Counted from the stretch's first letter, positions 1 through 64,000 are shown. The stretch is DNA of 64,000 bases from an uncultured delta proteobacterium (GCA_963802945.1 CAWDKY010000017.1:320001-384000), one strand, 5' to 3'. The notes: a model not told the origin generated them from the letters alone. Numbers and translations: made by a program.

Positions 1-885
1 CTCTCGCGGGGGACTATAAATTTGATTGTGCCGGCCCAGATAGCAGGGATCATGATAAGTTACTTTGGCTTGGAATTTTGACAGGGCTATTTTTTTATCT
101 TCGATCAATCCGGCCAGGATTTCCGTAAAGTGAAAGACCTCAAAATTTCCTCTCAGTTTTGGGTAATCCTTCTTAAAGGTGTTCAGGGCATGAGGGTCCA
201 GGGTGATGATTTTTTTGACGTCCATTTTTTTGAATTCCATGATGTTATTTTCGGCCAATTGAGCAAAAAGCCCGGTCTCTCCCAGGACCTTGACCTCGTT
301 CCCGTCGCAGGTCTCCCGGTAGCCCAATATACCCACGGACAAGCCTACAGCAGAAAGCAGGCCCCCCACGTTGCGGGCCATCCTTTGTCCTACCTCATCA
401 TAAGACCCGACACAACCGACATAAAACAGATACTCCTGATTGGAAAATTCTTGCAATCCGGTTTCTTCGGCCCATTTCCCCCTGTCCTCTTGAGGCCGCT
501 TATAAGGGTTGCCGTTCACAGAAATGGCCTTGAAATAATCTCTGACCTGTGGGGGAATCTTCCCCTCATTGACCAATTCCGCTTTGGTCTCCTGAAAAAT
601 TTCCGGCAGATAATCCTTGAATCTCGGAAAAACGCACTGCTCCTTGCAGTTGTCGCAGGCGGCACAGGAGTAAAGGATTTCGGCAAAGTGAGAGCTTGTT
701 TCTATCTCTCCGTTGAGCCAAGCCCTGATGAGCCACATCCGGCCCCCTGGGGAATAGGTGTCCCACCCAAAGGCTTTATAGGATGGACAATTGAAGTCAA
801 CATAGTCTTCGGGGAACTTACAATATCCGCACCGAAAACAGCGATGAACGATCTCCGCGTGTTCTATTTCATGGACGTAGGCCAT
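1..885 (-). CDS. (Fe-S)-binding CCG-domain oxidoreductase subunit (GlcF/HdrD-like), 3' end outside the window; not in the ORF track
   Basis: Manual translation from ATG 885 (RBS GGAGG): MAYVHEIEHAEIVHRCFRCGYCKFP...NCP, second cluster CATCDNCKEQC, YVGC, and TYHDPCYLGRHN CCG motif near the window edge. Confidence 0.9.
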   Translation of the reverse strand, partial: MAYVHEIEHAEIVHRCFRCGYCKFPEDYVDFNCPSYKAFGWDTYSPGGRMWLIRAWLNGEIETSSHFAEILYSCAACDNCKEQCVFPRFKDYLPEIFQETKAELVNEGKIPPQVRDYFKAISVNGNPYKRPQEDRGKWAEETGLQEFSNQEYLFYVGCVGSYDEVGQRMARNVGGLLSAVGLSVGILGYRETCDGNEVKVLGETGLFAQLAENNIMEFKKMDVKKIITLDPHALNTFKKDYPKLRGNFEVFHFTEILAGLIEDKKIALSKFQAKVTYHDPCYLGRHNQIYSPPRE

Positions 886-886
886 A

Positions 887-2266
887 TCAATTCACCTCCC
901 AGTTGCCGGGATTCATGATACCCTGGGGATCCAGGTTTTTTTTGATCATCTGAAGCAACTTCCGCGTGTTGGGATCCATTTTTTCCAACGTCATCTTCTG
1001 TTCCATATAATTGGGCTTCCAGGGAATCCCTCCCATCTTTAAAGCAAATTCGGTTGCTTCTTCCAGGGCCGCCTTCACCCTGGCCATCATGGCTGGATCG
1101 GCCCGGTTAAAGGCAAAGGAGATGCTGAACATCATGGAATGCCCTCCGGAGATCACCCTGGCCGAACTGGCATACAGGACTTCGTATTTTTCCGCCAATT
1201 CGACAACCTTGGCAGCGTATTGGGGGAAGTGCTCAATCAAGGTTATGGGACCCGAATATTCGAATCCCCCTCCTCTGGGCACGTCGGCAAAGGCCGCGAC
1301 CCCTCTTTGGGGCATCTCCAAAAGGGTGTCTCTCAAAAACTCCAGACCCATGAATCCGCCGTCCTTTGAATCGATAAACTCCTGCACCGCATCCCAGATC
1401 ATCTTTCTTTTAAAGGCCACCTCTTCTTCCGTATCACCGGTAAAGTAGATGGTGATGTGATAATTATCCTTGAACAGTAACGGTCTGGGTTGAAACCAGA
1501 CATTGATATCTTCCAACATTTCTAGATGGGTGAGCTTGTACAGAATCTCCGAAACTAAATTTACCCTGTCGGTGACGAATAATTCGACCTCTCTCATTTT
1601 TTTGTTCGGGTAGAGTTTCAAGCCCACTTTGGTTAATATCCCGGTTGTGCCCAGCCAGCCCAAAAAGAGACCGGATAGGTCAGGGAGGGTCGGGCCTTTG
1701 GAAAACCAGTAAGGTCCCAATGAAGGGGATCCGACCTTGCAGATATCTCCTGTTGGCAGCACAACTTCCAGGCCGGTGACCATGTCGGAGTTGAAACCGT
1801 ACTGTTGGGTGAGCCGGCCCTGACCGTGAAGGGATACATTGGCAGCTATGGTCGTGGTGGGTGGTGCATCAGGAAGGCTGTGCCTCAGATGAGGATAATG
1901 ATCCTGCAAAAAGGCCTTCAGAACCCCCTGGGAAGTCCCCCCTTCGACCACGGCGTAGCGGGCCTTTTCATTCACTTCCAATATCTTGTTCATACGCTTC
2001 ATGTCCATGACGATGCCGCCCTTCAAGGGGATAACCAGACCAGTCAAGGACATGCCGTTTCCCATGGGTACGATGGGTATTTTTTCTCTTATGGCTAATT
2101 GGATCACCTTTTGGACCTGCTCGGTTGTTTTTGGAGCCACGACATAATCCGGGAGGTGCGGGGCCAATACCCCGGGGTCTCGTGAATAAAACCACAGTTC
2201 TTCGGGAGTATTAGAAACACCCCGTTCGCCGACTATTTCTCTGAGAGACTTCAATATCTCACTCAT
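887..2266 (-). CDS. FAD-binding oxidoreductase (GlcD / FAD_binding_4 family)
   Basis: PDYVVAP..EQVQKVIQLA..IPIVPMGNGMSLTG, GGIVMDMKRMNKILE, LEVVLPTGD, C-terminal DPQGIMNPG; likely start MSEILK at 2266, 1 nt after the upstream stop. Confidence 0.9.
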   Translation of the reverse strand: MSEILKSLREIVGERGVSNTPEELWFYSRDPGVLAPHLPDYVVAPKTTEQVQKVIQLAIREKIPIVPMGNGMSLTGLVIPLKGGIVMDMKRMNKILEVNEKARYAVVEGGTSQGVLKAFLQDHYPHLRHSLPDAPPTTTIAANVSLHGQGRLTQQYGFNSDMVTGLEVVLPTGDICKVGSPSLGPYWFSKGPTLPDLSGLFLGWLGTTGILTKVGLKLYPNKKMREVELFVTDRVNLVSEILYKLTHLEMLEDINVWFQPRPLLFKDNYHITIYFTGDTEEEVAFKRKMIWDAVQEFIDSKDGGFMGLEFLRDTLLEMPQRGVAAFADVPRGGGFEYSGPITLIEHFPQYAAKVVELAEKYEVLYASSARVISGGHSMMFSISFAFNRADPAMMARVKAALEEATEFALKMGGIPWKPNYMEQKMTLEKMDPNTRKLLQMIKKNLDPQGIMNPGNWEVN

Positions 2267-2267
2267 C

Positions 2268-3296
2268 TTACTCGGCCCCCCTTTCTTTTTCCCCGATGGC
2301 CATCTTGCATAGGTCAATGATATGGATCGGTTTTAAGCCTTTTTTTGACACCTTTTCCGACAGAGATGTCTGACAGGCCGGGCAGTTAAAGACACAATAC
2401 TTGGCCCCAACGCTTACCATGTCGGCGATGTTCTTCTGTTGGACATCATCCGCCAATTGATATCCGGCAACGGACCGGAGGATCTCGGCGCAACAAAGGG
2501 CATTTTCCTCTTGATAGATCCTGTCCGGCAGTTCAACGCCGATTAAATTCAGTATTTCCTTGACCAGATGGTGCTTGTCGGGAATTAACCGGTTGGAACA
2601 AGGGCGCTGATAGGCGGCCTTGATGTTGAGGGGCTTTATTTTATCTTTCAATTCCCTCAGCCTTTCCAACAAAAAATCCATATAGTAAACGGGTTTAAAG
2701 GGAACTTCCAATCCATAAGCCGGGGCGATGGAAGTGAACGTGCCGTAACATTCATCGTGGAGACAGATAACCTCTTTCACTCCCAGTTTCACAAAATTAT
2801 TGATGACTACCGGGAGTCGTTCTTTAATGACCGACATCTTGGCAAAATGACTGTGAACGGCCGGGCACATGAATTCGGCACCGAACACCATGGCCGAGGA
2901 TACCTCTTTGAAGATTTCTCCTGTACCCAATTCGCCGAGAGCCGGGATGAAACAGCAGGAGATGGCCTTGTCCTTAACAGCCCCGACCATCTGCTTACCC
3001 TGCATCAGGGTCATATTAATCCACTGATTGGTGATGGGTCTTGGGGCGGTGTAGATGCCCTTTTCTTCCCGACGCTCTTCGATGAGGTAGAAGGGATGAT
3101 TCCCTCTGGGGCAATATTCCTCACAGGCGTAACAGGTGACACATTCATGCAGCACACGGGAGTCTTCCCCCTTGACCACCTTCATCATCTCCTCGTGGGC
3201 TTCCTTGACGCCAAATTTCATGTATTGGCATTTCACAAGGCAGTCGGCCGTCGGGCAGACGACACAAACATTTTCATTAAATTTTAAGGCTGCCAT
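2268..3296 (-). CDS. (Fe-S)-binding protein with ferredoxin-like N-terminus and CCG domain
   Basis: CVVCPTADCLVKC, CVTCYACEEYCP, YQRPCSNR, LCCA, CVFNCPAC. Confidence 0.85.
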   Translation of the reverse strand: MAALKFNENVCVVCPTADCLVKCQYMKFGVKEAHEEMMKVVKGEDSRVLHECVTCYACEEYCPRGNHPFYLIEERREEKGIYTAPRPITNQWINMTLMQGKQMVGAVKDKAISCCFIPALGELGTGEIFKEVSSAMVFGAEFMCPAVHSHFAKMSVIKERLPVVINNFVKLGVKEVICLHDECYGTFTSIAPAYGLEVPFKPVYYMDFLLERLRELKDKIKPLNIKAAYQRPCSNRLIPDKHHLVKEILNLIGVELPDRIYQEENALCCAEILRSVAGYQLADDVQQKNIADMVSVGAKYCVFNCPACQTSLSEKVSKKGLKPIHIIDLCKMAIGEKERGAE

Positions 3297-3429
3297 GAAA
3301 ACCTCCTTGTGGTTATTCTGGAAAGAGTTTATTCCCTTACCCTTATTATCCTATCTTCCTTTATTCTTTTAAAAAAAACAAGAAAAACCCCGCCGGACAT
3401 GCACGAGGTTCTTCGATAGGGATTGTTAT

Positions 3430-3765
3430 TTATTCTTTGGTTTTCTGTTTTTCCAATTCTCCCAGCCGTTGCTCAATAGAGCTGAGGATGTCCCTCAGGG
3501 AAGAGGCTTCATCCTTAAGCTGAGAGGCTTCTTCTTCGCTGGTTGGGTTATAAAACGGAAAGAAACCCCGTCTCCAGGCCCTGGGCCTTAAAAAATAACT
3601 CCCCAGACCTAAGCCCATGCCCATGAGGCCCCGTCCCATTCCCCGGCCTCTTCCACACCAGCCGAATCCGAATGAATTCCGGAGCATGCCGCTTCCGCAG
3701 TAACCTCGGCCTCCACCTGTCATTGGTCCCATTCCCATAGGACCTGTTCGATCAAATCCTGGCAT
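3430..3765 (-). CDS. DUF5320-family Gly/Arg-rich small protein
   Basis: MPGFDRTGPMGMGPMTGGGRGYC...GRGRGMGRG plus C-terminal coiled coil; start moved to ATG 3765 after GGAGG. Confidence 0.85.
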   Translation of the reverse strand: MPGFDRTGPMGMGPMTGGGRGYCGSGMLRNSFGFGWCGRGRGMGRGLMGMGLGLGSYFLRPRAWRRGFFPFYNPTSEEEASQLKDEASSLRDILSSIEQRLGELEKQKTKE

Positions 3766-3901
3766 ATTACATCCCTCCTTCTTTGCCAGAATTGGCTCCC
3801 AAAGGGAACCAAGCTTTATTACTAAGTTCTCATGCCCCTTTGAAACATTGCAAAGCATGAAAATATTTTCACTAAACGACGAACGTTCTTTTTGTAATAC
3901 A

Positions 3902-4348
3902 TTATGACAATGTCTTTTCCCTTGAGCCATTAATATAATTCTCAAGGGCCTGTCGCAAGGTGTTCTGGGCCAATAAGGCGCAATGTCTTTCTTCTTCAGG
4001 AATTTGTTGAAACTGTTGCAAGATCGTTTCCTGATCAATATCCCCAGCCTCTTCTACGTCTTTCCCTTTGGCCAGGTCCGTAGCAATGGATGCGCAGGCC
4101 CGGCTGATGGCACACCCATTTACTTGGAATCGACTATCAATAATTTTGTTGCCCTGTATCTTAAGAGAAAACTCCATGGTATCTCCGCAGGGGCCGGTCA
4201 CCCGGGCATAACCATCCGGTTGCTCCATGGTTCCCTCATTGTATGAGGTAAAACCGGATTGGATAATTTTTTCGGAAAGGGATAGCTCTCTTTTCTCTTC
4301 TCCTTTGTAAGCAGACATGACTATAGTTTTGCTGTCACTTGAAGACAT
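3902..4348 (-). CDS. NifU/IscU-like Fe-S cluster scaffold
   Basis: GPCGDTM, GCAISRACAS, ERHCALLA (three conserved Cys). Confidence 0.9.
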   Translation of the reverse strand: MSSSDSKTIVMSAYKGEEKRELSLSEKIIQSGFTSYNEGTMEQPDGYARVTGPCGDTMEFSLKIQGNKIIDSRFQVNGCAISRACASIATDLAKGKDVEEAGDIDQETILQQFQQIPEEERHCALLAQNTLRQALENYINGSREKTLS

Positions 4349-4354
4349 CGCTGA

Positions 4355-5242
4355 TTAACCTCCCTTTTTTTCATTAAGCAATTGTTCTTGTATCTTTTTC
4401 AAGATATTTTCAATTTTTTTCCCCAGGCCGTTACGGCTCAATTCCGGGATGGTTTTCCCCTGGATCATGGCTTCGGTTACCACCGGGTCATAAGGGAGAT
4501 GCCCGGCCACTTCCAGGCCTTTATCCCGGCAATAGGTTTCAATCCGGTCGGACATCTCCTGATTCAGATCATATTTGTTGATGAGGACCGTACCTGGAAT
4601 CTTGAAATGACCGGCCAAATCGAGTACCCGGTTTAGATCATGCAGCCCTGAGAGGGTCGGTTCGGTGACGATCAAAACACCGTCTGCTCCGGTGAGTGAA
4701 GAAATGACCGGACAGCCGATGCCCGGCGGACCATCCACCAAAATCAAGGGCAGCCCTTTGGCCTCGGCTAGTTGCTGAGCTTTACCGCGGATAAGGGCCA
4801 CCAGCATCCCTGAATTCTCCTGTCCCGCGCCCAACTGGGCATGGACCATGGGTCCAAACCTCGTTTCGGAAACAAACCATTCCCCGCATAGGGCTAAAGG
4901 AAATTCTATGGCATCGACAGGGCAAAAATGGACACACACACCGCATCCTTCACAGGAGGTCGGGTCCACCCGAAAGTCTTCACTGATGGCCTCAAAACGG
5001 CAAGCTAACCGGCATTGCCCACACTCCGTGCATAATTCCTGGTTAATGACCGCCTTCCGTCCCCCCATGTATTCTTCCCGGCTTTTGATCTCGGGTGCAA
5101 GTAATAAATGCAGATCCGGGGCATCCACATCACAGTCGACCAGAACTTTATTCGGAACTATGGCGGCCAGGGCTCCCACCAGGCTGGTTTTGCCGGTGCC
5201 GCCTTTTCCACTTAAAACACATAATTCTTTTGGTTTATTCAT
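4355..5242 (-). CDS. MinD-superfamily P-loop ATPase with inserted 2x[4Fe-4S] ferredoxin (orp-type)
   Basis: SGKGGTGKT, DCDVDAPDL, CTECGQCRLAC, CEGCGVCVHFCP, DGPPGIGCP, VTEPT. Confidence 0.92.
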   Translation of the reverse strand: MNKPKELCVLSGKGGTGKTSLVGALAAIVPNKVLVDCDVDAPDLHLLLAPEIKSREEYMGGRKAVINQELCTECGQCRLACRFEAISEDFRVDPTSCEGCGVCVHFCPVDAIEFPLALCGEWFVSETRFGPMVHAQLGAGQENSGMLVALIRGKAQQLAEAKGLPLILVDGPPGIGCPVISSLTGADGVLIVTEPTLSGLHDLNRVLDLAGHFKIPGTVLINKYDLNQEMSDRIETYCRDKGLEVAGHLPYDPVVTEAMIQGKTIPELSRNGLGKKIENILKKIQEQLLNEKKGG

Positions 5243-6086
5243 TGGAATATTTTTCTATCGGTCCCTTGATTTTTTCAAAAAGAACTTGAAATTGTTCCTT
5301 CAACTCGGGACGTATTTCAACGAGCGATTGTCCCTTCGCATAACCTTCGGCAATCCGGCGTTCAAATGGTATTTCCATTAGTAAAGGGATTCCTTTGGAT
5401 TGCAGATAGGTCTTGGTCTCATTATTTCCAACGTCGGCCCGGTTCAGGATCACACCACAAGGAATATCTAAAGTTTTTAAAGCCGCTATGGCCAACTTTA
5501 AATCAAAAAGGCCGAAAGGAGTCGGTTCGGTCACCAGGATGGTATAATCCGATCCTTTGACGGTCTGGACCACAGGGCAGGAAGTCCCCGGTGGGGCATC
5601 CAGTATGGCCAATATGTCATTCTTAATCCGCTTTTTAACCTCCCGGATCAAAGGAGGAGACATGGGTTCCCCGACCCGCAGCCGGCCATGAACAAAATGA
5701 ATGGAACCGGTCCAGCCCTCCTCAATTTCTCCCAATTCTTTCTGTGAAGGGATCAAGGCCTTTGGCTCACAGACCAGAAAGCAACCACCACAGGCATGAC
5801 ACATTTCAGGAAACGTAATGATTGTTTCTCCCAACACCAGGATGGCTTTGAACTGGCACAACTTCGAACAGGCCCGGCAATAGGTGCATTTTTCTTCATC
5901 AACCTGCGGGATCTGGAGATAAACCGTCTCTTTTTTCTCCCAACGGGGTTTCATGAAAATGTGTCCGTTGGGGGCTTCTACATCACAATCTAAAAGCTGC
6001 ACCGGTTCTTTCAGGGACAAGGCCAGGGCCACAGCCACACTGGTTTTGCCTGTTCCGCCTTTGCCGCTGGCTACACTAATGATCAC
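5235..6086 (-). CDS. MinD-superfamily P-loop ATPase with inserted 2x[4Fe-4S] ferredoxin (paralog)
   Basis: SGKGGTGKT, DCDVEAPN, CTYCRACSKLC, CHACGGCFLVC, DAPPGTSCP. Confidence 0.92.
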   Translation of the reverse strand: MIISVASGKGGTGKTSVAVALALSLKEPVQLLDCDVEAPNGHIFMKPRWEKKETVYLQIPQVDEEKCTYCRACSKLCQFKAILVLGETIITFPEMCHACGGCFLVCEPKALIPSQKELGEIEEGWTGSIHFVHGRLRVGEPMSPPLIREVKKRIKNDILAILDAPPGTSCPVVQTVKGSDYTILVTEPTPFGLFDLKLAIAALKTLDIPCGVILNRADVGNNETKTYLQSKGIPLLMEIPFERRIAEGYAKGQSLVEIRPELKEQFQVLFEKIKGPIEKYSNE

Positions 6087-7323
6087 AAACGTTTTCTCCG
6101 GTAATCAAGGTTTGATTGATATAATGGGCAACCAATTCCTCCAGACCCAATTGCGGCGCCCCGGTTAATACCTTGATGCCCTGTTCATTGAAAAGGCTGA
6201 TCGCCCTCTGGCCCATGCCGCCGGCAATAATCAGATTAACCCCTTTTTCTCCCAACCAACGCGGCAGGAGGCCGGGTTCATGGGGAGGAGGGGTGACCAT
6301 TGTTTTATGGACAATGTTCTTCCCTTGTAAATCGATCAGGGCAAACTGTTCGCAGTGACCAAAATGATTACAAAGGATACCCTCAGCCATGGGGATGGCA
6401 ATCTTTACACTGTCAACTATTTGATTATTGGAATCCATTTCAGATATAACCTCCGTTATTGGTTTTATTATTTCCTTTCGGGCTTGGTTGGCTGTAAAGA
6501 CTATTTTATCGATAATACCCTCCAGGGCAGTTTTAACAGCCTGGGACAAGGCATGAAAAAGATAAGCCTCTCCTTGATCGCCCATTTCCATTAGCCGGAT
6601 ATCAAAAGGGATACTTCCCAAAAAGGGGACTTGCATTAAAACGGCCGTTTGTTTCCCCCCGCCTTTTTTGAATATGGCCGACTCCTGTCCGCAATGAGGA
6701 CAGATATAACCGCTCATGTTTTCCACCAATCCCAATATAGGCATTTTGACCTGACGGCAAAAATTGATGGATTTTCTGACATCGGATAAGGAGATCTCTT
6801 GGGGGGTGGTAACAATGATCGCCTGGGCATCTGGGATGGTCTGGGCCACGGTCAGGGGCTCATCGCCTGTTCCCGGCGGGGAATCGATGATCAAGAAATC
6901 CAAGTCGTCCCAAATGACATCGGCAAGGAACTGGCGAATGACACCGATTTTTACAGGCCCCCGCCAGATGGTTGGGGCATCCTTATCGGGCATCAGCACC
7001 TCAATAGAGATCATTTTTAAATTGGCATTTACAGGCACTGGAGAAATTCCCTTTTCCGGTTCAAAGGAGGCTAGGCCGCCACGTCCGAGCATCCGCGGGA
7101 TACTGGGACCATGGAGGTCCACGTCCATAAGTCCGACCTGAAAGCCTTTTTGAGCTAGTCCGGCGGCCAGGTTTACGGCCAAACTACTTTTCCCCACGCC
7201 CCCCTTTCCGCTCATGACCAATAATTTATTCTTAATCCGGGATAATGACTTGTTAATTAAGACATCCTCGGCCCTCCTCTGGGATTCGTGTTCCATATTG
7301 GAATCCTGCGCACAACCACTCAT
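6076..7323 (-). CDS. Mrp/NBP35 (ApbC) Fe-S carrier ATPase fused to a C-terminal NifB/NifX domain (MrpORP-like)
   Basis: SGKGGVGKS, DVDLHGPS, DSPPGTGDE, ENMSGYICPHC, then KIAIP..LCNHFGHCEQF..AGGMGQRA; likely start MSGCAQ at 7323. Confidence 0.92.
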   Translation of the reverse strand: MSGCAQDSNMEHESQRRAEDVLINKSLSRIKNKLLVMSGKGGVGKSSLAVNLAAGLAQKGFQVGLMDVDLHGPSIPRMLGRGGLASFEPEKGISPVPVNANLKMISIEVLMPDKDAPTIWRGPVKIGVIRQFLADVIWDDLDFLIIDSPPGTGDEPLTVAQTIPDAQAIIVTTPQEISLSDVRKSINFCRQVKMPILGLVENMSGYICPHCGQESAIFKKGGGKQTAVLMQVPFLGSIPFDIRLMEMGDQGEAYLFHALSQAVKTALEGIIDKIVFTANQARKEIIKPITEVISEMDSNNQIVDSVKIAIPMAEGILCNHFGHCEQFALIDLQGKNIVHKTMVTPPPHEPGLLPRWLGEKGVNLIIAGGMGQRAISLFNEQGIKVLTGAPQLGLEELVAHYINQTLITGENVCDH

Positions 7324-7530
7324 ATCTGAAACTCCTTTCAACTTTGTTTTTTGTTTTAAATTTTTCTTTATTTTCAAAAACTATTTTTCTCTAACACTCT
7401 TTTGTTTCTTACAGAGTTCACAGAGAGCACCGAGTTTGAGCCCCACCCCCGGAGGAGCGAGAGGTGGGCCCCCTTCAGGGGTGGGACTCGCCCGGCGTTT
7501 GCCGGAAAGGTATTTCTTTCTTTTTTATCT

Positions 7531-7737
7531 TTATTCCCGAACCATAGTGGTCCCGCAGTTGGGACATTTCTTTATATTGCAGGGAATCCCCCGGGCATGG
7601 GGGCTCTTCTGACCACATTTAGGGCAGACACAATTTCCGCCGGCTCCCATACCGGCACCCCTACCCATTCCTCGTCCTGATCCGAGACCTCCACCGGAAC
7701 CTTTTCCGGCCGGGCCGGTACCATCTCTTCTGGGCAT
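7531..7737 (-). CDS. Small Gly-rich protein with zinc-ribbon tail (DUF5320-like)
   Basis: MPRRDGTGPAGKG...CVCPKCG...GIPC...CPNCG; ATG 7737 after GGAGGAG. Confidence 0.8.
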   Translation of the reverse strand: MPRRDGTGPAGKGSGGGLGSGRGMGRGAGMGAGGNCVCPKCGQKSPHARGIPCNIKKCPNCGTTMVRE

Positions 7738-7830
7738 AACTCCTCCTATCTTTTTTGTGACTTGAGATGTTTCTCTGTTACTTTTGTTAATTCTGCAATC
7801 CGTATTCCGCAATCTAAAATTGAAGCTGGT

Positions 7831-8196
7831 TTATCCCCAATGCCCCTCAACATTAGGGGACTCGGCAAAGTTGAGTTTCCCTTGTTTATATTGATCAATA
7901 GCCTCCTGAACTTTCCCGGAAATTCCCACCGCCACTTTGATCCCGGCGGCCTGGAGCACTCTAAAGGCCTTGGGGCCGCAATTGCCGGTTAAGACCATCT
8001 TTGCCCCATGTTCCACAACCGTTTGAGCAGCCTGAATCCCGGCGCCTTGAGGCAATTGTAGGTTCTGTCTGTTTTCTAAAACCTCAAATTTCATTGTTTC
8101 CGGATCGACCAATAAGAAAAATCCGGCTCTTCCGAAACGAGGATCGATTTCAGAATCCAGGGTATTTCCTTTGGAACTGACAGCTATTTTCATCAT
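7831..8196 (-). CDS. NifB/NifX-family protein (Orange-protein-like)
   Basis: MKIAVSS..IDPRFGRAGFF..GAGIQAAQ..LTGNCGPKAF..PNVEGHW. Confidence 0.9.
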   Translation of the reverse strand: MMKIAVSSKGNTLDSEIDPRFGRAGFFLLVDPETMKFEVLENRQNLQLPQGAGIQAAQTVVEHGAKMVLTGNCGPKAFRVLQAAGIKVAVGISGKVQEAIDQYKQGKLNFAESPNVEGHWG

Positions 8197-8233
8197 TTCT
8201 TCCTTTTTTTTGAGATTACCTATCATATTTCCA

Positions 8234-8419
8234 TCACCCTTCTTTAATGGTGATTGCCCCTGTTTCACAGACCTCAATGCAACTCTCACAACCCAAACAC
8301 TCATCGGGATTGACTGCTACTGCCTTATTATCCCGAAGTTCAAAAACCTCAACCGGGCAGACCTCCACACAATTACCGTCGCCTATACATTTCTCGGTAT
8401 CTACTGCAACTATAAACAT
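8234..8419 (-). CDS. 2x[4Fe-4S] ferredoxin
   Basis: CIGDGNCVEVCP (Asp in place of one Cys) and CLGCESCIEVC. Confidence 0.88.
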   Translation of the reverse strand: MFIVAVDTEKCIGDGNCVEVCPVEVFELRDNKAVAVNPDECLGCESCIEVCETGAITIKEG

Positions 8420-8772
8420 CCTCTTCGCCTCCCTTGTCTTTTCCTTGCCCGGCAACAGGGCACATTCAATTTTCCTCCCAAGTATTCTTCAATGATGATA
8501 TCCACTTCCCCGTAAAGGGGATAGGCCACCTGGATTCCGAAACGATTCAATCCATTTCTGTCTTCAAGGCGAATACCGCCGCAGATCAATTGTCTTATGC
8601 CCAATCGTTTTAAATAAATTATTTTTTCATCCGGCGGCCAGTCGCTGATATCCAGCTCTCTTTTTTCCACCAGTTGGTCTTTCTCAATTTCCAGGACCAA
8701 TAACTTCCTGGCACAGTCCAGCCGTGGAGAGATGCGATCTAAAAAAATTGGGATTGCCACTTTCATCATCAT
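8410..8772 (-). CDS. NifB/NifX-family protein
   Basis: MKVAIPIF.DRISPRLDCA..LICGGI. Confidence 0.85.
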   Translation of the reverse strand: MMMKVAIPIFLDRISPRLDCARKLLVLEIEKDQLVEKRELDISDWPPDEKIIYLKRLGIRQLICGGIRLEDRNGLNRFGIQVAYPLYGEVDIIIEEYLGGKLNVPCCRARKRQGRRRGCL

Positions 8773-8792
8773 CAGTCCTCTCCTATTATCAA

Positions 8793-8809
8793 TTCAAGAA
8801 GGATGCCAA
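8793..8809 (-). promoter_or_regulatory. Putative sigma-54 -24/-12 promoter of the orp-like operon
   Basis: Minus strand TTGGCATCCTTCTTGAA (TGGCA-N6-TTGa; -12 GC replaced by GA) about 20 nt upstream of the first gene, next to a sigma-54 activator gene. Confidence 0.6.
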
Positions 8810-8877
8810 GAGATCACCTGATTATATATTCTAATAAAATGAAATGGTTATGGTGAGGCAACGAGAATTAGAGGTTT

Positions 8878-8930
8878 AATGAAACTATTGCAAAATGCAA
8901 TAGTTTCATTGCAAAATTGCAATTTACAAT
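8878..8930. promoter_or_regulatory. Putative upstream activator sites for the sigma-54 regulator
   Basis: Inverted repeat AATGAAACTATTGCA-AAA-TGCAATAGTTTCATT followed by further TTGCA..TGCAA/TACAA units, about 70-120 bp upstream of the -24 box. Confidence 0.6.
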
Positions 8931-8941
8931 CTGAGAGAGAA

Positions 8942-10273
8942 TTAAGGAACCCGTTTAAGCTTTCGCCAGAGGGTGGTGGGATGTAGTCCTAATTCCTTTG
9001 CGGCCAGGGTTCGATTTCCTTGGTATTTTTCCAGAGCCTTTTGAATCAATTCCTGTTCTTGGTCTTTCAGCTTTTTTTCGAATGAGAGGTGGGGATTGCC
9101 ACTTTCCTGGGTGCCTCTTTGGTACTCCGGTGGCAGATGAGAGAGTTGTATGGTTGATCTATGGCAGAGCACAAAGGCATGTTCAATGATATTTTCCAAT
9201 TCCCGGATATTTCCAGGGTACTCATAGTGCATTAAAACCTGGAGAACCTTCGGAGATATCTGAGAAATCTTTTTACCGGTCCGGAGATTAAACTTATTAA
9301 GAAAATGTTCAATCAAAAGGGGAATATCTTCGCGGCGTTCTTTCAGGGGAGGCAAGTCTATCTGGACCACTTTAAGCCGGTAATAAAGGTCATCTCTAAA
9401 CGAACCATCTTTTATTAAGCCCTTAAGATTTTTATTGGTCGCCGAGATCAATCGGGCCTTAACCGGTCTGCTGACATTGGAACCCAAAGGCTCATAAGTT
9501 TTTTCCTGAAGGACCCTTAAAAGCTTGGCTTGTACTATCAGCGGAAGATCACCTATTTCATCCAAAAACAAAGTCCCGGAATCGGCCTGGGCAAACTTTC
9601 CCGGCTTGTCTTTTTTAGCATCGGTAAAAGCCCCGCGAACATAGCCGTAGAGCTCTGATTCCAGCAGGGTCTCCGGCAGGGCACTGCAATTGATGGCCAC
9701 AAAGGGTTTTTCTTTTCTGGGACTTAAATGATGGATGGCTTTGGCTAAAAGCTCCTTGCCGGACCCGCTGGGTCCCTGGATGAGAACGGCGCTGTCACTC
9801 TGGGCGATATCGGGAAGATTGTCGAATATTTTTTGCAGGGTATCACTCTTGCTGATGATGTCGTTCACGGTATACTTTTGGGTGATTTCTTTACGCAGGG
9901 CTTCGATAGCACTCAAATCCCGAAAGGTCTCAACCCCTCCCATCATCCTGCCCTGGCTGTCCTTCAAGACGGCGGTTGTTACGCTGATGGGGATGATCTC
10001 TCCCCGGGCATTTAATATATTGACCGGCAAATCGACCACATTTTTCCCGGTCTTTAAGGTCCTGGCCAAGGCACAAGAATCCTGGCAGATCTCGGCCTGA
10101 AAGATTTCAAAGCATTTCTTGCCGATCGCTTCTTCCCTGGGAAATCCGGTAATGGTTTCTGCCGCCTGATTAAAGGAGGTTATTCCCCGGTCTTTATTTA
10201 TGGTAAAGACCCCCTCAGTGATGCTATCTAAAATGATCTTCAAAAAAGGTGATGGCGGTTTGTTTTTCTCCAT
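8942..10273 (-). CDS. PAS-domain sigma-54-dependent activator (OrpR-like)
   Basis: PAS with CFEIFQAEICQDSC, GPSGSGKE, ESELYGYVRGAFTDA, LFLDEIG, PGNIREL, C-terminal Fis-type HTH. Confidence 0.93.
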   Translation of the reverse strand: MEKNKPPSPFLKIILDSITEGVFTINKDRGITSFNQAAETITGFPREEAIGKKCFEIFQAEICQDSCALARTLKTGKNVVDLPVNILNARGEIIPISVTTAVLKDSQGRMMGGVETFRDLSAIEALRKEITQKYTVNDIISKSDTLQKIFDNLPDIAQSDSAVLIQGPSGSGKELLAKAIHHLSPRKEKPFVAINCSALPETLLESELYGYVRGAFTDAKKDKPGKFAQADSGTLFLDEIGDLPLIVQAKLLRVLQEKTYEPLGSNVSRPVKARLISATNKNLKGLIKDGSFRDDLYYRLKVVQIDLPPLKERREDIPLLIEHFLNKFNLRTGKKISQISPKVLQVLMHYEYPGNIRELENIIEHAFVLCHRSTIQLSHLPPEYQRGTQESGNPHLSFEKKLKDQEQELIQKALEKYQGNRTLAAKELGLHPTTLWRKLKRVP

Positions 10274-10422
10274 GGGCCTATTCTCCCAACATTCTTACCC
10301 CTTGTTGGACGTTATATTACCCAAATTAATCCGTTGTCCACCCAAATTATGTTCTTTATGGATTTCGACCGATTTCCACTAAGGTTGAAAATATAGATTT
10401 TTTGTTTAACCTTAATATAAAT

Positions 10423-10653
10423 TCAACCGCTACAGCAACTGCCTGGACTGCTACATGAATTGGGTGCACCACAACAACCCCCAGGGCTATTGTTAAAAAT
10501 TTTACTATCTGAGCGGAGTGTATTGTGGGCGGACAGCAATTTCCCCAGATCGTTGCTGCCGCAGGATTTGCATAATATTTTTTCGTTTTTATCCATGATC
10601 AGGAATTCATTTATTACCCCACAGTGATTACATTTGTATTCGTAAATCGGCAT
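10423..10653 (-). CDS. FmdB-family zinc-ribbon protein
   Basis: MPIYEYKCNHCG..CKSCGS..Cys-rich tail. Confidence 0.85.
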   Translation of the reverse strand: MPIYEYKCNHCGVINEFLIMDKNEKILCKSCGSNDLGKLLSAHNTLRSDSKIFNNSPGGCCGAPNSCSSPGSCCSG

Positions 10654-10685
10654 TTCCTATCCCTCCTCGTAATAAGATTCTACTC

Positions 10686-10790
10686 TTAAATATTGATCCA
10701 CGGGAGATGGGCGAATAGGATGCCTCTTGGTTTGAAATACTGGCTTCCAGGAAGACACCCCACTCTCCTACAATTTCTCAGTCAAACCAT
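10686..10790 (-). pseudogene. N-terminal remnant of a DUF134 (UPF0251) putative DNA-binding protein
   Basis: Translation MV*LRNCRRVGCLPGSQYFKPRGILF resembles the DUF134 start MxRPRxCRRV...YFKPRGIP; stop at codon 3 and truncated. Confidence 0.7.
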
Positions 10791-10805
10791 AATGGATCCC
10801 TCTTC

Positions 10806-10859
10806 TAAAACTAATTAGAAGCATATGCTCATAATTTGTCAAGCCAAAAAATGGTGATC
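10806..10859. repeat. 54-bp direct repeat, copy 1 (minus-strand promoter TTGACA-17-TCTAAT with palindromic operator)
   Basis: taaaactaattagaagcatatgctcataatttgtcaagccaaaaaatggtgatc matches 16346-16399 with 2 mismatches. Confidence 0.9.
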
Positions 10860-11096
10860 GTTAACTCACGTACAAGAATACAATATGATGGTTGGGATCA
10901 GAAGAGCTATTAAGGAGTCCGCTTGTTTTAGGCTCTTAGGGCCGATACTAAAGATGATCAGATTGTAATCTTCAGTTAAAAACGGGGTGCTGAATTTGGC
11001 GACTTTAGAAAGAAGTCAAAGGCCGCTCTACGATCAGATGAGACGGCTTGAAAGTATTTCCATAGATGGTAAGGGAAAGAGCATCCTCTTTTCTTT

Positions 11097-11125
11097 TTGA
11101 CGAAGCCTCCGAAAGACGTTACTAT
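11097..11125 (+). promoter_or_regulatory. Putative sigma-70 promoter for the CoA-disulfide reductase gene
   Basis: TTGACG-17nt-TACTAT. Confidence 0.5.
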
Positions 11126-11174
11126 AGAAAACGTTGATGTTCTTTTGATAATAAACAGCCAGGAGGAATATCCT

Positions 11175-12833
11175 ATGACCGTAAAGTTATTGATAATCGG
11201 TGGTGTCGCGGGCGGGGCAACTGCTGCCGCCAGGGCCCGCAGGCTTGATGAATTTACTGAGATTATTCTCTTCGAAAGGGGGGAATACATATCCTTTGCC
11301 AACTGCGGCCTGCCCTATTACATAGGGAACGTAATAAAAAATCGGGACGATCTGCTGGTGACAACAGCGGAGGCATTCAAGGCCAGGTATAATATAGATA
11401 TAAGGATTTTCACAGAAGTGATAGGGATAGACAGGCTTCATAAACGGGTCAAGGTTAAAGATGTCATGACAGGAAGGGTATATGAAGAGACCTATGACAA
11501 AATTATACTTTCTCCAGGCGCTGAGCCTGTAAAACCCCCTATCAAAGGCATTGATCTGGAAAATATCTTCTCCCTGCGCAATATCCCTGACTCGGATCGG
11601 ATCAAGGCCCGTGTAGACGCCGACAGGCCTAATTCGGCGGTGATCGTCGGAGGCGGATTTATAGGACTTGAGATGGCAGAGAACCTTGTAATCCGGGGTG
11701 TAAAGACAACCATTGTTGAGATGCTTGACCAGTTAATGGCACCTCTTGATTATGAGATGTCGGTGATGGTTAGGGACCATCTGGAACAAAAGGGAGTCTC
11801 ATGTTATCTGGAGGAGGGGGTTGCGGGTTTTTCAGAAAAGGAAGGGCTTATCATTGTCCATACGGAAAAAAACAGGAATATAGAATGTGACCTGGTTATC
11901 CTGTCCATTGGGGTAAGGCCCGAGAACAGACTTGCCAGGGATGCCGGTCTGGCCATAGGAAACAGGGGAGGGATAAAGGTAAATGCGGCCATGAGGACAT
12001 CTGATTCGGATATATATGCCGTGGGGGATGCCGTGGAGATAAAAGACTTCATCTCAGGACTGCCGACCATGACGGCCCTTGCAGGCCCGGCTAATAAGCA
12101 GGGACGCATCGCGGCTGATAACGCCCTGGGAGGCAAATCCGTGTTTAAGGGGACCATAGGGACAGCGGTGGTAAAACTCTTTGACCTTACCGTTGCCTCT
12201 ACTGGGGCGAGCGAGAAGTCCCTGAGGCAAAACAATATCCCTTGTATGGTAAGCTATACCCACTCCAATTCCCACGCCTCCTATTATCCCGACGCTCAGA
12301 TGATGGCGATAAAGTTGATTTTTTCGCCATCAAACGGAAGGATTTTAGGGGCTCAAATCATCGGGATGGAGGGCGTGGACAAACGTATCGATGTATTAGC
12401 CACAGCCATAAGGGGCTCCATGACTGTTTTTGATCTGGAGGAACTTGAACTGGCCTATGCACCACCCTATTCATCGGCAAAGGACCCTGTTAATATAGCA
12501 GGATTTACGGCATCGAACCTTTTAAAGGGGGATGTGAGAAATATTTACTGGAGCGATATTCAAGGTCTTGACCCTGAAAAAGATGTCCTTATTGATCTGC
12601 GCGATAAAGTAGAACTGAATGACTCCGGAACTATCGAAGGATCGCTGAATATACCTTTAAATGAACTGCGCAAAAGGCTGCCTGAACTTGATAAAGAGAA
12701 GAACTATATTCTTTTTTGCGCTGTCGGCCTGAGGGGATACCTTGGCCACCGTATCCTTGACCAGAACGGATTCAAATCCAGAAACCTGAGCGGGGGATAT
12801 AAGACCTATATGATGGGCAGGGAAAAGATATGA
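11175..12833 (+). CDS. CoA-disulfide / persulfide reductase with C-terminal rhodanese domain (CoADR-RHD/Npsr-like)
   Basis: IIGGVAGGA, SFANCGLPY redox Cys, GGGFIGLE, YAVGD, LAYAPPY, rhodanese CAVGLRG; start MTVKLL after AGGAGG. Confidence 0.93.
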   Translation: MTVKLLIIGGVAGGATAAARARRLDEFTEIILFERGEYISFANCGLPYYIGNVIKNRDDLLVTTAEAFKARYNIDIRIFTEVIGIDRLHKRVKVKDVMTGRVYEETYDKIILSPGAEPVKPPIKGIDLENIFSLRNIPDSDRIKARVDADRPNSAVIVGGGFIGLEMAENLVIRGVKTTIVEMLDQLMAPLDYEMSVMVRDHLEQKGVSCYLEEGVAGFSEKEGLIIVHTEKNRNIECDLVILSIGVRPENRLARDAGLAIGNRGGIKVNAAMRTSDSDIYAVGDAVEIKDFISGLPTMTALAGPANKQGRIAADNALGGKSVFKGTIGTAVVKLFDLTVASTGASEKSLRQNNIPCMVSYTHSNSHASYYPDAQMMAIKLIFSPSNGRILGAQIIGMEGVDKRIDVLATAIRGSMTVFDLEELELAYAPPYSSAKDPVNIAGFTASNLLKGDVRNIYWSDIQGLDPEKDVLIDLRDKVELNDSGTIEGSLNIPLNELRKRLPELDKEKNYILFCAVGLRGYLGHRILDQNGFKSRNLSGGYKTYMMGREKI

Positions 12834-12954
12834 CAAAAGGATGTAGGAATGTCCTACGGCCGGGGATTAGGGAAGAGACAATCTGTTCAAAGATAAACGG
12901 CAAGAGTATAGAAGAAGGGAAAATTTATCCCTCACCCGGAGGGTCTTTATCAGG

Positions 12955-13218
12955 TCAGACCTTGGGGTTGGCGCCTTCTGGAAGTAAAGGAGGCAGCAAG
13001 AAAGAGTCAGGATTATGGGGCTTGGCTTCTGGGGTGACCATTGGAGAAACGGATGTGTCCGGACCTGAAGAATTTTTTTCCTCTTGAGAACACTCCTGCT
13101 GGGGATTAACCGGAACGGGGGTGGGATCTTTCTTGTCCAGGGCAAAAGAAAAAGACCCTAATAGAAAAAAAACAATAAAAGCCAGGGGCAGTTTCTTTAA
13201 TTGGTTTAAATTGGTCAT
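12955..13218 (-). CDS. Small hypothetical exported Pro-rich protein
   Basis: Signal-peptide-like KKLPLAFIVFFLLGSFSFA, RBS AAGGAAGG. Confidence 0.55.
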   Translation of the reverse strand: MTNLNQLKKLPLAFIVFFLLGSFSFALDKKDPTPVPVNPQQECSQEEKNSSGPDTSVSPMVTPEAKPHNPDSFLLPPLLPEGANPKV

Positions 13219-13456
13219 GGCCTTCCTTTCTCTAACTGTTTTCTGCCCAGGGAAGAAGATTTTCTAGTTAGGTACTATACCGGGCAGCCTCCAATAATTC
13301 AATCATTCTTTTTTCCAGCATAATTCGGCGTGGAAAGTGGGCCACAGTGTAATATCTTTCTTCCCTAAAGATGATGGTCATGTAACAAATTAAAAATTGC
13401 TTATTTCTGCCATCCCCGTGAAAAGCGGTTCAGTAGGTTGACACTTCAGAAACGAT

Positions 13457-13495
13457 TAAGGCACCTTCTCAGAACGGGAAAGTGCCTTATTTTTT
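13457..13495. terminator. Possible terminator hairpin downstream of the rhodanese gene
   Basis: TAAGGCAC...GTGCCTTA inverted repeat; the T-run is on the plus strand only. Confidence 0.35.
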
Positions 13496-13509
13496 CAAAT
13501 ATTGAGATA

Positions 13510-14403
13510 TTACGGCTCGACGGGTGCCTTGGGGTCTTTCATCCACTCCTCTGTTGATCCATCATATGTTTTTACGTTTTTATAACCCAGAAGATCGGTC
13601 ATGATAAAGGACCAGGCCGTGGAAACCTTGCCCGTATCGCAATAGAGGATGACCTCTTTGTTCGTGTCCGCTCCAATGACTGCTGTCACAAGGGCAGCGA
13701 GGTCCGCTTTGCTTTTAAATAGCCCTTCTTTTGTGTAGGCTTGTGAAGTCGGGAAATTGACCGCTCCTTTGATTCTCCCCGGTTTGGCGACGAAATCCAT
13801 TTTCTTTATTCCCTGGTAGAAATCAAGCTCTCTGACATCAACGATCATAACCTTACCGATGGCATTCATAACATAGTCTTTATTGGCGAGCATAACTTCC
13901 TTGGCCTTGACTTGATACTTAGTCGGTTTGGATTTTACTAGGTCTGTGGAAAGGGTCTTTTTATCAGCTGCCCACTTGTCGAAACCTCCATCCAGGATAG
14001 CCACATCCCCGATACCTGCGTATTTGAGAGTCCAGGCAACCCGAGAGATATCGGTGCGGTTCGGGATCGTATCGGCTTTTCCAACGATAACGACCAGCGA
14101 TTCGGGACCAATACCGGCGGCGCTGATAACATCAGAGAGGTCGTCCAAAGGGGGGATCTCGTTTCTCAAACCGCCTTTCATAATAGCCCAGGAACCATAG
14201 ATGACATTGAGCGCCTTGGGGATATGCCCAGTCTTATAATCTTCGACCTTCCTGATGTCGACGATGATAAGTTTCGGGTTATTGATATTTTTTTCCAGCC
14301 AATCGGTGGATACAATGGGTTCGATATCTCTCGCCATGGAGGCGAAAGGAATGATGAGCCCAAGAAGAACTAAAACGAGGCTAAGCCTAAGTGATCTTTT
14401 CAT
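13510..14403 (-). CDS. Exported tandem-domain rhodanese / sulfurtransferase
   Basis: Signal peptide, IVSTDWL, GHIPKA, LDGG, GRIKGA, catalytic YCDTGKVST, YDGSTEEW; start overlaps the cytochrome stop (TAATG). Confidence 0.92.
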   Translation of the reverse strand: MKRSLRLSLVLVLLGLIIPFASMARDIEPIVSTDWLEKNINNPKLIIVDIRKVEDYKTGHIPKALNVIYGSWAIMKGGLRNEIPPLDDLSDVISAAGIGPESLVVIVGKADTIPNRTDISRVAWTLKYAGIGDVAILDGGFDKWAADKKTLSTDLVKSKPTKYQVKAKEVMLANKDYVMNAIGKVMIVDVRELDFYQGIKKMDFVAKPGRIKGAVNFPTSQAYTKEGLFKSKADLAALVTAVIGADTNKEVILYCDTGKVSTAWSFIMTDLLGYKNVKTYDGSTEEWMKDPKAPVEP

Positions 14404-15677
14404 TATTTTTCTCCTTTTATTGGTTTTGGTTTATAAAGTAAACATTCGTTTGCTTTGGAACCGTTCTTGATCAGAGCTTCTTTTGTCAGGAAACCTTTAT
14501 TCTCGACATGGCAGATCTCGCAGGAACGGGTCCGGTCGGTTCTCTTTTTAATGTTGTGTGCTGTTGTGTCCCAGTAGTTGGGGAGCGTGTCGTAACGGTT
14601 CATTTTAATCCCGGCGCTTTTAAAGGTGTCCCGGACTGTAGGGGTAAGCCGCAGGGTCGTTATAGTTTTTTTGTCTTTGGAGCTTAAACCGAGAAAGAAG
14701 TCCGGTTTGGATGTGGCCCCTTTTCCCAGGTGACAGCTGTAGCAATTTCTGTAAGCTCCTCCGGAGTGGCAGGCATAGCAGCTTACCCTGTCCTTGTGTT
14801 GGGCGTGGGAGGTCTTGGCCTTTTCCGTCTTTTCATCTCCCGCCTTATGACAGTTGATGCAGGCCGGCTTTTCCTTCACTTCCTTTTTTGTTTTGTAGGC
14901 CGTTGAGGTGCCATGAAATTCCGCCTTCTTATGGCAATCCAGGCAGGTCATTCCCTTTTGATAATGAATATCGGCCGCGCCGCCATACTCGCCTGTGAAT
15001 TCCGGGTACACCCGGCCTCCATGGCATACGGCACAGGTCTTTCCGTCATCCCTGGCGACGAACTTGTGATTCTGAATAAAACCTGTGCTGATCCCGCTTA
15101 CCTTGGGGGATTTTACATGGCAGTCGCCGCAGGAGGCATGACAGCTCCTGCAGGATTGCTGGAATACCTTTTTGTCGAATATCCCCAGATCTTTTTTTGA
15201 GAACCTTCCTGAAACTCCATGGCGAAAGCCGGCAGTGGTGAAATGAAGGGAGTTTTTATAGGTCTGGGGTGCATCTTCATGGCATTGGCCGCAAAGCTTA
15301 TGATCTGCTGAAGGTTTTTTCACCACCCCGATATGGGCCTTGGACTTATCCTCGGCCTTATCATTCCCCTTGTGACAGAAAACGCACCCTCCGACTAAAT
15401 GGGGTTCGGTTTTGATCAGCTTTTCATCAACAAGGAACGCTTTATATTGCAGTTCCGCCGGGACCGACGGAGGGGCACCTGCTCACCCTTCCCCGGCTTC
15501 GATGGCTACCTTAACGGGTTTGTGGAGCGTCTGGAGCAGCTTTTCACTCGTGTGGCATTTCACGCAACTGCTTTCGCCGGCGTAGGTCAAGTAAAAAGAT
15601 AAGGAAAGAGAGGCAACCAGAAAACCAACAATGGTCCATACTATCTTGGTTTTTCTTTTTACCTGAACAGATTTCAT
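14403..15677 (-). CDS. Exported 11-heme c-type cytochrome, predicted selenoprotein (Sec at TGA 15485-15483)
   Basis: ORFs 15483-15692 and 14403-15326 are in the same frame; after TGA the frame stays open (AGAPPSVPAELQYKAFLVDEKLIKTEPHLVGGCVFCHKG...) and carries an extra CxxCH; 11 CxxCH in total; SECIS-like hairpin. Confidence 0.85.
15449..15482 (-). other. Putative bacterial SECIS element
   Basis: UGA-GCAG-GUGCCCC-UCCGUCG-[GUCC]-CGGCGGA-A-CUGC: 7-bp upper stem, G-first apical loop 18 nt after UGA, GCAG/CUGC lower stem. Confidence 0.75.
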
Positions 15678-15753
15678 GAAACCCTCGGTCAATAGACAAT
15701 AGAACGCAACCTTTATTATACAGCATTAAAAAGGCAGGTCATCAAACTCTATA

Positions 15754-16116
15754 TTATCCTTCATGGCATCCGTGCTCATGTTGACTGCAGGCAATTCCGG
15801 AATCGCTCAATTTGCCTGTGAGCCAACTTTCGGCAACATTTTTTACATTGCCGGAACATCCTCGCAAAACCTGGATGCCGTGGCTGGTTAAAACATTTAC
15901 TGCTCCTTGTCCCATATTGCCGGCCAGCATATATTTTACACCCATTTGTGCCAATATTTGAGCAATATCTGATTTACAGCCACAACCAGCCGGAGGTGTA
16001 ATCCTTTCCTCTGAAAGTATTTTGTTTTTGTCACCAATAGTGAAAACCGTGAAGCATTCGCAATGCCCAAAGTGTTCATCCACCTGATCCTGACATGAAG
16101 GTAATGCTATTTTCAT
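15754..16116 (-). CDS. NifB/NifX-family protein
   Basis: MKIALP..VDEHFGHCECF..GCGCKS..LAGNMGQGA. Confidence 0.9.
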   Translation of the reverse strand: MKIALPSCQDQVDEHFGHCECFTVFTIGDKNKILSEERITPPAGCGCKSDIAQILAQMGVKYMLAGNMGQGAVNVLTSHGIQVLRGCSGNVKNVAESWLTGKLSDSGIACSQHEHGCHEG

Positions 16117-16145
16117 GACGTACTCCTTTTTTTAATGAATTTTTT

Positions 16146-16340
16146 TTACGTCCGCCTTTTACAATGCGGGCATATGGTCGTATCCTGCGCTTCGCAGAAA
16201 ACATTAAATATTTTACGGCATTGTTGACACTTCAATTGTTTGGTTTCTTTGATTGAAATCTCTCCACCTTCTATTTTTAGTGCCTTCCCATTAACGAGAA
16301 CGTCAGCGATTTTTTTATTCGCCGATTTAATAATCCTTCC
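16146..16340 (-). pseudogene. C-terminal remnant of a DUF134 protein, no start codon or RBS
   Basis: GRIIKSANKKIADVLVNGKALKIEGG followed by CQQC..CPHC; begins immediately after the promoter repeat. Confidence 0.72.
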
Positions 16341-16345
16341 AATTT

Positions 16346-16399
16346 TAAAACTAATTATAAGCATATGCTCATAATTTGTCAAGCAAAAAAATGGTGATC
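16346..16399. repeat. 54-bp direct repeat, copy 2 (minus-strand consensus promoter TTGACA-17-TATAAT at 16382-16354 with palindrome TTATGAGCATATGCTTATAA)
   Basis: Near-identical to 10806-10859. Confidence 0.9.
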
Positions 16400-16419
16400 A
16401 TTGCTGGGCCAAAAATAGC

Positions 16420-16460
16420 TTGACATTGCCAAATAATGAATATATGATTATATAATCATA
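16420..16460 (+). promoter_or_regulatory. ars promoter with palindromic operator
   Basis: TTGACA-17-TATGAT; perfect 18-bp palindrome TATGATTATATAATCATA overlapping the -10. Confidence 0.75.
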
Positions 16461-16479
16461 ATTGCATGGAGGAAAATAT

Positions 16480-16797
16480 ATGGAGGATAGAATCATTGCC
16501 TTGGAGGCAGAAATTTTAAAGGCCCTGGCCCAGCCCACTCGATTGAAAATCCTCGAATGCTTACGTGAAGGGGAGCGGTGCATCTGCGAGATCGTGCCGG
16601 TTATTAACGGCGAGCAATCCAACATCTCCAGACATATTTCCCTGATGCAGAAAACCCGATTAATTTCTTCACGCAAGGACGGAGTGAAGGTCATGTTGAA
16701 GATTCAAGATCCGCAGATTTTCGACCTCCTGGATCGGGTAAATAAAATTTTGAAGAGGCAGATGCAAGAACAAAATAAATTAATGGCGAAATTGTAA
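16480..16797 (+). CDS. arsR: ArsR/SmtB-family repressor
   Basis: LKALAQPTRLKILECL.EGERCICEI..QSNISRH; RBS GGAGG before MEDRII. Confidence 0.88.
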   Translation: MEDRIIALEAEILKALAQPTRLKILECLREGERCICEIVPVINGEQSNISRHISLMQKTRLISSRKDGVKVMLKIQDPQIFDLLDRVNKILKRQMQEQNKLMAKL

Positions 16798-16818
16798 TCT
16801 GCCGACAAGGAATGATTT

Positions 16819-17766
16819 ATGATTAAATATTTGGCCGACTTATTGGTTTATCAGTGGATAGGAATTCAGTCTGGGACCAGGTTGGGAGAATCTTTAGACT
16901 TTTTCTTCTATGATACTATAAAAGTTTTTTTGCTCCTCATAGTAATTATTTTTGTAGTGGCGATCATACGGAGTTTCTTTCCCCCTGAGCGCTCACGTAA
17001 ACTGCTTGGTCATCGAAGGGAGTATGTAGGAAACTTTCTGGCAGCTTTATTGGGCATCGTTACGCCCTTTTGCTCCTGCTCCGCCGTACCGATGTTTATC
17101 GGCTTCATCGAATCGGGTCTGCCTTTAGGCATAACTTTCTCTTTTCTTATTTCCTCACCGACTGTAAATGAAGTGGCTCTGGTCATGCTCTGGGGCTTGT
17201 TTGGATGGAAGATTGCCCTTCTCTATACCGCTACAGGGGTTGTTATGGCCTTTTTTGCCGGTATCGTTATCGGAAAATTGAAATTAGAGCATCTGGTTGA
17301 AGAATATGTTTACCGGATCAAGATGGGTGAAGCGGAAATGTCCGTTCCTACCTGGAAAGAAAGGCTGGAATACGCTCGTGACTATACGAAAGATATACTC
17401 AGACGGGTATGGTTGTTCGTTCTTATCGGCATTGGATTAGGGGCCTGGATTCATGGTTATGTTCCTATGGATTTTATTATAAAATACGCAGGGCCCGGCA
17501 ACCCATTTGCCGTGTTTGTGGCGGTTCTTATCGGCATTCCCTTATACTCTAACGCCGCTGGGACAATCCCTATCGTTCAAGCCCTGGTAGAAAAAGGACT
17601 TCCTATGGGCACGGCGCTGGCTTTTATGATGTCCTTTGTGGCCATATCGACGCCCGAGTTGATTATCCTGCGCAAGGTTATTAAACCGAAGTTGATTGCT
17701 ATTTTCGTCGGGATTGTCTCTGTGGCGATTATCATCATCGGCTATCTGTTCAATGCCGTTTTATAA
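16819..17766 (+). CDS. DUF318 / ArsP-family permease
   Basis: FFFYDTIK, TPFCSCSAVP, FLISSP, GIPLYSNAAG. Confidence 0.88.
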   Translation: MIKYLADLLVYQWIGIQSGTRLGESLDFFFYDTIKVFLLLIVIIFVVAIIRSFFPPERSRKLLGHRREYVGNFLAALLGIVTPFCSCSAVPMFIGFIESGLPLGITFSFLISSPTVNEVALVMLWGLFGWKIALLYTATGVVMAFFAGIVIGKLKLEHLVEEYVYRIKMGEAEMSVPTWKERLEYARDYTKDILRRVWLFVLIGIGLGAWIHGYVPMDFIIKYAGPGNPFAVFVAVLIGIPLYSNAAGTIPIVQALVEKGLPMGTALAFMMSFVAISTPELIILRKVIKPKLIAIFVGIVSVAIIIIGYLFNAVL

Positions 17767-17783
17767 AGAGGAGGTAAAGAGTC

Positions 17784-18017
17784 ATGAAAAAGATCGAAGT
17801 ACTTGGAATGGGTTGCGCCAATTGCACTAAGTTATATCAAAATGTATTGGCAGCGGTCAAGCTGAGCGGTAATGAGGTAGAAGTTGCCAAGATTGAGGAT
17901 ATTCAAAAAATCATGTCCTATGGGGTGATGTCCACACCGGCTTTGGTCGTGGATGGTGTCGTCAAAGCCGTAGGCAAAATTCCGAAACCGGAAGAAATAA
18001 AGGAATGGATTAAATAA
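17784..18017 (+). CDS. Small thioredoxin-family redox protein (MTH895-like)
   Basis: IEVLGMGCANC..YGVMSTPALVVDG. Confidence 0.88.
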   Translation: MKKIEVLGMGCANCTKLYQNVLAAVKLSGNEVEVAKIEDIQKIMSYGVMSTPALVVDGVVKAVGKIPKPEEIKEWIK

Positions 18018-18090
18018 AAATTGGATTATTTTTTATCTTAGCGTGGAATAAATCATTGCAAAAGATTCTGTATCTCTGAAGGAGGAAGAA

Positions 18091-19185
18091 ATGGAACAAG
18101 CCGTTGCTGTAAAGAAGTTATCTTTTCTGGATCGGTTTCTGACGCTGTGGATATTTTTGGCTATGTTTATTGGTGTAGGATCAGGATATCTCTATCCCAA
18201 AGTGGTTCATTTCTGGAATCTCTTCCAATATGACACTACAAATATCCCCATTGCCATCGGCCTAATCCTTATGATGTACCCTCCTTTAGCCAAGGTCAAG
18301 TATGAAGATCTGGGGGAAGTATTTAAAAATTATAAGGTACTTACGCTCTCTCTAGTCCAGAACTGGGTCATCGGCCCTATACTTATGTTCTTCCTGGCTA
18401 TTGTTTTTTTAGCTGGCTATCCTGAATACATGGTGGGCCTGATTATGATCGGCCTGGCCCGCTGCATCGCCATGGTCATCGTCTGGAATGAACTGGCCTC
18501 CGGGGACACCGAATACTGTGCCGGTCTGGTGGCCTTCAATTCCATCTTCCAGGTCCTTTTTTTCTCCCTCTATGCCTATATCTTTATCACCATCCTGCCG
18601 GGCTGGTTCGGCTTGAAAGGCACAGTAGTTGACATCTCCATCGGCCAGATCGCTAAAAGTGTATTTATCTATCTGGGCATCCCTTTTATCGCCGGGATCA
18701 TCACCCGATTCACCCTGATCAAAATCAAGGACAAGACCTGGTATCATGAAAAATTCATCCCCAAAATCAGCCCCATTACGCTGATCGCCCTGCTCTTTAC
18801 CATCATCGTCATGTTCTCCCTCAAGGGGGAATACATCGTCCAATTGCCCCTGGATGTGATGCGCATCGCCTTGCCCCTGGTCATTTATTTTGTGATCATG
18901 TTTTTCATTTCCTTTTATCTGTCCATAAAAGTCAAGGCAACTTACGAGCAGTCCGCCACCTTGAGTTTTACCGCTGCCTCTAATAATTTCGAGCTGGCCA
19001 TCGCCGTGGCCGTAGCAGTCTTTGGCATCAACTCCGGTGCGGCCTTTGCCGCCGTCATCGGCCCTCTGGTTGAAGTGCCGGTCCTGATCAGCCTGGTCAA
19101 TGTAGCCCTCTGGTTTAAGAAACAATATTTTCCCTATGCGCTGGAGACGCCCACCGGGGTGTGCCACGTCAGTTGTAAACCATGA
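18091..19185 (+). CDS. acr3: Acr3 arsenite efflux transporter
   Basis: [53 protein letters not shown]. Confidence 0.95.
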
Positions 19186-19254
19186 GGCAGAAGTTAGGCC
19201 GGAGGAAATAGGCGAGAGGGAAAGAACCTCAAAGAAAAAAGACAGGGTATTTTC

Positions 19255-19686
19255 GTGAAGGAAAAACCGAAAATTCTTTTTCTATGCACCGGCAATTCCT
19301 GCCGGAGTCAAATGGCCGAGGCCTGGGCTCGAGCACTGAAGGGGGATCAGTTGGAGCCTTTTTCGGCCGGGATTCGACCCAAAGGAGTGGATCCGAGAGC
19401 GGTTACGGTCATGGCGGAAACGGGTATTAATATTTCTCACCAAAAAGCCAAAGATATAAATTCACTTGGTGATATGGAATTTGATTTCGTGGTGACCTTG
19501 TGCGACAACGCCCGGGAGTCCTGCCCCTTCTTTCCGGCAAAAACGAAATTACTCCATAGGGGTTTTGAGGATCCTCCGGTCCTGGCTGCTCAGGCCAAAA
19601 GCAATGATGAGGCCATGATACCTTATCGTCGAGTGCGGGATGAGATCAGGGCCTTTGTGGAAACGCTTCCCGACTCCTTGAAATAA
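19255..19686 (+). CDS. arsC: Thioredoxin-coupled arsenate reductase (LMW-PTP fold)
   Basis: LCTGNSCRSQMAE, TLCD..ESCP, FEDP, VRDEI. Confidence 0.93.
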   Translation: MKEKPKILFLCTGNSCRSQMAEAWARALKGDQLEPFSAGIRPKGVDPRAVTVMAETGINISHQKAKDINSLGDMEFDFVVTLCDNARESCPFFPAKTKLLHRGFEDPPVLAAQAKSNDEAMIPYRRVRDEIRAFVETLPDSLK

Positions 19687-20238
19687 GGGGATCTTAGAAA
19701 TCGTTAATTATACTTCCGGTCTTCTTTGCAAACATCCTTATCTTTTGAAGGGTTAAAAGTCGAGCAGCCCGGTTTGTCGCTGAAGGTTCAAGCCGGACAA
19801 TAAGGGAAGGAAAGCCGAGTTTAATAAAACCGATAAGGGCTGATGAGAGAACGCTGAAACTCGCAATCCAGGTCACGAGCCCGCAACCTTCGAAAACGCA
19901 ACCGCTCCTTACGAACACTTGAACCCCTTCTTCCAGCATCGGATAAAGCGAGCCCGGGACGCTGACGTAAAAAAATAGATCGTACTGTCATCTCTTCCGT
20001 TCATACCGTTCTCCTCTCGTAGAATGAAAATAATTCTATAATCCCGAGTAAGTAATTCCAAATCTGAATTTTAAAGCGCTACTCGAAATCATGGACTGAA
20101 TGAACTATTTCGGAGTTTACAGATTCCTCTTTTTTTAGTAAGAGGATACAACATAGTAAAATTTCGGATTGTGGAATGGAGACAAGCCTGAGGGCCTATG
20201 GGAAATGATAAAGTCTGAGATTGTGAAATGAAGAGGCC

Positions 20239-22362
20239 ATGAGGAAAATCGATTATCAAAAAAATCTGAACAAGGCCCAACTGGAAGCGGTTTTCGCTGC
20301 CCGACGGCCCGACCTTGATTATCGCCGGGGCCGGAAGCGGGAAAACCCGAACCCTGGTTTATCGGGTGGCCTGGTTGGTTGAAAACGGGATTCCACCGGA
20401 AAGGATACTCCTTCTGACCTTCACCCGCAAGGCCTCCCAGGAGATGCTTCATCGGGTGGAAGCAAATGCTTAACCGATCCTGCCAGGAAGTGGCCGGGGG
20501 GACTTTCCATTCTCTGGCCTATAAAATTTTGAGGATTTACGGGGAGGCTATCGGTCTTAAAAAACCTTTGACCGTCTTGGATCGAAAAGACAGCGAAGAT
20601 CTTGTTGGCAAGATCATCAAAACCAAAAAATGGGAGAAAGAGAAGGATACCCCGGGCAAAAAAGAATTTATGGAACTGCTTAGCCGTTTGGTCAACCGGG
20701 GGCAAACCTTCGAAGATGGACTCTCCAATTTTTATTTCGAGAATGGGACTTCTCGATCGCCAAGCTCAAGGAAATACACACAGACTATGAAGATTTTAAA
20801 AGACAGCACGGCCTGTTGGATTATGACGACCTTTTAACCCAATGCCTGCTTCTTTTCCGACAGGAATCCAGGGTAGTCCGGAAATTATCCTCTTTTTATC
20901 AGTATGTCCTGGTGGATGAATATCAGGATACCAACCTGCTTCAGGCCGAAATGGTCCGTCACCTGGCCCAGGGGAACATTATGGTGGTGGGTGACGATTC
21001 CCAATCCATCTACGGATTTCGCGGCGCTCACTTTAAAAATATCTTCGATTTTCCCAACCAATTTCCCGGGACCCGGGTGATCAAGCTGGAAGAAAATTTT
21101 AGAAGTTCTCAGCCGATTCTGAACCTGGCCAACCGGATGATCAGTTCTTCCAAGGAACAATACAGCAAATGTCTCTTTTCCCGTTTTAAAAAAGGGGAGC
21201 CTCCTTACTGTATCGAACTGCCTTACGAAGAAGCCCAGTCTCAATTTGTCTCCCAGCAACTTCAGGAATTTCATGACCAGGGGATCCCCTGGCCGGAAAT
21301 GGCCGTTCTTTTTCGGGCCGGTCACCATTCATTCAATCTGGAGGTTTTTCTCCAAAAGGAGGGCATTCCTTTCAAGAAATACGGGGGACGTCGTTTTATC
21401 GAAGGGGCGCATATTAAAGATTTTTTGTCCTATTTAAAAGTGGTCCATAACCCCAGGGATGTTCTGGCCTGGGAAAGGATTTTGAAACTTCTGGAAGGCC
21501 TGGGTCCCAAAAGGGCTCAGGAGATCATAAGACAAGTGATGGGTTGTTCGGACTGGGGAGCAAGGCTGACCTGTCTTTCGAGCTATCCCCGTTTGAAATC
21601 CCAGCTTAAGGATTTTTCCGCTTTGTTTCAGGGATTGGTCGAGCAACCTCTATTGACCCCGACTCAGGCCTTGGAGTCGATCTGGGAGTATTATAAAAAT
21701 CTTCTGCCCGGCCTGTACGAAGAACCCCAGCGAAGAGAAAAAGAGATCGAAGAAATTATTCGACTCAGTTATAATTATTCCGAGACGGAGGCCTTGCTGG
21801 GGGATTTGAGCCTGGAGGTCTATGAAGAGCCGGAAGATCGGGAAGAAGATTGCTTGACCCTGTCCACAGTTCATTCGGCCAAGGGTCTGGAGTGGAGGAT
21901 CGTCTTTATCATTTGGCTTACGGAAGGCCGGTTTCCTTCATCCCAGTCCATGATGGACCCCGAGGAAATGGAAGAAGAAAGACGTTTACTCTATGTGGCC
22001 ATCACCCGGGCCAAGGAGAGACTTTTTTTGACTTACCCTCAGGCCCTTTCTTATAGAGGCGGAGGCTGGCAGAAGAATGACCTGTGTCATTTTATCGCCG
22101 ATATTCCCGAAGATCTGCTGCCGAGAAAGGGGGAGGCCGGTTCTTAATCATTCAAACGAGAGTTATTCGCCTCAGGTTAGTGAAATTTCCCAAAGAAAAT
22201 GATGACGGTTTTTCAATGGGGACGAAAGTCTTTCATCCCATCTTCGGCAACGGGGTAATCCAAGAGCCTCCGAAAGAGAGAAAGGTCCGGGTTCTTTTTA
22301 AACGCTATGGGTCCAAGGTGTTGCACCTGGATTATGCCCGTTTGGAAAAGGGGGATGCCTGA
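20239..22362 (+). CDS. UvrD/PcrA-family DNA helicase, split by about 4 apparent frameshifts
   Basis: [79 protein letters not shown]-terminal VFHPIFGNG domain, spread over different frames. Confidence 0.88.
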
Positions 22363-22363
22363 T

Positions 22364-23827
22364 ATGGCGGGCCTTCCTTTTGAACGGTTAAGCTATGACC
22401 AAGGCTATGATCAAGCCCTGTCCCACTTGTATCATTTACAAAAATTTGGGATCAAATTCGGTCTGTCCAAAACCGAAAATTTACTTAAGGCCTTTAATAA
22501 TCCTCATCAGGCGCTGAACTGTATTCATATCGCCGGTACCAACGGCAAGGGTTCGGTTGCAGCCATGTTGTCATCCATTTACAGCCTTGCCGGTTATAAA
22601 GTCGGATTGTTTACTTCCCCTCATCTGGTTGATTTTCGGGAACGTTTTCAGATCAACGGCCGGATGATCTCCAAGGCCCAAACCCTTAAGCTGATCAGGG
22701 AGATCAAAGAAAAGGTCAAGGCTGAAGAACCTCCTACTTTTTTTGAGTTCGTAACGGCCATGGCCCTGATCTATTTTTTTCGGTGAAAGAGTTGATCTGG
22801 CTGTTATGGAAACAGGTCTGGGGGGAAGATTGGACGCCACGAATATTATAAAACCCCTGATAACGGTCATCACCAACATCTCGTTGGAGCATCAGGACCA
22901 TCTGGGAAGGACCCTTGAAAAAATTGCCCAGGAAAAGGCCGGAATCATTAAATCGGGAGTGCCTTTGGTAACCGGTATCGGACAAAAAAAAATCCAGGAA
23001 CAGATCGAAAGTATTTGCCGGGAAAGACAGGCCCCGATGGTTTTGGCCGGCCGGGATTTCAGGGCGAGAAAAGTGAAGCAACGGGATCTTTAATTATTTT
23101 GGAATACCGACAGATCGGTTCGGAGTTCGAAGTTCGGAGTTTGGAGTGGGAAAGGATACAAGGAACAAAAGGAATAATGCAAAAAAGACAAAAGACGAAG
23201 GACGAGGGACGATGAAACAGTTATCGGTTGCTCCGCAATCCGCGATCCGCCAATCCCCAATTAAAAGGGCTTCATTTGGCTCTGCTGGGTGATCATCAGA
23301 TCAAAAACGCCGGATTGGCGTTGGCCGTGGTTGAATTGTTGCAGGAAAAATACCCTGTCCCGGATGGAAAAATAAGGGCAGGTCTGAACAAGGTGACCTG
23401 GCCGGGAAGGATGGAGGTGTTGTCCGAAAGACCATGGATCGTCCTGGATGGGGCCCATAACCCTGGGGCCATGAGAGCCTTGGCCGAAGCCCTTTCCAAG
23501 GTCTTTTCTTTTAAAAAATTATTAATAGTTTTCGGCATGATGAAGGATAAGAACATCAAACAAACCCTGAATTGTTTAATCCCCCTGGCCGACCAGCTTA
23601 TTTTGACCCGGGCCGAATATGACCGTTCGGCTGACCCGGAATATTTAAAGCGAATTATCAAAGGTAATCGAAGGCGCACGCTTGTTGTTCCTGACATCCC
23701 TTTGGCCGTAGCCCAGGCTCTGCAAGAGGCCGGCCCGGAGGATTTAATACTCATTACCGGGTCGCTTTTTGTGGTTGGTGAGGCCCGGGCCTGGTGGGAG
23801 AGAAGCGGGCGATCCTTTAAACCATAA
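22364..23827 (+). CDS. folC: Folylpolyglutamate synthase / dihydrofolate synthase, apparent frameshifts and a repeat-derived insertion
   Basis: HIAGTNGKGS, FTSPHL, TFFE, ETGLGGRLDATN, EKAGIIK, WPGRME, LDGAHN, TGSLFVVG. Confidence 0.9.
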
Positions 23828-23940
23828 TCTTATTTGAGTATTGACAAGGGGCTTAAGTTATGTAATTAATAATATTAGATTCCGGTTTTCAGCGGAATAT
23901 TAAACAAGAAGAATCCGACTTTTTTTCGGATAAATAAACC

Positions 23941-25647
23941 ATGCAAAAAGAAAAAAAGAGATTAGGGGATATCTTAATCCAGGCCGGCATGATTACTCCG
24001 GATCAGTTGACTGTGGCCATAGAAGCCCAAAAAGGGACCAAAGAGCGGTTGGGGAAGTCCTTGATCCGCTTAGGCTTCATCACCGAAGAAAACTTAATTA
24101 AAACACTGGCCCATCAGCTCAAGCTCAATTATGTCAACCTCAAAGAGGAAAAAATAGACCGTTCGTTGGCCAAGCTAATCCCCGAAAAGGTGGCCAGAAG
24201 ACATTTAGTGGTCCCTTTGGCCCAGATGGGCCAAGTCCTCATGGTGGCCATGGCCGATCCTTTAAATATCTTTGCCCTGGATGACCTGGCTTTTAAAACC
24301 GGTTTGGAGATTGAGCCGGTGATTGCTTCTGAACAAGATATTCTTACTGCCTTGGAAACACTCTATGAGACCTCTTTGATGGACAAGATCGAAACGGCCC
24401 CTGAAGATTTACAAATCTATGCCGATGAAGAGGAGTCAACCGAAACAGGAGGTGAAGAGGGGGCCATTATTGATGAAGGCCCGATCAGTCAATTAGTCAA
24501 TTTAATTATCTCTGAAGCGATTAAAGAACGAGCCAGCGACATCCATTTAGAGCCGGACGAGAGGGCCTTGCGGATTCGGTACCGCGTCGATGGTATTTTA
24601 AAGGAAACCTCCTCTTTGGGACCTAAATTTATTGCCCCCGTCATTTCCCGAATCAAGATCATGAGTAAAATGGATATCTCCGAAAAGCGTTTTCCGCAAG
24701 ACGGTCGCTTTAAGTTCACCATGGATAACCAGGTGATCGATTCCCGGGTTTCGACCTTCCCGACTATTTATGGGGAAAATGTGGTCATGCGAATCCTGGA
24801 TCAATCCAGCATTATCATTAGTCTTGAAGACCTGGGTTTTCTCCCTCGGGACATGGAAAAGGTCAGGTATTTGATTCAAAAACCCTATGGATTTATTTTA
24901 GTTACCGGACCAACCGGCAGCGGCAAGACCACTACTTTATATGCTGTTTTAAATACCATTAACTCGCCGGAAAAACATTTTGTTACCCTTGAGGATCCGG
25001 TGGAGTACCGTTTGGATATGATTCGTCAGTGCCAAATCAACATCAAGGCCGGGCTGACCTTTGCCGCAGGTTTACGTTCCATCCTCAGGCAAGATCCGGA
25101 CGCGATCATGGTGGGAGAGATCCGGGATTTTGAAACAGCGGAAATCGCCATTCAATCCGCCCTGACCGGCCACTTGGTCCTTTCAACCCTCCACACCAAC
25201 GATGCCCCCAGTTCCTTGATTCGGTTAGCCGATATGGGAGTGGATGCCTTCTTGATCTCCTCTTCCGTGGAAGGGGTCATTGCCCAACGATTAGTACGGC
25301 TCATTTGTTCCCGCTGCAAAGAACCCTACACCGCTTCTGAAGCGGAGCTCAAAGAATTAAGACTTTCAACCGATCAAGAGGTAGTCTTGCATCGAGGAAA
25401 GGGGTGTTCCTTCTGTAAAGGATCCGGCTATAAGGGCCGGCTGGGGATTTTTGAAATTTTAGTAGTGGACAAAGAGCTGAAAGAGATGATCATTCAGAAA
25501 GCAAACCAACGCGAAATCGAAGAGTATGCCCGCCTGAAACAAGAGATGAAGTCCTTACGGGAAGACGGGATCACCAAAGTGTTGGCCGGGATCACTACGG
25601 TGGAGGAACTTAACCGGGTGACCCCCAAGGAAGCAACGTATGTCTGA
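23941..25647 (+). CDS. mshE: Type IV pilus extension ATPase (PilB/MshE) with N-terminal MshEN c-di-GMP-binding motifs
   Basis: Tandem RLGDILIQAG..Q / RLGKSLIRLG..Q, ASDIHLEP, GPTGSGKTTT, LRQDPD, CSRC..CSFC. Confidence 0.9.
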   Translation: MQKEKKRLGDILIQAGMITPDQLTVAIEAQKGTKERLGKSLIRLGFITEENLIKTLAHQLKLNYVNLKEEKIDRSLAKLIPEKVARRHLVVPLAQMGQVLMVAMADPLNIFALDDLAFKTGLEIEPVIASEQDILTALETLYETSLMDKIETAPEDLQIYADEEESTETGGEEGAIIDEGPISQLVNLIISEAIKERASDIHLEPDERALRIRYRVDGILKETSSLGPKFIAPVISRIKIMSKMDISEKRFPQDGRFKFTMDNQVIDSRVSTFPTIYGENVVMRILDQSSIIISLEDLGFLPRDMEKVRYLIQKPYGFILVTGPTGSGKTTTLYAVLNTINSPEKHFVTLEDPVEYRLDMIRQCQINIKAGLTFAAGLRSILRQDPDAIMVGEIRDFETAEIAIQSALTGHLVLSTLHTNDAPSSLIRLADMGVDAFLISSSVEGVIAQRLVRLICSRCKEPYTASEAELKELRLSTDQEVVLHRGKGCSFCKGSGYKGRLGIFEILVVDKELKEMIIQKANQREIEEYARLKQEMKSLREDGITKVLAGITTVEELNRVTPKEATYV

Positions 25648-25844
25648 CCAGCCGAGGAAAATGGGTCTCGCCTCAAAGGGGTGGGAGTGAGCCGAGATGT
25701 GGGGCGAACAAAAAAGACCATCTGCAAAGCATAAAAAAGGATTCAAGGAATCCCGGGGTCAAGGACCGCAGGGCGGAGTGAAAGGCTTAGAAATTAAAAC
25801 CCTTGAACCCTCGAATCCTGGAATCCTCGAACCCTATTTTCGTT

Positions 25845-26273
25845 TTAAATATTTTTCAGGCAAACGCCCTTTTCTTCCTGGATGTGTTCCAGGACCTTGG
25901 TCATATGGGTTTCATCTTGAAATTCTTCGAAGTGTTTTAAGAAAAGGGGCTTTACTTTTGGATAGTCCGATTCCTGAAAAAAACGGGTTACGGGGACGAG
26001 GACACCCTCATTTTTCAGAAAGAAATAAAGGGTAATTTTGTGAACCGGAATCCACTCAACATGGACAAGGCTGGCCTGTTTTCTTTCGAATTCTTTTTGA
26101 GGTATCCAAAGATAAATGTCCTCTTCCGAGACGGTTACTTCATATTGGTTGGAAATATAATACTTCCATAAATCAAACTCTTGATAAGGGATGAACCGGG
26201 CTTCGGCTTTTTTCTTGGCGCCCTTTTTCTTGGAAAGAAGACATTGGACCAATTTGATAGCATCTTTCGTCAT
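25845..26273 (-). CDS. Hypothetical protein, antisense within the pilus locus
   Basis: 142-aa ORF with strong RBS AAGGAGG; no motif recognised. Confidence 0.7.
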   Translation of the reverse strand: MTKDAIKLVQCLLSKKKGAKKKAEARFIPYQEFDLWKYYISNQYEVTVSEEDIYLWIPQKEFERKQASLVHVEWIPVHKITLYFFLKNEGVLVPVTRFFQESDYPKVKPLFLKHFEEFQDETHMTKVLEHIQEEKGVCLKNI

Positions 26274-26351
26274 AAGGCATCCTCCTTATTAAGACTTATT
26301 TAACACATCTTAATAGTTTAAATCAAGGATTTATTTGGTAGAGGCCGAGCA

Positions 26352-27620
26352 ATGCCCCAATTCTTTTATAAAGCCAGAGATCGAGGGGGGAAACTCATTA
26401 CCGGGCAGATGGAAGGTCCTAACCGGGCCGATATCGCCAGCCAGATCGGGGGCATGGGATATATCCCGGTACAAATACAGGCCACGGCAGGAAAAGCAGT
26501 CCCGAGCTCAGCAGGACCGAAGGAAGCGGCGGGTTTGGGAAAAGAAATATCCTTTGCTTTTTTGGATAAATTCAAAAAGGTTAAGCCCAAAGAACTTTTG
26601 TTTTTCACCAGCCAATTGGCAACGGTAATGCGGGCCGGTATCCCCATTACCACCGGCCTCTCCATTCTTGCCGAACAAAGTAAAAACCCTCTGTTGAGAG
26701 ATGCCCTCCTGGATGTTTTGGAACGGGTAAAGGAGGGAGACCCTTTATCCGTCGCCCTCTCTCGCTATCCTAAAATATTTTCAGTTATTTATATACACAT
26801 GGTTCAGGCCGGAGAAGCTTCCGGAAAGCTGGATGAAGTCCTGAACCGGATCGTTTTCTTTTTAGAAAACGAAATAGAGACTAAGGCCCGTATTAAAGCG
26901 GCCACCCGATATCCCAAGATAGTCATAGGAGGCCTGATCGGGGCCTTTTTCTTTGCCGTTTATTTCATCATTCCTAAATTTTCCATTATGTTTAAAGGGT
27001 TTAAGACCACGCTGCCCCTGCCCACCCGCATGATGCTGGTCATGAATTATTATTTTTCCACTTACTGGTATCTGATTTTTGGGGTGATTATCGGGGTAAT
27101 CGCCGGATTCCAATGGTTTATTCGAACCGAAGCCGGTAGATTAGTTTTCGATCGATTCAAAATTCAGATGCCGATCATCGGACCTCTTAATACTAAGATT
27201 GCCATGTCCCGATTTACCCGGATGTTTGTAACCTTAAACCGCAGCGGTCTTCCGATGCTGGAGACCCTGGCTATTTCCGCTTCTACGGTGGGAAATGTTT
27301 TTATCTCCAATATTATTATGACCATTCAACAATCGGTCAAGGAAGGGGGGACTTTATCGGAGAAAATGAAAGACAAATCCATATTCCCTCCTTTGGTTTA
27401 CCAGATGTTTTCTGTGGGGGAGTCCTCCGGCACCCTGGATGAGATTGTGGAAAAGGTCTCTGAATTTTATGATAAGGAAGTGGATACGGCCATCAAAACT
27501 TTCTCTTCCCTGATCGAACCCTTTATCATTGTTCTCATGGGAGGCATGCTTGCTTTCCTGGCCTTGGCCGTTTTCATGCCCATGTGGGACATGGGCAAAA
27601 TGGTCAAAGGTGGGGGATAG
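26352..27620 (+). CDS. pilC: Type IV pilus platform protein (PilC/MshG/GspF)
   Basis: MPQFFYKARD, FTSQLATV..AGIP, AGEASGKL, VGESSGTL, LIEP. Confidence 0.93.
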   Translation: MPQFFYKARDRGGKLITGQMEGPNRADIASQIGGMGYIPVQIQATAGKAVPSSAGPKEAAGLGKEISFAFLDKFKKVKPKELLFFTSQLATVMRAGIPITTGLSILAEQSKNPLLRDALLDVLERVKEGDPLSVALSRYPKIFSVIYIHMVQAGEASGKLDEVLNRIVFFLENEIETKARIKAATRYPKIVIGGLIGAFFFAVYFIIPKFSIMFKGFKTTLPLPTRMMLVMNYYFSTYWYLIFGVIIGVIAGFQWFIRTEAGRLVFDRFKIQMPIIGPLNTKIAMSRFTRMFVTLNRSGLPMLETLAISASTVGNVFISNIIMTIQQSVKEGGTLSEKMKDKSIFPPLVYQMFSVGESSGTLDEIVEKVSEFYDKEVDTAIKTFSSLIEPFIIVLMGGMLAFLALAVFMPMWDMGKMVKGGG

Positions 27621-27785
27621 GGGGGGATCTTTTTTACTTGAATTAATTATTGGATGTGTTATAAGCATCGACTAATGATATTATTTGAAACGTAGGATCA
27701 ATCTGTTTGCGGGAAGTTATTATACAATATAAGAATCGGCATCAAAAATTATTCATTGTCATGTTAGGCGAAAGGAGGTGAAAAA

Positions 27786-28139
27786 ATGATTAAAAATCAA
27801 AAAGGTTTTACCATGATCGAATTGATCATCGTCATTGTCATCATCGGCATCTTGGCCGCCGTAGCTATTCCAAGATACATCGACATGACTGCTAAGGCCA
27901 ATGCAGCCGCTGCCAACGGGATGACCGGTGGCTTGAAGGCCGCTGCAGCTATTGCCTATGCCGATTACGTAGTTAACAGTACCGCCACCTCGGGCCTTAC
28001 CCCGACCGTCGTGCTTACCTATATGTCTGATACCGGCGGGGCGGTGGCAAATGCGACCGGTTTTGCAGCGACCATCGGCAGCACAATCTATACCTGGGCA
28101 TTTACTAACCCGAATCAGGTTTCCACCCATACCCCCTAA
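27786..28139 (+). CDS. Major type IV pilin (MshA-like)
   Basis: NQKG|FTMIELIIVIVIIGILAAVAIPRY; strong RBS; followed by a terminator. Confidence 0.9.
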   Translation: MIKNQKGFTMIELIIVIVIIGILAAVAIPRYIDMTAKANAAAANGMTGGLKAAAAIAYADYVVNSTATSGLTPTVVLTYMSDTGGAVANATGFAATIGSTIYTWAFTNPNQVSTHTP

Positions 28140-28159
28140 CTTATTTTAGAGGAGTATCT

Positions 28160-28195
28160 AAAAGGGCCGTACCCTCTTCTTGCGGCCCTTTTTTT
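28160..28195 (+). terminator. Rho-independent terminator after the pilin gene
   Basis: AAAAGGGCCG(T)...(T)GCGGCCCTTTTTTT. Confidence 0.8.
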
Positions 28196-30610
28196 ATGAA
28201 AAAAGAACACGGAATCGGTGCCTTTTTTTTAATAGGGTTCATCGGATTAGTCATCCTCTATTTCTGGGAGGCCTTGAGCCCATCCAAGCTCATGGTCGAG
28301 CGGGACCTGCCCATCTTTTTTTTCCCTAATCTTAAGCTCTGGGTCGAGGCCGTTAAAGCCGGTGGGCTGCCTTTATGGAACCCTTATTCTTTTTCAGGCC
28401 AGCCCCTATTTGCTTCTTTGCAGACCAGTATCCTTTATCCACCCAATGGTCTGCTTCTGATACTTCCCATTAACTTTGCTTTTAATCTGACCATTGTGCT
28501 GCATTTCTTTCTTTCCGGCTGGTTTGTTTATTTATTGGCCCGGGAATTGGGGGGCAGCCGGACGGCCGGGATCCTGGCCTGCCTTTCCTTTACCCTGGGG
28601 GGCTTTCTCCTTTCCATCCATAATGTCTTGAATACCCTCCAATCCGTTACCTGGACTCCTCTTATCTTTTTTTTCTTTCTCCGCGCTCTTCGTCGAAGGT
28701 CATGGAAATATTCCCTACTCTCCAGCTTAACCATCCTGGTCCAATTTTTAGGCGGAGGAATAGAGGTCTTTCTTATAACCCAGGCCATGATTATTTTTTT
28801 AGCCCTGTGTCCACAGGCCCTTTTACCCAAGCACAGTTATGCCCCTTGGAAATGGCGTTTTCAGATGGTAGGAGCAGTATTTCTTCTGTTCTTGGGATTG
28901 GGGGCCATTCAGATTCTCCCTTTTTGGGAAATGGTCGGACACTCCGATCGCCACCTGGGGTTTTCTTATCAAGAAGCCACCCGGTGGTCCCTGGGGTGGC
29001 GGGATCTCCTCTATCTCTTCCTTCCCGATTTTTTTTGGCGAGGGATGGGGTTTTACGATACGGATCAAAACTATCTTAAAAGCATTTATCTGGGATTGAT
29101 CCCTTTCCTAATGGTTCTTTTCTTTTTTTTAGGACGAGATCGTAGAAAGGGGTGGTTCGGTCTTTTTCTTGTGCTGTCATTGCTCCTGGCCCTGGGAAGG
29201 AATACCCCTTTCTATCGTGTGCTCTATACTATGGTCCCTGGTTTCCATACGATCCGTTATCCGGCTAAATTTCTTTTCTTTGGCAATATTTTTATTTGCC
29301 TGTTGACCGGATTGGGCTGGGATGTCTTGTCTGATCGCCTTAAAGAAGATCCGCAAAAAAAATTTTCAACCCTTAAAAGAGCTTCCCTGCTTCTGGCCTT
29401 TTTATTCGTCTTAATATTGTTGTTCCTTTCTCTCTTCCGAGATCCTCTCCTCTCCTTTTTGGAGCATTCATTTCCAATGAGCTATGCCAGGCCATGGGTG
29501 TTAAATCTTCACAACCTGGAACGTTTTTCTTTTTTTGCCTTGCTGACTTTTATTTTTGTTATCTTTTTGGCTGATCGGAAGATTTCTATTAAATGGAGCC
29601 AGGCCATTTTGATTACCTTACTAACCTTGGATCTTTTCCTGGCCAACTGGGGTTTTTACCGGCTCATTGATCAAAAGGCTTTTTATTCTCTGAGTCCCAA
29701 TCTGAGGGCCGTTCTTTCCGATCCTAAAAAAAATCGGATATTTTCAGATCCAGTGATGGTCAAGGCCATGTTTCCTAAAAGAATGGGGATGGAAGGAGTC
29801 GCCGATTTTATTTTGAAAGAATGTTTTTATTTTGACTTCCCCTTAATCCACAGAATCTATAACAGTGCGGGCTTCGGGGTCATGACCTACCAACCGTATT
29901 ATGATCTCCTGGCCATACTCTATTTCGACAAGGCTTCCAATCCTGGAGCCACGGATATTTTAAGGTTGATGAATGTAAAATTTCTCCTCTGGCATGAGGC
30001 CCTTCAAGATCCGTCTTTGAAGTTGATTCGCAAGGGAGAATCCTATGTACTGCTGGAAGATCTTTCTAAAAAACCCCTTTCCCATCCTCCGAAAATTAAA
30101 ATGATAGTATCCCATCTTTACGAAAATAAGGCCGTGTTGCCCAAGGCCTTTTTAGTCTCCAAGTATTGGGTGGTTAAGAATGGGAAAGAGAGAATGGATT
30201 TATTAAAAAAGAAAGGGTTTGACCCGACCCAAACAGTTCTTTTGGAGGAAGTCCCTGATCCGCCCCCTTCAGCCAAGGGATTGGCCCCCGAGAATGACAG
30301 TGTCCGCTTGGTAAAATTTGGGTTGAATCAAATGGATCTCGATGTTTCCTGTGCCCGGCCGCGCCTGCTTTTTTTGAGTGAAACGTACTATCCCGGCTGG
30401 AAGGTTTGGGTTGACGGGAAGAAAGAAAAAATATATCGTGCCAATCATGCCTTCCGGGCCGTGGCCCTCAGCCCAGGCCGACATAAAATTCATTTTCGAT
30501 ACCAACCTCTTTCGGTTTATTGCGGGTTAGGAATCAGTTTGACTACTCTTTTGGGAATCATGCTCTTTTTTTATCTGAAAAGAAAGAAACTCAAAAAAGA
30601 TAACACCTGA
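28196..30610 (+). CDS. YfhO-family GT-C membrane glycosyltransferase
   Basis: LPLWNPYSFSGQP..LYP, many TM helices, C-terminal LSETYYPGWKVWVDG..ANHAFRAV. Confidence 0.85.
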   Translation: MKKEHGIGAFFLIGFIGLVILYFWEALSPSKLMVERDLPIFFFPNLKLWVEAVKAGGLPLWNPYSFSGQPLFASLQTSILYPPNGLLLILPINFAFNLTIVLHFFLSGWFVYLLARELGGSRTAGILACLSFTLGGFLLSIHNVLNTLQSVTWTPLIFFFFLRALRRRSWKYSLLSSLTILVQFLGGGIEVFLITQAMIIFLALCPQALLPKHSYAPWKWRFQMVGAVFLLFLGLGAIQILPFWEMVGHSDRHLGFSYQEATRWSLGWRDLLYLFLPDFFWRGMGFYDTDQNYLKSIYLGLIPFLMVLFFFLGRDRRKGWFGLFLVLSLLLALGRNTPFYRVLYTMVPGFHTIRYPAKFLFFGNIFICLLTGLGWDVLSDRLKEDPQKKFSTLKRASLLLAFLFVLILLFLSLFRDPLLSFLEHSFPMSYARPWVLNLHNLERFSFFALLTFIFVIFLADRKISIKWSQAILITLLTLDLFLANWGFYRLIDQKAFYSLSPNLRAVLSDPKKNRIFSDPVMVKAMFPKRMGMEGVADFILKECFYFDFPLIHRIYNSAGFGVMTYQPYYDLLAILYFDKASNPGATDILRLMNVKFLLWHEALQDPSLKLIRKGESYVLLEDLSKKPLSHPPKIKMIVSHLYENKAVLPKAFLVSKYWVVKNGKERMDLLKKKGFDPTQTVLLEEVPDPPPSAKGLAPENDSVRLVKFGLNQMDLDVSCARPRLLFLSETYYPGWKVWVDGKKEKIYRANHAFRAVALSPGRHKIHFRYQPLSVYCGLGISLTTLLGIMLFFYLKRKKLKKDNT

Positions 30611-30632
30611 GCTCTGTGGCTCTTTACAATTA

Positions 30633-32303
30633 ATGTTGAATATAATTCTTCAATCCTGGCATTGGCTTCTAACCAAAATTTCCTTTAGGGAAAAGGAACG
30701 ACTGGAATTACTCGCTGATAAAAATGCCAACCCTGGCCGGCAAAACAAAGCGGGCCAATACGCCGTGATAACGATATTGGGCTTGGGCCTCGCCGGGGTG
30801 GTGTTGGTCCATTGGAAAATGCCGGTCCTCCCTTATGATGATGGCTTTATCACTTTTCGCTATGTTCTCAACTTACTGGCCGGGAAGAGTTTGGTTTACA
30901 ATGAGGGTCAAAGGGTCTTTGGAAGCACTACACCGCTTTATTTGATTTGTCTGGTCTTATTGAAATGGGTATTGCCGGGATGGACCATTCCTGATCTGGC
31001 GGTTCGATTTAACGCCGTCTATTTTGGTTCGGCAGGCCTCGTCCTTTACTTTTTCCTTCGGAAAATTACCGATAGCCGCCCTCTGGCGCTTTTGGGCAGT
31101 TTAGCTTTTTTACTCAATCCTTTTTTATTATCCATTTCCGGCGGAGGGATGGAATCCTTTCTTTTTGTAACTTTGCTGGTCCTGGTCCTTCTCGGTATGG
31201 CCTATAAGCAACCGATTTGGGCTGGCATCTTCTGCGGTCTATCTGTATTGGCCCGTCCTGAAGGACTGTTGATCCTGCCCATAGTAATTTTGCAGTTTCG
31301 AAATCGTCCCAGGGAACTTAGGCAAACGCTGTTATCTTTTTCCCTTGTCTTGCTGCCTTGGGTCATTTTTTCCTGGCAGTACTATGGGAACCCTGTTCCC
31401 TTATCGCTGATTGCCAAGGCCAAACCCATTTATTTTCTGCCCAAGGGAGCGGCTTTAGCCCGCATCAGTCAAAGCATGATTATTTCGGCAACGGCTTTCA
31501 AATCGATCATCCCGTCTTATTTACAAATCGAAATGATCTGGGGACTTTTAATTGGGGCTTCGTTTATCACTCTTTTCAGTCCCACAATTAAAAAGTACTC
31601 CGGAGGGTATTTCATATTGCTATTTTGGTTTTTCATCATTGCCTATGACCTCGGGAATCCTCTTTTTTTCAATTGGTATTGGCCTCCTATTTTCATGCTT
31701 ACGATGGTTACTCTCATGCTCGGTTTTTATTTTGCCGGTAAAAGATTTGTCCAATCATCCAAACGTTATACCGGGCTGGTTGGTTGGCTCATCTGGACAG
31801 CCGGGCTGGGGTGGTTGCTTTATACCACTTTACTGCCGTATCTACTGGTGAAACCAAGGGGCCTCTCTAGTGCCATCCAAGTTCCCAGTCTGTTCATTAA
31901 GGCGGATCCTTCTCGCTGGCGGATATTGGCCTATGAGCAGGCGGCCCAGATTTTAAATCGAGAAGCCCTTCCGACGGATACAGTAGCCGCCCCCGAAGTG
32001 GGGGCCTTGGGATTTTATTTTAAAGGGGTTATTTATGATGCCTGCGGCCTGGTTAGTCCTGAAGCCCATCCCTTTCTGCCGGTTCCGGCTGATCAAAGGC
32101 TGAGACCCGCTATAGGCGCCATATCCGCACCATTTTTAAAACAGGTCCATTCAGCATGGGTGGTATCCATGCCTCTTTTTTCCATAAAAAGTCTGAATCC
32201 ATCGGACTGGTTCAATAAAAATTATTATGTTTATAAAATCGTCACCTTACCTCGCCCTGTGTGGGGAGATAAAACCGTGATTATTTATAAAAGAAGGCGA
32301 TGA
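30633..32303 (+). CDS. GT-C fold polytopic membrane glycosyltransferase
   Basis: DDGFITFRY..NL..G..VYN.G.RV.G.TTPLY, GGMES, LARPEG, YYGNPVP. Confidence 0.8.
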   Translation: MLNIILQSWHWLLTKISFREKERLELLADKNANPGRQNKAGQYAVITILGLGLAGVVLVHWKMPVLPYDDGFITFRYVLNLLAGKSLVYNEGQRVFGSTTPLYLICLVLLKWVLPGWTIPDLAVRFNAVYFGSAGLVLYFFLRKITDSRPLALLGSLAFLLNPFLLSISGGGMESFLFVTLLVLVLLGMAYKQPIWAGIFCGLSVLARPEGLLILPIVILQFRNRPRELRQTLLSFSLVLLPWVIFSWQYYGNPVPLSLIAKAKPIYFLPKGAALARISQSMIISATAFKSIIPSYLQIEMIWGLLIGASFITLFSPTIKKYSGGYFILLFWFFIIAYDLGNPLFFNWYWPPIFMLTMVTLMLGFYFAGKRFVQSSKRYTGLVGWLIWTAGLGWLLYTTLLPYLLVKPRGLSSAIQVPSLFIKADPSRWRILAYEQAAQILNREALPTDTVAAPEVGALGFYFKGVIYDACGLVSPEAHPFLPVPADQRLRPAIGAISAPFLKQVHSAWVVSMPLFSIKSLNPSDWFNKNYYVYKIVTLPRPVWGDKTVIIYKRRR

Positions 32304-32370
32304 ATAAATAACTCTTAAAAATTAAATTTTTATCAAACGATCCGGAGGAGGGTTAAGGCCCATCCATAAT

Positions 32371-32821
32371 CTGAAATTGTTCTTGGTCAGTTTTGTTATG
32401 CTTTTTTTAGAAATCCTGTTGATACGCTAAATATCGACCGAAGTCAGGATCTTTGCTGACCTGGATAATTTGGTTTTACTGGCCTGTTTTTTGGGAATCG
32501 GGCTGGGTTGTTATTTTTCCAAGAAGAAGGATAAGGTGCTTCTTACTATCGGTATGCTGCTTATCATCGCCCTTTCGCCGCTTCGGACCAGTTAGAAATA
32601 TTACCGACCTAGTAAGCAGGTTTTCCGATTCCGTTATCTGGTATAAGGCCTTTCGAGCCCAAAATTTTATTCCCGCCTTGCAGGGGGCGGCCTTTGGCGG
32701 GTTGTTGGAATCCCTTTCTTTTATCACCGGGATTAAGGCCCTGTTGGTGATGGTCTTGTTGCTCTATGTCCTTTCTTATCTCTTTTTGTCTAAGGGAAGG
32801 CTGAAGTCCATAACAGGCTGA
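32371..32821 (+). pseudogene. Internally deleted remnant of a spermidine-synthase-like polytopic membrane protein
   Basis: LFLVSFVMLFLEILLIR*ISTEVRIFA..NLVLLACFLGIGLG joined to C-terminal GAAFGGLLESLSFITG; in-frame TAA at 32428. Confidence 0.6.
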
Positions 32822-33147
32822 GAAGAGAATTTATCAAAAGGGATGCAATGAAGGATTGGGAATGGAAAGCTCATTAAAGTTTAGCCCTGTGGTTGATCTC
32901 GTCATCATTAAATGATAAAGACGGAGGTAAAATTATATAATGTATTAAAATATATTTACAAAAGAGTAAAATAGAATAAAATATTAAATAAAGGGTAGTG
33001 GTATAATATCAACTTTTTTTGGATATAATTAGGAATTTCAAACTGTTAGTTGATCCAAGGTCTCTATCCGGCCAAAGACTTTAAGTTAAGATTTTTGAGC
33101 TTTGAGCCATGGAGAGCATGATGTCCAAAGGTTTTACCATTATTGAA
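32694..33147 (+). repeat. ~450-bp direct repeat, copy 1 (leader of minor-pilin cassette 1)
   Basis: Aligns with 35945-36392 from ttggcgggttgttggaatccc to atgatgtccaaagg.tttaccattat.gaa. Confidence 0.92.
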
Positions 33148-33588
33148 TTGCTTATAGTGATAATCATTATCGGCAGCCTGGCTGCCGCGGCAATCGTAAG
33201 TTTGTCAAGGCAATCCTCGATAGACCTATTTGCTCAGAGAGATCAAATAGCCCAGGACATCCGTTATACCCAAACCCTGGCCATGACTCAGTCCAACCCG
33301 ACGGGGGGCCGATACAGAATTCTCTTTGGCACTACGTCCTATACGATTTCGCAATACGCTTCCAGTGCCTGGACGGCCATTAAGACCGAAAACCTTACTT
33401 CAGGCATAACCTTTACCAGCAATAATTTCACTAATGGATATGTTGCCTTTGATAGTCTAGGGCAACCGCATAATGGTACCACGAATTCCACGCTGATGAC
33501 CGGAACCGTTACCGTGAGCATTACAGATGGCGTGAATACGAGAACGATCAGTGTAATAGAGAATACCGGGTCGGTAGAAGTCAGTTGA
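33118..33588 (+). CDS. Minor pilin, cassette 1 gene 1 (FimT/GspH/MshC-like)
   Basis: SKG|FTIIELLIV, DIRYTQTLAM, VAFDSLGQP, TGSV. Confidence 0.85.
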   Translation: MMSKGFTIIELLIVIIIIGSLAAAAIVSLSRQSSIDLFAQRDQIAQDIRYTQTLAMTQSNPTGGRYRILFGTTSYTISQYASSAWTAIKTENLTSGITFTSNNFTNGYVAFDSLGQPHNGTTNSTLMTGTVTVSITDGVNTRTISVIENTGSVEVS

Positions 33589-33599
33589 CTAGGAAGACT

Positions 33600-34118
33600 A
33601 TGAAGAGATTGAGCAAGATAGGACTGAATGATAATCCCTTCTTGTTCCCCTATTTACGAAAGGGGGGTTGGGGGGACTTGGTTGGTCAAAGAGGCCGGGG
33701 AGCGTTATTTCCAGGAAAAAGGGCGGGGCAGGCGGGGTTTACCCTCATTGAGACCGTTATGGCCTTGGTCATTATCATGATCGCCGTCGTAGGCCTCATT
33801 TCCGTTTTCTCAACCTCTATAGCGCGGAGGAGCGGCCCTCAGCCTTTTGAAATTACCATAGGGACCCAGTATGTTCAGGAGGGACTCGAGAAGGTCTACG
33901 CCGATCGGAGGAACTCGTCCAGGGGATTCAGTTATATTATTTCGAGTAATTATCCGAGCGAGCCATCCCTGGGCAGCGGGTATGCACGAACGACAACCAT
34001 AGGCGCCTGGCCGTTTAATACCGACCAGACGACCTACAAGCAGGTTACCGTGCAGGTCACGCATAACAGTGTGACTGTAGCCAGCGGTGTCCTTCTTGTG
34101 GCGAATTATACTTGGTGA
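33600..34118 (+). CDS. Minor pilin, cassette 1 gene 2 (PilV/MshD-like); start uncertain
   Basis: QAG|FTLIETVMAL, YKQVTVQV. Confidence 0.8.
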   Translation: MKRLSKIGLNDNPFLFPYLRKGGWGDLVGQRGRGALFPGKRAGQAGFTLIETVMALVIIMIAVVGLISVFSTSIARRSGPQPFEITIGTQYVQEGLEKVYADRRNSSRGFSYIISSNYPSEPSLGSGYARTTTIGAWPFNTDQTTYKQVTVQVTHNSVTVASGVLLVANYTW

Positions 34119-34121
34119 CCT

Positions 34122-34625
34122 GTGAGACAGGATAGGGACAGTTCACAAGCAGGGTTTACCCTCATCGAGATCATAATGGCTATTATAGTTTTCGGCCTGA
34201 TCGCTGGTGCCATTACCCCTATGATTATGTCCGGGGTTAACGCCTATTTTCGGGTTAGGGACGTAACGGATGTGAATACCCGGGCAGAGCTGGCCATGGA
34301 CCGTATGGCCAGAGAGATACGGGACATAGACCCGGCTACCATAACTTCCTATTCATCGAGTCAGCTTTCTTATAATCCCGGCTCCGGCACCATTACCTAT
34401 TCAGTTGCTTCGAATACGCTTAAGAGAACTGTTTCGGGAACAGCAGACGACCTGGCAACCAACGTAACTTCTCTAACCTTTACGTATTACAACCAAAGTT
34501 GGGCCACGCCTTCTGCGGCCAGCAATATCTGGAGTATCCGGTTTGTACCGACCTTTGCGGGAACCTACGAAACGGAATCGATACAAACCACCGTTTTTTT
34601 AAGGGGCGGCGCTAAAACCCGTTAA
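34122..34625 (+). CDS. Minor pilin, cassette 1 gene 3 (PilW/MshO-like)
   Basis: QAG|FTLIEIIMAI, AMDRMAREIR, LATNVTSLTFTYY. Confidence 0.85.
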   Translation: MRQDRDSSQAGFTLIEIIMAIIVFGLIAGAITPMIMSGVNAYFRVRDVTDVNTRAELAMDRMAREIRDIDPATITSYSSSQLSYNPGSGTITYSVASNTLKRTVSGTADDLATNVTSLTFTYYNQSWATPSAASNIWSIRFVPTFAGTYETESIQTTVFLRGGAKTR

Positions 34626-34641
34626 GGGGAAAGGGGAGGCT

Positions 34642-35649
34642 ATGAAGAATAACGCAGGCATTGCTCTTATAACCGCCATAATAATTATTGTTATGATCAG
34701 TGCTCTCGGGGTTGTGATTGGCGTCCTCTTCAGCAGCAAGATGGCCGGCACCCCTAATCATCTCTTGTCCGTCCAGGCCCAGTTTATTGCCGAGGGCGGA
34801 CTTGAGAGGGGGATATACCAGTATACGACGACTTGTTCCGGCTCAACACCTTATGCTGGAGAATCAAATGTCTCTCTGGGAGGGGGGACCTTCACCACGA
34901 CCCTCTATACCACAGATTTTAGTGGCAACGCCCTCACAGGCCAGGAACGCATCCGTTCCACGGCCGCGATTGCCGGGGCTACCAGGGTCGTTGAGCAGAT
35001 CGCCGTCTGCCCTGGTAATAGTGCGGGAATGCGTACAACGGCGAGTACTATCACCGACAACGGAACCGTCAAATGCGGTACGACGACTTGTACTCAGGCC
35101 ATGATAAACAGCGGTACCTGCACCTGCACGGCTGAGAGCGTCCAATCGACAACGATGCCCTCAGTGAGCGTGCCTTCATCACTGAAGACAGGAAGTCACG
35201 GGCCGACCGGAGATACCGCCTGCAGCGCCATTTCTTCTAATGCCACATGGAGTGCAGGAACGTATTACTGTTCCACCTTAAGCATCAACAAAAATGTAAC
35301 CATTACCCTAAGTGGACCGGTGACGCTTTACGTGGGCACCTTTACGGTCAATTCAGGCGATTTGGTTAACACCAGTGGCTCGGCGGCCAACCTCCTCGTT
35401 ATGGTCACGACCGGACTCAATTTCAATAGCACCGGATCATTAACGGGTTATATCTATGCTCCCAGTTTAAGCGTGACTATCAATGGAACTCTGACTGGCG
35501 GGTTGGCGGCAGCAAATATTACCATGAATAGCGGCAGCGTGTTCAGCTATGATGGCACTGCCGGGACAGGAGTCTCAACTTTCAATACGCTTACCGGCGC
35601 CACTGCCGCTCAGACCTACGTCTACTGGCAGGAACTTCCGCCTTCTTGA
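34642..35649 (+). CDS. PilX/MshP-like minor pilin with a large Thr/Ser/Cys-rich C-terminal domain (cassette 1 gene 4)
   Basis: NAG|IALITAII (no Glu5), QAQFIAEGGLE, GYIYAP, terminal YWQEL. Confidence 0.8.
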   Translation: MKNNAGIALITAIIIIVMISALGVVIGVLFSSKMAGTPNHLLSVQAQFIAEGGLERGIYQYTTTCSGSTPYAGESNVSLGGGTFTTTLYTTDFSGNALTGQERIRSTAAIAGATRVVEQIAVCPGNSAGMRTTASTITDNGTVKCGTTTCTQAMINSGTCTCTAESVQSTTMPSVSVPSSLKTGSHGPTGDTACSAISSNATWSAGTYYCSTLSINKNVTITLSGPVTLYVGTFTVNSGDLVNTSGSAANLLVMVTTGLNFNSTGSLTGYIYAPSLSVTINGTLTGGLAAANITMNSGSVFSYDGTAGTGVSTFNTLTGATAAQTYVYWQELPPS

Positions 35650-35944
35650 GAACCGCCCTCATAACGAGGAGAAATTAAGGGACACTTCCCAGGTTTTAAT
35701 CGACAGAGTCCCATTATCAGAGCATAGAGACCTTCAAGGCCGAGAATAGTCAGGAGCATAGCCGCCCAATATCCGCATCACTAAGCCACCATTCTTTCCA
35801 TTTGACCGGGGCCGCAGCCGGAAATAGGGTTTCCATAGGGACCTTATCGGGTAGCGCTTCTAACGACTCCGGCGCTGGTTCCAACACCCCAGATTTAGCC
35901 AACGGCTACAACCGGCCGGCATCAATAACTAAAGTGGACGCCAG

Positions 35945-36392
35945 TTGGCGGGTTGTTGGAATCCCTTTCTTTTATGACCGGGATTATGGCCCTGTTGGTG
36001 ATGGTCTTGTTGCTCTATGTCCTTTCTTATCTCTTTTTGTCTAAGGGAAGGCTGAAGTCCACAACAGGCTGAGAAGAGGATTTATCAAAAGGGATGCAAT
36101 GAAGGATTGGGAATGGAAGGCTGATAAAAGTTTAGCCCTGTGGTTAATCCCGTCATCATTAAATGATAAAGACGGAGGTAAAATTATATAACTTATCAAA
36201 ATATGTTGACAAAGTAGAATAGAATATGATAAAATTAAACGTAAATGGTTTGTCATTTTTTTCTGGGATATAATTCGGAAATTCACATTGTTAATTGATC
36301 CAAGATCTCTATATGGCCGAAGGCTTTAATGAAAAATTTTTGAGCTTTGGGCCAAGGAGGGCATGATGTCCAAAGGCTTTACCATTATCGAA
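35945..36392 (+). repeat. ~450-bp direct repeat, copy 2 (leader of minor-pilin cassette 2); contains TTGACA-18-TAAAAT at 36206-36235
   Basis: Aligns with 32694-33147. Confidence 0.92.
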
Positions 36393-36803
36393 GCGATTAT
36401 CGTCATGGCCATTGTCGGCGTCCTGGCTATTGTGACCGTACCCAGATTGATCACTACCAGTACCGTCGCCGCCAATGAGGGGGCTCAGATGATGGCGGCC
36501 GATATCCGCAAGACCCAGGATTTGGCCATGGCGGATACAGCTTCTCATCAAATTCAATTCACCAACGGCAGCAATTCTTATGTCATCGATCCTTCGGGCG
36601 CCAATCCTCAAACCATGACCCTTCCCCAGGGAGTGACTACAACTACGACCACTACCATTACCTTCAGCACCACTGGTGATCCGGGTTTGACAGCAGATAG
36701 CACAATCACAGTCGGCGGGGTGTCGGTCGTGGTCACCCAGAATACAGGCAAGGTGACCGTTGGGGGTAGTACAAGTGGTGGTGGTGGCTCACCAGGATGT
36801 TGA
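36363..36803 (+). CDS. Minor pilin, cassette 2 gene 1 (FimT/GspH/MshC-like)
   Basis: SKG|FTIIEAIIV, DIRKTQDLAM, FSTTGDP, NTGKV. Confidence 0.85.
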   Translation: MMSKGFTIIEAIIVMAIVGVLAIVTVPRLITTSTVAANEGAQMMAADIRKTQDLAMADTASHQIQFTNGSNSYVIDPSGANPQTMTLPQGVTTTTTTTITFSTTGDPGLTADSTITVGGVSVVVTQNTGKVTVGGSTSGGGGSPGC

Positions 36804-37240
36804 GGGTAAAGTTCTTGGGGAAAAATGTAATCAGGATGAAAAGACTACGGATTAAAGGAGAAGTTCTCTCCGGATTCACCCTGATAGAGGTTATGATGCT
36901 TATCGTCCTGACCGGTATCCTGATAACCCCGCTTTTAAGCCCTTTTTTTAACTCGGTTTTGAAGGGTGGTCAACCGGAGCTTGCGGCCACTGCCGCCTTC
37001 TTGGCTGCAGAGCAACTGGAACAACTCCAGACGACCACTTATGGGTGTATTGCCAATGTGGCCAAGGCCTCCCTTACGGGAAATTACACGGCTTTTTCCC
37101 GGCAGGTTGCGGTTACCTTGGTTAATGCCAATTTAACCACTTCAGCCACGGATGTGGGCTATAAAAAGGTAGTGGTTACGGTTTATAATAGTAGCCTACC
37201 GGCCGCCGGAATAAGTATCACCTCCGTTTTTACATATTAA
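36797..37240 (+). CDS. Minor pilin, cassette 2 gene 2 (PilV/MshD-like)
   Basis: LSG|FTLIEVMML, YKKVVVTV. Confidence 0.82.
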   Translation: MLRVKFLGKNVIRMKRLRIKGEVLSGFTLIEVMMLIVLTGILITPLLSPFFNSVLKGGQPELAATAAFLAAEQLEQLQTTTYGCIANVAKASLTGNYTAFSRQVAVTLVNANLTTSATDVGYKKVVVTVYNSSLPAAGISITSVFTY

Positions 37241-37248
37241 GGCACTCA

Positions 37249-37788
37249 ATGAAGATCAGAAAGCAACGCAAACCCTTACCTGGTGACCAGTGGAGAAAAC
37301 CGATGGCCTGTTTCCCTGAACGCCGAACGTTGAACAGGAAACGATACTTTGGTAATCCATACGGCTTCACTATGATTGAGCTCATCATCAGCGTGATGAT
37401 CCTGGGCATCCTGGCGGTTTACACTTTTTCCTTTCTGGGCAACAGCGTAAAGGCTTATGTCGAGATTAAGCAACATAAAATACTTTACGATGAAGCCAGG
37501 CAAGCTATGGAAAAGATGGTTATTGAGACTCGAAATAGCAGCCGCAGCTCTATTACCACCGGGACATCGAGTATCACCTTTACACTTAGCGGTAATAATA
37601 TTACTTATAGTCTTAATGGCACCACCTTGCAAAGGCAGGTGGGCAATAATACCGCCAACAAAGTGGCTGATAACGTTTCTTCCTTTACAACATCCTATAG
37701 TTCGTATGTTAGCCTGGAACTGGTCCTGACCCAGACCGGCATGGGTACGGTCCATTTCCGAACGAGTATTTATCCCTTAAATAGCTGA
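37249..37788 (+). CDS. Minor pilin, cassette 2 gene 3 (PilW/MshO-like)
   Basis: PYG|FTMIELIIS, AMEKMVIETR, VADNVSSF. Confidence 0.82.
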   Translation: MKIRKQRKPLPGDQWRKPMACFPERRTLNRKRYFGNPYGFTMIELIISVMILGILAVYTFSFLGNSVKAYVEIKQHKILYDEARQAMEKMVIETRNSSRSSITTGTSSITFTLSGNNITYSLNGTTLQRQVGNNTANKVADNVSSFTTSYSSYVSLELVLTQTGMGTVHFRTSIYPLNS

Positions 37789-37814
37789 GGTTTGTCTTTG
37801 ATTAGGAACAAAGA

Positions 37815-38594
37815 ATGGAATTGAAAATCAAAAGAAACGAGAAAGGCTTTTCCGTATTTGCTCTGCTGGTAGCCCTTTCTCTTTTAGGGCTTATTGGCTA
37901 TGTTCTGTCCTCTTTAATGTTCAGCCAACAGGAGGCCACCCCTCGTTTCTTGAATTCCAACTGGGCCTTGTATACGGCCCAGGCCGGATTAGAGTGGGGC
38001 CAAGAGTACATCAAGTCTAATTGCAAGACCTTTACGACTAACCCCAGCAGCCTGTTCCCCCAGACCCAATCCTTATCCACCTCGGCCGGGACCTTCTCCT
38101 TCACCGTCAGCTATTCCAGCGGAACCCTAACCTCGACCAGCACGGTGAATAATAGTAGACGATCGGTTGCTTTATCCACCTCCACAATTAACTGTGACAT
38201 CAGCGTGGATCCCGCGCATCCACCCTATTCAAGTACACAGTATGTTTATTTCCCACTTTTAAATAACTCAGGTAGTACGCTTTATCCCTATCAAATAGAC
38301 TTGGCCAAAAGCAGTTCAGCCGCACTAAATCAAATCGATATGCAGTATTTTTCAGCGCCAAATTTATATTGGTCAGGAAGCCAGGTTGCTATATCCACTA
38401 CCTGCACGCCAACGACTTTCCGTTTTAACTCGGTGCCCAACTATAACACCATGTCAACAGGTTCCAATACCAATAACTACCTCAAGCTCCAGGCCACTTC
38501 CCAAACAAGCGGGACCTGGTATATGACCATCCATTATTCCACTAGTTTCTTACTTACCAATCCCAAAACTGTGACCCTTATCTTCGTAATATAA
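37815..38594 (+). CDS. PilX/MshP-like minor pilin, cassette 2 gene 4
   Basis: EKG|FSVFALLV (no Glu5), ALYTAQAGLEWG. Confidence 0.8.
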   Translation: MELKIKRNEKGFSVFALLVALSLLGLIGYVLSSLMFSQQEATPRFLNSNWALYTAQAGLEWGQEYIKSNCKTFTTNPSSLFPQTQSLSTSAGTFSFTVSYSSGTLTSTSTVNNSRRSVALSTSTINCDISVDPAHPPYSSTQYVYFPLLNNSGSTLYPYQIDLAKSSSAALNQIDMQYFSAPNLYWSGSQVAISTTCTPTTFRFNSVPNYNTMSTGSNTNNYLKLQATSQTSGTWYMTIHYSTSFLLTNPKTVTLIFVI

Positions 38595-38629
38595 TATCTT
38601 GATAAGTCTCTTTGTTTTATTCGAGTAAG

Positions 38630-38743
38630 TCGTAAAAAGTCGTCATTCCTTCTGGCGAAAGCCGGGGTCCAGAACCAGTCAATATTTTTAGATTCTGGCT
38701 GGAGCCGGAATGAATTCTGAAGGTCTTCCCAAAGTTTTTACGA
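38630..38743. repeat. Degenerate REP/MITE-like palindromic element
   Basis: Ends TCGTAAAAA / TTTTTACGA enclosing TCATTCC..GGCGAAAGCC..CCAGAA and TTCTGG..GCCGGAATGA. Confidence 0.55.
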
Positions 38744-38904
38744 AGCTGTTAATAGGGCTGTTCCTTTTATCCATCCTGACCATAATCCACATCTTGTATA
38801 ATGATTAGAAAAATATACCAGATATTGAGTTTTTTCTTGACTTTTACCCTTTTTGAAAGTACATAATATTCAAGCGAGAAAGTATCCATTAGCCAAGGAG
38901 ACTC

Positions 38905-40725
38905 GTGTATTCTTTTCAACTGACTAAAAATATTATAGGAATCGATATCGGGACTTCCTCTCTGAAGATCGCCGAATGCCAGCGGGCCGGGGAGAAGATT
39001 ACCCTGCTTAAATACGAAATAGTACGGCTGCCCGAGGGGACAGGACCGAATCGAGCCTTATCTCTGCAGGAAATCTCCGCCTTTATCCGTGATACTCTGA
39101 AGGATTTGGGCATCAGGACTTCGGATAGTGTTTCGGAAGTGACCGGCCCCCGGACTGTAGCCAGGCACCTCTTTATGCAGGATCTGGCTGATGAGGAAAT
39201 GAGAGAAGCGATCCGTTGGGGGGCCAAAGCCGATTTCCCTTTTGCCTTGGATGAGGCCTTTATTGATTTTTATAAATTGGAGGTCTTCAAGCGAGAGGAA
39301 GAGGCGCCGGAAGCCGAGATTATCTCCGCCGTAGCCACCCGGGAAGCGGTCGAGGAACAAGTGGCCTTATTAAGGGATGCCGGCTTGAAACCTCTTTTCC
39401 TTTCCATCCCCTCTTTTAGTTTAATGCAAGCCTACCGTTTTACCCAGCCTTCCCCTTGGTCTGAGACAGTAGCCGTCATTGATTTGGGTAAAAAAAGTAC
39501 TCAGATCATTGTCCTGAAAGAAGGAAACCTGAAATTTTCCCGTGAAATTGCTGTGGCCGGAGATATTTTCACTCAATCTTTAATTGGGTCTTATGAGGTG
39601 AACGGGCAGGCGACGGAGATAGACCAAACTACGGCCGAAAAGATCAAAATCGAGGTTGGGCTGTTGGCAGAGGGGGAGGCCGATCAATTGGTTGAAGGCC
39701 TTCCTCTGGATCAGGTACAAAAAAGGCTGAGTCCGGTAATGGACCGTCTCCTGCTTGAAGTTGAAAGATCCATAAATTATTATAAAAATCAGTTTAAAGA
39801 CTACGAAATAAAAAGGGTTCTGATAACCGGAGGAGGTAGTCTTTTAAAGGGCCTGCCGGAGGCCTTGGGAAAAAGTTTGGAAATCCCGGTGCAACTCTTT
39901 CAGAATGCCGGTTCGCTGACCGTTAAGAAAAAGATCAACCGAGATCTTTTTTTAAGGAACCTTCCCTTCCTGACCACCTTGTTGGGGCTTGTCACTCAAA
40001 TTCAACCTTTGGTCAATCTGAGTCGCCAATATTTAGCCCCTCAAGTTACGAAAAGTTCTTTTGGGAAGTATTTAAAACCCGCCCTGATAAGCCTCCTGTC
40101 CCTGGGGGTCATCTTTTTCTTCGGCTCTCAATACTGGATCGCCAGCCGACAAGCAGCCAAGTTTCGGAAGGAGGTGTCCGTTAAAAAAGAGCAAATAGCC
40201 CGAACGGGTAAACCGGCCGAGGAGTTGGCCCGTTTGGAAAAGGAAGAGGCCCAATTGAATAAAGAAATGGAAGGGTTTCCAAAGATCAATATCAAAAAGC
40301 TTCCCATGCAGAATTTGTTTCAAGAATTGCTCGGACTTGTGCCAAAGAATATAACCTTAACCCAGTTTGAATTCTCCAAGTCTCAAGAGACCCTGGTGAT
40401 GCCGGGACCCGCATCTGAAAATCCTAAGATCGAACCGGGCGCCGGTAAAATGGAAGAGATTCAAAAGGCCGCCGTGAGTTCCGGTCCCAGTGAGGGGAAA
40501 AGGGAGTATTATTTGATTATCCAGGGCATAGCTTTCGGCTCCGACCAGGAAATTCTGGCGGCCTTATCGGAGTTTACCCGAAACTTGAATCGGTCAGCGT
40601 ATTATAAAGAGGCCAAAATGCAAACGACTTTAAAAAGCACTGGATACTCCAAGGGGGCCGCAGAATTCAAAATCCTGGCCAAACTTGGAGAAGGGTTGAG
40701 TATGCCCTTGGGGGGTTCTTCTTGA
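38905..40725 (+). CDS. pilM: PilM actin-like domain fused to a PilN-like membrane/periplasmic region
   Basis: IGIDIGTSSLK, VIDLGKKST, ITGGGSLL, then VNL, a TM helix, coiled coil, VPKNITLT, IQGIA. Confidence 0.85.
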   Translation: MYSFQLTKNIIGIDIGTSSLKIAECQRAGEKITLLKYEIVRLPEGTGPNRALSLQEISAFIRDTLKDLGIRTSDSVSEVTGPRTVARHLFMQDLADEEMREAIRWGAKADFPFALDEAFIDFYKLEVFKREEEAPEAEIISAVATREAVEEQVALLRDAGLKPLFLSIPSFSLMQAYRFTQPSPWSETVAVIDLGKKSTQIIVLKEGNLKFSREIAVAGDIFTQSLIGSYEVNGQATEIDQTTAEKIKIEVGLLAEGEADQLVEGLPLDQVQKRLSPVMDRLLLEVERSINYYKNQFKDYEIKRVLITGGGSLLKGLPEALGKSLEIPVQLFQNAGSLTVKKKINRDLFLRNLPFLTTLLGLVTQIQPLVNLSRQYLAPQVTKSSFGKYLKPALISLLSLGVIFFFGSQYWIASRQAAKFRKEVSVKKEQIARTGKPAEELARLEKEEAQLNKEMEGFPKINIKKLPMQNLFQELLGLVPKNITLTQFEFSKSQETLVMPGPASENPKIEPGAGKMEEIQKAAVSSGPSEGKREYYLIIQGIAFGSDQEILAALSEFTRNLNRSAYYKEAKMQTTLKSTGYSKGAAEFKILAKLGEGLSMPLGGSS

Positions 40726-41352
40726 TGGTCTTAAAGTTAAAGACTCGGGAAAAGGTTTTTATCGGGGTGGCTGTATTGGTAGGGGTCGTCATGGGTTTTG
40801 ATCAATTTATCGCCCAACCTAAAAAAAAGGAGGTTGCAGCCCTTCAAAAACAGGTTCAGGAATACAATGAAAAGCTGGTTGCGGTTACGACTTCTTTAAC
40901 CGGGCTTAATCCGATCAGAAAACGGGTGGAAGAGAAAAGAAAAGAAAGAGAATCGATGGCCGGCAGGATTTCCGATGACCGGCAGTTGGGGCTTCTTCTG
41001 GATCAATTGGGAAAAGAAAGCCAGATGAAACAAATGGATTTGATTCATTTGAACATCAACGAGGACACGGCAGGTATTCCGGCTGAGGATAAAAGCAAGC
41101 CCAAGGCCGGGTCCTTCAAAAAGGTGATCCTGGAAACGGAACTTCAGGCCGGTTATGGGACCATCGGTCCCTATTTGGACAATATTCAATCTTTGCCCAT
41201 TTTTCTGGAGATTGAAAAGGTCGATATCCAGAGAAGAGGAATCGTTTCCTAAATTGAAGGTTATTGTACAGCAGGTCTTGTACATTGCTTCTTCACTGAA
41301 GAAGGAAGCCCAAGGTCAAGGAAATGGTCACCCTATCCAGACCTTGCGTTAG
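40722..41352 (+). CDS. pilO: PilO/MshJ-like protein, apparent frameshift near 41235
   Basis: LKTREK plus TM helix, coiled coil, LQAGYGTIGPYL..IQSLP. Confidence 0.75.
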
Positions 41353-41408
41353 CGGAGTCAGACTCGAAACGTCCTTTCCTTCATCGGCAGGAGGGGATAG
41401 ACGGAGGA

Positions 41409-41852
41409 TTGGAGGGGATTCAAGGGAAAATAGTACAGGTGTCATTAGTTGTTTTTTGGGCCTGTTTTTTGAGCTGCTGGGTGATCGGAGGAACCGAAGC
41501 GTTTTCCGGGCAGCGAGATCCGTTTGCCTTTCCAGCAGGGGTTCAGAAAGGGGCGGTTCTGAAAGAGAAAGCAGGGACCGGTCCAGGGACCGGTCCTGAA
41601 AAAGCGGTTCAAGGCTCGGTTCCGGGGTTTCGAGTGACCACCATTTTGGTCAGCGGGCGTACCAGGGTGGCGGCTATCAACGGGGTCCTGATGAAAAAAG
41701 GGGATAAGCTTGACGACTACCGAATCGAGGAGATCGAAGACAATCAGGTGACCCTATCCCGGGGAAAGGAAAAGCTGATACTGAAAATAGATTCGGAGGC
41801 CGGGTATTCTTTTAAAAAATTGAATTCAACCAATCGAGTCATGGGATTTTAA
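41409..41852 (+). CDS. MshK-like pilus assembly protein
   Basis: RDPF..VTTILVSGRTRVAAING..GDKL..IEEI...VTL. Confidence 0.7.
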   Translation: MEGIQGKIVQVSLVVFWACFLSCWVIGGTEAFSGQRDPFAFPAGVQKGAVLKEKAGTGPGTGPEKAVQGSVPGFRVTTILVSGRTRVAAINGVLMKKGDKLDDYRIEEIEDNQVTLSRGKEKLILKIDSEAGYSFKKLNSTNRVMGF

Positions 41853-41854
41853 AA

Positions 41855-43434
41855 ATGAAAATTTATTATTGGGCGGGAATTCCTTTGGTTTTTTTCGGGT
41901 TGTGGGCTGGGATATGTGTTGGGGCCGAGCTACAGGGAAAAGATCTAACCATACCGACCATGGAGGGGACCAAGCCTTTGGAAGGGGGAGATATCCCTGA
42001 GGAAAAATTGTATTCTCTTTCCGTCAGGGATGCCGATTTAAAGGAGGTCCTTTTTGCCTTTTCCAAAGACAATGGGGTGAATATAGTCGTTGATCCCAAC
42101 ATTGCGGGAAAGGACGGAAAGGTCGCCAAGGTCACCGTGGATCTGAAAAAAGTGACTATGGCCGCAGCCCTGGACGCCTTGCTTAAACCCCTTGATCTGG
42201 ACTATCAGCAGGAAGGAAACCTGATACGAATCAGCCGACCCAAGCTGGAGACCCGCTCGTTCACCCTTAATTATCTGACGACCGTCAGAGGGGGGGCGTC
42301 TTCAGTCAGCGGGATCGGGGGCTCTTCCGGAGGGACCACCACCAGTACGTCCACGGGAGGAGGTACTTCAACCACCACCGGAGGAGGATCGTTGGTCAGC
42401 CAGGTCAAGTCGGAAGATAAGGCCGATCTCTGGACCGAAATTAAAGATGAAATAAAAAATCTCCTTTCGCCGGAAGGGAAAATTTTGATCAATAAAATAT
42501 CCTCCACCCTGGTGGTCACCGATTATCCCAAGGTGCTCAGGGAGGTGGAAAAATTCCTGGCCAAAGTGGAAGAATCGGTTCAGCGCCAGGTCTATATTGA
42601 AGCCAAGGTGATTGAGGTGAGCCTGAACGACAACTTCCAATTGGGAATCGATTGGCAGTCTGCTCCCCAATATTATGAATCTGGGTTTTGGAGGTTTTAT
42701 CAAACAGAGTCTTTCCGGAGCAGCCACTTACACGAGCGGTACTCTTGCCGCAACAAACATTTTACCGTCCAATAACGCGGTTCAGATCGGGGTGGCCAAC
42801 ACCAATTTTAATGCCCTGGTGGATGCCTTATCCGTCCAGGGGAAGGTGGATGTCATTTCCAGCCCGAGGGTTTCCACCTTGAATAATCAGAAGGCCATTA
42901 TCAAGGCGGCGGTCGAGGATGTTTATTTCGATGTCACCAATTCAAACCTCAGGGGGGACTAGCCCTAATATTACCACCGCTACCCCGAGATATATTACCA
43001 TCGGGGTGATCCTGGATGTCACCCCCCAGATCGATTCCGACGGCACGATCATCATGGACATCCACCCCAGCGTCACCGAAATGATTAGCTTGGTCACCTT
43101 TTCACTAACGGGCCAGCAAGCCCCGGTGATCAGTGTCCGGGAGACCCAGAGCATTGTCCGGGTTCGAGAAGGACAAACCATCCTGATAGCCGGTTTGATG
43201 CAGTCCAAGAAAAATGAAACGCTGAACGGGATCCCCTGTTTGATGAACGTGCCCGTAGCCGGGGAAGCCTTCCGCCAGACGAATCAAGCTAAAACGAAAT
43301 CGGAAATCGTGATCCTGATTACGCCCACTATCTATACCGGTCAAAAGATCATGGATTTTACCAAGCAAGGGGATAAGGCCGTCCAGGATGTTCGTTCCCT
43401 TCCTTCTCCCAGCCGTCATGACCTGGTGAGGTAG
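41855..43434 (+). CDS. mshL: MshL-type secretin, two apparent frameshifts (~42665, ~42940)
   Basis: TRSFTLNYL, Ser/Thr/Gly linker, RQVYIEAKVIEVSL..GIDW, SSPRVSTLNNQKA, LDVTPQI, KSEIVILITP. Confidence 0.87.
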
Positions 43435-43437
43435 GCC

Positions 43438-44713
43438 ATGTACCAACGATTTTTTGGATTGAAAGAAAAGCCTTTTCGGATAACCCCGGATCCCCGGTTC
43501 CTTTATCTCAGCGAAAAGCACGCCGAGGCCCTGGATCATTTAATTTATGGGATAACTCAGGGTGAAGGGTTTATGGTCATCAGTGGCGACGTGGGCACGG
43601 GGAAGACGACGATTATTCGTTCCTTAATGGGGCGTCTGGGTAATTCTAAAATAAAAATGGCGCTGGTCCTCAATCCCTTGCTGGAGATTGAAGATCTATT
43701 AAAGGCCATCCTGGAGGATTTTGGTCTTTCTCCTATAGGGAAATCAAAAAAGGAGATGATCGACCAGTTAAATTCCTTTCTATTATCTCTTAACCGGGAA
43801 GGGGGAAAAGCGGTTGTTATCATTGACGAAGTCACAGAACCTGGCTCCTGACCTTTTGGAAGAGCTCAGATCCCTTTCCAACCTGGAGACCGACCAGGAA
43901 AAACTCCTTCAAATTGTTCTGGTTGGACAACTTGAATTATGGAATAAACTGAACCGCCCCAACCTTAGACAACTTAAACAGCGGGTCTCGGTCAATTATC
44001 GTCTGGAGCCTTTATCCCTCAAGGAAATGGAGGAATATATTTACCATCGGTTATCGATCGCCGGTTCAAGGGGTGACCTGGTGTTTTCGAACAGGGCCCT
44101 GCGCCGGATTTATAAAGTCTCCAGGGGGATCCCCCGATTAATTAATCTGCTTTGTGACCGGACCTTACTGGTGCTTTATCTTGATCAGAAGATGCAGGTA
44201 ACGCCGGTTCATGTCCGAAAGGCCATAGAAAGTCTGAGGGGCGGGAAACACCCTTCTTCTATTTTTAGTGAAAGAACCTTCCGGCGTCTGGCTTTCGGAG
44301 GGATTGGGGGCCTGGTCGTTTTTTTGGGGACCTTGGGCTTGTTGTGGCTATCACCCAGAACCAATAGCAACTTGGAAGCAACCGTGGTTTCAGGAGAGGT
44401 GCCTAAAACCCAGAGTTTGGTTTCCTCTCTTATGTATTCGGTGCACATCTTATCTTTCAGGAAGGAGAAGTTGGCCGTCCAGGCCATAGAAAAAATTTCT
44501 CAAGAAGGTCTTGAAGCCTTTGGCATGGCCATCCATATGCCCGATACAGGAACCTGGTACCGTATTTTAGTAGGCCAATATGAGACCAGAGAAGAAGCCC
44601 AAAATTTGGCCAATCGGTTGAGGGAGAGCGGATTATATCCTTATTCCATAGTCACCTCCATCCCTCACGGGAATATCAAAATCAAACCGGAAATTAAGGG
44701 ATCAACGTTATGA
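43438..44713 (+). CDS. ExeA/MshM-family AAA ATPase with C-terminal SPOR domain, apparent frameshift near 43830
   Basis: MYQRFFGLKEKPFRITPDP, GDVGTGKT, IIDE, LVGQLEL, GIPRLIN, WYRILVG. Confidence 0.88.
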
Positions 44714-45867
44714 GTCTTATCAGAGATGCCCTAAAAAAAGCGGCCGATGAAACGGAATCTCCTTCACCTTTGCCCCCTGACAAGAAAGTGGGGAGAAAAA
44801 GGTTCGGGTCTTCCAAACCCCCCCAAATCCTTCTGGTTGTTTTATTGTTGATCTGCCTGGCCGGAGTTCTTGTTTATTCTTTTTTCCCTACCCTCCTGCC
44901 TTTTCTAAAGCATCAACCCCTTCGTGCCCCGAAACCCATGGCTAAAAAAATTGAAATCAAAACGCCGGTAACTCCTCTTGCTAATAAAAATGAAATCAAG
45001 GCCCCGGTAATTTCACCAGAACAGGGAAAAGTGGCCTTGCAGACCAAAGGTCCGGAAAAGGCTGAGACTAAAAGTCTCCAACCTTTGCCGACCAAGAGGA
45101 AGGAGTCTCCTGAAAAGGAGCAGATCAAAAAGTCGGCGAGTCTTTTGAAGACCGTTCCCCCCCGATTTATAATTCCGAGATCGACGGCCAAGATTTTTTC
45201 GAGACCTTCTCTTTCTAAGAAAATGGTTACCAAAACCAGGCCGCCAAGCGAGATTCCTGAGACACCCAAGACCCAGGCCGCCCAGGGAGAACCGGACTCC
45301 CTGCAGATCGTCCGGTTGTTTAACGAGTCTGTTCGGAATCAGCAAAAGCATCTCTATGCTGAGGCCATCCAAGGTTACCAGGAAATATTATTTATGCGGC
45401 CTAATCACTGGGAAACCTATAATAATCTGGGCCTGATCTATCAGGACCAGAAGCGATTTACCCAGGCCTTGGAGATGTTCCAAAAGGCCTTGTCCCTGAA
45501 CCCCCGCTATCAAAAGGGATTTAACAATTTAGGGCTCTTCTATCTGAACCAGGGAAAACTGGAAGAGGCCGGAAACCAATTCAGAAAGGTTATGGAACTG
45601 GATCCGAACTTTTTGCCGGCCTATATCAACTTGGCGGTGGTTTTGAATAGACAGGGCCAGGTCGAACAGGCCCAAAAATGCCTTCTGAAGGCTCTGGAAC
45701 ACGACTCCGAAAATATGGAAGCCCATTACAATTTGGGCCTGTTATGGGAAAGTCAAGGGGTGGAAAGCAAGGCCCTTGAACATTATCAGAAATTTGTTTC
45801 CAAAGCTCAGGGACCCTATACTGAATTGGCCAATGAATTAAAAAAGAGATGGCCGGCATTGAAATAA
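44710..45867 (+). CDS. MshN-like membrane-anchored TPR protein
   Basis: MSLIRDALKKA, a TM helix, Pro/Lys linker, repeated YNNLG TPR units. Confidence 0.8.
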   Translation: MSLIRDALKKAADETESPSPLPPDKKVGRKRFGSSKPPQILLVVLLLICLAGVLVYSFFPTLLPFLKHQPLRAPKPMAKKIEIKTPVTPLANKNEIKAPVISPEQGKVALQTKGPEKAETKSLQPLPTKRKESPEKEQIKKSASLLKTVPPRFIIPRSTAKIFSRPSLSKKMVTKTRPPSEIPETPKTQAAQGEPDSLQIVRLFNESVRNQQKHLYAEAIQGYQEILFMRPNHWETYNNLGLIYQDQKRFTQALEMFQKALSLNPRYQKGFNNLGLFYLNQGKLEEAGNQFRKVMELDPNFLPAYINLAVVLNRQGQVEQAQKCLLKALEHDSENMEAHYNLGLLWESQGVESKALEHYQKFVSKAQGPYTELANELKKRWPALK

Positions 45868-45969
45868 GAGATACCGGATGAACGAGGGACGAGAAAGGCT
45901 TTTTTGTCCTTTGTCTTTGCGAACGAAGCAAGCGATCGTCCATCGTTTTAATACGTTTGTCGTCCAGCC

Positions 45970-46377
45970 TCAGGGATCTCGAATCGGGGTTTGACGCCAC
46001 CAGAGATTGGCCGAGGGAGGATCGAATAATTTATTCGCGTTTCCCTGCCTGACCAAAGGGGATGTTTGGTTCTCATTGGCTTCGTGCAACAGGCGGTCAA
46101 TAGTCAGCAGAAGGCCGAGGAAGGGGCCGTAATCGGAGAGGGCCTGATTGGCATAGGCCGAACAACTAGGCTGCATGTAACACTCAGAAGCCAGGACCGG
46201 AGAGAGGAATTTTTGATAGACCTGGACACCCAAAGACAAGGGGGAAAAGGTGTCCGCGGGAGAAGGGGGCGGGGAAGGCTCCACCCCATATCCTTTAAGG
46301 GGAAGGATCAGGAGGGTAATGATCAGGGAAAAAAGAAAAATTTTTCCCGAATAATATTTGGTGTTCAGTGTTCGCAT
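45970..46377 (-). CDS. YidD-like (haemolytic domain) protein with a signal peptide
   Basis: YQKFLSP..ECYMQPSCSAYA..YG...G..LT.DRL. Confidence 0.75.
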   Translation of the reverse strand: MRTLNTKYYSGKIFLFSLIITLLILPLKGYGVEPSPPPSPADTFSPLSLGVQVYQKFLSPVLASECYMQPSCSAYANQALSDYGPFLGLLLTIDRLLHEANENQTSPLVRQGNANKLFDPPSANLWWRQTPIRDP

Positions 46378-46416
46378 TGAGTAAAACCCAATGGCATACC
46401 TTAATGACGTCCCCTT

Positions 46417-47328
46417 TTAAAAAGCATGATGGAGCACCACATAAGGCGTCGGTGAGGATGAAGGCCCCTGGGAAAAGAGTCCAAACCGAATTCCATAACC
46501 TTCCAGGAAGTCGGTATCCAGTTTTCGATTAAGCTTATGGGCGCTGTTTATCGCACTGTAGATGTTACCCGAATACCAAGCCAATTCAATAAAAGTCAAG
46601 AGGGCGCCAAGGCCGCTGTTTCCCTGTTGGAAAGAGGAGATGGCCGCCCAGGTGAATAAACCGTTTATACTGAAGGCAATCAAGGCATCTTGACTGCGGT
46701 CCAAATACAAGTGCCCTGCTCCCGGAAGGATGGCCGCCAGGGCACCGGCCGTGGTTGGGGATTTATAGGGAAGCTTTTCGGCATTCTGAAAAAAGGCCTC
46801 ATGGACCTCCTTTTCAGAATCCTTCAAGGGGGAGTTTTTTAATAGTAATCGGGCTGAGTCGTAGTTTTTTTGTTTGACAAGACCCCAGAGAATGGACCGA
46901 GCGGCTGTAGATTTTAAAGAGGAATGGCCTTCTTGAAGGATTTTTTCCCAAAGGTGCATGGCTTGATCTTCCCGGCCCAGTGCCCAATAAGCCTTACCGG
47001 TTTTGAATTGGATCTCTTCTTTAAATGGTGTGCCAGGGGTTTGGGAAAGGACTCCTTCCCAGTGAAGGATGGCTTCTTGATAGGCTTTGGTTTGAAACAG
47101 GGCTTCTCCTAAAAGGTAATTGGCTTCATCCGCCTTGGCCCCGGAGGGGTAGAGAAACAGGTATCTTTTAAATTCAGTAATGGCTCGGAAATAATCATTG
47201 TGTTGCAGGAGATGACTGGCAAAGGTAAATTGGGATTCTTCGGAAGTCAAGGGTTCTGCCGGATTTGACCAGACCAGTGAAGGCAGGAGGAAGAGGAACA
47301 ATATTCCGATAAAAGTTTTTCCAGACAT
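46417..47328 (-). CDS. Exported TPR protein with hydrophobic C-terminal domain
   Basis: DYFRAITEFKRYLFLYP, KSP..AG.L.AILPGAGHLY. Confidence 0.75.
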   Translation of the reverse strand: MSGKTFIGILFLFLLPSLVWSNPAEPLTSEESQFTFASHLLQHNDYFRAITEFKRYLFLYPSGAKADEANYLLGEALFQTKAYQEAILHWEGVLSQTPGTPFKEEIQFKTGKAYWALGREDQAMHLWEKILQEGHSSLKSTAARSILWGLVKQKNYDSARLLLKNSPLKDSEKEVHEAFFQNAEKLPYKSPTTAGALAAILPGAGHLYLDRSQDALIAFSINGLFTWAAISSFQQGNSGLGALLTFIELAWYSGNIYSAINSAHKLNRKLDTDFLEGYGIRFGLFSQGPSSSPTPYVVLHHAF

Positions 47329-47511
47329 AGATTAAATTTCGGCAAAAATGGTTATAGGGGGAATTCCATTTCCCTTATGGAGGACCATACCATAAGCTCT
47401 TTTAATAGCCAAGAAATAATATTGGTTCGAGTGGAGTTGTTCTTGTGATGAAAAAGAAGATATGGTAAAAAGGTGGGCAGAAATTTTATTTTTGAAGCCA
47501 GGGAGTTGATT

Positions 47512-49779
47512 ATGCCCAATCGGTGTTGGACCGTCGAGATTTTTATCTTTTCAGTCATGATCTTAGGACCGACCCTTTTTTCTCAGGCTGCCGAGAAAGG
47601 GTCGGCAAAGGAGGCAGGGACGGCCAAAGATGCCTACGATATTGAAGCACAGGACTTAACTTACAATCAAGATACTGAAATTTATACGGCCATCGGAGAG
47701 GTCATCATTAAAAAGAGCGGCAGGGTCTTAAAGTGTGATTACGCCCAAGTCGATCACAAAACCATGATTGCCCAGGCCCAGGGCCATGTTGAATTTACTG
47801 CCGACGGGGATGAGCTTCGCGGAGACGAATTGACGGTTGATTTGCAAAAACAAACCGGTGAAGTTAAAAAAAGGCGTCCTTTTTTTAAAGAAGAATAATT
47901 TCCATATTACCGGAGAACAAATATGGAAAACAGGGGAATCGACCTACCGGGTTCTTAACGGGACCATTACCTCCTGTGACGGTGAAAAGGTTCCTTGGGA
48001 AATAAAGGCTAAAGAAATTCTGGTGACCATAGAAGGCTATGGACAGCTCTGGCAATCTTCTTTACTGGTAAGGGATATCCCTGCTCTTTACGTCCCTTAT
48101 ATGATTTTTCCGGCCAAGACTAAGCGTCAGAGCGGCTTTTTGATGCCCGAACCTGGAATTTCAAGCCGTGATGGGGTCACTTTTAACCTCCCTTTCTTTT
48201 GGGCTATTTCGGATAATACCGACGCCACTTTCAATGAGTATTTCATGAGCCGCCGGGGGTTAGTGCAAGGTGCTGAATTCCGGTATGCTCTTTCTCCTTT
48301 TTCCAAAGGGACGTTAATGCTGGATTATCTCTTTAAAGATTATGGAAGCGAAGAACAATATAAAGAAGGCAATATCAGCCAGCCCTATACGGAACGTTAT
48401 TGGTTTCGTTCCAAGATCAATCAGAGGTTGCCCTGGGACATGGATTTGAAGATGGATTTGGACTTGGTTAGTGATATAGATTATCTGAATGAATTTCAGG
48501 GCACACCCAACGGCCTGAACCGTAACCGGCTAGCCTTCCTAAGCGATTTCGGCCGGGACCTGGGGGATCAAACCCAACTCAGCCGGACGAACACCGCCGC
48601 TTTAACCAAGAATTTCGGCTCTTATAGTTTTACCGGCGGATTCACCTATTATCAGCAATTGGCCAACATAACCACCGCCTTGGATCAACTCCCTTACGCC
48701 CGTTTTGACGGTATCAAACAAGTCCTGTGGAAAGATCTTTATTATCAGTGGGGTTCTTCCTATAACTATTATTGGGCCCAATCATCGGATACGCGGACAT
48801 GTGGTCGAATTGACCCCGACCCTGTATTATCCGACCAAATTAGGGAATTACCTTAAGCTGGAAGGCTCAATGGGCATGACCGAGGATTTGTACCAGGTCA
48901 CCAATAAACTCACTTCTTCTGCAGATTATTTTGGAAACCGTTCCGTACCCAGCTTCACGCTGGATATGTCCACCGACATTGAAAAGATCTTTCAACTTTC
49001 GGGAGAAGAGTTTCAAAAATTGAAACATGACATCCGACCCCAGATAGTCTATAATTATACTCCCCAAATAACGCAGGATACCCTTCCCAGTTTTATTTCC
49101 CCCATCAACCAGAACAATTCGGTCACTTATTATTTATACAATACATTTACGGGAAAGTCGTTGCTGGGGAAGGGGGGCCAAGGGGAGGATCTTTTTAGTT
49201 ATCCGGATTTGGTCCAGCTTAAATTGTATCAGACCTATAACATCACTCCAAGCACCACCACTTACCATACCAACGTTGGCGGCACCACCACCCCTACCAC
49301 TACTACTATCAACAATGCTGGCACTACCATCATTACCACGACTAACTCTGGTGGCACCACAACCACCACTACTACCCCCTCCTTTTCCGATGTTGCTGGT
49401 GAACTGGAATTAACTCCTCATCCTAATCTTAGCTTACGATCCAGTGTGGCTTGGTCTCCCTACACCGGGCAGATAGATTCCCAAAGTTATGACTTGATTT
49501 TGTTGGACAAAAAAGGGGAACCGTGCTTTCCTGGAATATCTGTCCACGTTGGGGGGCCAAACCCAGCAGATCAATGCCAACTTGACCTGGAAAATCAATT
49601 CTCTTTGGTCGGCCAATTTTCAGACCAACTATTCCCTGGATCAGAACATAAGTTATGGAACCTACGTTGGGTTGACTTACACGAAGCAATGTTGGGGGAT
49701 AAGACTCAGTTATTCGTACACTCTTACTGACACAAGTTTCATGATTTATTTTACCCTAAAAGGTCTGGGGGAATTTTAG
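47512..49779 (+). CDS. lptD: LPS-assembly protein LptD, about 3 apparent frameshifts
   Basis: OstA-like N-terminus, ITSCD..PW, KRQSGFLMP, PFFWAI, G.EFRY, terminal QCWG..F.LKGLGEF. Confidence 0.88.
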
Positions 49780-49897
49780 CCCGATTATAGAAGCCCGGTA
49801 TCCCTATTTGAAAAATAGAGGAGGGGGCGTTCTTACAGGACGTGCTTTTCAAATCAAAAATAAACGATTAAATGGGAAATAAATAGGAACCTATATA

Positions 49898-50671
49898 TTA
49901 ATTCTCTCCATTAAGCAGAAAGGAAAACCGGCTTTCCACCCAGGGATCAGGTTTCCCGTCGAAAACTTTTTCCACCAATTTTACCCATTGGTTCTTTCCG
50001 ATCAACAGCACACTCGAAGAGCGGGTTCCATAGGTAGGGCTTTTGATAAAAATCGACGATAAAAGCCTTTCCCATTCCAATTCGACACCGGTTGATGGCA
50101 GTTTATGGTCCGGTGCCTTTTTTCGATCGGATAAAATTTTAAAAAGCGCCGCTTCTAAATCGGGGCCTTTTTTATTCAGGGCCGCAGACAAGGCCCTCTT
50201 GCCTTTGATGACTTTTGGCCAGGGACTATTCAGAAGGTGATTGCTCAGGCCATAAATTCCAGGATCGAGCTTTTCTATTTTCCCGCGGTTGGAATAAACG
50301 AAAAGTTTATTATGGTCTCCACATATCAAATTAAAGCCGTTATATTTCTGTGCCTGTCGAGAAATTTTGTCTATATAGGAAGCGGCGCTTTCAGAACCGG
50401 TGAGGAAATTACTGACCAATTTGCCTCGTGATGGAGCATTTGTTTTTAAAACACTCGGATCACGGAAATTGGTTATGGCCGCAAATTTCCCTTCCCGGGT
50501 AATCCCCATCCAGGTGCCTCCTTCTTTTAAATCGCGACCGGCAAGCACTTGTGGAGCATCCTCCCAGAAGGCGACCGGAGATGACGGCCTCTTATAATAT
50601 TCATCACGATTGGCCGCTGCAATGAATCGGTAGGAAGGATGTACCTGGTAAGCAAAAACGATAAAACACAT
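49898..50671 (-). CDS. NRDE-family (TANGO2-like) protein
   Basis: MCFIVF..AANRDEYY.RP, GRD..GGTW, SRGKLV, LSNH, YGTRSS. Confidence 0.92.
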   Translation of the reverse strand: MCFIVFAYQVHPSYRFIAAANRDEYYKRPSSPVAFWEDAPQVLAGRDLKEGGTWMGITREGKFAAITNFRDPSVLKTNAPSRGKLVSNFLTGSESAASYIDKISRQAQKYNGFNLICGDHNKLFVYSNRGKIEKLDPGIYGLSNHLLNSPWPKVIKGKRALSAALNKKGPDLEAALFKILSDRKKAPDHKLPSTGVELEWERLLSSIFIKSPTYGTRSSSVLLIGKNQWVKLVEKVFDGKPDPWVESRFSFLLNGEN

Positions 50672-50929
50672 CTAATTTCCTCATCTCTCCTTCGGATATT
50701 TTCCTTAACGTTGCATAAAAACAGGGCAAGGGTCAATAGTAATCAATAACCAACCCGAGATTAGAGAAAAATTGAAGTCGTTCAGGAATGGGCTAAAAAA
50801 GGTTTCCCCAATTGCCACAGGTTGCTTGGTCGTGGTAGAGCGCAGGGCTAAAACCGCGGACCGACGATTTCCTGCGCGAAGTTCCTCTATTAGAATTCAA
50901 CTAATTCAACGACGTCTCCAAAATCCCTA

Positions 50930-52333
50930 TTAGTAGTGCTCGACGAGCATTTTTTTCGGTCCTGGAGAGACATACCTTCCATCCGGCATAAGAAAAATAA
51001 GGGGGATCGAAAATAAAAGCCCCAAACCAAAAGCTATAAAGGTGACCCTAAAGCCTTTGGTAGGAGTGGAACTCACATGGAGAATAATAGTGATTATTGA
51101 TATTCCCAAGGCTCCTCCAACGGATCGGAACATGCCTCGAAGCCCGGTAATAGTCGATACCTTTTCAGGCATTAATTCAATGCAGGCATTATTGGAAGCC
51201 GGGAGGGCCAGGCCCATGCCTATTCCGGTAACCATGATCAGAATAGCCAGGATTCCGGCAATGCCCAGATGAATCCCCATGATCCGCATTAATTGAACTC
51301 CTGGTCCACCCAACAGGATCGTGGAAAGGGAGATAATGATCAACCCTTCCAACATGGGCCATCGGTAACCCCATCGTTTGAGCAGAAAGCTGGTGATGAT
51401 TGAGACGGGAATGACCGAAAGAGAGCGAGGGGTCAAGATCATCCCGCTGACCAAAGTGGATAATTTATACACCGAGGTGGCGTAGAGGGGAATAACGGCA
51501 AAAACTCCCATGACCCCGGCCCCGATAAGTAAGTTATAGAGGTTTGCGGCCAGAAAAGGCTTTGATTGTAACAAATCCATATCAAGGATCGGGTTGGACT
51601 CCTTCTTTTCTTGACGAAAAAACAAGTAAAGAAAAAAACAAAAACAGGTTAATAAAACAACTGCCAAGAGAAAGGAAGCTATAGAGAAGTTCTGGGCAAT
51701 TCGATTCAAACTAAGCATGAGGGATAGGATCGCCCCAAAAAAAAGGGAAGCTCCCCTAAAGTCTATATGGGGACGAGAAGGACTTTTGGATTTTTCGAGC
51801 AAAACGGCGATCATCGCTATGAGAACAATACCAATGGGTAAATTGATATAAAAAATATACCTCCAGGAGTATCGACTCACCACCCATCCGCCTAAATTCG
51901 GGCCTATAATACCTCCGATGGGAAAAATGCTGGTAAAAAACCCGATGACCCTTTCCCGATTTTCTGGAAATTGATCACTGACAATGCCTGCCGCCGTCGG
52001 AAGAAAACTCGCCCCCCCGATTCCTTGAAGGAACCTGAAGGCCACCAAGGTGTGAATGTTGGAGGTGAGGCCGCAGGCCAGAGAACTGGCTGTAAAAAGG
52101 ATCAGGGAAGAAAGAAAAATCTTTTTTCGACCAAGGCTGTCGCTCAGGTTGCCCATCAAGGGCATGGCACTGGTAACGGCAATCAAATAGATTGAAATCG
52201 TCCAGCCCGCCCAGAGGACGTTCGTGCCCAGGTCTCTGATAAAGTGAGGAAAGGCCACTGCAACCACCGTACTGTCGATGGAATACATGAGGAGACTTAA
52301 ACCGGCTGAGACAAAAATAAGATAACGACGCAT
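50930..52333 (-). CDS. DHA2-family MFS transporter
   Basis: IDSTVVAVA.P, G.LSD.LGRK, FRFLQGIG, GPNLGG, WRYIFYINLP. Confidence 0.9.
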   Translation of the reverse strand: MRRYLIFVSAGLSLLMYSIDSTVVAVAFPHFIRDLGTNVLWAGWTISIYLIAVTSAMPLMGNLSDSLGRKKIFLSSLILFTASSLACGLTSNIHTLVAFRFLQGIGGASFLPTAAGIVSDQFPENRERVIGFFTSIFPIGGIIGPNLGGWVVSRYSWRYIFYINLPIGIVLIAMIAVLLEKSKSPSRPHIDFRGASLFFGAILSLMLSLNRIAQNFSIASFLLAVVLLTCFCFFLYLFFRQEKKESNPILDMDLLQSKPFLAANLYNLLIGAGVMGVFAVIPLYATSVYKLSTLVSGMILTPRSLSVIPVSIITSFLLKRWGYRWPMLEGLIIISLSTILLGGPGVQLMRIMGIHLGIAGILAILIMVTGIGMGLALPASNNACIELMPEKVSTITGLRGMFRSVGGALGISIITIILHVSSTPTKGFRVTFIAFGLGLLFSIPLIFLMPDGRYVSPGPKKMLVEHY

Positions 52334-52729
52334 ATAAAAAAGATTCCTTACAGTTAACTTGATTGAGAAATCATTGCGATGATATTAAAAGATTTGTTGA
52401 AAAATTGAAATAAAAATAGAGCCGAAAAAAATTCTATAATTTTTCAATTTTTCACGTGCAAAATAGGGGAGCGGAAAAAGATGATCATCGACATCAACAG
52501 TGAATTATTCTCGGTGAACTTGTTGAATCTGAGGCGGATGACAAGGTCTTTTATTGAAGGTCTATTTGTGGGGCAACTTAGTCAGATGCACCCGAGGCAA
52601 CAAAGAGTTTGGACTTTTGTGTACATTTAAAATGCGACCCCAAGACCATGATTATCAAATAACTTATTGAATTCAACAAAAAAGAGGTTAGGAAAACTTA
52701 AGACGCTTTATCCCTCTTTTCCCTTATTT

Positions 52730-53248
52730 CTAACGATTTTCTTCCGCCAGATTAAAATGTTTTTTAAGCGGATGGTTAGGTTTGACAAGCCTTAATTGTT
52801 CCTTCATGATGATTTCTAGTTTACCAAATTTTTCACGACTTTCACCTAATAATTTATAGGCTTTTTCCCCATATTCACGTTGTTCTTTTTTACCTTCAAA
52901 TTCATTATATAGTTTGTGGTATACGGCCATATCCCAGACGGTTTTAAAATAATCATTTACTTGTTCGTAAATTGTGTTGCTATAATAAAACTCGGATAGT
53001 TGAACATATTCATAATAATTGGCAAATAGATCTCCTTCTATAATATCGACACCACGCCTAACCACATCTCCTTTAAGTTCTAAGATAGCCTTAAAAATTT
53101 TTAGCCTTTCATTATGTATGGCGATTTCGTTTTGACGCTTGGCTTCTTTTACAGTGAGTTTTGCGAATGCTGCGCTTAGGATAGAAGCGAGCATGGCCAC
53201 AAATGTTATAAAAGCCATGAGTTTCACATAATCGAGTTCATATTGCAT
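52730..53248 (-). CDS. Hypothetical protein with N-terminal TM helix (AT-rich islet)
   Basis: 172-aa ORF, RBS AAGGGAG. Confidence 0.65.
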   Translation of the reverse strand: MQYELDYVKLMAFITFVAMLASILSAAFAKLTVKEAKRQNEIAIHNERLKIFKAILELKGDVVRRGVDIIEGDLFANYYEYVQLSEFYYSNTIYEQVNDYFKTVWDMAVYHKLYNEFEGKKEQREYGEKAYKLLGESREKFGKLEIIMKEQLRLVKPNHPLKKHFNLAEENR

Positions 53249-53377
53249 TTATACATTTCTCCCTTCTGTCCTACTTATAAGGAAATTTGACTAAATTCTA
53301 TATTATGCTAAAATAAAAATATACAGAATTATTTTATGCACAACTGAATATGATTTCTGACAATAGGGGGATTCTTA

Positions 53378-53623
53378 ATGAAACAGGATTCAATTATTGA
53401 AGAAAATCCAGCAAAGGAATACGCAAGAAAGATGAATATTCTTGATTCTCAAATAGCAGAATTGGAGTTAGATATTAAAGAAGCTAAAGAAATGTTAGAG
53501 GAAGAACATTCGGATGAAGAAGCTGAACTTATCGAAGAAAGAATTGATGAGTTGCATGATGAAATATATAAATTAGAAAAAAAGAAAAGAAGTCTTAAAG
53601 ATTTGGGAATCCCTGAAAAGTAA
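53378..53623 (+). CDS. Small acidic coiled-coil hypothetical protein
   Basis: 81-aa Glu-rich ORF, RBS AGGGGG. Confidence 0.6.
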   Translation: MKQDSIIEENPAKEYARKMNILDSQIAELELDIKEAKEMLEEEHSDEEAELIEERIDELHDEIYKLEKKKRSLKDLGIPEK

Positions 53624-53922
53624 TTTTTATCTATACCCCCTGCCTAAAAAACAATTCATTTAAATCCGGTCATAAAATTTATTTTTGGCAATTGGCATTA
53701 TTGTAATTGGCACAAACGAAGGCATTGTTAATCATAAGTTATACAAGATGCGAATCCCTGTCCTATCAAAAAATATGATTTTTTTTGTTAGTAAAATTTT
53801 GGTGAATTTTTATTATACCATACTCTAAATTTTTCAATATCTTAGATGAAAAACTTTCACCAAATCTCCGCCGACAAAAAAACAAAAGGCAATTATCAAA
53901 TCGGTAAGTGCCTATTTTCTTT

Positions 53923-54010
53923 TGGTGCCTGGGACCGGAATCGAACCGGTACAGCCCTAAGGACCGAGGGATTTTAAGTCCCTTGCGTCTACCAATTCCG
54001 CCACCCAGGC
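53923..54010 (-). tRNA. tRNA-Leu(TAA)
   Basis: GCCTGGGTGGCGGAATTGGTAGACGC-AAGGGAC-TTAAAA-TCCCT..long variable arm..GGTTCGATTCC..CCCAGGCACCA. Confidence 0.96.
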
Positions 54011-54050
54011 ACCTGCCCTTCTTTTTAATGGTTTTCAGAGAATTGTCAAG

Positions 54051-55661
54051 CTAATTTTGGCTTTTCAAAAACCGCTTTTTTGCACTGGATAAAACGTCGT
54101 TAATCTCCTGAATACCCATCCAACGAATCAGGATAAAATAAACCAGAACGGCTGCCAGGATCACCAAGGCCAAGATTATTATTTGATTAAGGAAGCCTTT
54201 GGGGTTCATGATCAAACCTAGGCCCTGGTAAAGGTAAAAGGCCAACAGCCCCATAATCAGAGAAGCCAGAACGATCTTGAGGAAGGATCCCAGGAGGGCT
54301 TTTAAATCATACCCCCCCACCTTTCGAAAGAGCACGGCACTTAAAAAAACAAAATTAAAAATCATGGTAATTGACATGGAAAAGGCAATGGCCTTATGCT
54401 GGAAGATATCCAGGGTCAGAGAAACAAAGATCACATTGCAGACTACCGTTAAAAAGCTGGCTATGACCGGAAACTTGGTGTCTTTGAGGGCGTAAAAGAC
54501 CGGTACGGTGATCTTGACAGAAGAGTAGGCAAACAGGCCGACGGCATAATAAATCAGGGCTTCGGCGGTATGGATGGTGTCCTGGGCATTGAAACGGCCG
54601 TGTTCAAAGATAAGGCGGATAATCGGTTTGGCCAGAAAGGCCAGGCCGAAGGAGGCCGGGATGGTCAGGAGAAAAGCCATGGTCAGCGAAGAAATATAAG
54701 TGGATTTCAAGCCCCCGATGTCTCCCTGAGAGGCCTGACGGGAAATAACCGGTAGGGCAGCGATGGAAATGGCCACCCCAAACATACCGATAGGGAACTG
54801 CATCAACCTGAAGGCATAATTGAGCCAGGAAACGCTCCCCTGGGCACAGCGGGCGGCAAAGTTGGTGTTGATAAAGATATTGATCTGGGTGGCGGAGAGG
54901 CCGATGACCGCCGGGATCATCAGGATCATGATCCGGCGCAACCCTTCGTCTTTGAGATTTGATATGCGGCCGCCATAAAAACCCCGATCTTTTTAAAGAG
55001 GGTAATCTGGATGGCCAATTGAAGAAAACCTCCGATCAAGGTCCCAACCGCCATGCCCACAATCGGTGGCTGGCCAAAAGCCGGGGCCCACCAGGCACAG
55101 AGCACTCCCCCGACTATAGACCCCAAATTAAAGAAGGTAGAGGCCATGGCCGGCATGAAAAAACGGCCCTTGGTGTTCAAAATCCCCATGACCACCGCGG
55201 CCACGGAAATCAGGATCAGGAAGGGGAACATGATATTGGTCAGAAGCTGGGTAAGGGCGATCTTGCCTTGAATCCGGCCGAAGTCCGGGGCCATGACCCG
55301 GACGATCTCTTCGGAGAAGATCATGCCCAGGAGGGTGATCAGGGAGAGGAGCAGGGTCAAAGTGAGAAGAACGTTGTTGGCCAGACGCCAGGTGGCCTCC
55401 GGCCCTTTTTTCTGATCATAATCCGTGAAAACCGTTACAAAGGCGGTGGATAAGGCCCCTTCGGCAAACAGATCGCGAAGCAGATTGGGGATACGGAAGC
55501 CCACAACAAAGGCGTCCATATAATAACCGGCCCCGAACAAGACGGCCATGACCTGTTCCCGGATCAGTCCCAGAGATGCGGCTGAAGAAGACGGCAATCC
55601 CAACCGATCCGGCTGATTTGGCTACCTGGGTTGTGGTTTGCGGATTGGAATTGTTTTCCAT
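54051..55661 (-). CDS. murJ: Lipid II flippase MurJ, two apparent frameshifts (~55575, ~54960)
   Basis: SRI/LGLIRE, DAFVVGFRIPNLLRDLFAEGALS, NYAFRLMQFPIG, LIFEHGRF, VFYALKDTK. Confidence 0.92.
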
Positions 55662-55662
55662 A

Positions 55663-56178
55663 TTAAAGGCCCTGGAAAAATTGGTGGGTTTTTTCTCTCA
55701 GAAGCTCGGAGAGATTAATCGTGTCCTGATATGAGAAGGGCAGGGGGATCTTTCCCAAAAAGGAGTCCAGAACGACCGTGCCCTTGAGGACATAAACCAA
55801 GTCCCGGGCGAAGACCCCTTTTCGGGCCACAGCGAAAAGGTCGTCAAAGAGGACCGTGGCCGGAACGGCCATCGTGACGGTTCCCAAGGCCGGAATCTGA
55901 AAAGGCTGCCGCGAGTTTCCGGTTGTAAGGCGCTGCCCTTCCACATCCAATTGATAATCATAACCTGAAAACCTAGCGGCCAGGTCATTCGGATTTTTGA
56001 TTTCTAGGGTCCCTTCCAGGTCGACGGCCGATTGATCCAGACCGAGGATTCGAACTTGTTTCAGCTCGATATCGGGATTCTTAAAAGCATATCCGGAAGA
56101 AGAGGCCCAAAGGACCTCAACGATGAAGGATAAAATAATGAGAATATGGATTTTCTTCAAGGGGAACCTTGGATTCAT
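55663..56178 (-). CDS. LEA type 2 (WHy domain) protein
   Basis: LEIKNPN..YDYQL.VEG. Confidence 0.8.
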   Translation of the reverse strand: MNPRFPLKKIHILIILSFIVEVLWASSSGYAFKNPDIELKQVRILGLDQSAVDLEGTLEIKNPNDLAARFSGYDYQLDVEGQRLTTGNSRQPFQIPALGTVTMAVPATVLFDDLFAVARKGVFARDLVYVLKGTVVLDSFLGKIPLPFSYQDTINLSELLREKTHQFFQGL

Positions 56179-56200
56179 CGAGATTTATTGTTGATTGGGA

Positions 56201-56278
<78 letters not shown>

Positions 56279-56402
56279 ACACTGATTATTTAACATAAAC
56301 CCGGTCTAAAGACAAGGGGAAGGTGCCGGAATGCAAGATACTTGATACTGGATACTCGATAGCAACTCGTCAATTGTTTTTATCCGGTATCTAGCGTCGG
56401 CC

Positions 56403-57005
56403 TCAGTCCTCACCCTTCAAAAAAGATAAAATATGCGGCCGCATCTTCTCCAGGGCCTTGGCCCGGTGGCTGATTCGACTCTTGGTCTCCAAGGGAAGTT
56501 GGGCCACGGTTTTTTGAAGCTCCGGCAAATAAAAGATAGGGTCATAACCAAAACCATGATCGCCTGTAGGGGCCGGGGCGATAAGGCCTTCCCAAAACCC
56601 TTCGGTCTGAAACCAGCGGCCGGAAGGGTCATAAAAAACCAACACACAAACAAAACGGGCCGTCCGTTTTTCTTCCGGGACCCCATGGAGCAAGGTCAGG
56701 AGTTTTTCGTTGTTCTCCGGATCAGCGGCCCGGGGACCGGCAAACCGGGCGGAATATATCCCTGGCGCCCCTTTCAAGTAATCGACGGTCAATCCCGAAT
56801 CGTCGGCCAGCACCGGTAAATTCAGGCTGTTGGAGACCGTACGGGCCTTTTTGAGGGCGTTTTCCTGAAAGGAAGAACCGTCTTCAATAATTTCCGGGAG
56901 GTCCGGGAAATCGTTTAATGATTTGTAGGTCAGGGAAGGGATATTCAGAGAGGTCCCTATTTCTCTGAGTTTCCCATTATTGCGGGTGGCCAGGACCAGG
57001 ATCAT
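56403..57005 (-). CDS. rdgB: XTP/dITP diphosphatase (Ham1 family)
   Basis: [34 protein letters not shown]. Confidence 0.95.
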
Positions 57006-57718
57006 GGATTGAGCACTTGATGTTGAATCGCGGTCAGTTTATCGATCCCCTGGGCGGCCATGGCCATCATCTTTTCAAAGGACTCTTTGGAAAAAGGCTG
57101 TCCTTCGGCCGTTCCCTGGATCTCAATGAAGCGGCCGCGGCCGGTCATCACAAAATTACAGTCCACTTCCGCCTTGGAATCCTCTTCATAATTCAGATCC
57201 AAAAAGGTTTGACCGTCAACCACCCCGATACTGATCGCTGCCACGGAATCGATAATGGGATCCCGGGGAATGGAGACTTCTTTTCGAAGGTACTCGACCG
57301 CATCAACCAGGGCCACGTAGGCCCCGGTAATAGAGGCTGTCCGCGTTCCGCCGTCGGCCTGAATCACATCACAGTCGATCCAGAAGGTCCGCTCTCCGAT
57401 TAAACTCAAGTCCATTACGGCCCGCAAAGAACGACCGATCAGACGTTGAATTTCATGGGTTCGGCCTCCAACCCGGCCTTGGGTGGATTCCCGGGTGGAC
57501 CGGGTTTTGGTGGATCTGGGAAGCATAGCGTATTCGGCCGTGATCCAGCCCCGGCCTTGATTTCTCAAGAATAGGGGGACCTTGTCCTCCAGGGTGGCTG
57601 TGCAGATCACCTTGGTTTCTCCTAGTTGAATCAGGACCGAACCCTCGGCGTGTTTGATGTAATTCCGGATGATGCGGACCGGACGTAATTCGTCGGGTTT
57701 TCGACCATTCATGCGCAT
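57002..57718 (-). CDS. rph: Ribonuclease PH
   Basis: [35 protein letters not shown]. Confidence 0.97.
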
Positions 57719-57922
57719 TGCCCAATCTCCTTATTGTGAAGATGAAAAAACTAATCATGCCCTTACCGGCCTGTCAAGTTTTTTTTAAAAAGCCCCTTGA
57801 CATTTTCCAACTCCTTACAGCAAACTGTAATGTATTGGTCAAAAGAGTTCGAGGATTCAATCCCGTCTTTGGCGGGGCTTGAATCCTTGGATCAAAGAAA
57901 TCATCAGAATCAAGGAGAAGGC

Positions 57923-58726
57923 ATGACCGATACCTTCAATTCTTTTTCGGCCTTCGACCGGCCGGAAATCAATTCTTTGATCTTCTATCCCCGTCCGGAT
58001 ACCGGTATTTCTGCTCCGGCTGGGGCGGAAGACCACCTTTTCCCGGTGGAGCCGGAAATCCGGATCGGCGCCAGGTTTTATCTATCCGATCCCAACGGTC
58101 CCCATCTCTTGTTTTTTCACGGCAATGGTGAAATCGCCTCTGACTACGATGATGCCGGCTTCTTTTATCAGCAATTGGGGTTAAATTTATTGGCCATGGA
58201 TTACCGGGGATACGGGAAAAGCCAGGGAACTCCCTCGGTGGGCACCATTTTGACCGATGCCCTGACCTTATTCGATCTGGTGTATAATCAGGTCCGGGAA
58301 AAGGGACGCAACGGCCCATTTTTAGTCATGGGGCGGTCTTTGGGGAGCGCCCCGGCCATTGATATTGTTTCAAAGCGAATGGAGAAGATAGACGGGTTGA
58401 TTATCGAAAGCGGCTTTGCCTACTCTCTTCCTCTGCTCGAATTGGTTGGGATACCGGTTGAACGGTTGGGACTTCATGAAGAGGATGGTTTTAGAAACTA
58501 CCAAAAAATTTCCCAGATCACCAAACCGACCTTTATTATTCATGCTCAGTTTGATGACATAATTCCCCTGAATGAATCCGATGTCTTGTTGAAAAATTCA
58601 GGGGCCGATCGGAAAGAAAGGATTGTCATCCCCGGGGCGGGCCACAATGATATTGTATTCATCTGCGGCCAGGTCTATTTTGAAATCATCGCCCGTTTTG
58701 CCAAAAGCCTGAAGGCATCGGCTTAA
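57923..58726 (+). CDS. Alpha/beta hydrolase (ABHD13/17-like)
   Basis: FFHGNGE, DYRGYG, GRSLG, GAGHND. Confidence 0.9.
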   Translation: MTDTFNSFSAFDRPEINSLIFYPRPDTGISAPAGAEDHLFPVEPEIRIGARFYLSDPNGPHLLFFHGNGEIASDYDDAGFFYQQLGLNLLAMDYRGYGKSQGTPSVGTILTDALTLFDLVYNQVREKGRNGPFLVMGRSLGSAPAIDIVSKRMEKIDGLIIESGFAYSLPLLELVGIPVERLGLHEEDGFRNYQKISQITKPTFIIHAQFDDIIPLNESDVLLKNSGADRKERIVIPGAGHNDIVFICGQVYFEIIARFAKSLKASA

Positions 58727-58745
58727 TCAACGTTCTGAGAAGAAT

Positions 58746-58793
58746 AAAAAAAAGCTGTGGACTAGGTTGAACCAAAATCCACAGCCTTTTTTT
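58746..58793. terminator. Bidirectional terminator between convergent genes
   Basis: A8-GCTGTGGA...TCCACAGC-C-T7. Confidence 0.75.
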
Positions 58794-58804
58794 AAGAAAA
58801 TAAC

Positions 58805-59008
58805 TTACTCGGCTTTGATCACGTTGGCGGCTTGGAGTCCTTTAGGACCCTGGGTTACCTCAAATTCGACTCTTTCTCCCTCCTGTAAGGTGCGAAATCC
58901 ATCGCCTTTAATAGCTGAAAAATGAACAAACACGTCACTCCCATCATCCTGGGAAATAAACCCGTATCCTTTGCGGTCGCTGAACCATTTGACCTGGCCT
59001 TTGGCCAT
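58805..59008 (-). CDS. Cold-shock protein
   Basis: [26 protein letters not shown]. Confidence 0.96.
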
Positions 59009-59190
59009 TACAACTCACCTCCCCTCCACCGTATTATTTAAGTTGTAACAGCTTCCGGCCGGAAAGAACCAGAACAACAAAAAGCCCCCCTGGTTAATGC
59101 CATTTTCCACGCACCACAAACTCTGTACAACTAATGTATAATGATAAAACGGTCTTATTTGCAAAGTCAAGGAAAAATAATACAATTAAA

Positions 59191-59769
59191 TTAAGGGGTA
59201 GAAACTTTGTCCATCAACACCGAATAATAATGATAAAAATATAAAAGACCAGACCATAAAGTCAGAATCAAAGCGATCCAGAGCAGGATTAAACCCCAGA
59301 AGCTAAAATCGACCGGCCCATAACGGTAATGAATCATCAGGGGAATTACGGCCAAGGCCTGAAAAAAAGTTTTGTATTTTCCCCAGCGGGAAGCAGCCAG
59401 GATGTGGCCTTTGGCAGCCAGCATGGATCGAAGCCAGGTTACGGCAATTTCTCTTCCGATAAGCAAAATGACCATCCAAGCGGCAACCCAATCCAAATCA
59501 AGGAGTACGATCAACGAACTACCGATAAGAAGCTTGTCGGCCAAGGGGTCAAAAATTTTTCCGAATTTGGTGATTAAATTTTTTTTTCGGGCGATGAAAC
59601 CGTCCAACCAATCCGTAAAAAAAGCTATGGAAAAGATCAGAGCCGATAACAGACATGAATTCGCTTTTCCCGACTCCAGGGGGATCAAGATAAAGGGTAT
59701 GGAAATGATCCTTAATAAAGTCAGATAATTAGGTATATTATGAATCGAAGTTTTGGCCTGAGTCATCAA
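59191..59769 (-). CDS. pgsA: CDP-diacylglycerol--glycerol-3-phosphate 3-phosphatidyltransferase
   Basis: NIPNYLTLLR, TDWLDGFIAR..T.FG.IFDPLADK. Confidence 0.93.
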   Translation of the reverse strand: MMTQAKTSIHNIPNYLTLLRIISIPFILIPLESGKANSCLLSALIFSIAFFTDWLDGFIARKKNLITKFGKIFDPLADKLLIGSSLIVLLDLDWVAAWMVILLIGREIAVTWLRSMLAAKGHILAASRWGKYKTFFQALAVIPLMIHYRYGPVDFSFWGLILLWIALILTLWSGLLYFYHYYSVLMDKVSTP

Positions 59770-59780
59770 GGGCTCTTGTT

Positions 59781-60443
59781 TTATCTGGTTGAAAGGAGGG
59801 GGCTTCTGAGCTGGTTATAAATCTGCATCACCTTTTGGACGTAGGTTTTGGTTTCCTGATAGGGAGGAATCCCTTTATACAGGTTGACTTTCTCCGGACC
59901 GGCATTATAAGCCGCCAGGGCCAGAGAAATATCCTGGTTATAAATATCCATGAGATACCTCAAGTAACGGGTGCCGCCGTCGATATTTTCTTTTGGGCTG
60001 AAGGCGTCCGACACCTGAAGATATCTGGCAGTTTGGGGCATAAGCTGCATCAGCCCCTGGGCACCCTTGGGAGAAATGGCCTGGGGATCAAAATTGGATT
60101 CCACATGAATAATGGCCTGAATGAGTTTGGGGTCGATCCCGTATTGTTGCGAGGCCTCGTCAATATGAGGGACCACAAGGGGATAATTGCTTAAATTGGA
60201 GATGGCTGAAGAAAAGCCTTTTGGGTTTCCCTTGGGAGGGAATGAAGTCCGGCTCTTTTGCTGTTCTTTAAGAAAGAGCTGGTATTTGGAGTCGGTGGGG
60301 GCATTGGTAAAATGGACCACACCGTTTTCATCCTGATAACGATAGATATCGGCCCTTAGGGAGAAGGGAATCCATGGGATACCAAGGGCCAGCAACCAGA
60401 AGAGGATTAAAGGTTTGTCTTTCGTCAAGAGGAATCGAACCAT
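59781..60443 (-). CDS. Lytic transglycosylase (DUF4124 + SLT domains)
   Basis: DIYRYQDENGVVHFTN, VESNF, GAQGLMQLMP, AAYNAG. Confidence 0.92.
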   Translation of the reverse strand: MVRFLLTKDKPLILFWLLALGIPWIPFSLRADIYRYQDENGVVHFTNAPTDSKYQLFLKEQQKSRTSFPPKGNPKGFSSAISNLSNYPLVVPHIDEASQQYGIDPKLIQAIIHVESNFDPQAISPKGAQGLMQLMPQTARYLQVSDAFSPKENIDGGTRYLRYLMDIYNQDISLALAAYNAGPEKVNLYKGIPPYQETKTYVQKVMQIYNQLRSPLLSTR

Positions 60444-60446
60444 GGA

Positions 60447-61097
60447 TTATTTTTTCCCCGGGATTTTTTTCCAGTCTGCCAAAAATTTCTGAATCCCGAT
60501 ATCGGTCAGGGGGTGCTGGGTCAACTGCAAAAGGACCTTATAGGGTATAGTGGCAATGTCGGCCCCCATCAAGGCTGCGGTCAGGACATGGACCGGATGG
60601 CGAATGGAGGCCACGATGATTTCCGTTTCAAAGCCATAATTATTAAAAATAGTCACAATCTGGTCGACAATTTCCATTCCATCTTGAGAAATATCGTCCA
60701 GACGGCCTACGAATGGGCTGACGTAGGTGGCCCCAGCCTTGGCCGCCAGCAGGGCCTGAACCGGAGAAAAAATCAAGGTGACATTGGTTGGAATCCCTAA
60801 TTCGGAAAGTTTTTTGACCGCCTTTAATCCTTCCGGGGTCATGGGGATTTTTACGGCAATATTTTTATGAATCCGGGCTAAGGATTGCGCTTCTTTGATC
60901 ATTTCAGGGGCGTTTTCGGAAATGACTTCGGCACTGACCGGTCCATCGACCAGCAGGCATATTTTTTTGATCAACTCACGGGGTTTCTCATTTTCCCTGG
61001 ACAAAAGGGAAGGATTGGTGGTCACGCCATCCACCAGCCCCAAGGCCACTGCGGCTTGAATTTCTTTGAGATTGGCCGTATCAATAAAAAATTTCAT
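60447..61097 (-). CDS. fsa: Transaldolase / fructose-6-phosphate aldolase
   Basis: [32 protein letters not shown]. Confidence 0.92.
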
Positions 61098-61127
61098 TGG
61101 GGGTTCCTTTCCAAATTAACTGATCAG

Positions 61128-61394
61128 CTATGAAGAACTCTGCTGTTTTGCCTGTTCAATAAATTTTTCCCGGCACTGGGTGCTGCAAAAATATTCATTT
61201 TCCCCGTTTGGACGATTCAGAATCAGGGCTTGCCTTTTAGGCAGGTAGACCTTACAGACCGGGTCCTGAACCATTTCGTCCTGTATTTCCTCCGGCGGTT
61301 TTCTTTTCGGCAGTTTCGGTGATGAAAGAAACCGTCGAAAGAACCGGTAAAGCAGATACCCGACCAGTAATAGTATAATCCATCTAAATAACAT
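61128..61394 (-). CDS. Membrane-anchored YHS/TRASH-domain protein
   Basis: TM helix, then MVQDPVCKVYLP..YFCS..C. Confidence 0.85.
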   Translation of the reverse strand: MLFRWIILLLVGYLLYRFFRRFLSSPKLPKRKPPEEIQDEMVQDPVCKVYLPKRQALILNRPNGENEYFCSTQCREKFIEQAKQQSSS

Positions 61395-61409
61395 TGTATA
61401 CCACTTTTT

Positions 61410-61912
61410 TTACTTTTTATCCACCAGGCGAAACAAGGCCTGTCCCTCGTTCCCCAATGCGTCCCTTAATTGAATCACGGTCTTTTGCAGAACCGGGTGG
61501 CGATAATCCGGGGCGATCTCCGCCATGGGTTCCAGAACAAACCTTCTCTTTTCCAGAAAAGGATGGGGAAGGGTTAAATCAGGGCTGTTCAGGACAAGCT
61601 GGTCGTAGAACAATAGATCCAGGTCAATGACCCGTGGGCCCCATTTGACGGTTCGTTCTCTGCCCATGGCGGTTTCTATCTCCAATATTTTCTGTAGCAG
61701 TATTTCTGGGAAAAGGGAGGTTTCCAAAAGGATAACCCCGTTGATAAACCATTCCGCCTCCTCTATACCCACCGGCTCGGTGAAGTACCAGGAAGATACC
61801 CGGATGATCCCCTGGCCTGGAATCGCTTGAAGCCTGGAAAGGGCGTTCAAACAATTTTTTTTTTATCTCCCCGATTGGAGCCCAATCCAATAAAGGCCTG
61901 ATGTCCGGCCAT
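61410..61912 (-). CDS. folK: 2-amino-4-hydroxy-6-hydroxymethyldihydropteridine diphosphokinase, apparent frameshift in an A10 run
   Basis: MAGHQAFIGLGSN.GD, then SS.Y.TEP, FING, WGPRVIDLDLL, LPHP. Confidence 0.92.
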
Positions 61913-63081
61913 TAAAACCCTGCCTTGCTCAAGCGCACAACGGCTTCCTTAAGTCGCTCTTCAGGGACGGTTAGGGAGATCCGGAAATATCCTTCACCGG
62001 GGTCTCCAAAACCGTTTCCCGGCGTGGTGACAAGGCCGGTTTGCTCTAAAAGATGGAGGGTGGTTTGTGTTGAAGTATATCCTTTGGGGCATTCAATCCA
62101 GAGATAAAAACTGGCCTTAGGGACTTCGACCCCCAGGCCGATTTTTTTTAAACCGGCCACCATCAGGTCTCTCCGTTTTTGATAGACGGCATTTAACTCG
62201 GTCAGACAATCCTGAGGTCCTTCCAGGGCCTCTATGCCGGCCCATTGAATGGCCTGGGCCGCACCCGAATCAATATTACTTTTAATTTGACTCAAACCGG
62301 CGATTAAACGGGTATGGCCTACTGCAAAACCGATACGCCAGCCGGTCATGTTATAGGTCTTGGACAGGGAATGGAATTCGATTCCCACTTCTTTGGCCCC
62401 GGGAATCTCCATAAAACTCAAGGGCCGATAACCGTCATAGGCGATCTCGGAATAGGCCGCATCGTGGGCAACGATCACCTGGTTTTCTTGGGCGAAGCGG
62501 ACCACCTGTTCAAAAAATGCCCGGTCAGCCACGGCCGCAGTAGGATTGTTGGGGTAATTGAGAAACAGGATTTTTGCCCGGCCAGCCACTTCCTTGGGGA
62601 TTTTCGATAGGTCCGGTAAGAACCGGTTTTCTTTTAAGAGCGGCAGAAAATAAGATTGTCCGCCGGCAAACAAGGTTCCGATATGATAAACCGGGTATCC
62701 GGGGCTGGTGATCAGGGACAAATCCCCTGGATTCAAAAAGGCCAAGGGGAAATGGGCGATCCCTTCTTTGGAGCCGATCAAAGTGACCACTTCCTTTTCC
62801 GGGTCCAGGGTCACTCCAAAACGGCGCTGATACCAGGAGGCCACGACCTTAAGAAATTCATTCATGCCGGAGTATGAGGGATAGCGGTGATTCTTGGGGT
62901 CCAGGGTGGCCTGGTTCATTCGATTGAGAATATGAGCCGGGGTTGGCAGGTCCGGATCGCCCACCCCCAGGTCGATGATATCCACTCCCTTGGACTGCAC
63001 CTCGACCTTGAGGCGGTCGATCTCCTTAAAGAGATAAGGAGGGAGTTGTTCGAGACGATCTGACGGTTGAATCCAATCCAT
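61912..63081 (-). CDS. dapL: LL-diaminopimelate aminotransferase
   Basis: LPPYLF, LGVGDPD, GSKEG, NYPNNPT, DAAY, SLSKTYNMTGWR; adjacent to dapB. Confidence 0.88.
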   Translation of the reverse strand: MDWIQPSDRLEQLPPYLFKEIDRLKVEVQSKGVDIIDLGVGDPDLPTPAHILNRMNQATLDPKNHRYPSYSGMNEFLKVVASWYQRRFGVTLDPEKEVVTLIGSKEGIAHFPLAFLNPGDLSLITSPGYPVYHIGTLFAGGQSYFLPLLKENRFLPDLSKIPKEVAGRAKILFLNYPNNPTAAVADRAFFEQVVRFAQENQVIVAHDAAYSEIAYDGYRPLSFMEIPGAKEVGIEFHSLSKTYNMTGWRIGFAVGHTRLIAGLSQIKSNIDSGAAQAIQWAGIEALEGPQDCLTELNAVYQKRRDLMVAGLKKIGLGVEVPKASFYLWIECPKGYTSTQTTLHLLEQTGLVTTPGNGFGDPGEGYFRISLTVPEERLKEAVVRLSKAGF

Positions 63082-63236
63082 AAAAAAACTCCTTTTTTCA
63101 ACTTCTTTATTTATTGCAGGATGCCTGATACTCGATACAAGAGGCACGATTCAAGATGAAAGATGAAAATTCGACAATCAAAAAACCGGTGTCCCGTTTT
63201 TCGTATTATGGATCCTGAATCCTGTATCAGGTATCT

Positions 63237-64000
63237 TTAGCTCTTAAATCCCAGCACATCATGCATATCGTACAGCCCGTTCTTTTGATTGATGATCCAG
63301 CGGGCCGCACGGAGGGCCCCCCGGACGAAGGTATCGCGGCTATGGGCCCGGTGGGTGATCTCGATCCGCTCCCCCATACCGCCGAAAAGGATGGTATGCT
63401 CGCCGATAATATCCCCGGCCCTGAAGGTTTGGATACCGATTTCTTCAGGCTTCCGTTCCCCGATAATACCTTTCCGCTCATAAACCGCCACTTTCTCCAA
63501 ATCCTGAGAACGGGCCTGGGCTAGGATCTGGGCCAGCTTCATCGCCGTGCCGCTGGGGGCATCTTTTTTCATCTTATGATGAACCTCAAGAATCTCAATG
63601 TCAAAGCCTTCTCCCAGGGCCTTGGCCACATCTCCCACCATCTTAAACAGGACATTCACCCCGACGCTCATGCTGGGGGCCAGTACGCAGGGGACGGATT
63701 GACATAAGGTCTTTACCTCTTCCATCTCTTCACCCGTGAAACCCGTACTGCCGATGACAATCGGTTTCTTCCTCCCGGCCGCTATATGTAAATGTTCCAT
63801 CGAAGCCGTATGAAAGGTGAAGTCAATAATAACCTCCCCCTCGTCGATCACCTGCTGAAGATCAGAGGCGATGCTCAGACCCATTTTCCCCAATCCCAAA
63901 GATTCTCCAAGATCTTTGTTGACCAAGGGATGATCGGCTTTTTCAAAGGCACCGACTACGGTCATATCTTGAGTTTCATTGATCAGTTGGACGATCCTGC
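63237..64000 (-). CDS. dapB: 4-hydroxy-tetrahydrodipicolinate reductase, 5' end outside the window
   Basis: IIDFT, VIGSTG, EVHHKMKKDAPSGTA, GEHTI, HRAHSR. Confidence 0.96.
   Translation of the reverse strand, partial: RIVQLINETQDMTVVGAFEKADHPLVNKDLGESLGLGKMGLSIASDLQQVIDEGEVIIDFTFHTASMEHLHIAAGRKKPIVIGSTGFTGEEMEEVKTLCQSVPCVLAPSMSVGVNVLFKMVGDVAKALGEGFDIEILEVHHKMKKDAPSGTAMKLAQILAQARSQDLEKVAVYERKGIIGERKPEEIGIQTFRAGDIIGEHTILFGGMGERIEITHRAHSRDTFVRGALRAARWIINQKNGLYDMHDVLGFKS

Follow-up and report, generated by a model that had tools for sequence, protein, structure and literature searches.

Within a 64,000-nt stretch of DNA (the window), a gene for a multihaem cytochrome c with an in-frame UGA abuts a gene for a rhodanese, and a gene for a CoADR-rhodanese fusion faces them both. 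Is the cytochrome a selenoprotein, what would it do with the rhodanese, and does the third gene belong to the same system? The first-pass annotation had joined all three products into a periplasm-to-cytoplasm sulfur/selenium relay, with possible thioarsenate handling. Our analysis supports a selenocysteine (Sec) cytochrome coupled to its own rhodanese and separates the third gene from them. The features are collected in Table 1.

Table 1. Features of the locus, with positions counted from the first letter of the window.
Feature	Position	Strand	Remarks
CoADR-rhodanese fusion (Npsr / CoA-persulfide reductase type)	11175..12833	+	predicted cytoplasmic; convergent neighbour, outside the module
Tandem rhodanese, 297 aa, putatively exported	13510..14403	-	PF00581 twice, E 1e-32
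11-haem cytochrome c, predicted selenoprotein, putatively exported	14403..15676	-	end coordinate includes TAA
SECIS-like hairpin	15454..15471	-	7-bp stem UCCGUCG / CGGCGGA, loop GUCC; starts 11 nt 3' of the UGA
In-frame UGA, very probably read as Sec	15483..15485	-	U70 counted from TTG, U65 from ATG
Sigma-70-like promoter match, ATGACC-16-TATAAT	15715..15742	-	10/12; in the 60-nt gap 5' of the cytochrome gene
NifX-like gene	15754-16116		within the interval analysed; absent from the first-pass annotation

With TGA read as Sec (U), the minus strand at 14403..15692 forms one uninterrupted frame of 429 codons containing a single TGA. Translation likely begins at the ATG at 15676, which is preceded by GAGGG, with the TTG at 15692 as an alternative start. 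The promoter match upstream is weak evidence, as a consensus scan returned 17 promoter-type sites in the region against 11.1 expected. The protein carries eleven CxxCH motifs (residues 43, 103, 134, 181, 188, 220, 250, 278, 305, 317, and 391). Across 72 relatives, eight of these are fully invariant and three are invariant or at least 90% conserved. The same relatives share only nine conserved non-motif His for eleven haems, and no invariant or near-invariant Cys beyond the CxxCH motifs was present in the 72 sequences. On inspection, the N-terminus is basic, then hydrophobic, and ends in an AxA-like site (LTYA/GESS), consistent with the export signal assigned earlier. An AlphaFold model (pLDDT 88.3, pTM 0.81) renders residues 7-36 as a single helix, while the Sec loop is modelled less confidently (pLDDT 69 and 77 over residues 61-80).

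A database search returned 517 relatives (E<=0.001), and 399 were found in genome_contigs, the scanned GTDB species genomes. Among the best 120 of the 517, 113 were recorded only as N-terminally cut proteins (72-83% query coverage), and four were misnamed 'thiosulfate sulfurtransferase' by JGI. The family appears in databases almost only as a truncated 'cytochrome c3 family' protein or a misnamed 'sulfurtransferase'.

The UGA lies between haem motifs 1 and 2 in the context GEG-U-AGAPPSV. Of 80 related loci, 78 have TGA at this column of the alignment, and the remaining two have CGA and GCA. The protein is conserved before and after the UGA, and the alignment runs through it. The hairpin that follows is conserved as well. 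Among 74 distinct sequences, its columns pair in 86.5% of 518 cells, compared to 28-55% with the partner columns shifted. Loop G22 and U23 show no variation in any of 78 sequences, and neither do third-codon positions 27 and 30. Within the 74 distinct sequences, third positions of the stem are frozen (U in 71 at column 15, G in 71 at column 18, G in all 74 at columns 27 and 30), while third positions 6, 9, 12, and 24 vary. Covariation is slight, with both-sided changes in 2 of 7 pairs (5 cells), and the host sequence is itself conserved coding sequence. The 63 nt 3' of the UGA are no more stable than their shuffles (z 0.27, with 114 of 200 folding equally well or better). Among distant full-length relatives, Cys aligns with the Sec position in 10 of 27.

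The near-universal TGA, the conserved hairpin with its frozen synonymous sites, and the Cys of distant relatives indicate that the UGA very probably encodes Sec, as first annotated. The truncated database relatives and the presence of selA (627 bits), selD (itself with one TGA), and tRNA-Sec in this genome point the same way. In seven close full-length relatives, the Sec column holds R, S, A, W, Y, W, and A, and Cys in none; such residues are unusual at the position of a catalytic Sec.

The fourth component of the Sec machinery, selB, is present and, compared with that of a congener, has three single-base insertions in a span of about 530 nt, leaving it spread over three frames. No split occurs in any of 15 further pairs of long orthologous ORFs in that comparison, so the protein may not be made in this organism. 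The gene would then be silent or decaying, the UGA would act as a stop, and only a mono-haem peptide of 64-69 residues would be possible. We regard this outcome as unlikely. The cytochrome frame is unbroken on either side of the UGA, selD retains its TGA, and selA and tRNA-Sec persist. Moreover, the proteins encoded by the selB segments still share 81-98% identity with those of congeners, which suggests either very recent decay or local assembly errors in what is a metagenome-assembled genome with 6.72% contamination. With this reservation, the selenoprotein may be produced here.

The cytochrome and rhodanese genes form a unit. The cytochrome TAA (14405-14403) and the rhodanese ATG (14403-14401) share the A at 14403 in a TAATG overlap, with AAGGAG 7 nt 5' of the ATG. 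The rhodanese N-terminus, again by inspection, is basic, then hydrophobic, and ends in an AxA-like site (ASMA/RDIE), in line with the export signal proposed for this protein too. Its catalytic loop (C255-D-T-G-K-V-S) lies in the second domain, and C255 is invariant among 56 partner rhodaneses. Among solved structures, the rhodanese is closest to two-domain thiosulfate sulfurtransferases, with a full-length match to 3hwi (E 7e-35). In a gene-neighbourhood survey of 80 related loci, 63 had a rhodanese adjoining the cytochrome (60 directly downstream, 3 directly upstream), and a further five have another exported rhodanese within the cytochrome's gene row. Two of nine long relatives scanned (P0175 and P0178) are natural fusions of the cytochrome with two rhodanese domains, and in one Atlas cluster of 106 members, Rhodanese occurs in 100% and Cytochrome_C7 in 98%. 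By these measures of gene overlap, adjacency, fusion, and an invariant catalytic Cys, the pair is a conserved, self-contained, translationally coupled two-gene module.

The function of this module is best approached by comparison. MccSep/ExtKL (GSU2937-2936) of Geobacter sulfurreducens is described in PMC13510729 (Sci Adv 2026) as a five-haem Sec polysulfide reductase encoded beside a rhodanese-like lipoprotein, ExtH. It was the first multihaem selenoenzyme to be described, in 2026, and answered the long-standing question of Geobacter sulfur respiration. The paper places its Sec, U325, within a C-terminal Ig-like domain, in a D-G-U-P loop, and describes a strictly conserved Cys as ligand of the active-site haem. 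Going by this account, MccSep and the present cytochrome would both be periplasmic multihaem cytochromes c whose single Sec is encoded by a UGA with a SECIS-like hairpin behind it. Annotation routinely splits either gene into two ORFs or records one truncated ORF. Each has a rhodanese in its gene row, and neither has a molybdopterin subunit, a lack that the first-pass annotation had remarked on for the present system.

Other features differ from MccSep as there described. The present cytochrome has 11 CxxCH motifs rather than 5, and its Sec is residue 70 of 429 in an N-terminal E-G-U-A-G loop rather than at a C-terminal U325. Its partner is a soluble tandem rhodanese instead of ExtH, and the module is without porin genes. 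The haem-ligating Cys of MccSep has no conserved equivalent in the 72 sequences, so that the chemistry of Sec plus a Cys-ligated haem cannot be copied as such. In an NCBIfam search, the cytochrome was not matched by the MccSep/ExtKL model NF040886 (cut-off 250 bits) at E<=0.01, and a whole-genome search with that model returned 0 matches at E<=0.001. Membership of the MccSep/ExtKL family is rejected on sequence, haem count, Sec loop, and haem-ligating Cys alike. The rhodanese is likewise not ExtH, as it scored 50.8 bits (E 1.3e-13) against the NF040901 cut-off of 200 bits.

Structurally, the best match of the cytochrome model is the octahaem tetrathionate reductase (OTR) of Shewanella oneidensis (1sp3). 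OTR is a periplasmic multihaem enzyme which acts on an S-S bond. Core residues 95-429 align with 1sp3 at Z 9.6 (VIA-align; rmsd 4.5 A, 271 aligned), with the next match at 4.1, while Foldseek gave E 0.11 and TM 0.34. This fold match, along with the nine conserved non-motif His for eleven haems, suggests an enzyme rather than a wire. OTR has eight haems compared to eleven here, and nothing in the aligned part corresponds to the N-terminal segment that bears the Sec. A PDB sequence search found only local matches at the level of CxxCH, and the OTR model TIGR04315 was not matched at E<=0.01, so the cytochrome was not assigned to that family by sequence. A Sec form of TIGR04315 is listed in a review (PMC13188914).

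Two further systems resemble the pair in part. Polysulfide reductase (Psr) of Wolinella succinogenes, a molybdopterin enzyme, is supplied by Sud, a single-domain rhodanese that serves as periplasmic polysulfide-sulfur transferase. The likeness is a periplasmic rhodanese-type carrier handing sulfane sulfur to a respiratory reductase; the difference is that here a haem/Sec protein would act as reductase, with a tandem rhodanese as its carrier. DealDRAFT_1917 of Dethiobacter alkaliphilus, as portrayed in PMC10376724, is an Otr/SirA-like multihaem cytochrome once misnamed 'thiosulfate sulfurtransferase', which adjoins rhodanese-domain genes and is a proposed determinant of sulfur reduction. Compared by that description, it shares the cluster of multihaem cytochrome and rhodanese with our module, but the relevant text of PMC10376724 does not term it a selenoprotein.

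By analogy with MccSep (PMC13510729), the sulfur or selenium redox role proposed in the first-pass annotation remains the best reading, and this widespread and undescribed pair probably reduces sulfur compounds. More specifically, we lean towards a molybdenum-free periplasmic sulfane-sulfur/polysulfide reductase, convergent with MccSep and not homologous to it. Haem 1 and an OTR-shaped ten-haem core would flank the glycine-rich loop (EG-U-AG-PP) that carries the Sec of the exported cytochrome. The rhodanese would load sulfane sulfur, whether from polysulfide, persulfide, or thiosulfate, as a persulfide on Cys255 and present it to the cytochrome. The selenolate could then attack the S-S bond to form a Se-S adduct, which the haem chain would reduce to release sulfide. 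The substrate, the reductive direction, and contact between Sec and the rhodanese Cys are our inference.

Donors in the periplasm or the membrane would supply the electrons for this reaction. A candidate is a CbcL-like quinol-oxidising c/b cytochrome, a fusion whose gene follows in the same row in 15 of 80 related loci. No such fusion was found in this genome, where the pair stands without an accompanying electron donor gene, and no quinol-oxidising partner lies within the window, as had been noted at the outset.

An alternative is that the pair is mainly a selenite or tellurite reductase, or a detoxifier of such chalcogen oxyanions, rather than a sulfur-respiring enzyme. MccSep also reduces selenite according to PMC13510729, but the same paper reports a preference for polysulfide. 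Weak NCBIfam matches link the module to proteins of the Geobacter 'selenite/tellurite reduction operon', namely ExtM/N/O (E 2e-10 to 4e-10) and ExtH (1e-13), yet these fall far under the curated cut-offs (about 40 bits compared to 200-800). Metalloid-resistance genes lie beside the module here and in 3 of 80 loci, whereas the respiratory gene row with a quinol link, present in 15 of 80, suits energy metabolism better than detoxification. On balance, we judge an oxyanion enzyme improbable.

Scarcely different in standing, and if anything a shade less probable, is a thiosulfate/tetrathionate enzyme (OTR- or TsdA-like), possibly oxidative, in which electrons would enter the haem chain and the rhodanese would handle thiosulfate. 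The sole clear fold match being 1sp3 (Z 9.6) and the partner being a tandem rhodanese of the thiosulfate-sulfurtransferase type are both consistent with this reading. Against it, TIGR04315 went unmatched, the Foldseek match to 1sp3 reached just E 0.11, and the Sec loop falls outside the OTR-aligned residues 95-429; nor is a common fold proof of a common substrate.

The relay of the first-pass annotation would add the CoADR-rhodanese to the sulfane-sulfur reductase proposed here, making one periplasm-to-cytoplasm system. This protein is indeed a genuine CoA-persulfide-reductase type enzyme by homology. It matches 3icr (E 7e-183, query residues 4-545), 3nta (E 2e-178), and 8a56, a 'Coenzyme A-persulfide reductase' (E 3e-158), each over its full length. 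Its Pfam domains are Pyr_redox_2, Pyr_redox_dim, and a C-terminal Rhodanese, and inspection places the redox Cys in ANCGLP and the rhodanese Cys in FCAVGLRG; against TIGR03385 it scored 507 bits, under the cut-off of 578.8. The gene is convergent with the pair across a 676-nt gap, as described earlier, and its solved relatives are named per-/polysulfide or CoA-persulfide reductases; both sides would handle sulfane sulfur. However, the genes lie on opposite strands, and no transporter connects the two compartments. A CoADR-like match (30% identity) occurs near the cytochrome in only 1 of 80 related loci. Among 18 genomes of the same family, the cytochrome-rhodanese module is present in none, whereas a DNA match to the CoADR gene is present in eight. 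In four congener regions fetched, the CoADR gene pairs with a sigma-54 activator in three and with a cytochrome or rhodanese in none. These distributions place the CoADR-rhodanese outside the module, and we consider the full relay very unlikely.

Least probable is thioarsenate or arsenic-sulfur handling tied to the ars operon (ArsR, permease, ArsE-type thioredoxin, ACR3, ArsC) that begins 346 nt beyond the interval in Table 1: the link is weak, with ars genes near the module in only three of 80 loci (L075, L081 from Geobacter sp. OR-1, and L086) besides this window, where they lie on the opposite strand with their own regulator, and MccSep showed no activity on arsenite in PMC13510729.

Returning to the sulfane-sulfur reductase, a broader proposal can be made, although only tentatively. 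Selenium-dependent multihaem sulfur reductases may have arisen twice independently, with the module as a second class. A Sec on a flexible N-terminal arm beside haem 1 would accept sulfane sulfur straight from a persulfide on its dedicated rhodanese partner, in some cases a fused one. This Sec would then be reduced by, or even axially ligate, a haem of the OTR-like ten-haem core. Such an enzyme could sustain a cryptic, molybdenum-free sulfur respiration in syntrophic and other anaerobic Desulfobacterota, Nitrospirota, and further phyla.

For this window, the analysis tells a real conserved module apart from an accidental CoADR-rhodanese neighbour and flags a possibly inactivated selB. For the family, it describes cytochromes as widespread as MccSep (399 relatives in the scanned GTDB species genomes) and unrelated to it in sequence, with eleven haems and a rhodanese of their own. 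Current annotation cuts the gene at the UGA and so misses the putative sulfur respiration, and if our reading is true, selenoproteome lists miss a major family. If these proteins are sulfur reductases, many syntrophs and sediment bacteria without Psr, Dsr, or MccSep would gain an unrecognised route in the sulfur, and perhaps the selenium, cycle.

The minus strand between 13510 and 15692 carries two tightly joined genes, a cytochrome gene followed by a rhodanese gene. Under translation table 11, the cytochrome is read as a 69-codon ORF, encoding a signal peptide and one CxxCH motif, and a separate 307-codon ORF. Reading TGA as selenocysteine (Sec) yields a single 429-codon frame with 11 CxxCH motifs, in which the sole TGA lies at 15485-15483. 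Translation likely starts at the ATG at 15676, which has GAGGG just 5' of it. The cytochrome stop codon (TAA, 14405-14403) overlaps the rhodanese ATG by one base, and AAGGAG lies 7 nt 5' of that ATG. The rhodanese comprises 297 residues and two rhodanese domains. By inspection, the N-termini of both proteins look like cleavable Sec-pathway (secretion) signals. A gene for a CoADR-rhodanese fusion (CoADR-RHD) converges on the pair, with 676 nt between them. The first-pass annotation had correctly described the TAA/ATG overlap, the export signals and the convergent fusion gene. It joined all three genes into a candidate periplasm-to-cytoplasm sulfur/selenium relay, an interpretation that proved half right: cytochrome and rhodanese form a unit, but CoADR-RHD is not linked to it.

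Features of the window discussed in the text
Feature	Position	Strand	Remark
ORP-type cluster	4355-10273	-	orange-protein genes and PAS sigma-54 activator
Two MinD-like ATPases	4355-6086	-	4Fe-4S ferredoxin inserts
MrpORP	6076-7377	-	NCBIfam 533 bits vs cut-off 450
NifX-like proteins	7831-8304, 8410-8772	-	
Small ferredoxin	8234-8455	-	
PAS sigma-54 activator	8942-10273	-	
Intergenic repeat, ~120 nt	11012-11135		just upstream of CoADR-RHD
CoADR-RHD	11175-12833	+	
87-codon ORF	12955-13218	-	hydrophobic N-terminus; may not be a gene
Tandem rhodanese	13510-14403	-	
Sec cytochrome	14403-15676	-	
NifX-like (Nitro_FeMo-Co) 120-aa protein and 78-aa protein (DUF134-like region, zinc ribbon)	15754-16382	-	directly upstream of cytochrome
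ars operon	16462-19686	+	ArsR/SmtB regulator, permease, MTH895/ArsE-type thioredoxin, ACR3, LMWP-type ArsC

Relatives of the cytochrome were used to examine the UGA codon. A word-indexed search returned 517 relatives at E<=0.001, and the best 120 were examined for coverage. All but seven, which were full length, covered only 72-83% of the query and started right past the UGA column (113 of 120), as is expected when gene prediction takes a TGA for a stop codon. Scanning one genome for each GTDB species turned up 399 relatives, and the analysis continued with the best 80 loci. TGA fills the Sec column in 78 of these 80 (74 of the 76 resolved first, plus the other four). The two exceptions carry CGA and GCA, and neither TAA nor TAG occurs in any of the 80. 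Protein sequence is conserved to both sides of the UGA.

A hairpin with the stem UCCGUCG/CGGCGGA and the loop GUCC lies 11 nt past the UGA. It was aligned across the window and 77 TGA loci, leaving out locus L059 and the two non-TGA loci. Helix positions are paired in 86.5% of cells, compared with 28-55% when the partners are slid, and G22-U23 of the loop is invariant. Among 74 distinct sequences, the third-codon positions within the stem are frozen (U in 71 of 74 at column 15, G in 71 of 74 at column 18, and G in 74 of 74 at columns 27 and 30), whereas third positions 6, 9, 12 and 24, outside the stem, vary. Such fixation of synonymous sites suggests that the RNA itself is constrained, beyond protein coding. 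Three results count against Sec decoding. The free energy of the 63-nt stretch past the UGA is unexceptional (z 0.27), true covariation in the helix is slight (5 cells), and the eight weak Rfam matches within 10000-17000 (E<=10) include no SECIS family and none at gathering score.

Replacement of Sec differs with distance from the query. In distant relatives (~30% identity), Cys occupies the column in 10 of 27 proteins, with G-C-G-G aligned to G-U-A-G. In the seven full-length proteins close to the query the residues are R, S, A, W, Y, W and A, with no Cys, and such close non-Sec relatives may have lost catalytic function. Both non-Sec loci are also without an adjacent tandem rhodanese (n = 2).

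The genome encodes selA, selD (with its own TGA) and tRNA-Sec. Its selB, outside the window on another contig (G000:C30:178927-180864), is present but spread over three reading frames. Compared with the intact gene of a same-genus genome, it contains three single-base insertions within ~530 nt (about 179693-180218), whereas a split is seen in 0 of 15 further pairs of orthologous long ORFs. The frameshifts reflect a fault of local assembly or else very recent inactivation, with loss of Sec decoding.

The gene-neighbourhood survey proposed in the first-pass annotation bore out the pairing of cytochrome and rhodanese, with the two genes adjoining in 63 of 80 loci. A tandem rhodanese immediately follows the cytochrome in 60 loci and immediately precedes it in 3. 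Of the other 17 loci, one ends 93 nt past the cytochrome and five have another exported rhodanese later in the same gene row. Cytochrome and rhodanese also occur as natural fusions. Two of nine long relatives scanned, P0175 (715 aa) and P0178 (652 aa), consist of the cytochrome followed by two rhodanese domains. An Atlas cluster found from the natural full-length relative P0028 comprises 106 proteins of 649 aa, of which 100% carry Rhodanese and 98% carry Cytochrome_C7. Across 56 partner rhodaneses, the catalytic Cys255 never varies.

In 15 of the 80 loci the row goes on with a ~660-residue multihaem cytochrome, a second rhodanese and a ~615-residue protein in which a multihaem c domain is fused with a membrane b-type cytochrome, and which we take to be CbcL-like. 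When the gene row of one related locus (L061) was searched against the whole genome by tblastn, MHC662, the second rhodanese and the CbcL-like gene all lacked a match at E<=1e-10. In L053, L061, L074 and others, the Sec cytochrome is preceded by a ~510-aa FAD flavoprotein bearing a Tat-like signal and by a ~177-aa cytochrome with four CxxCH motifs, both of which may also belong to the respiratory row of the extended Syntrophales-type loci. In another relative, P0171 (562 aa), a NapC/NirT quinol-dehydrogenase domain replaces the haem-1/Sec arm and is followed by a ten-haem core (query residues 80-425). This architecture hints that some family members draw electrons straight from quinol.

Other neighbours were not retained as members of the unit. 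The NifX-like and DUF134-like genes upstream were rejected, with NifX-like genes in 2 of 80 loci and non-adjacent. The 87-codon ORF in the gap between rhodanese and CoADR-RHD had no Pfam or NCBIfam match and was absent from related loci when searched. A sigma-54 promoter consensus matched at 37 sites where 43.7 were expected, and none of these sites precedes the module of cytochrome and rhodanese. The ORP-type cluster and the ars operon flank this region. Within the latter, ACR3 scores 464 bits, above its cut-off, and the permease (315 aa, TPFCSCS motif) is SaoE/SO_0444-like but below cut-offs. Three of the 80 loci have ars genes close to the module, and in Geobacter sp. OR-1 (L081) the module is followed by the same arsR-permease pair.

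CoADR-RHD was likewise rejected, as the 80 loci contained one weak hit (30% identity). Nor was a conserved link found in same-genus genomes, where none of four regions pairs CoADR with the cytochrome or rhodanese. The distribution was checked in 30 relatives of the genome, comprising 18 of the same family (13 of the same genus) and 12 others. The post-UGA part of the cytochrome (346 residues) has a match in none of the 18 same-family genomes and in 1 of the 12 outside the family. CoADR has DNA matches (66-68% identity) in 8 of the 18. The module is thus patchily distributed and came to stand beside CoADR only in this genome. Base composition across 8000-21000 shows no island signature (GC 0.38-0.52). 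The intergenic repeat upstream of CoADR-RHD recurs at nine other sites in the genome (seven other contigs and the same contig) and in all 13 same-genus genomes (72-93% identity), evidence that the contig belongs to this genome and did not enter it as contamination.

A sigma-54 activator homologue (34-38% identity) adjoins CoADR-RHD in three of the four same-genus regions (L108, L109 and L111; regions of 14-20 kb), an arrangement that suggests regulation of CoADR-RHD by the activator. No sigma-54 promoter consensus with <=2 mismatches was present upstream of CoADR-RHD (10654-11174).

The cytochrome is claimed by no curated family. NCBIfam models for ExtM/N/O reach only ~40 bits against cut-offs of 200-800, and the model NF040886 for MccSep/ExtKL, the five-haem Sec polysulfide reductase of Geobacter, matches neither the cytochrome nor anything else in the genome. 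A PDB sequence search gave local, CxxCH-level hits only (best E 7.6e-4). An AlphaFold model built from 72 sequences had a pLDDT of 88.3 and a pTM of 0.81, with lower confidence around the Sec loop. Foldseek found nothing at E<=0.001 in the PDB (to April 2026, a set that may omit MccSep, 9WT8-9WTC). In an exhaustive structural comparison, octahaem tetrathionate reductase (OTR, 1sp3) stood out, with Z 9.6 and an rmsd of 4.5 A over 271 residues; the next hit scored 4.1. As the match spans model residues 95-429, the predicted fold resembles an OTR-type core that holds additional haems, to which haem 1 and the Sec loop are added N-terminally. Only nine non-motif His are conserved for eleven haems, so at least two haems are not bis-His ligated through conserved residues, a shortage that would suit an enzyme.

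By analogy to MccSep, the cytochrome is best read as a molybdenum-free enzyme of the periplasm that reduces sulfane sulfur. PMC13510729 describes MccSep as a multihaem Sec enzyme that reduces polysulfide and selenite, with the gene for the rhodanese ExtH alongside. An OTR fold, which in OTR serves S-S cleavage, and a rhodanese that is dedicated or even fused agree with this assignment. A rhodanese persulfide would bring sulfur to the cytochrome, Sec would attack the delivered sulfur and the haem chain would reduce the resulting adduct. However, MccSep has a haem-ligating Cys and the 11-haem cytochrome has no conserved one, so the chemistry of MccSep is not exactly transferable. Reduction of selenite, turnover of thiosulfate or tetrathionate, and operation in the oxidative direction are possible alternatives to sulfane-sulfur reduction.

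A possibly related arrangement has been reported in Dethiobacter, where an Otr/SirA-like cytochrome formerly mis-named a sulfurtransferase lies beside rhodanese genes (PMC10376724). A selenoprotein review (PMC13188914) lists ExtKL, a CXXCH protein of the GSU2204 family and a Sec-containing OTR, and none of the models for these proteins matches the cytochrome. Full-text literature searches and a term search of the table in the 2026 selenoproteome review yielded no description of the 11-haem Sec cytochrome family. The module falls under a recently established kind of system, in which a multihaem selenoenzyme is accompanied by a rhodanese helper.
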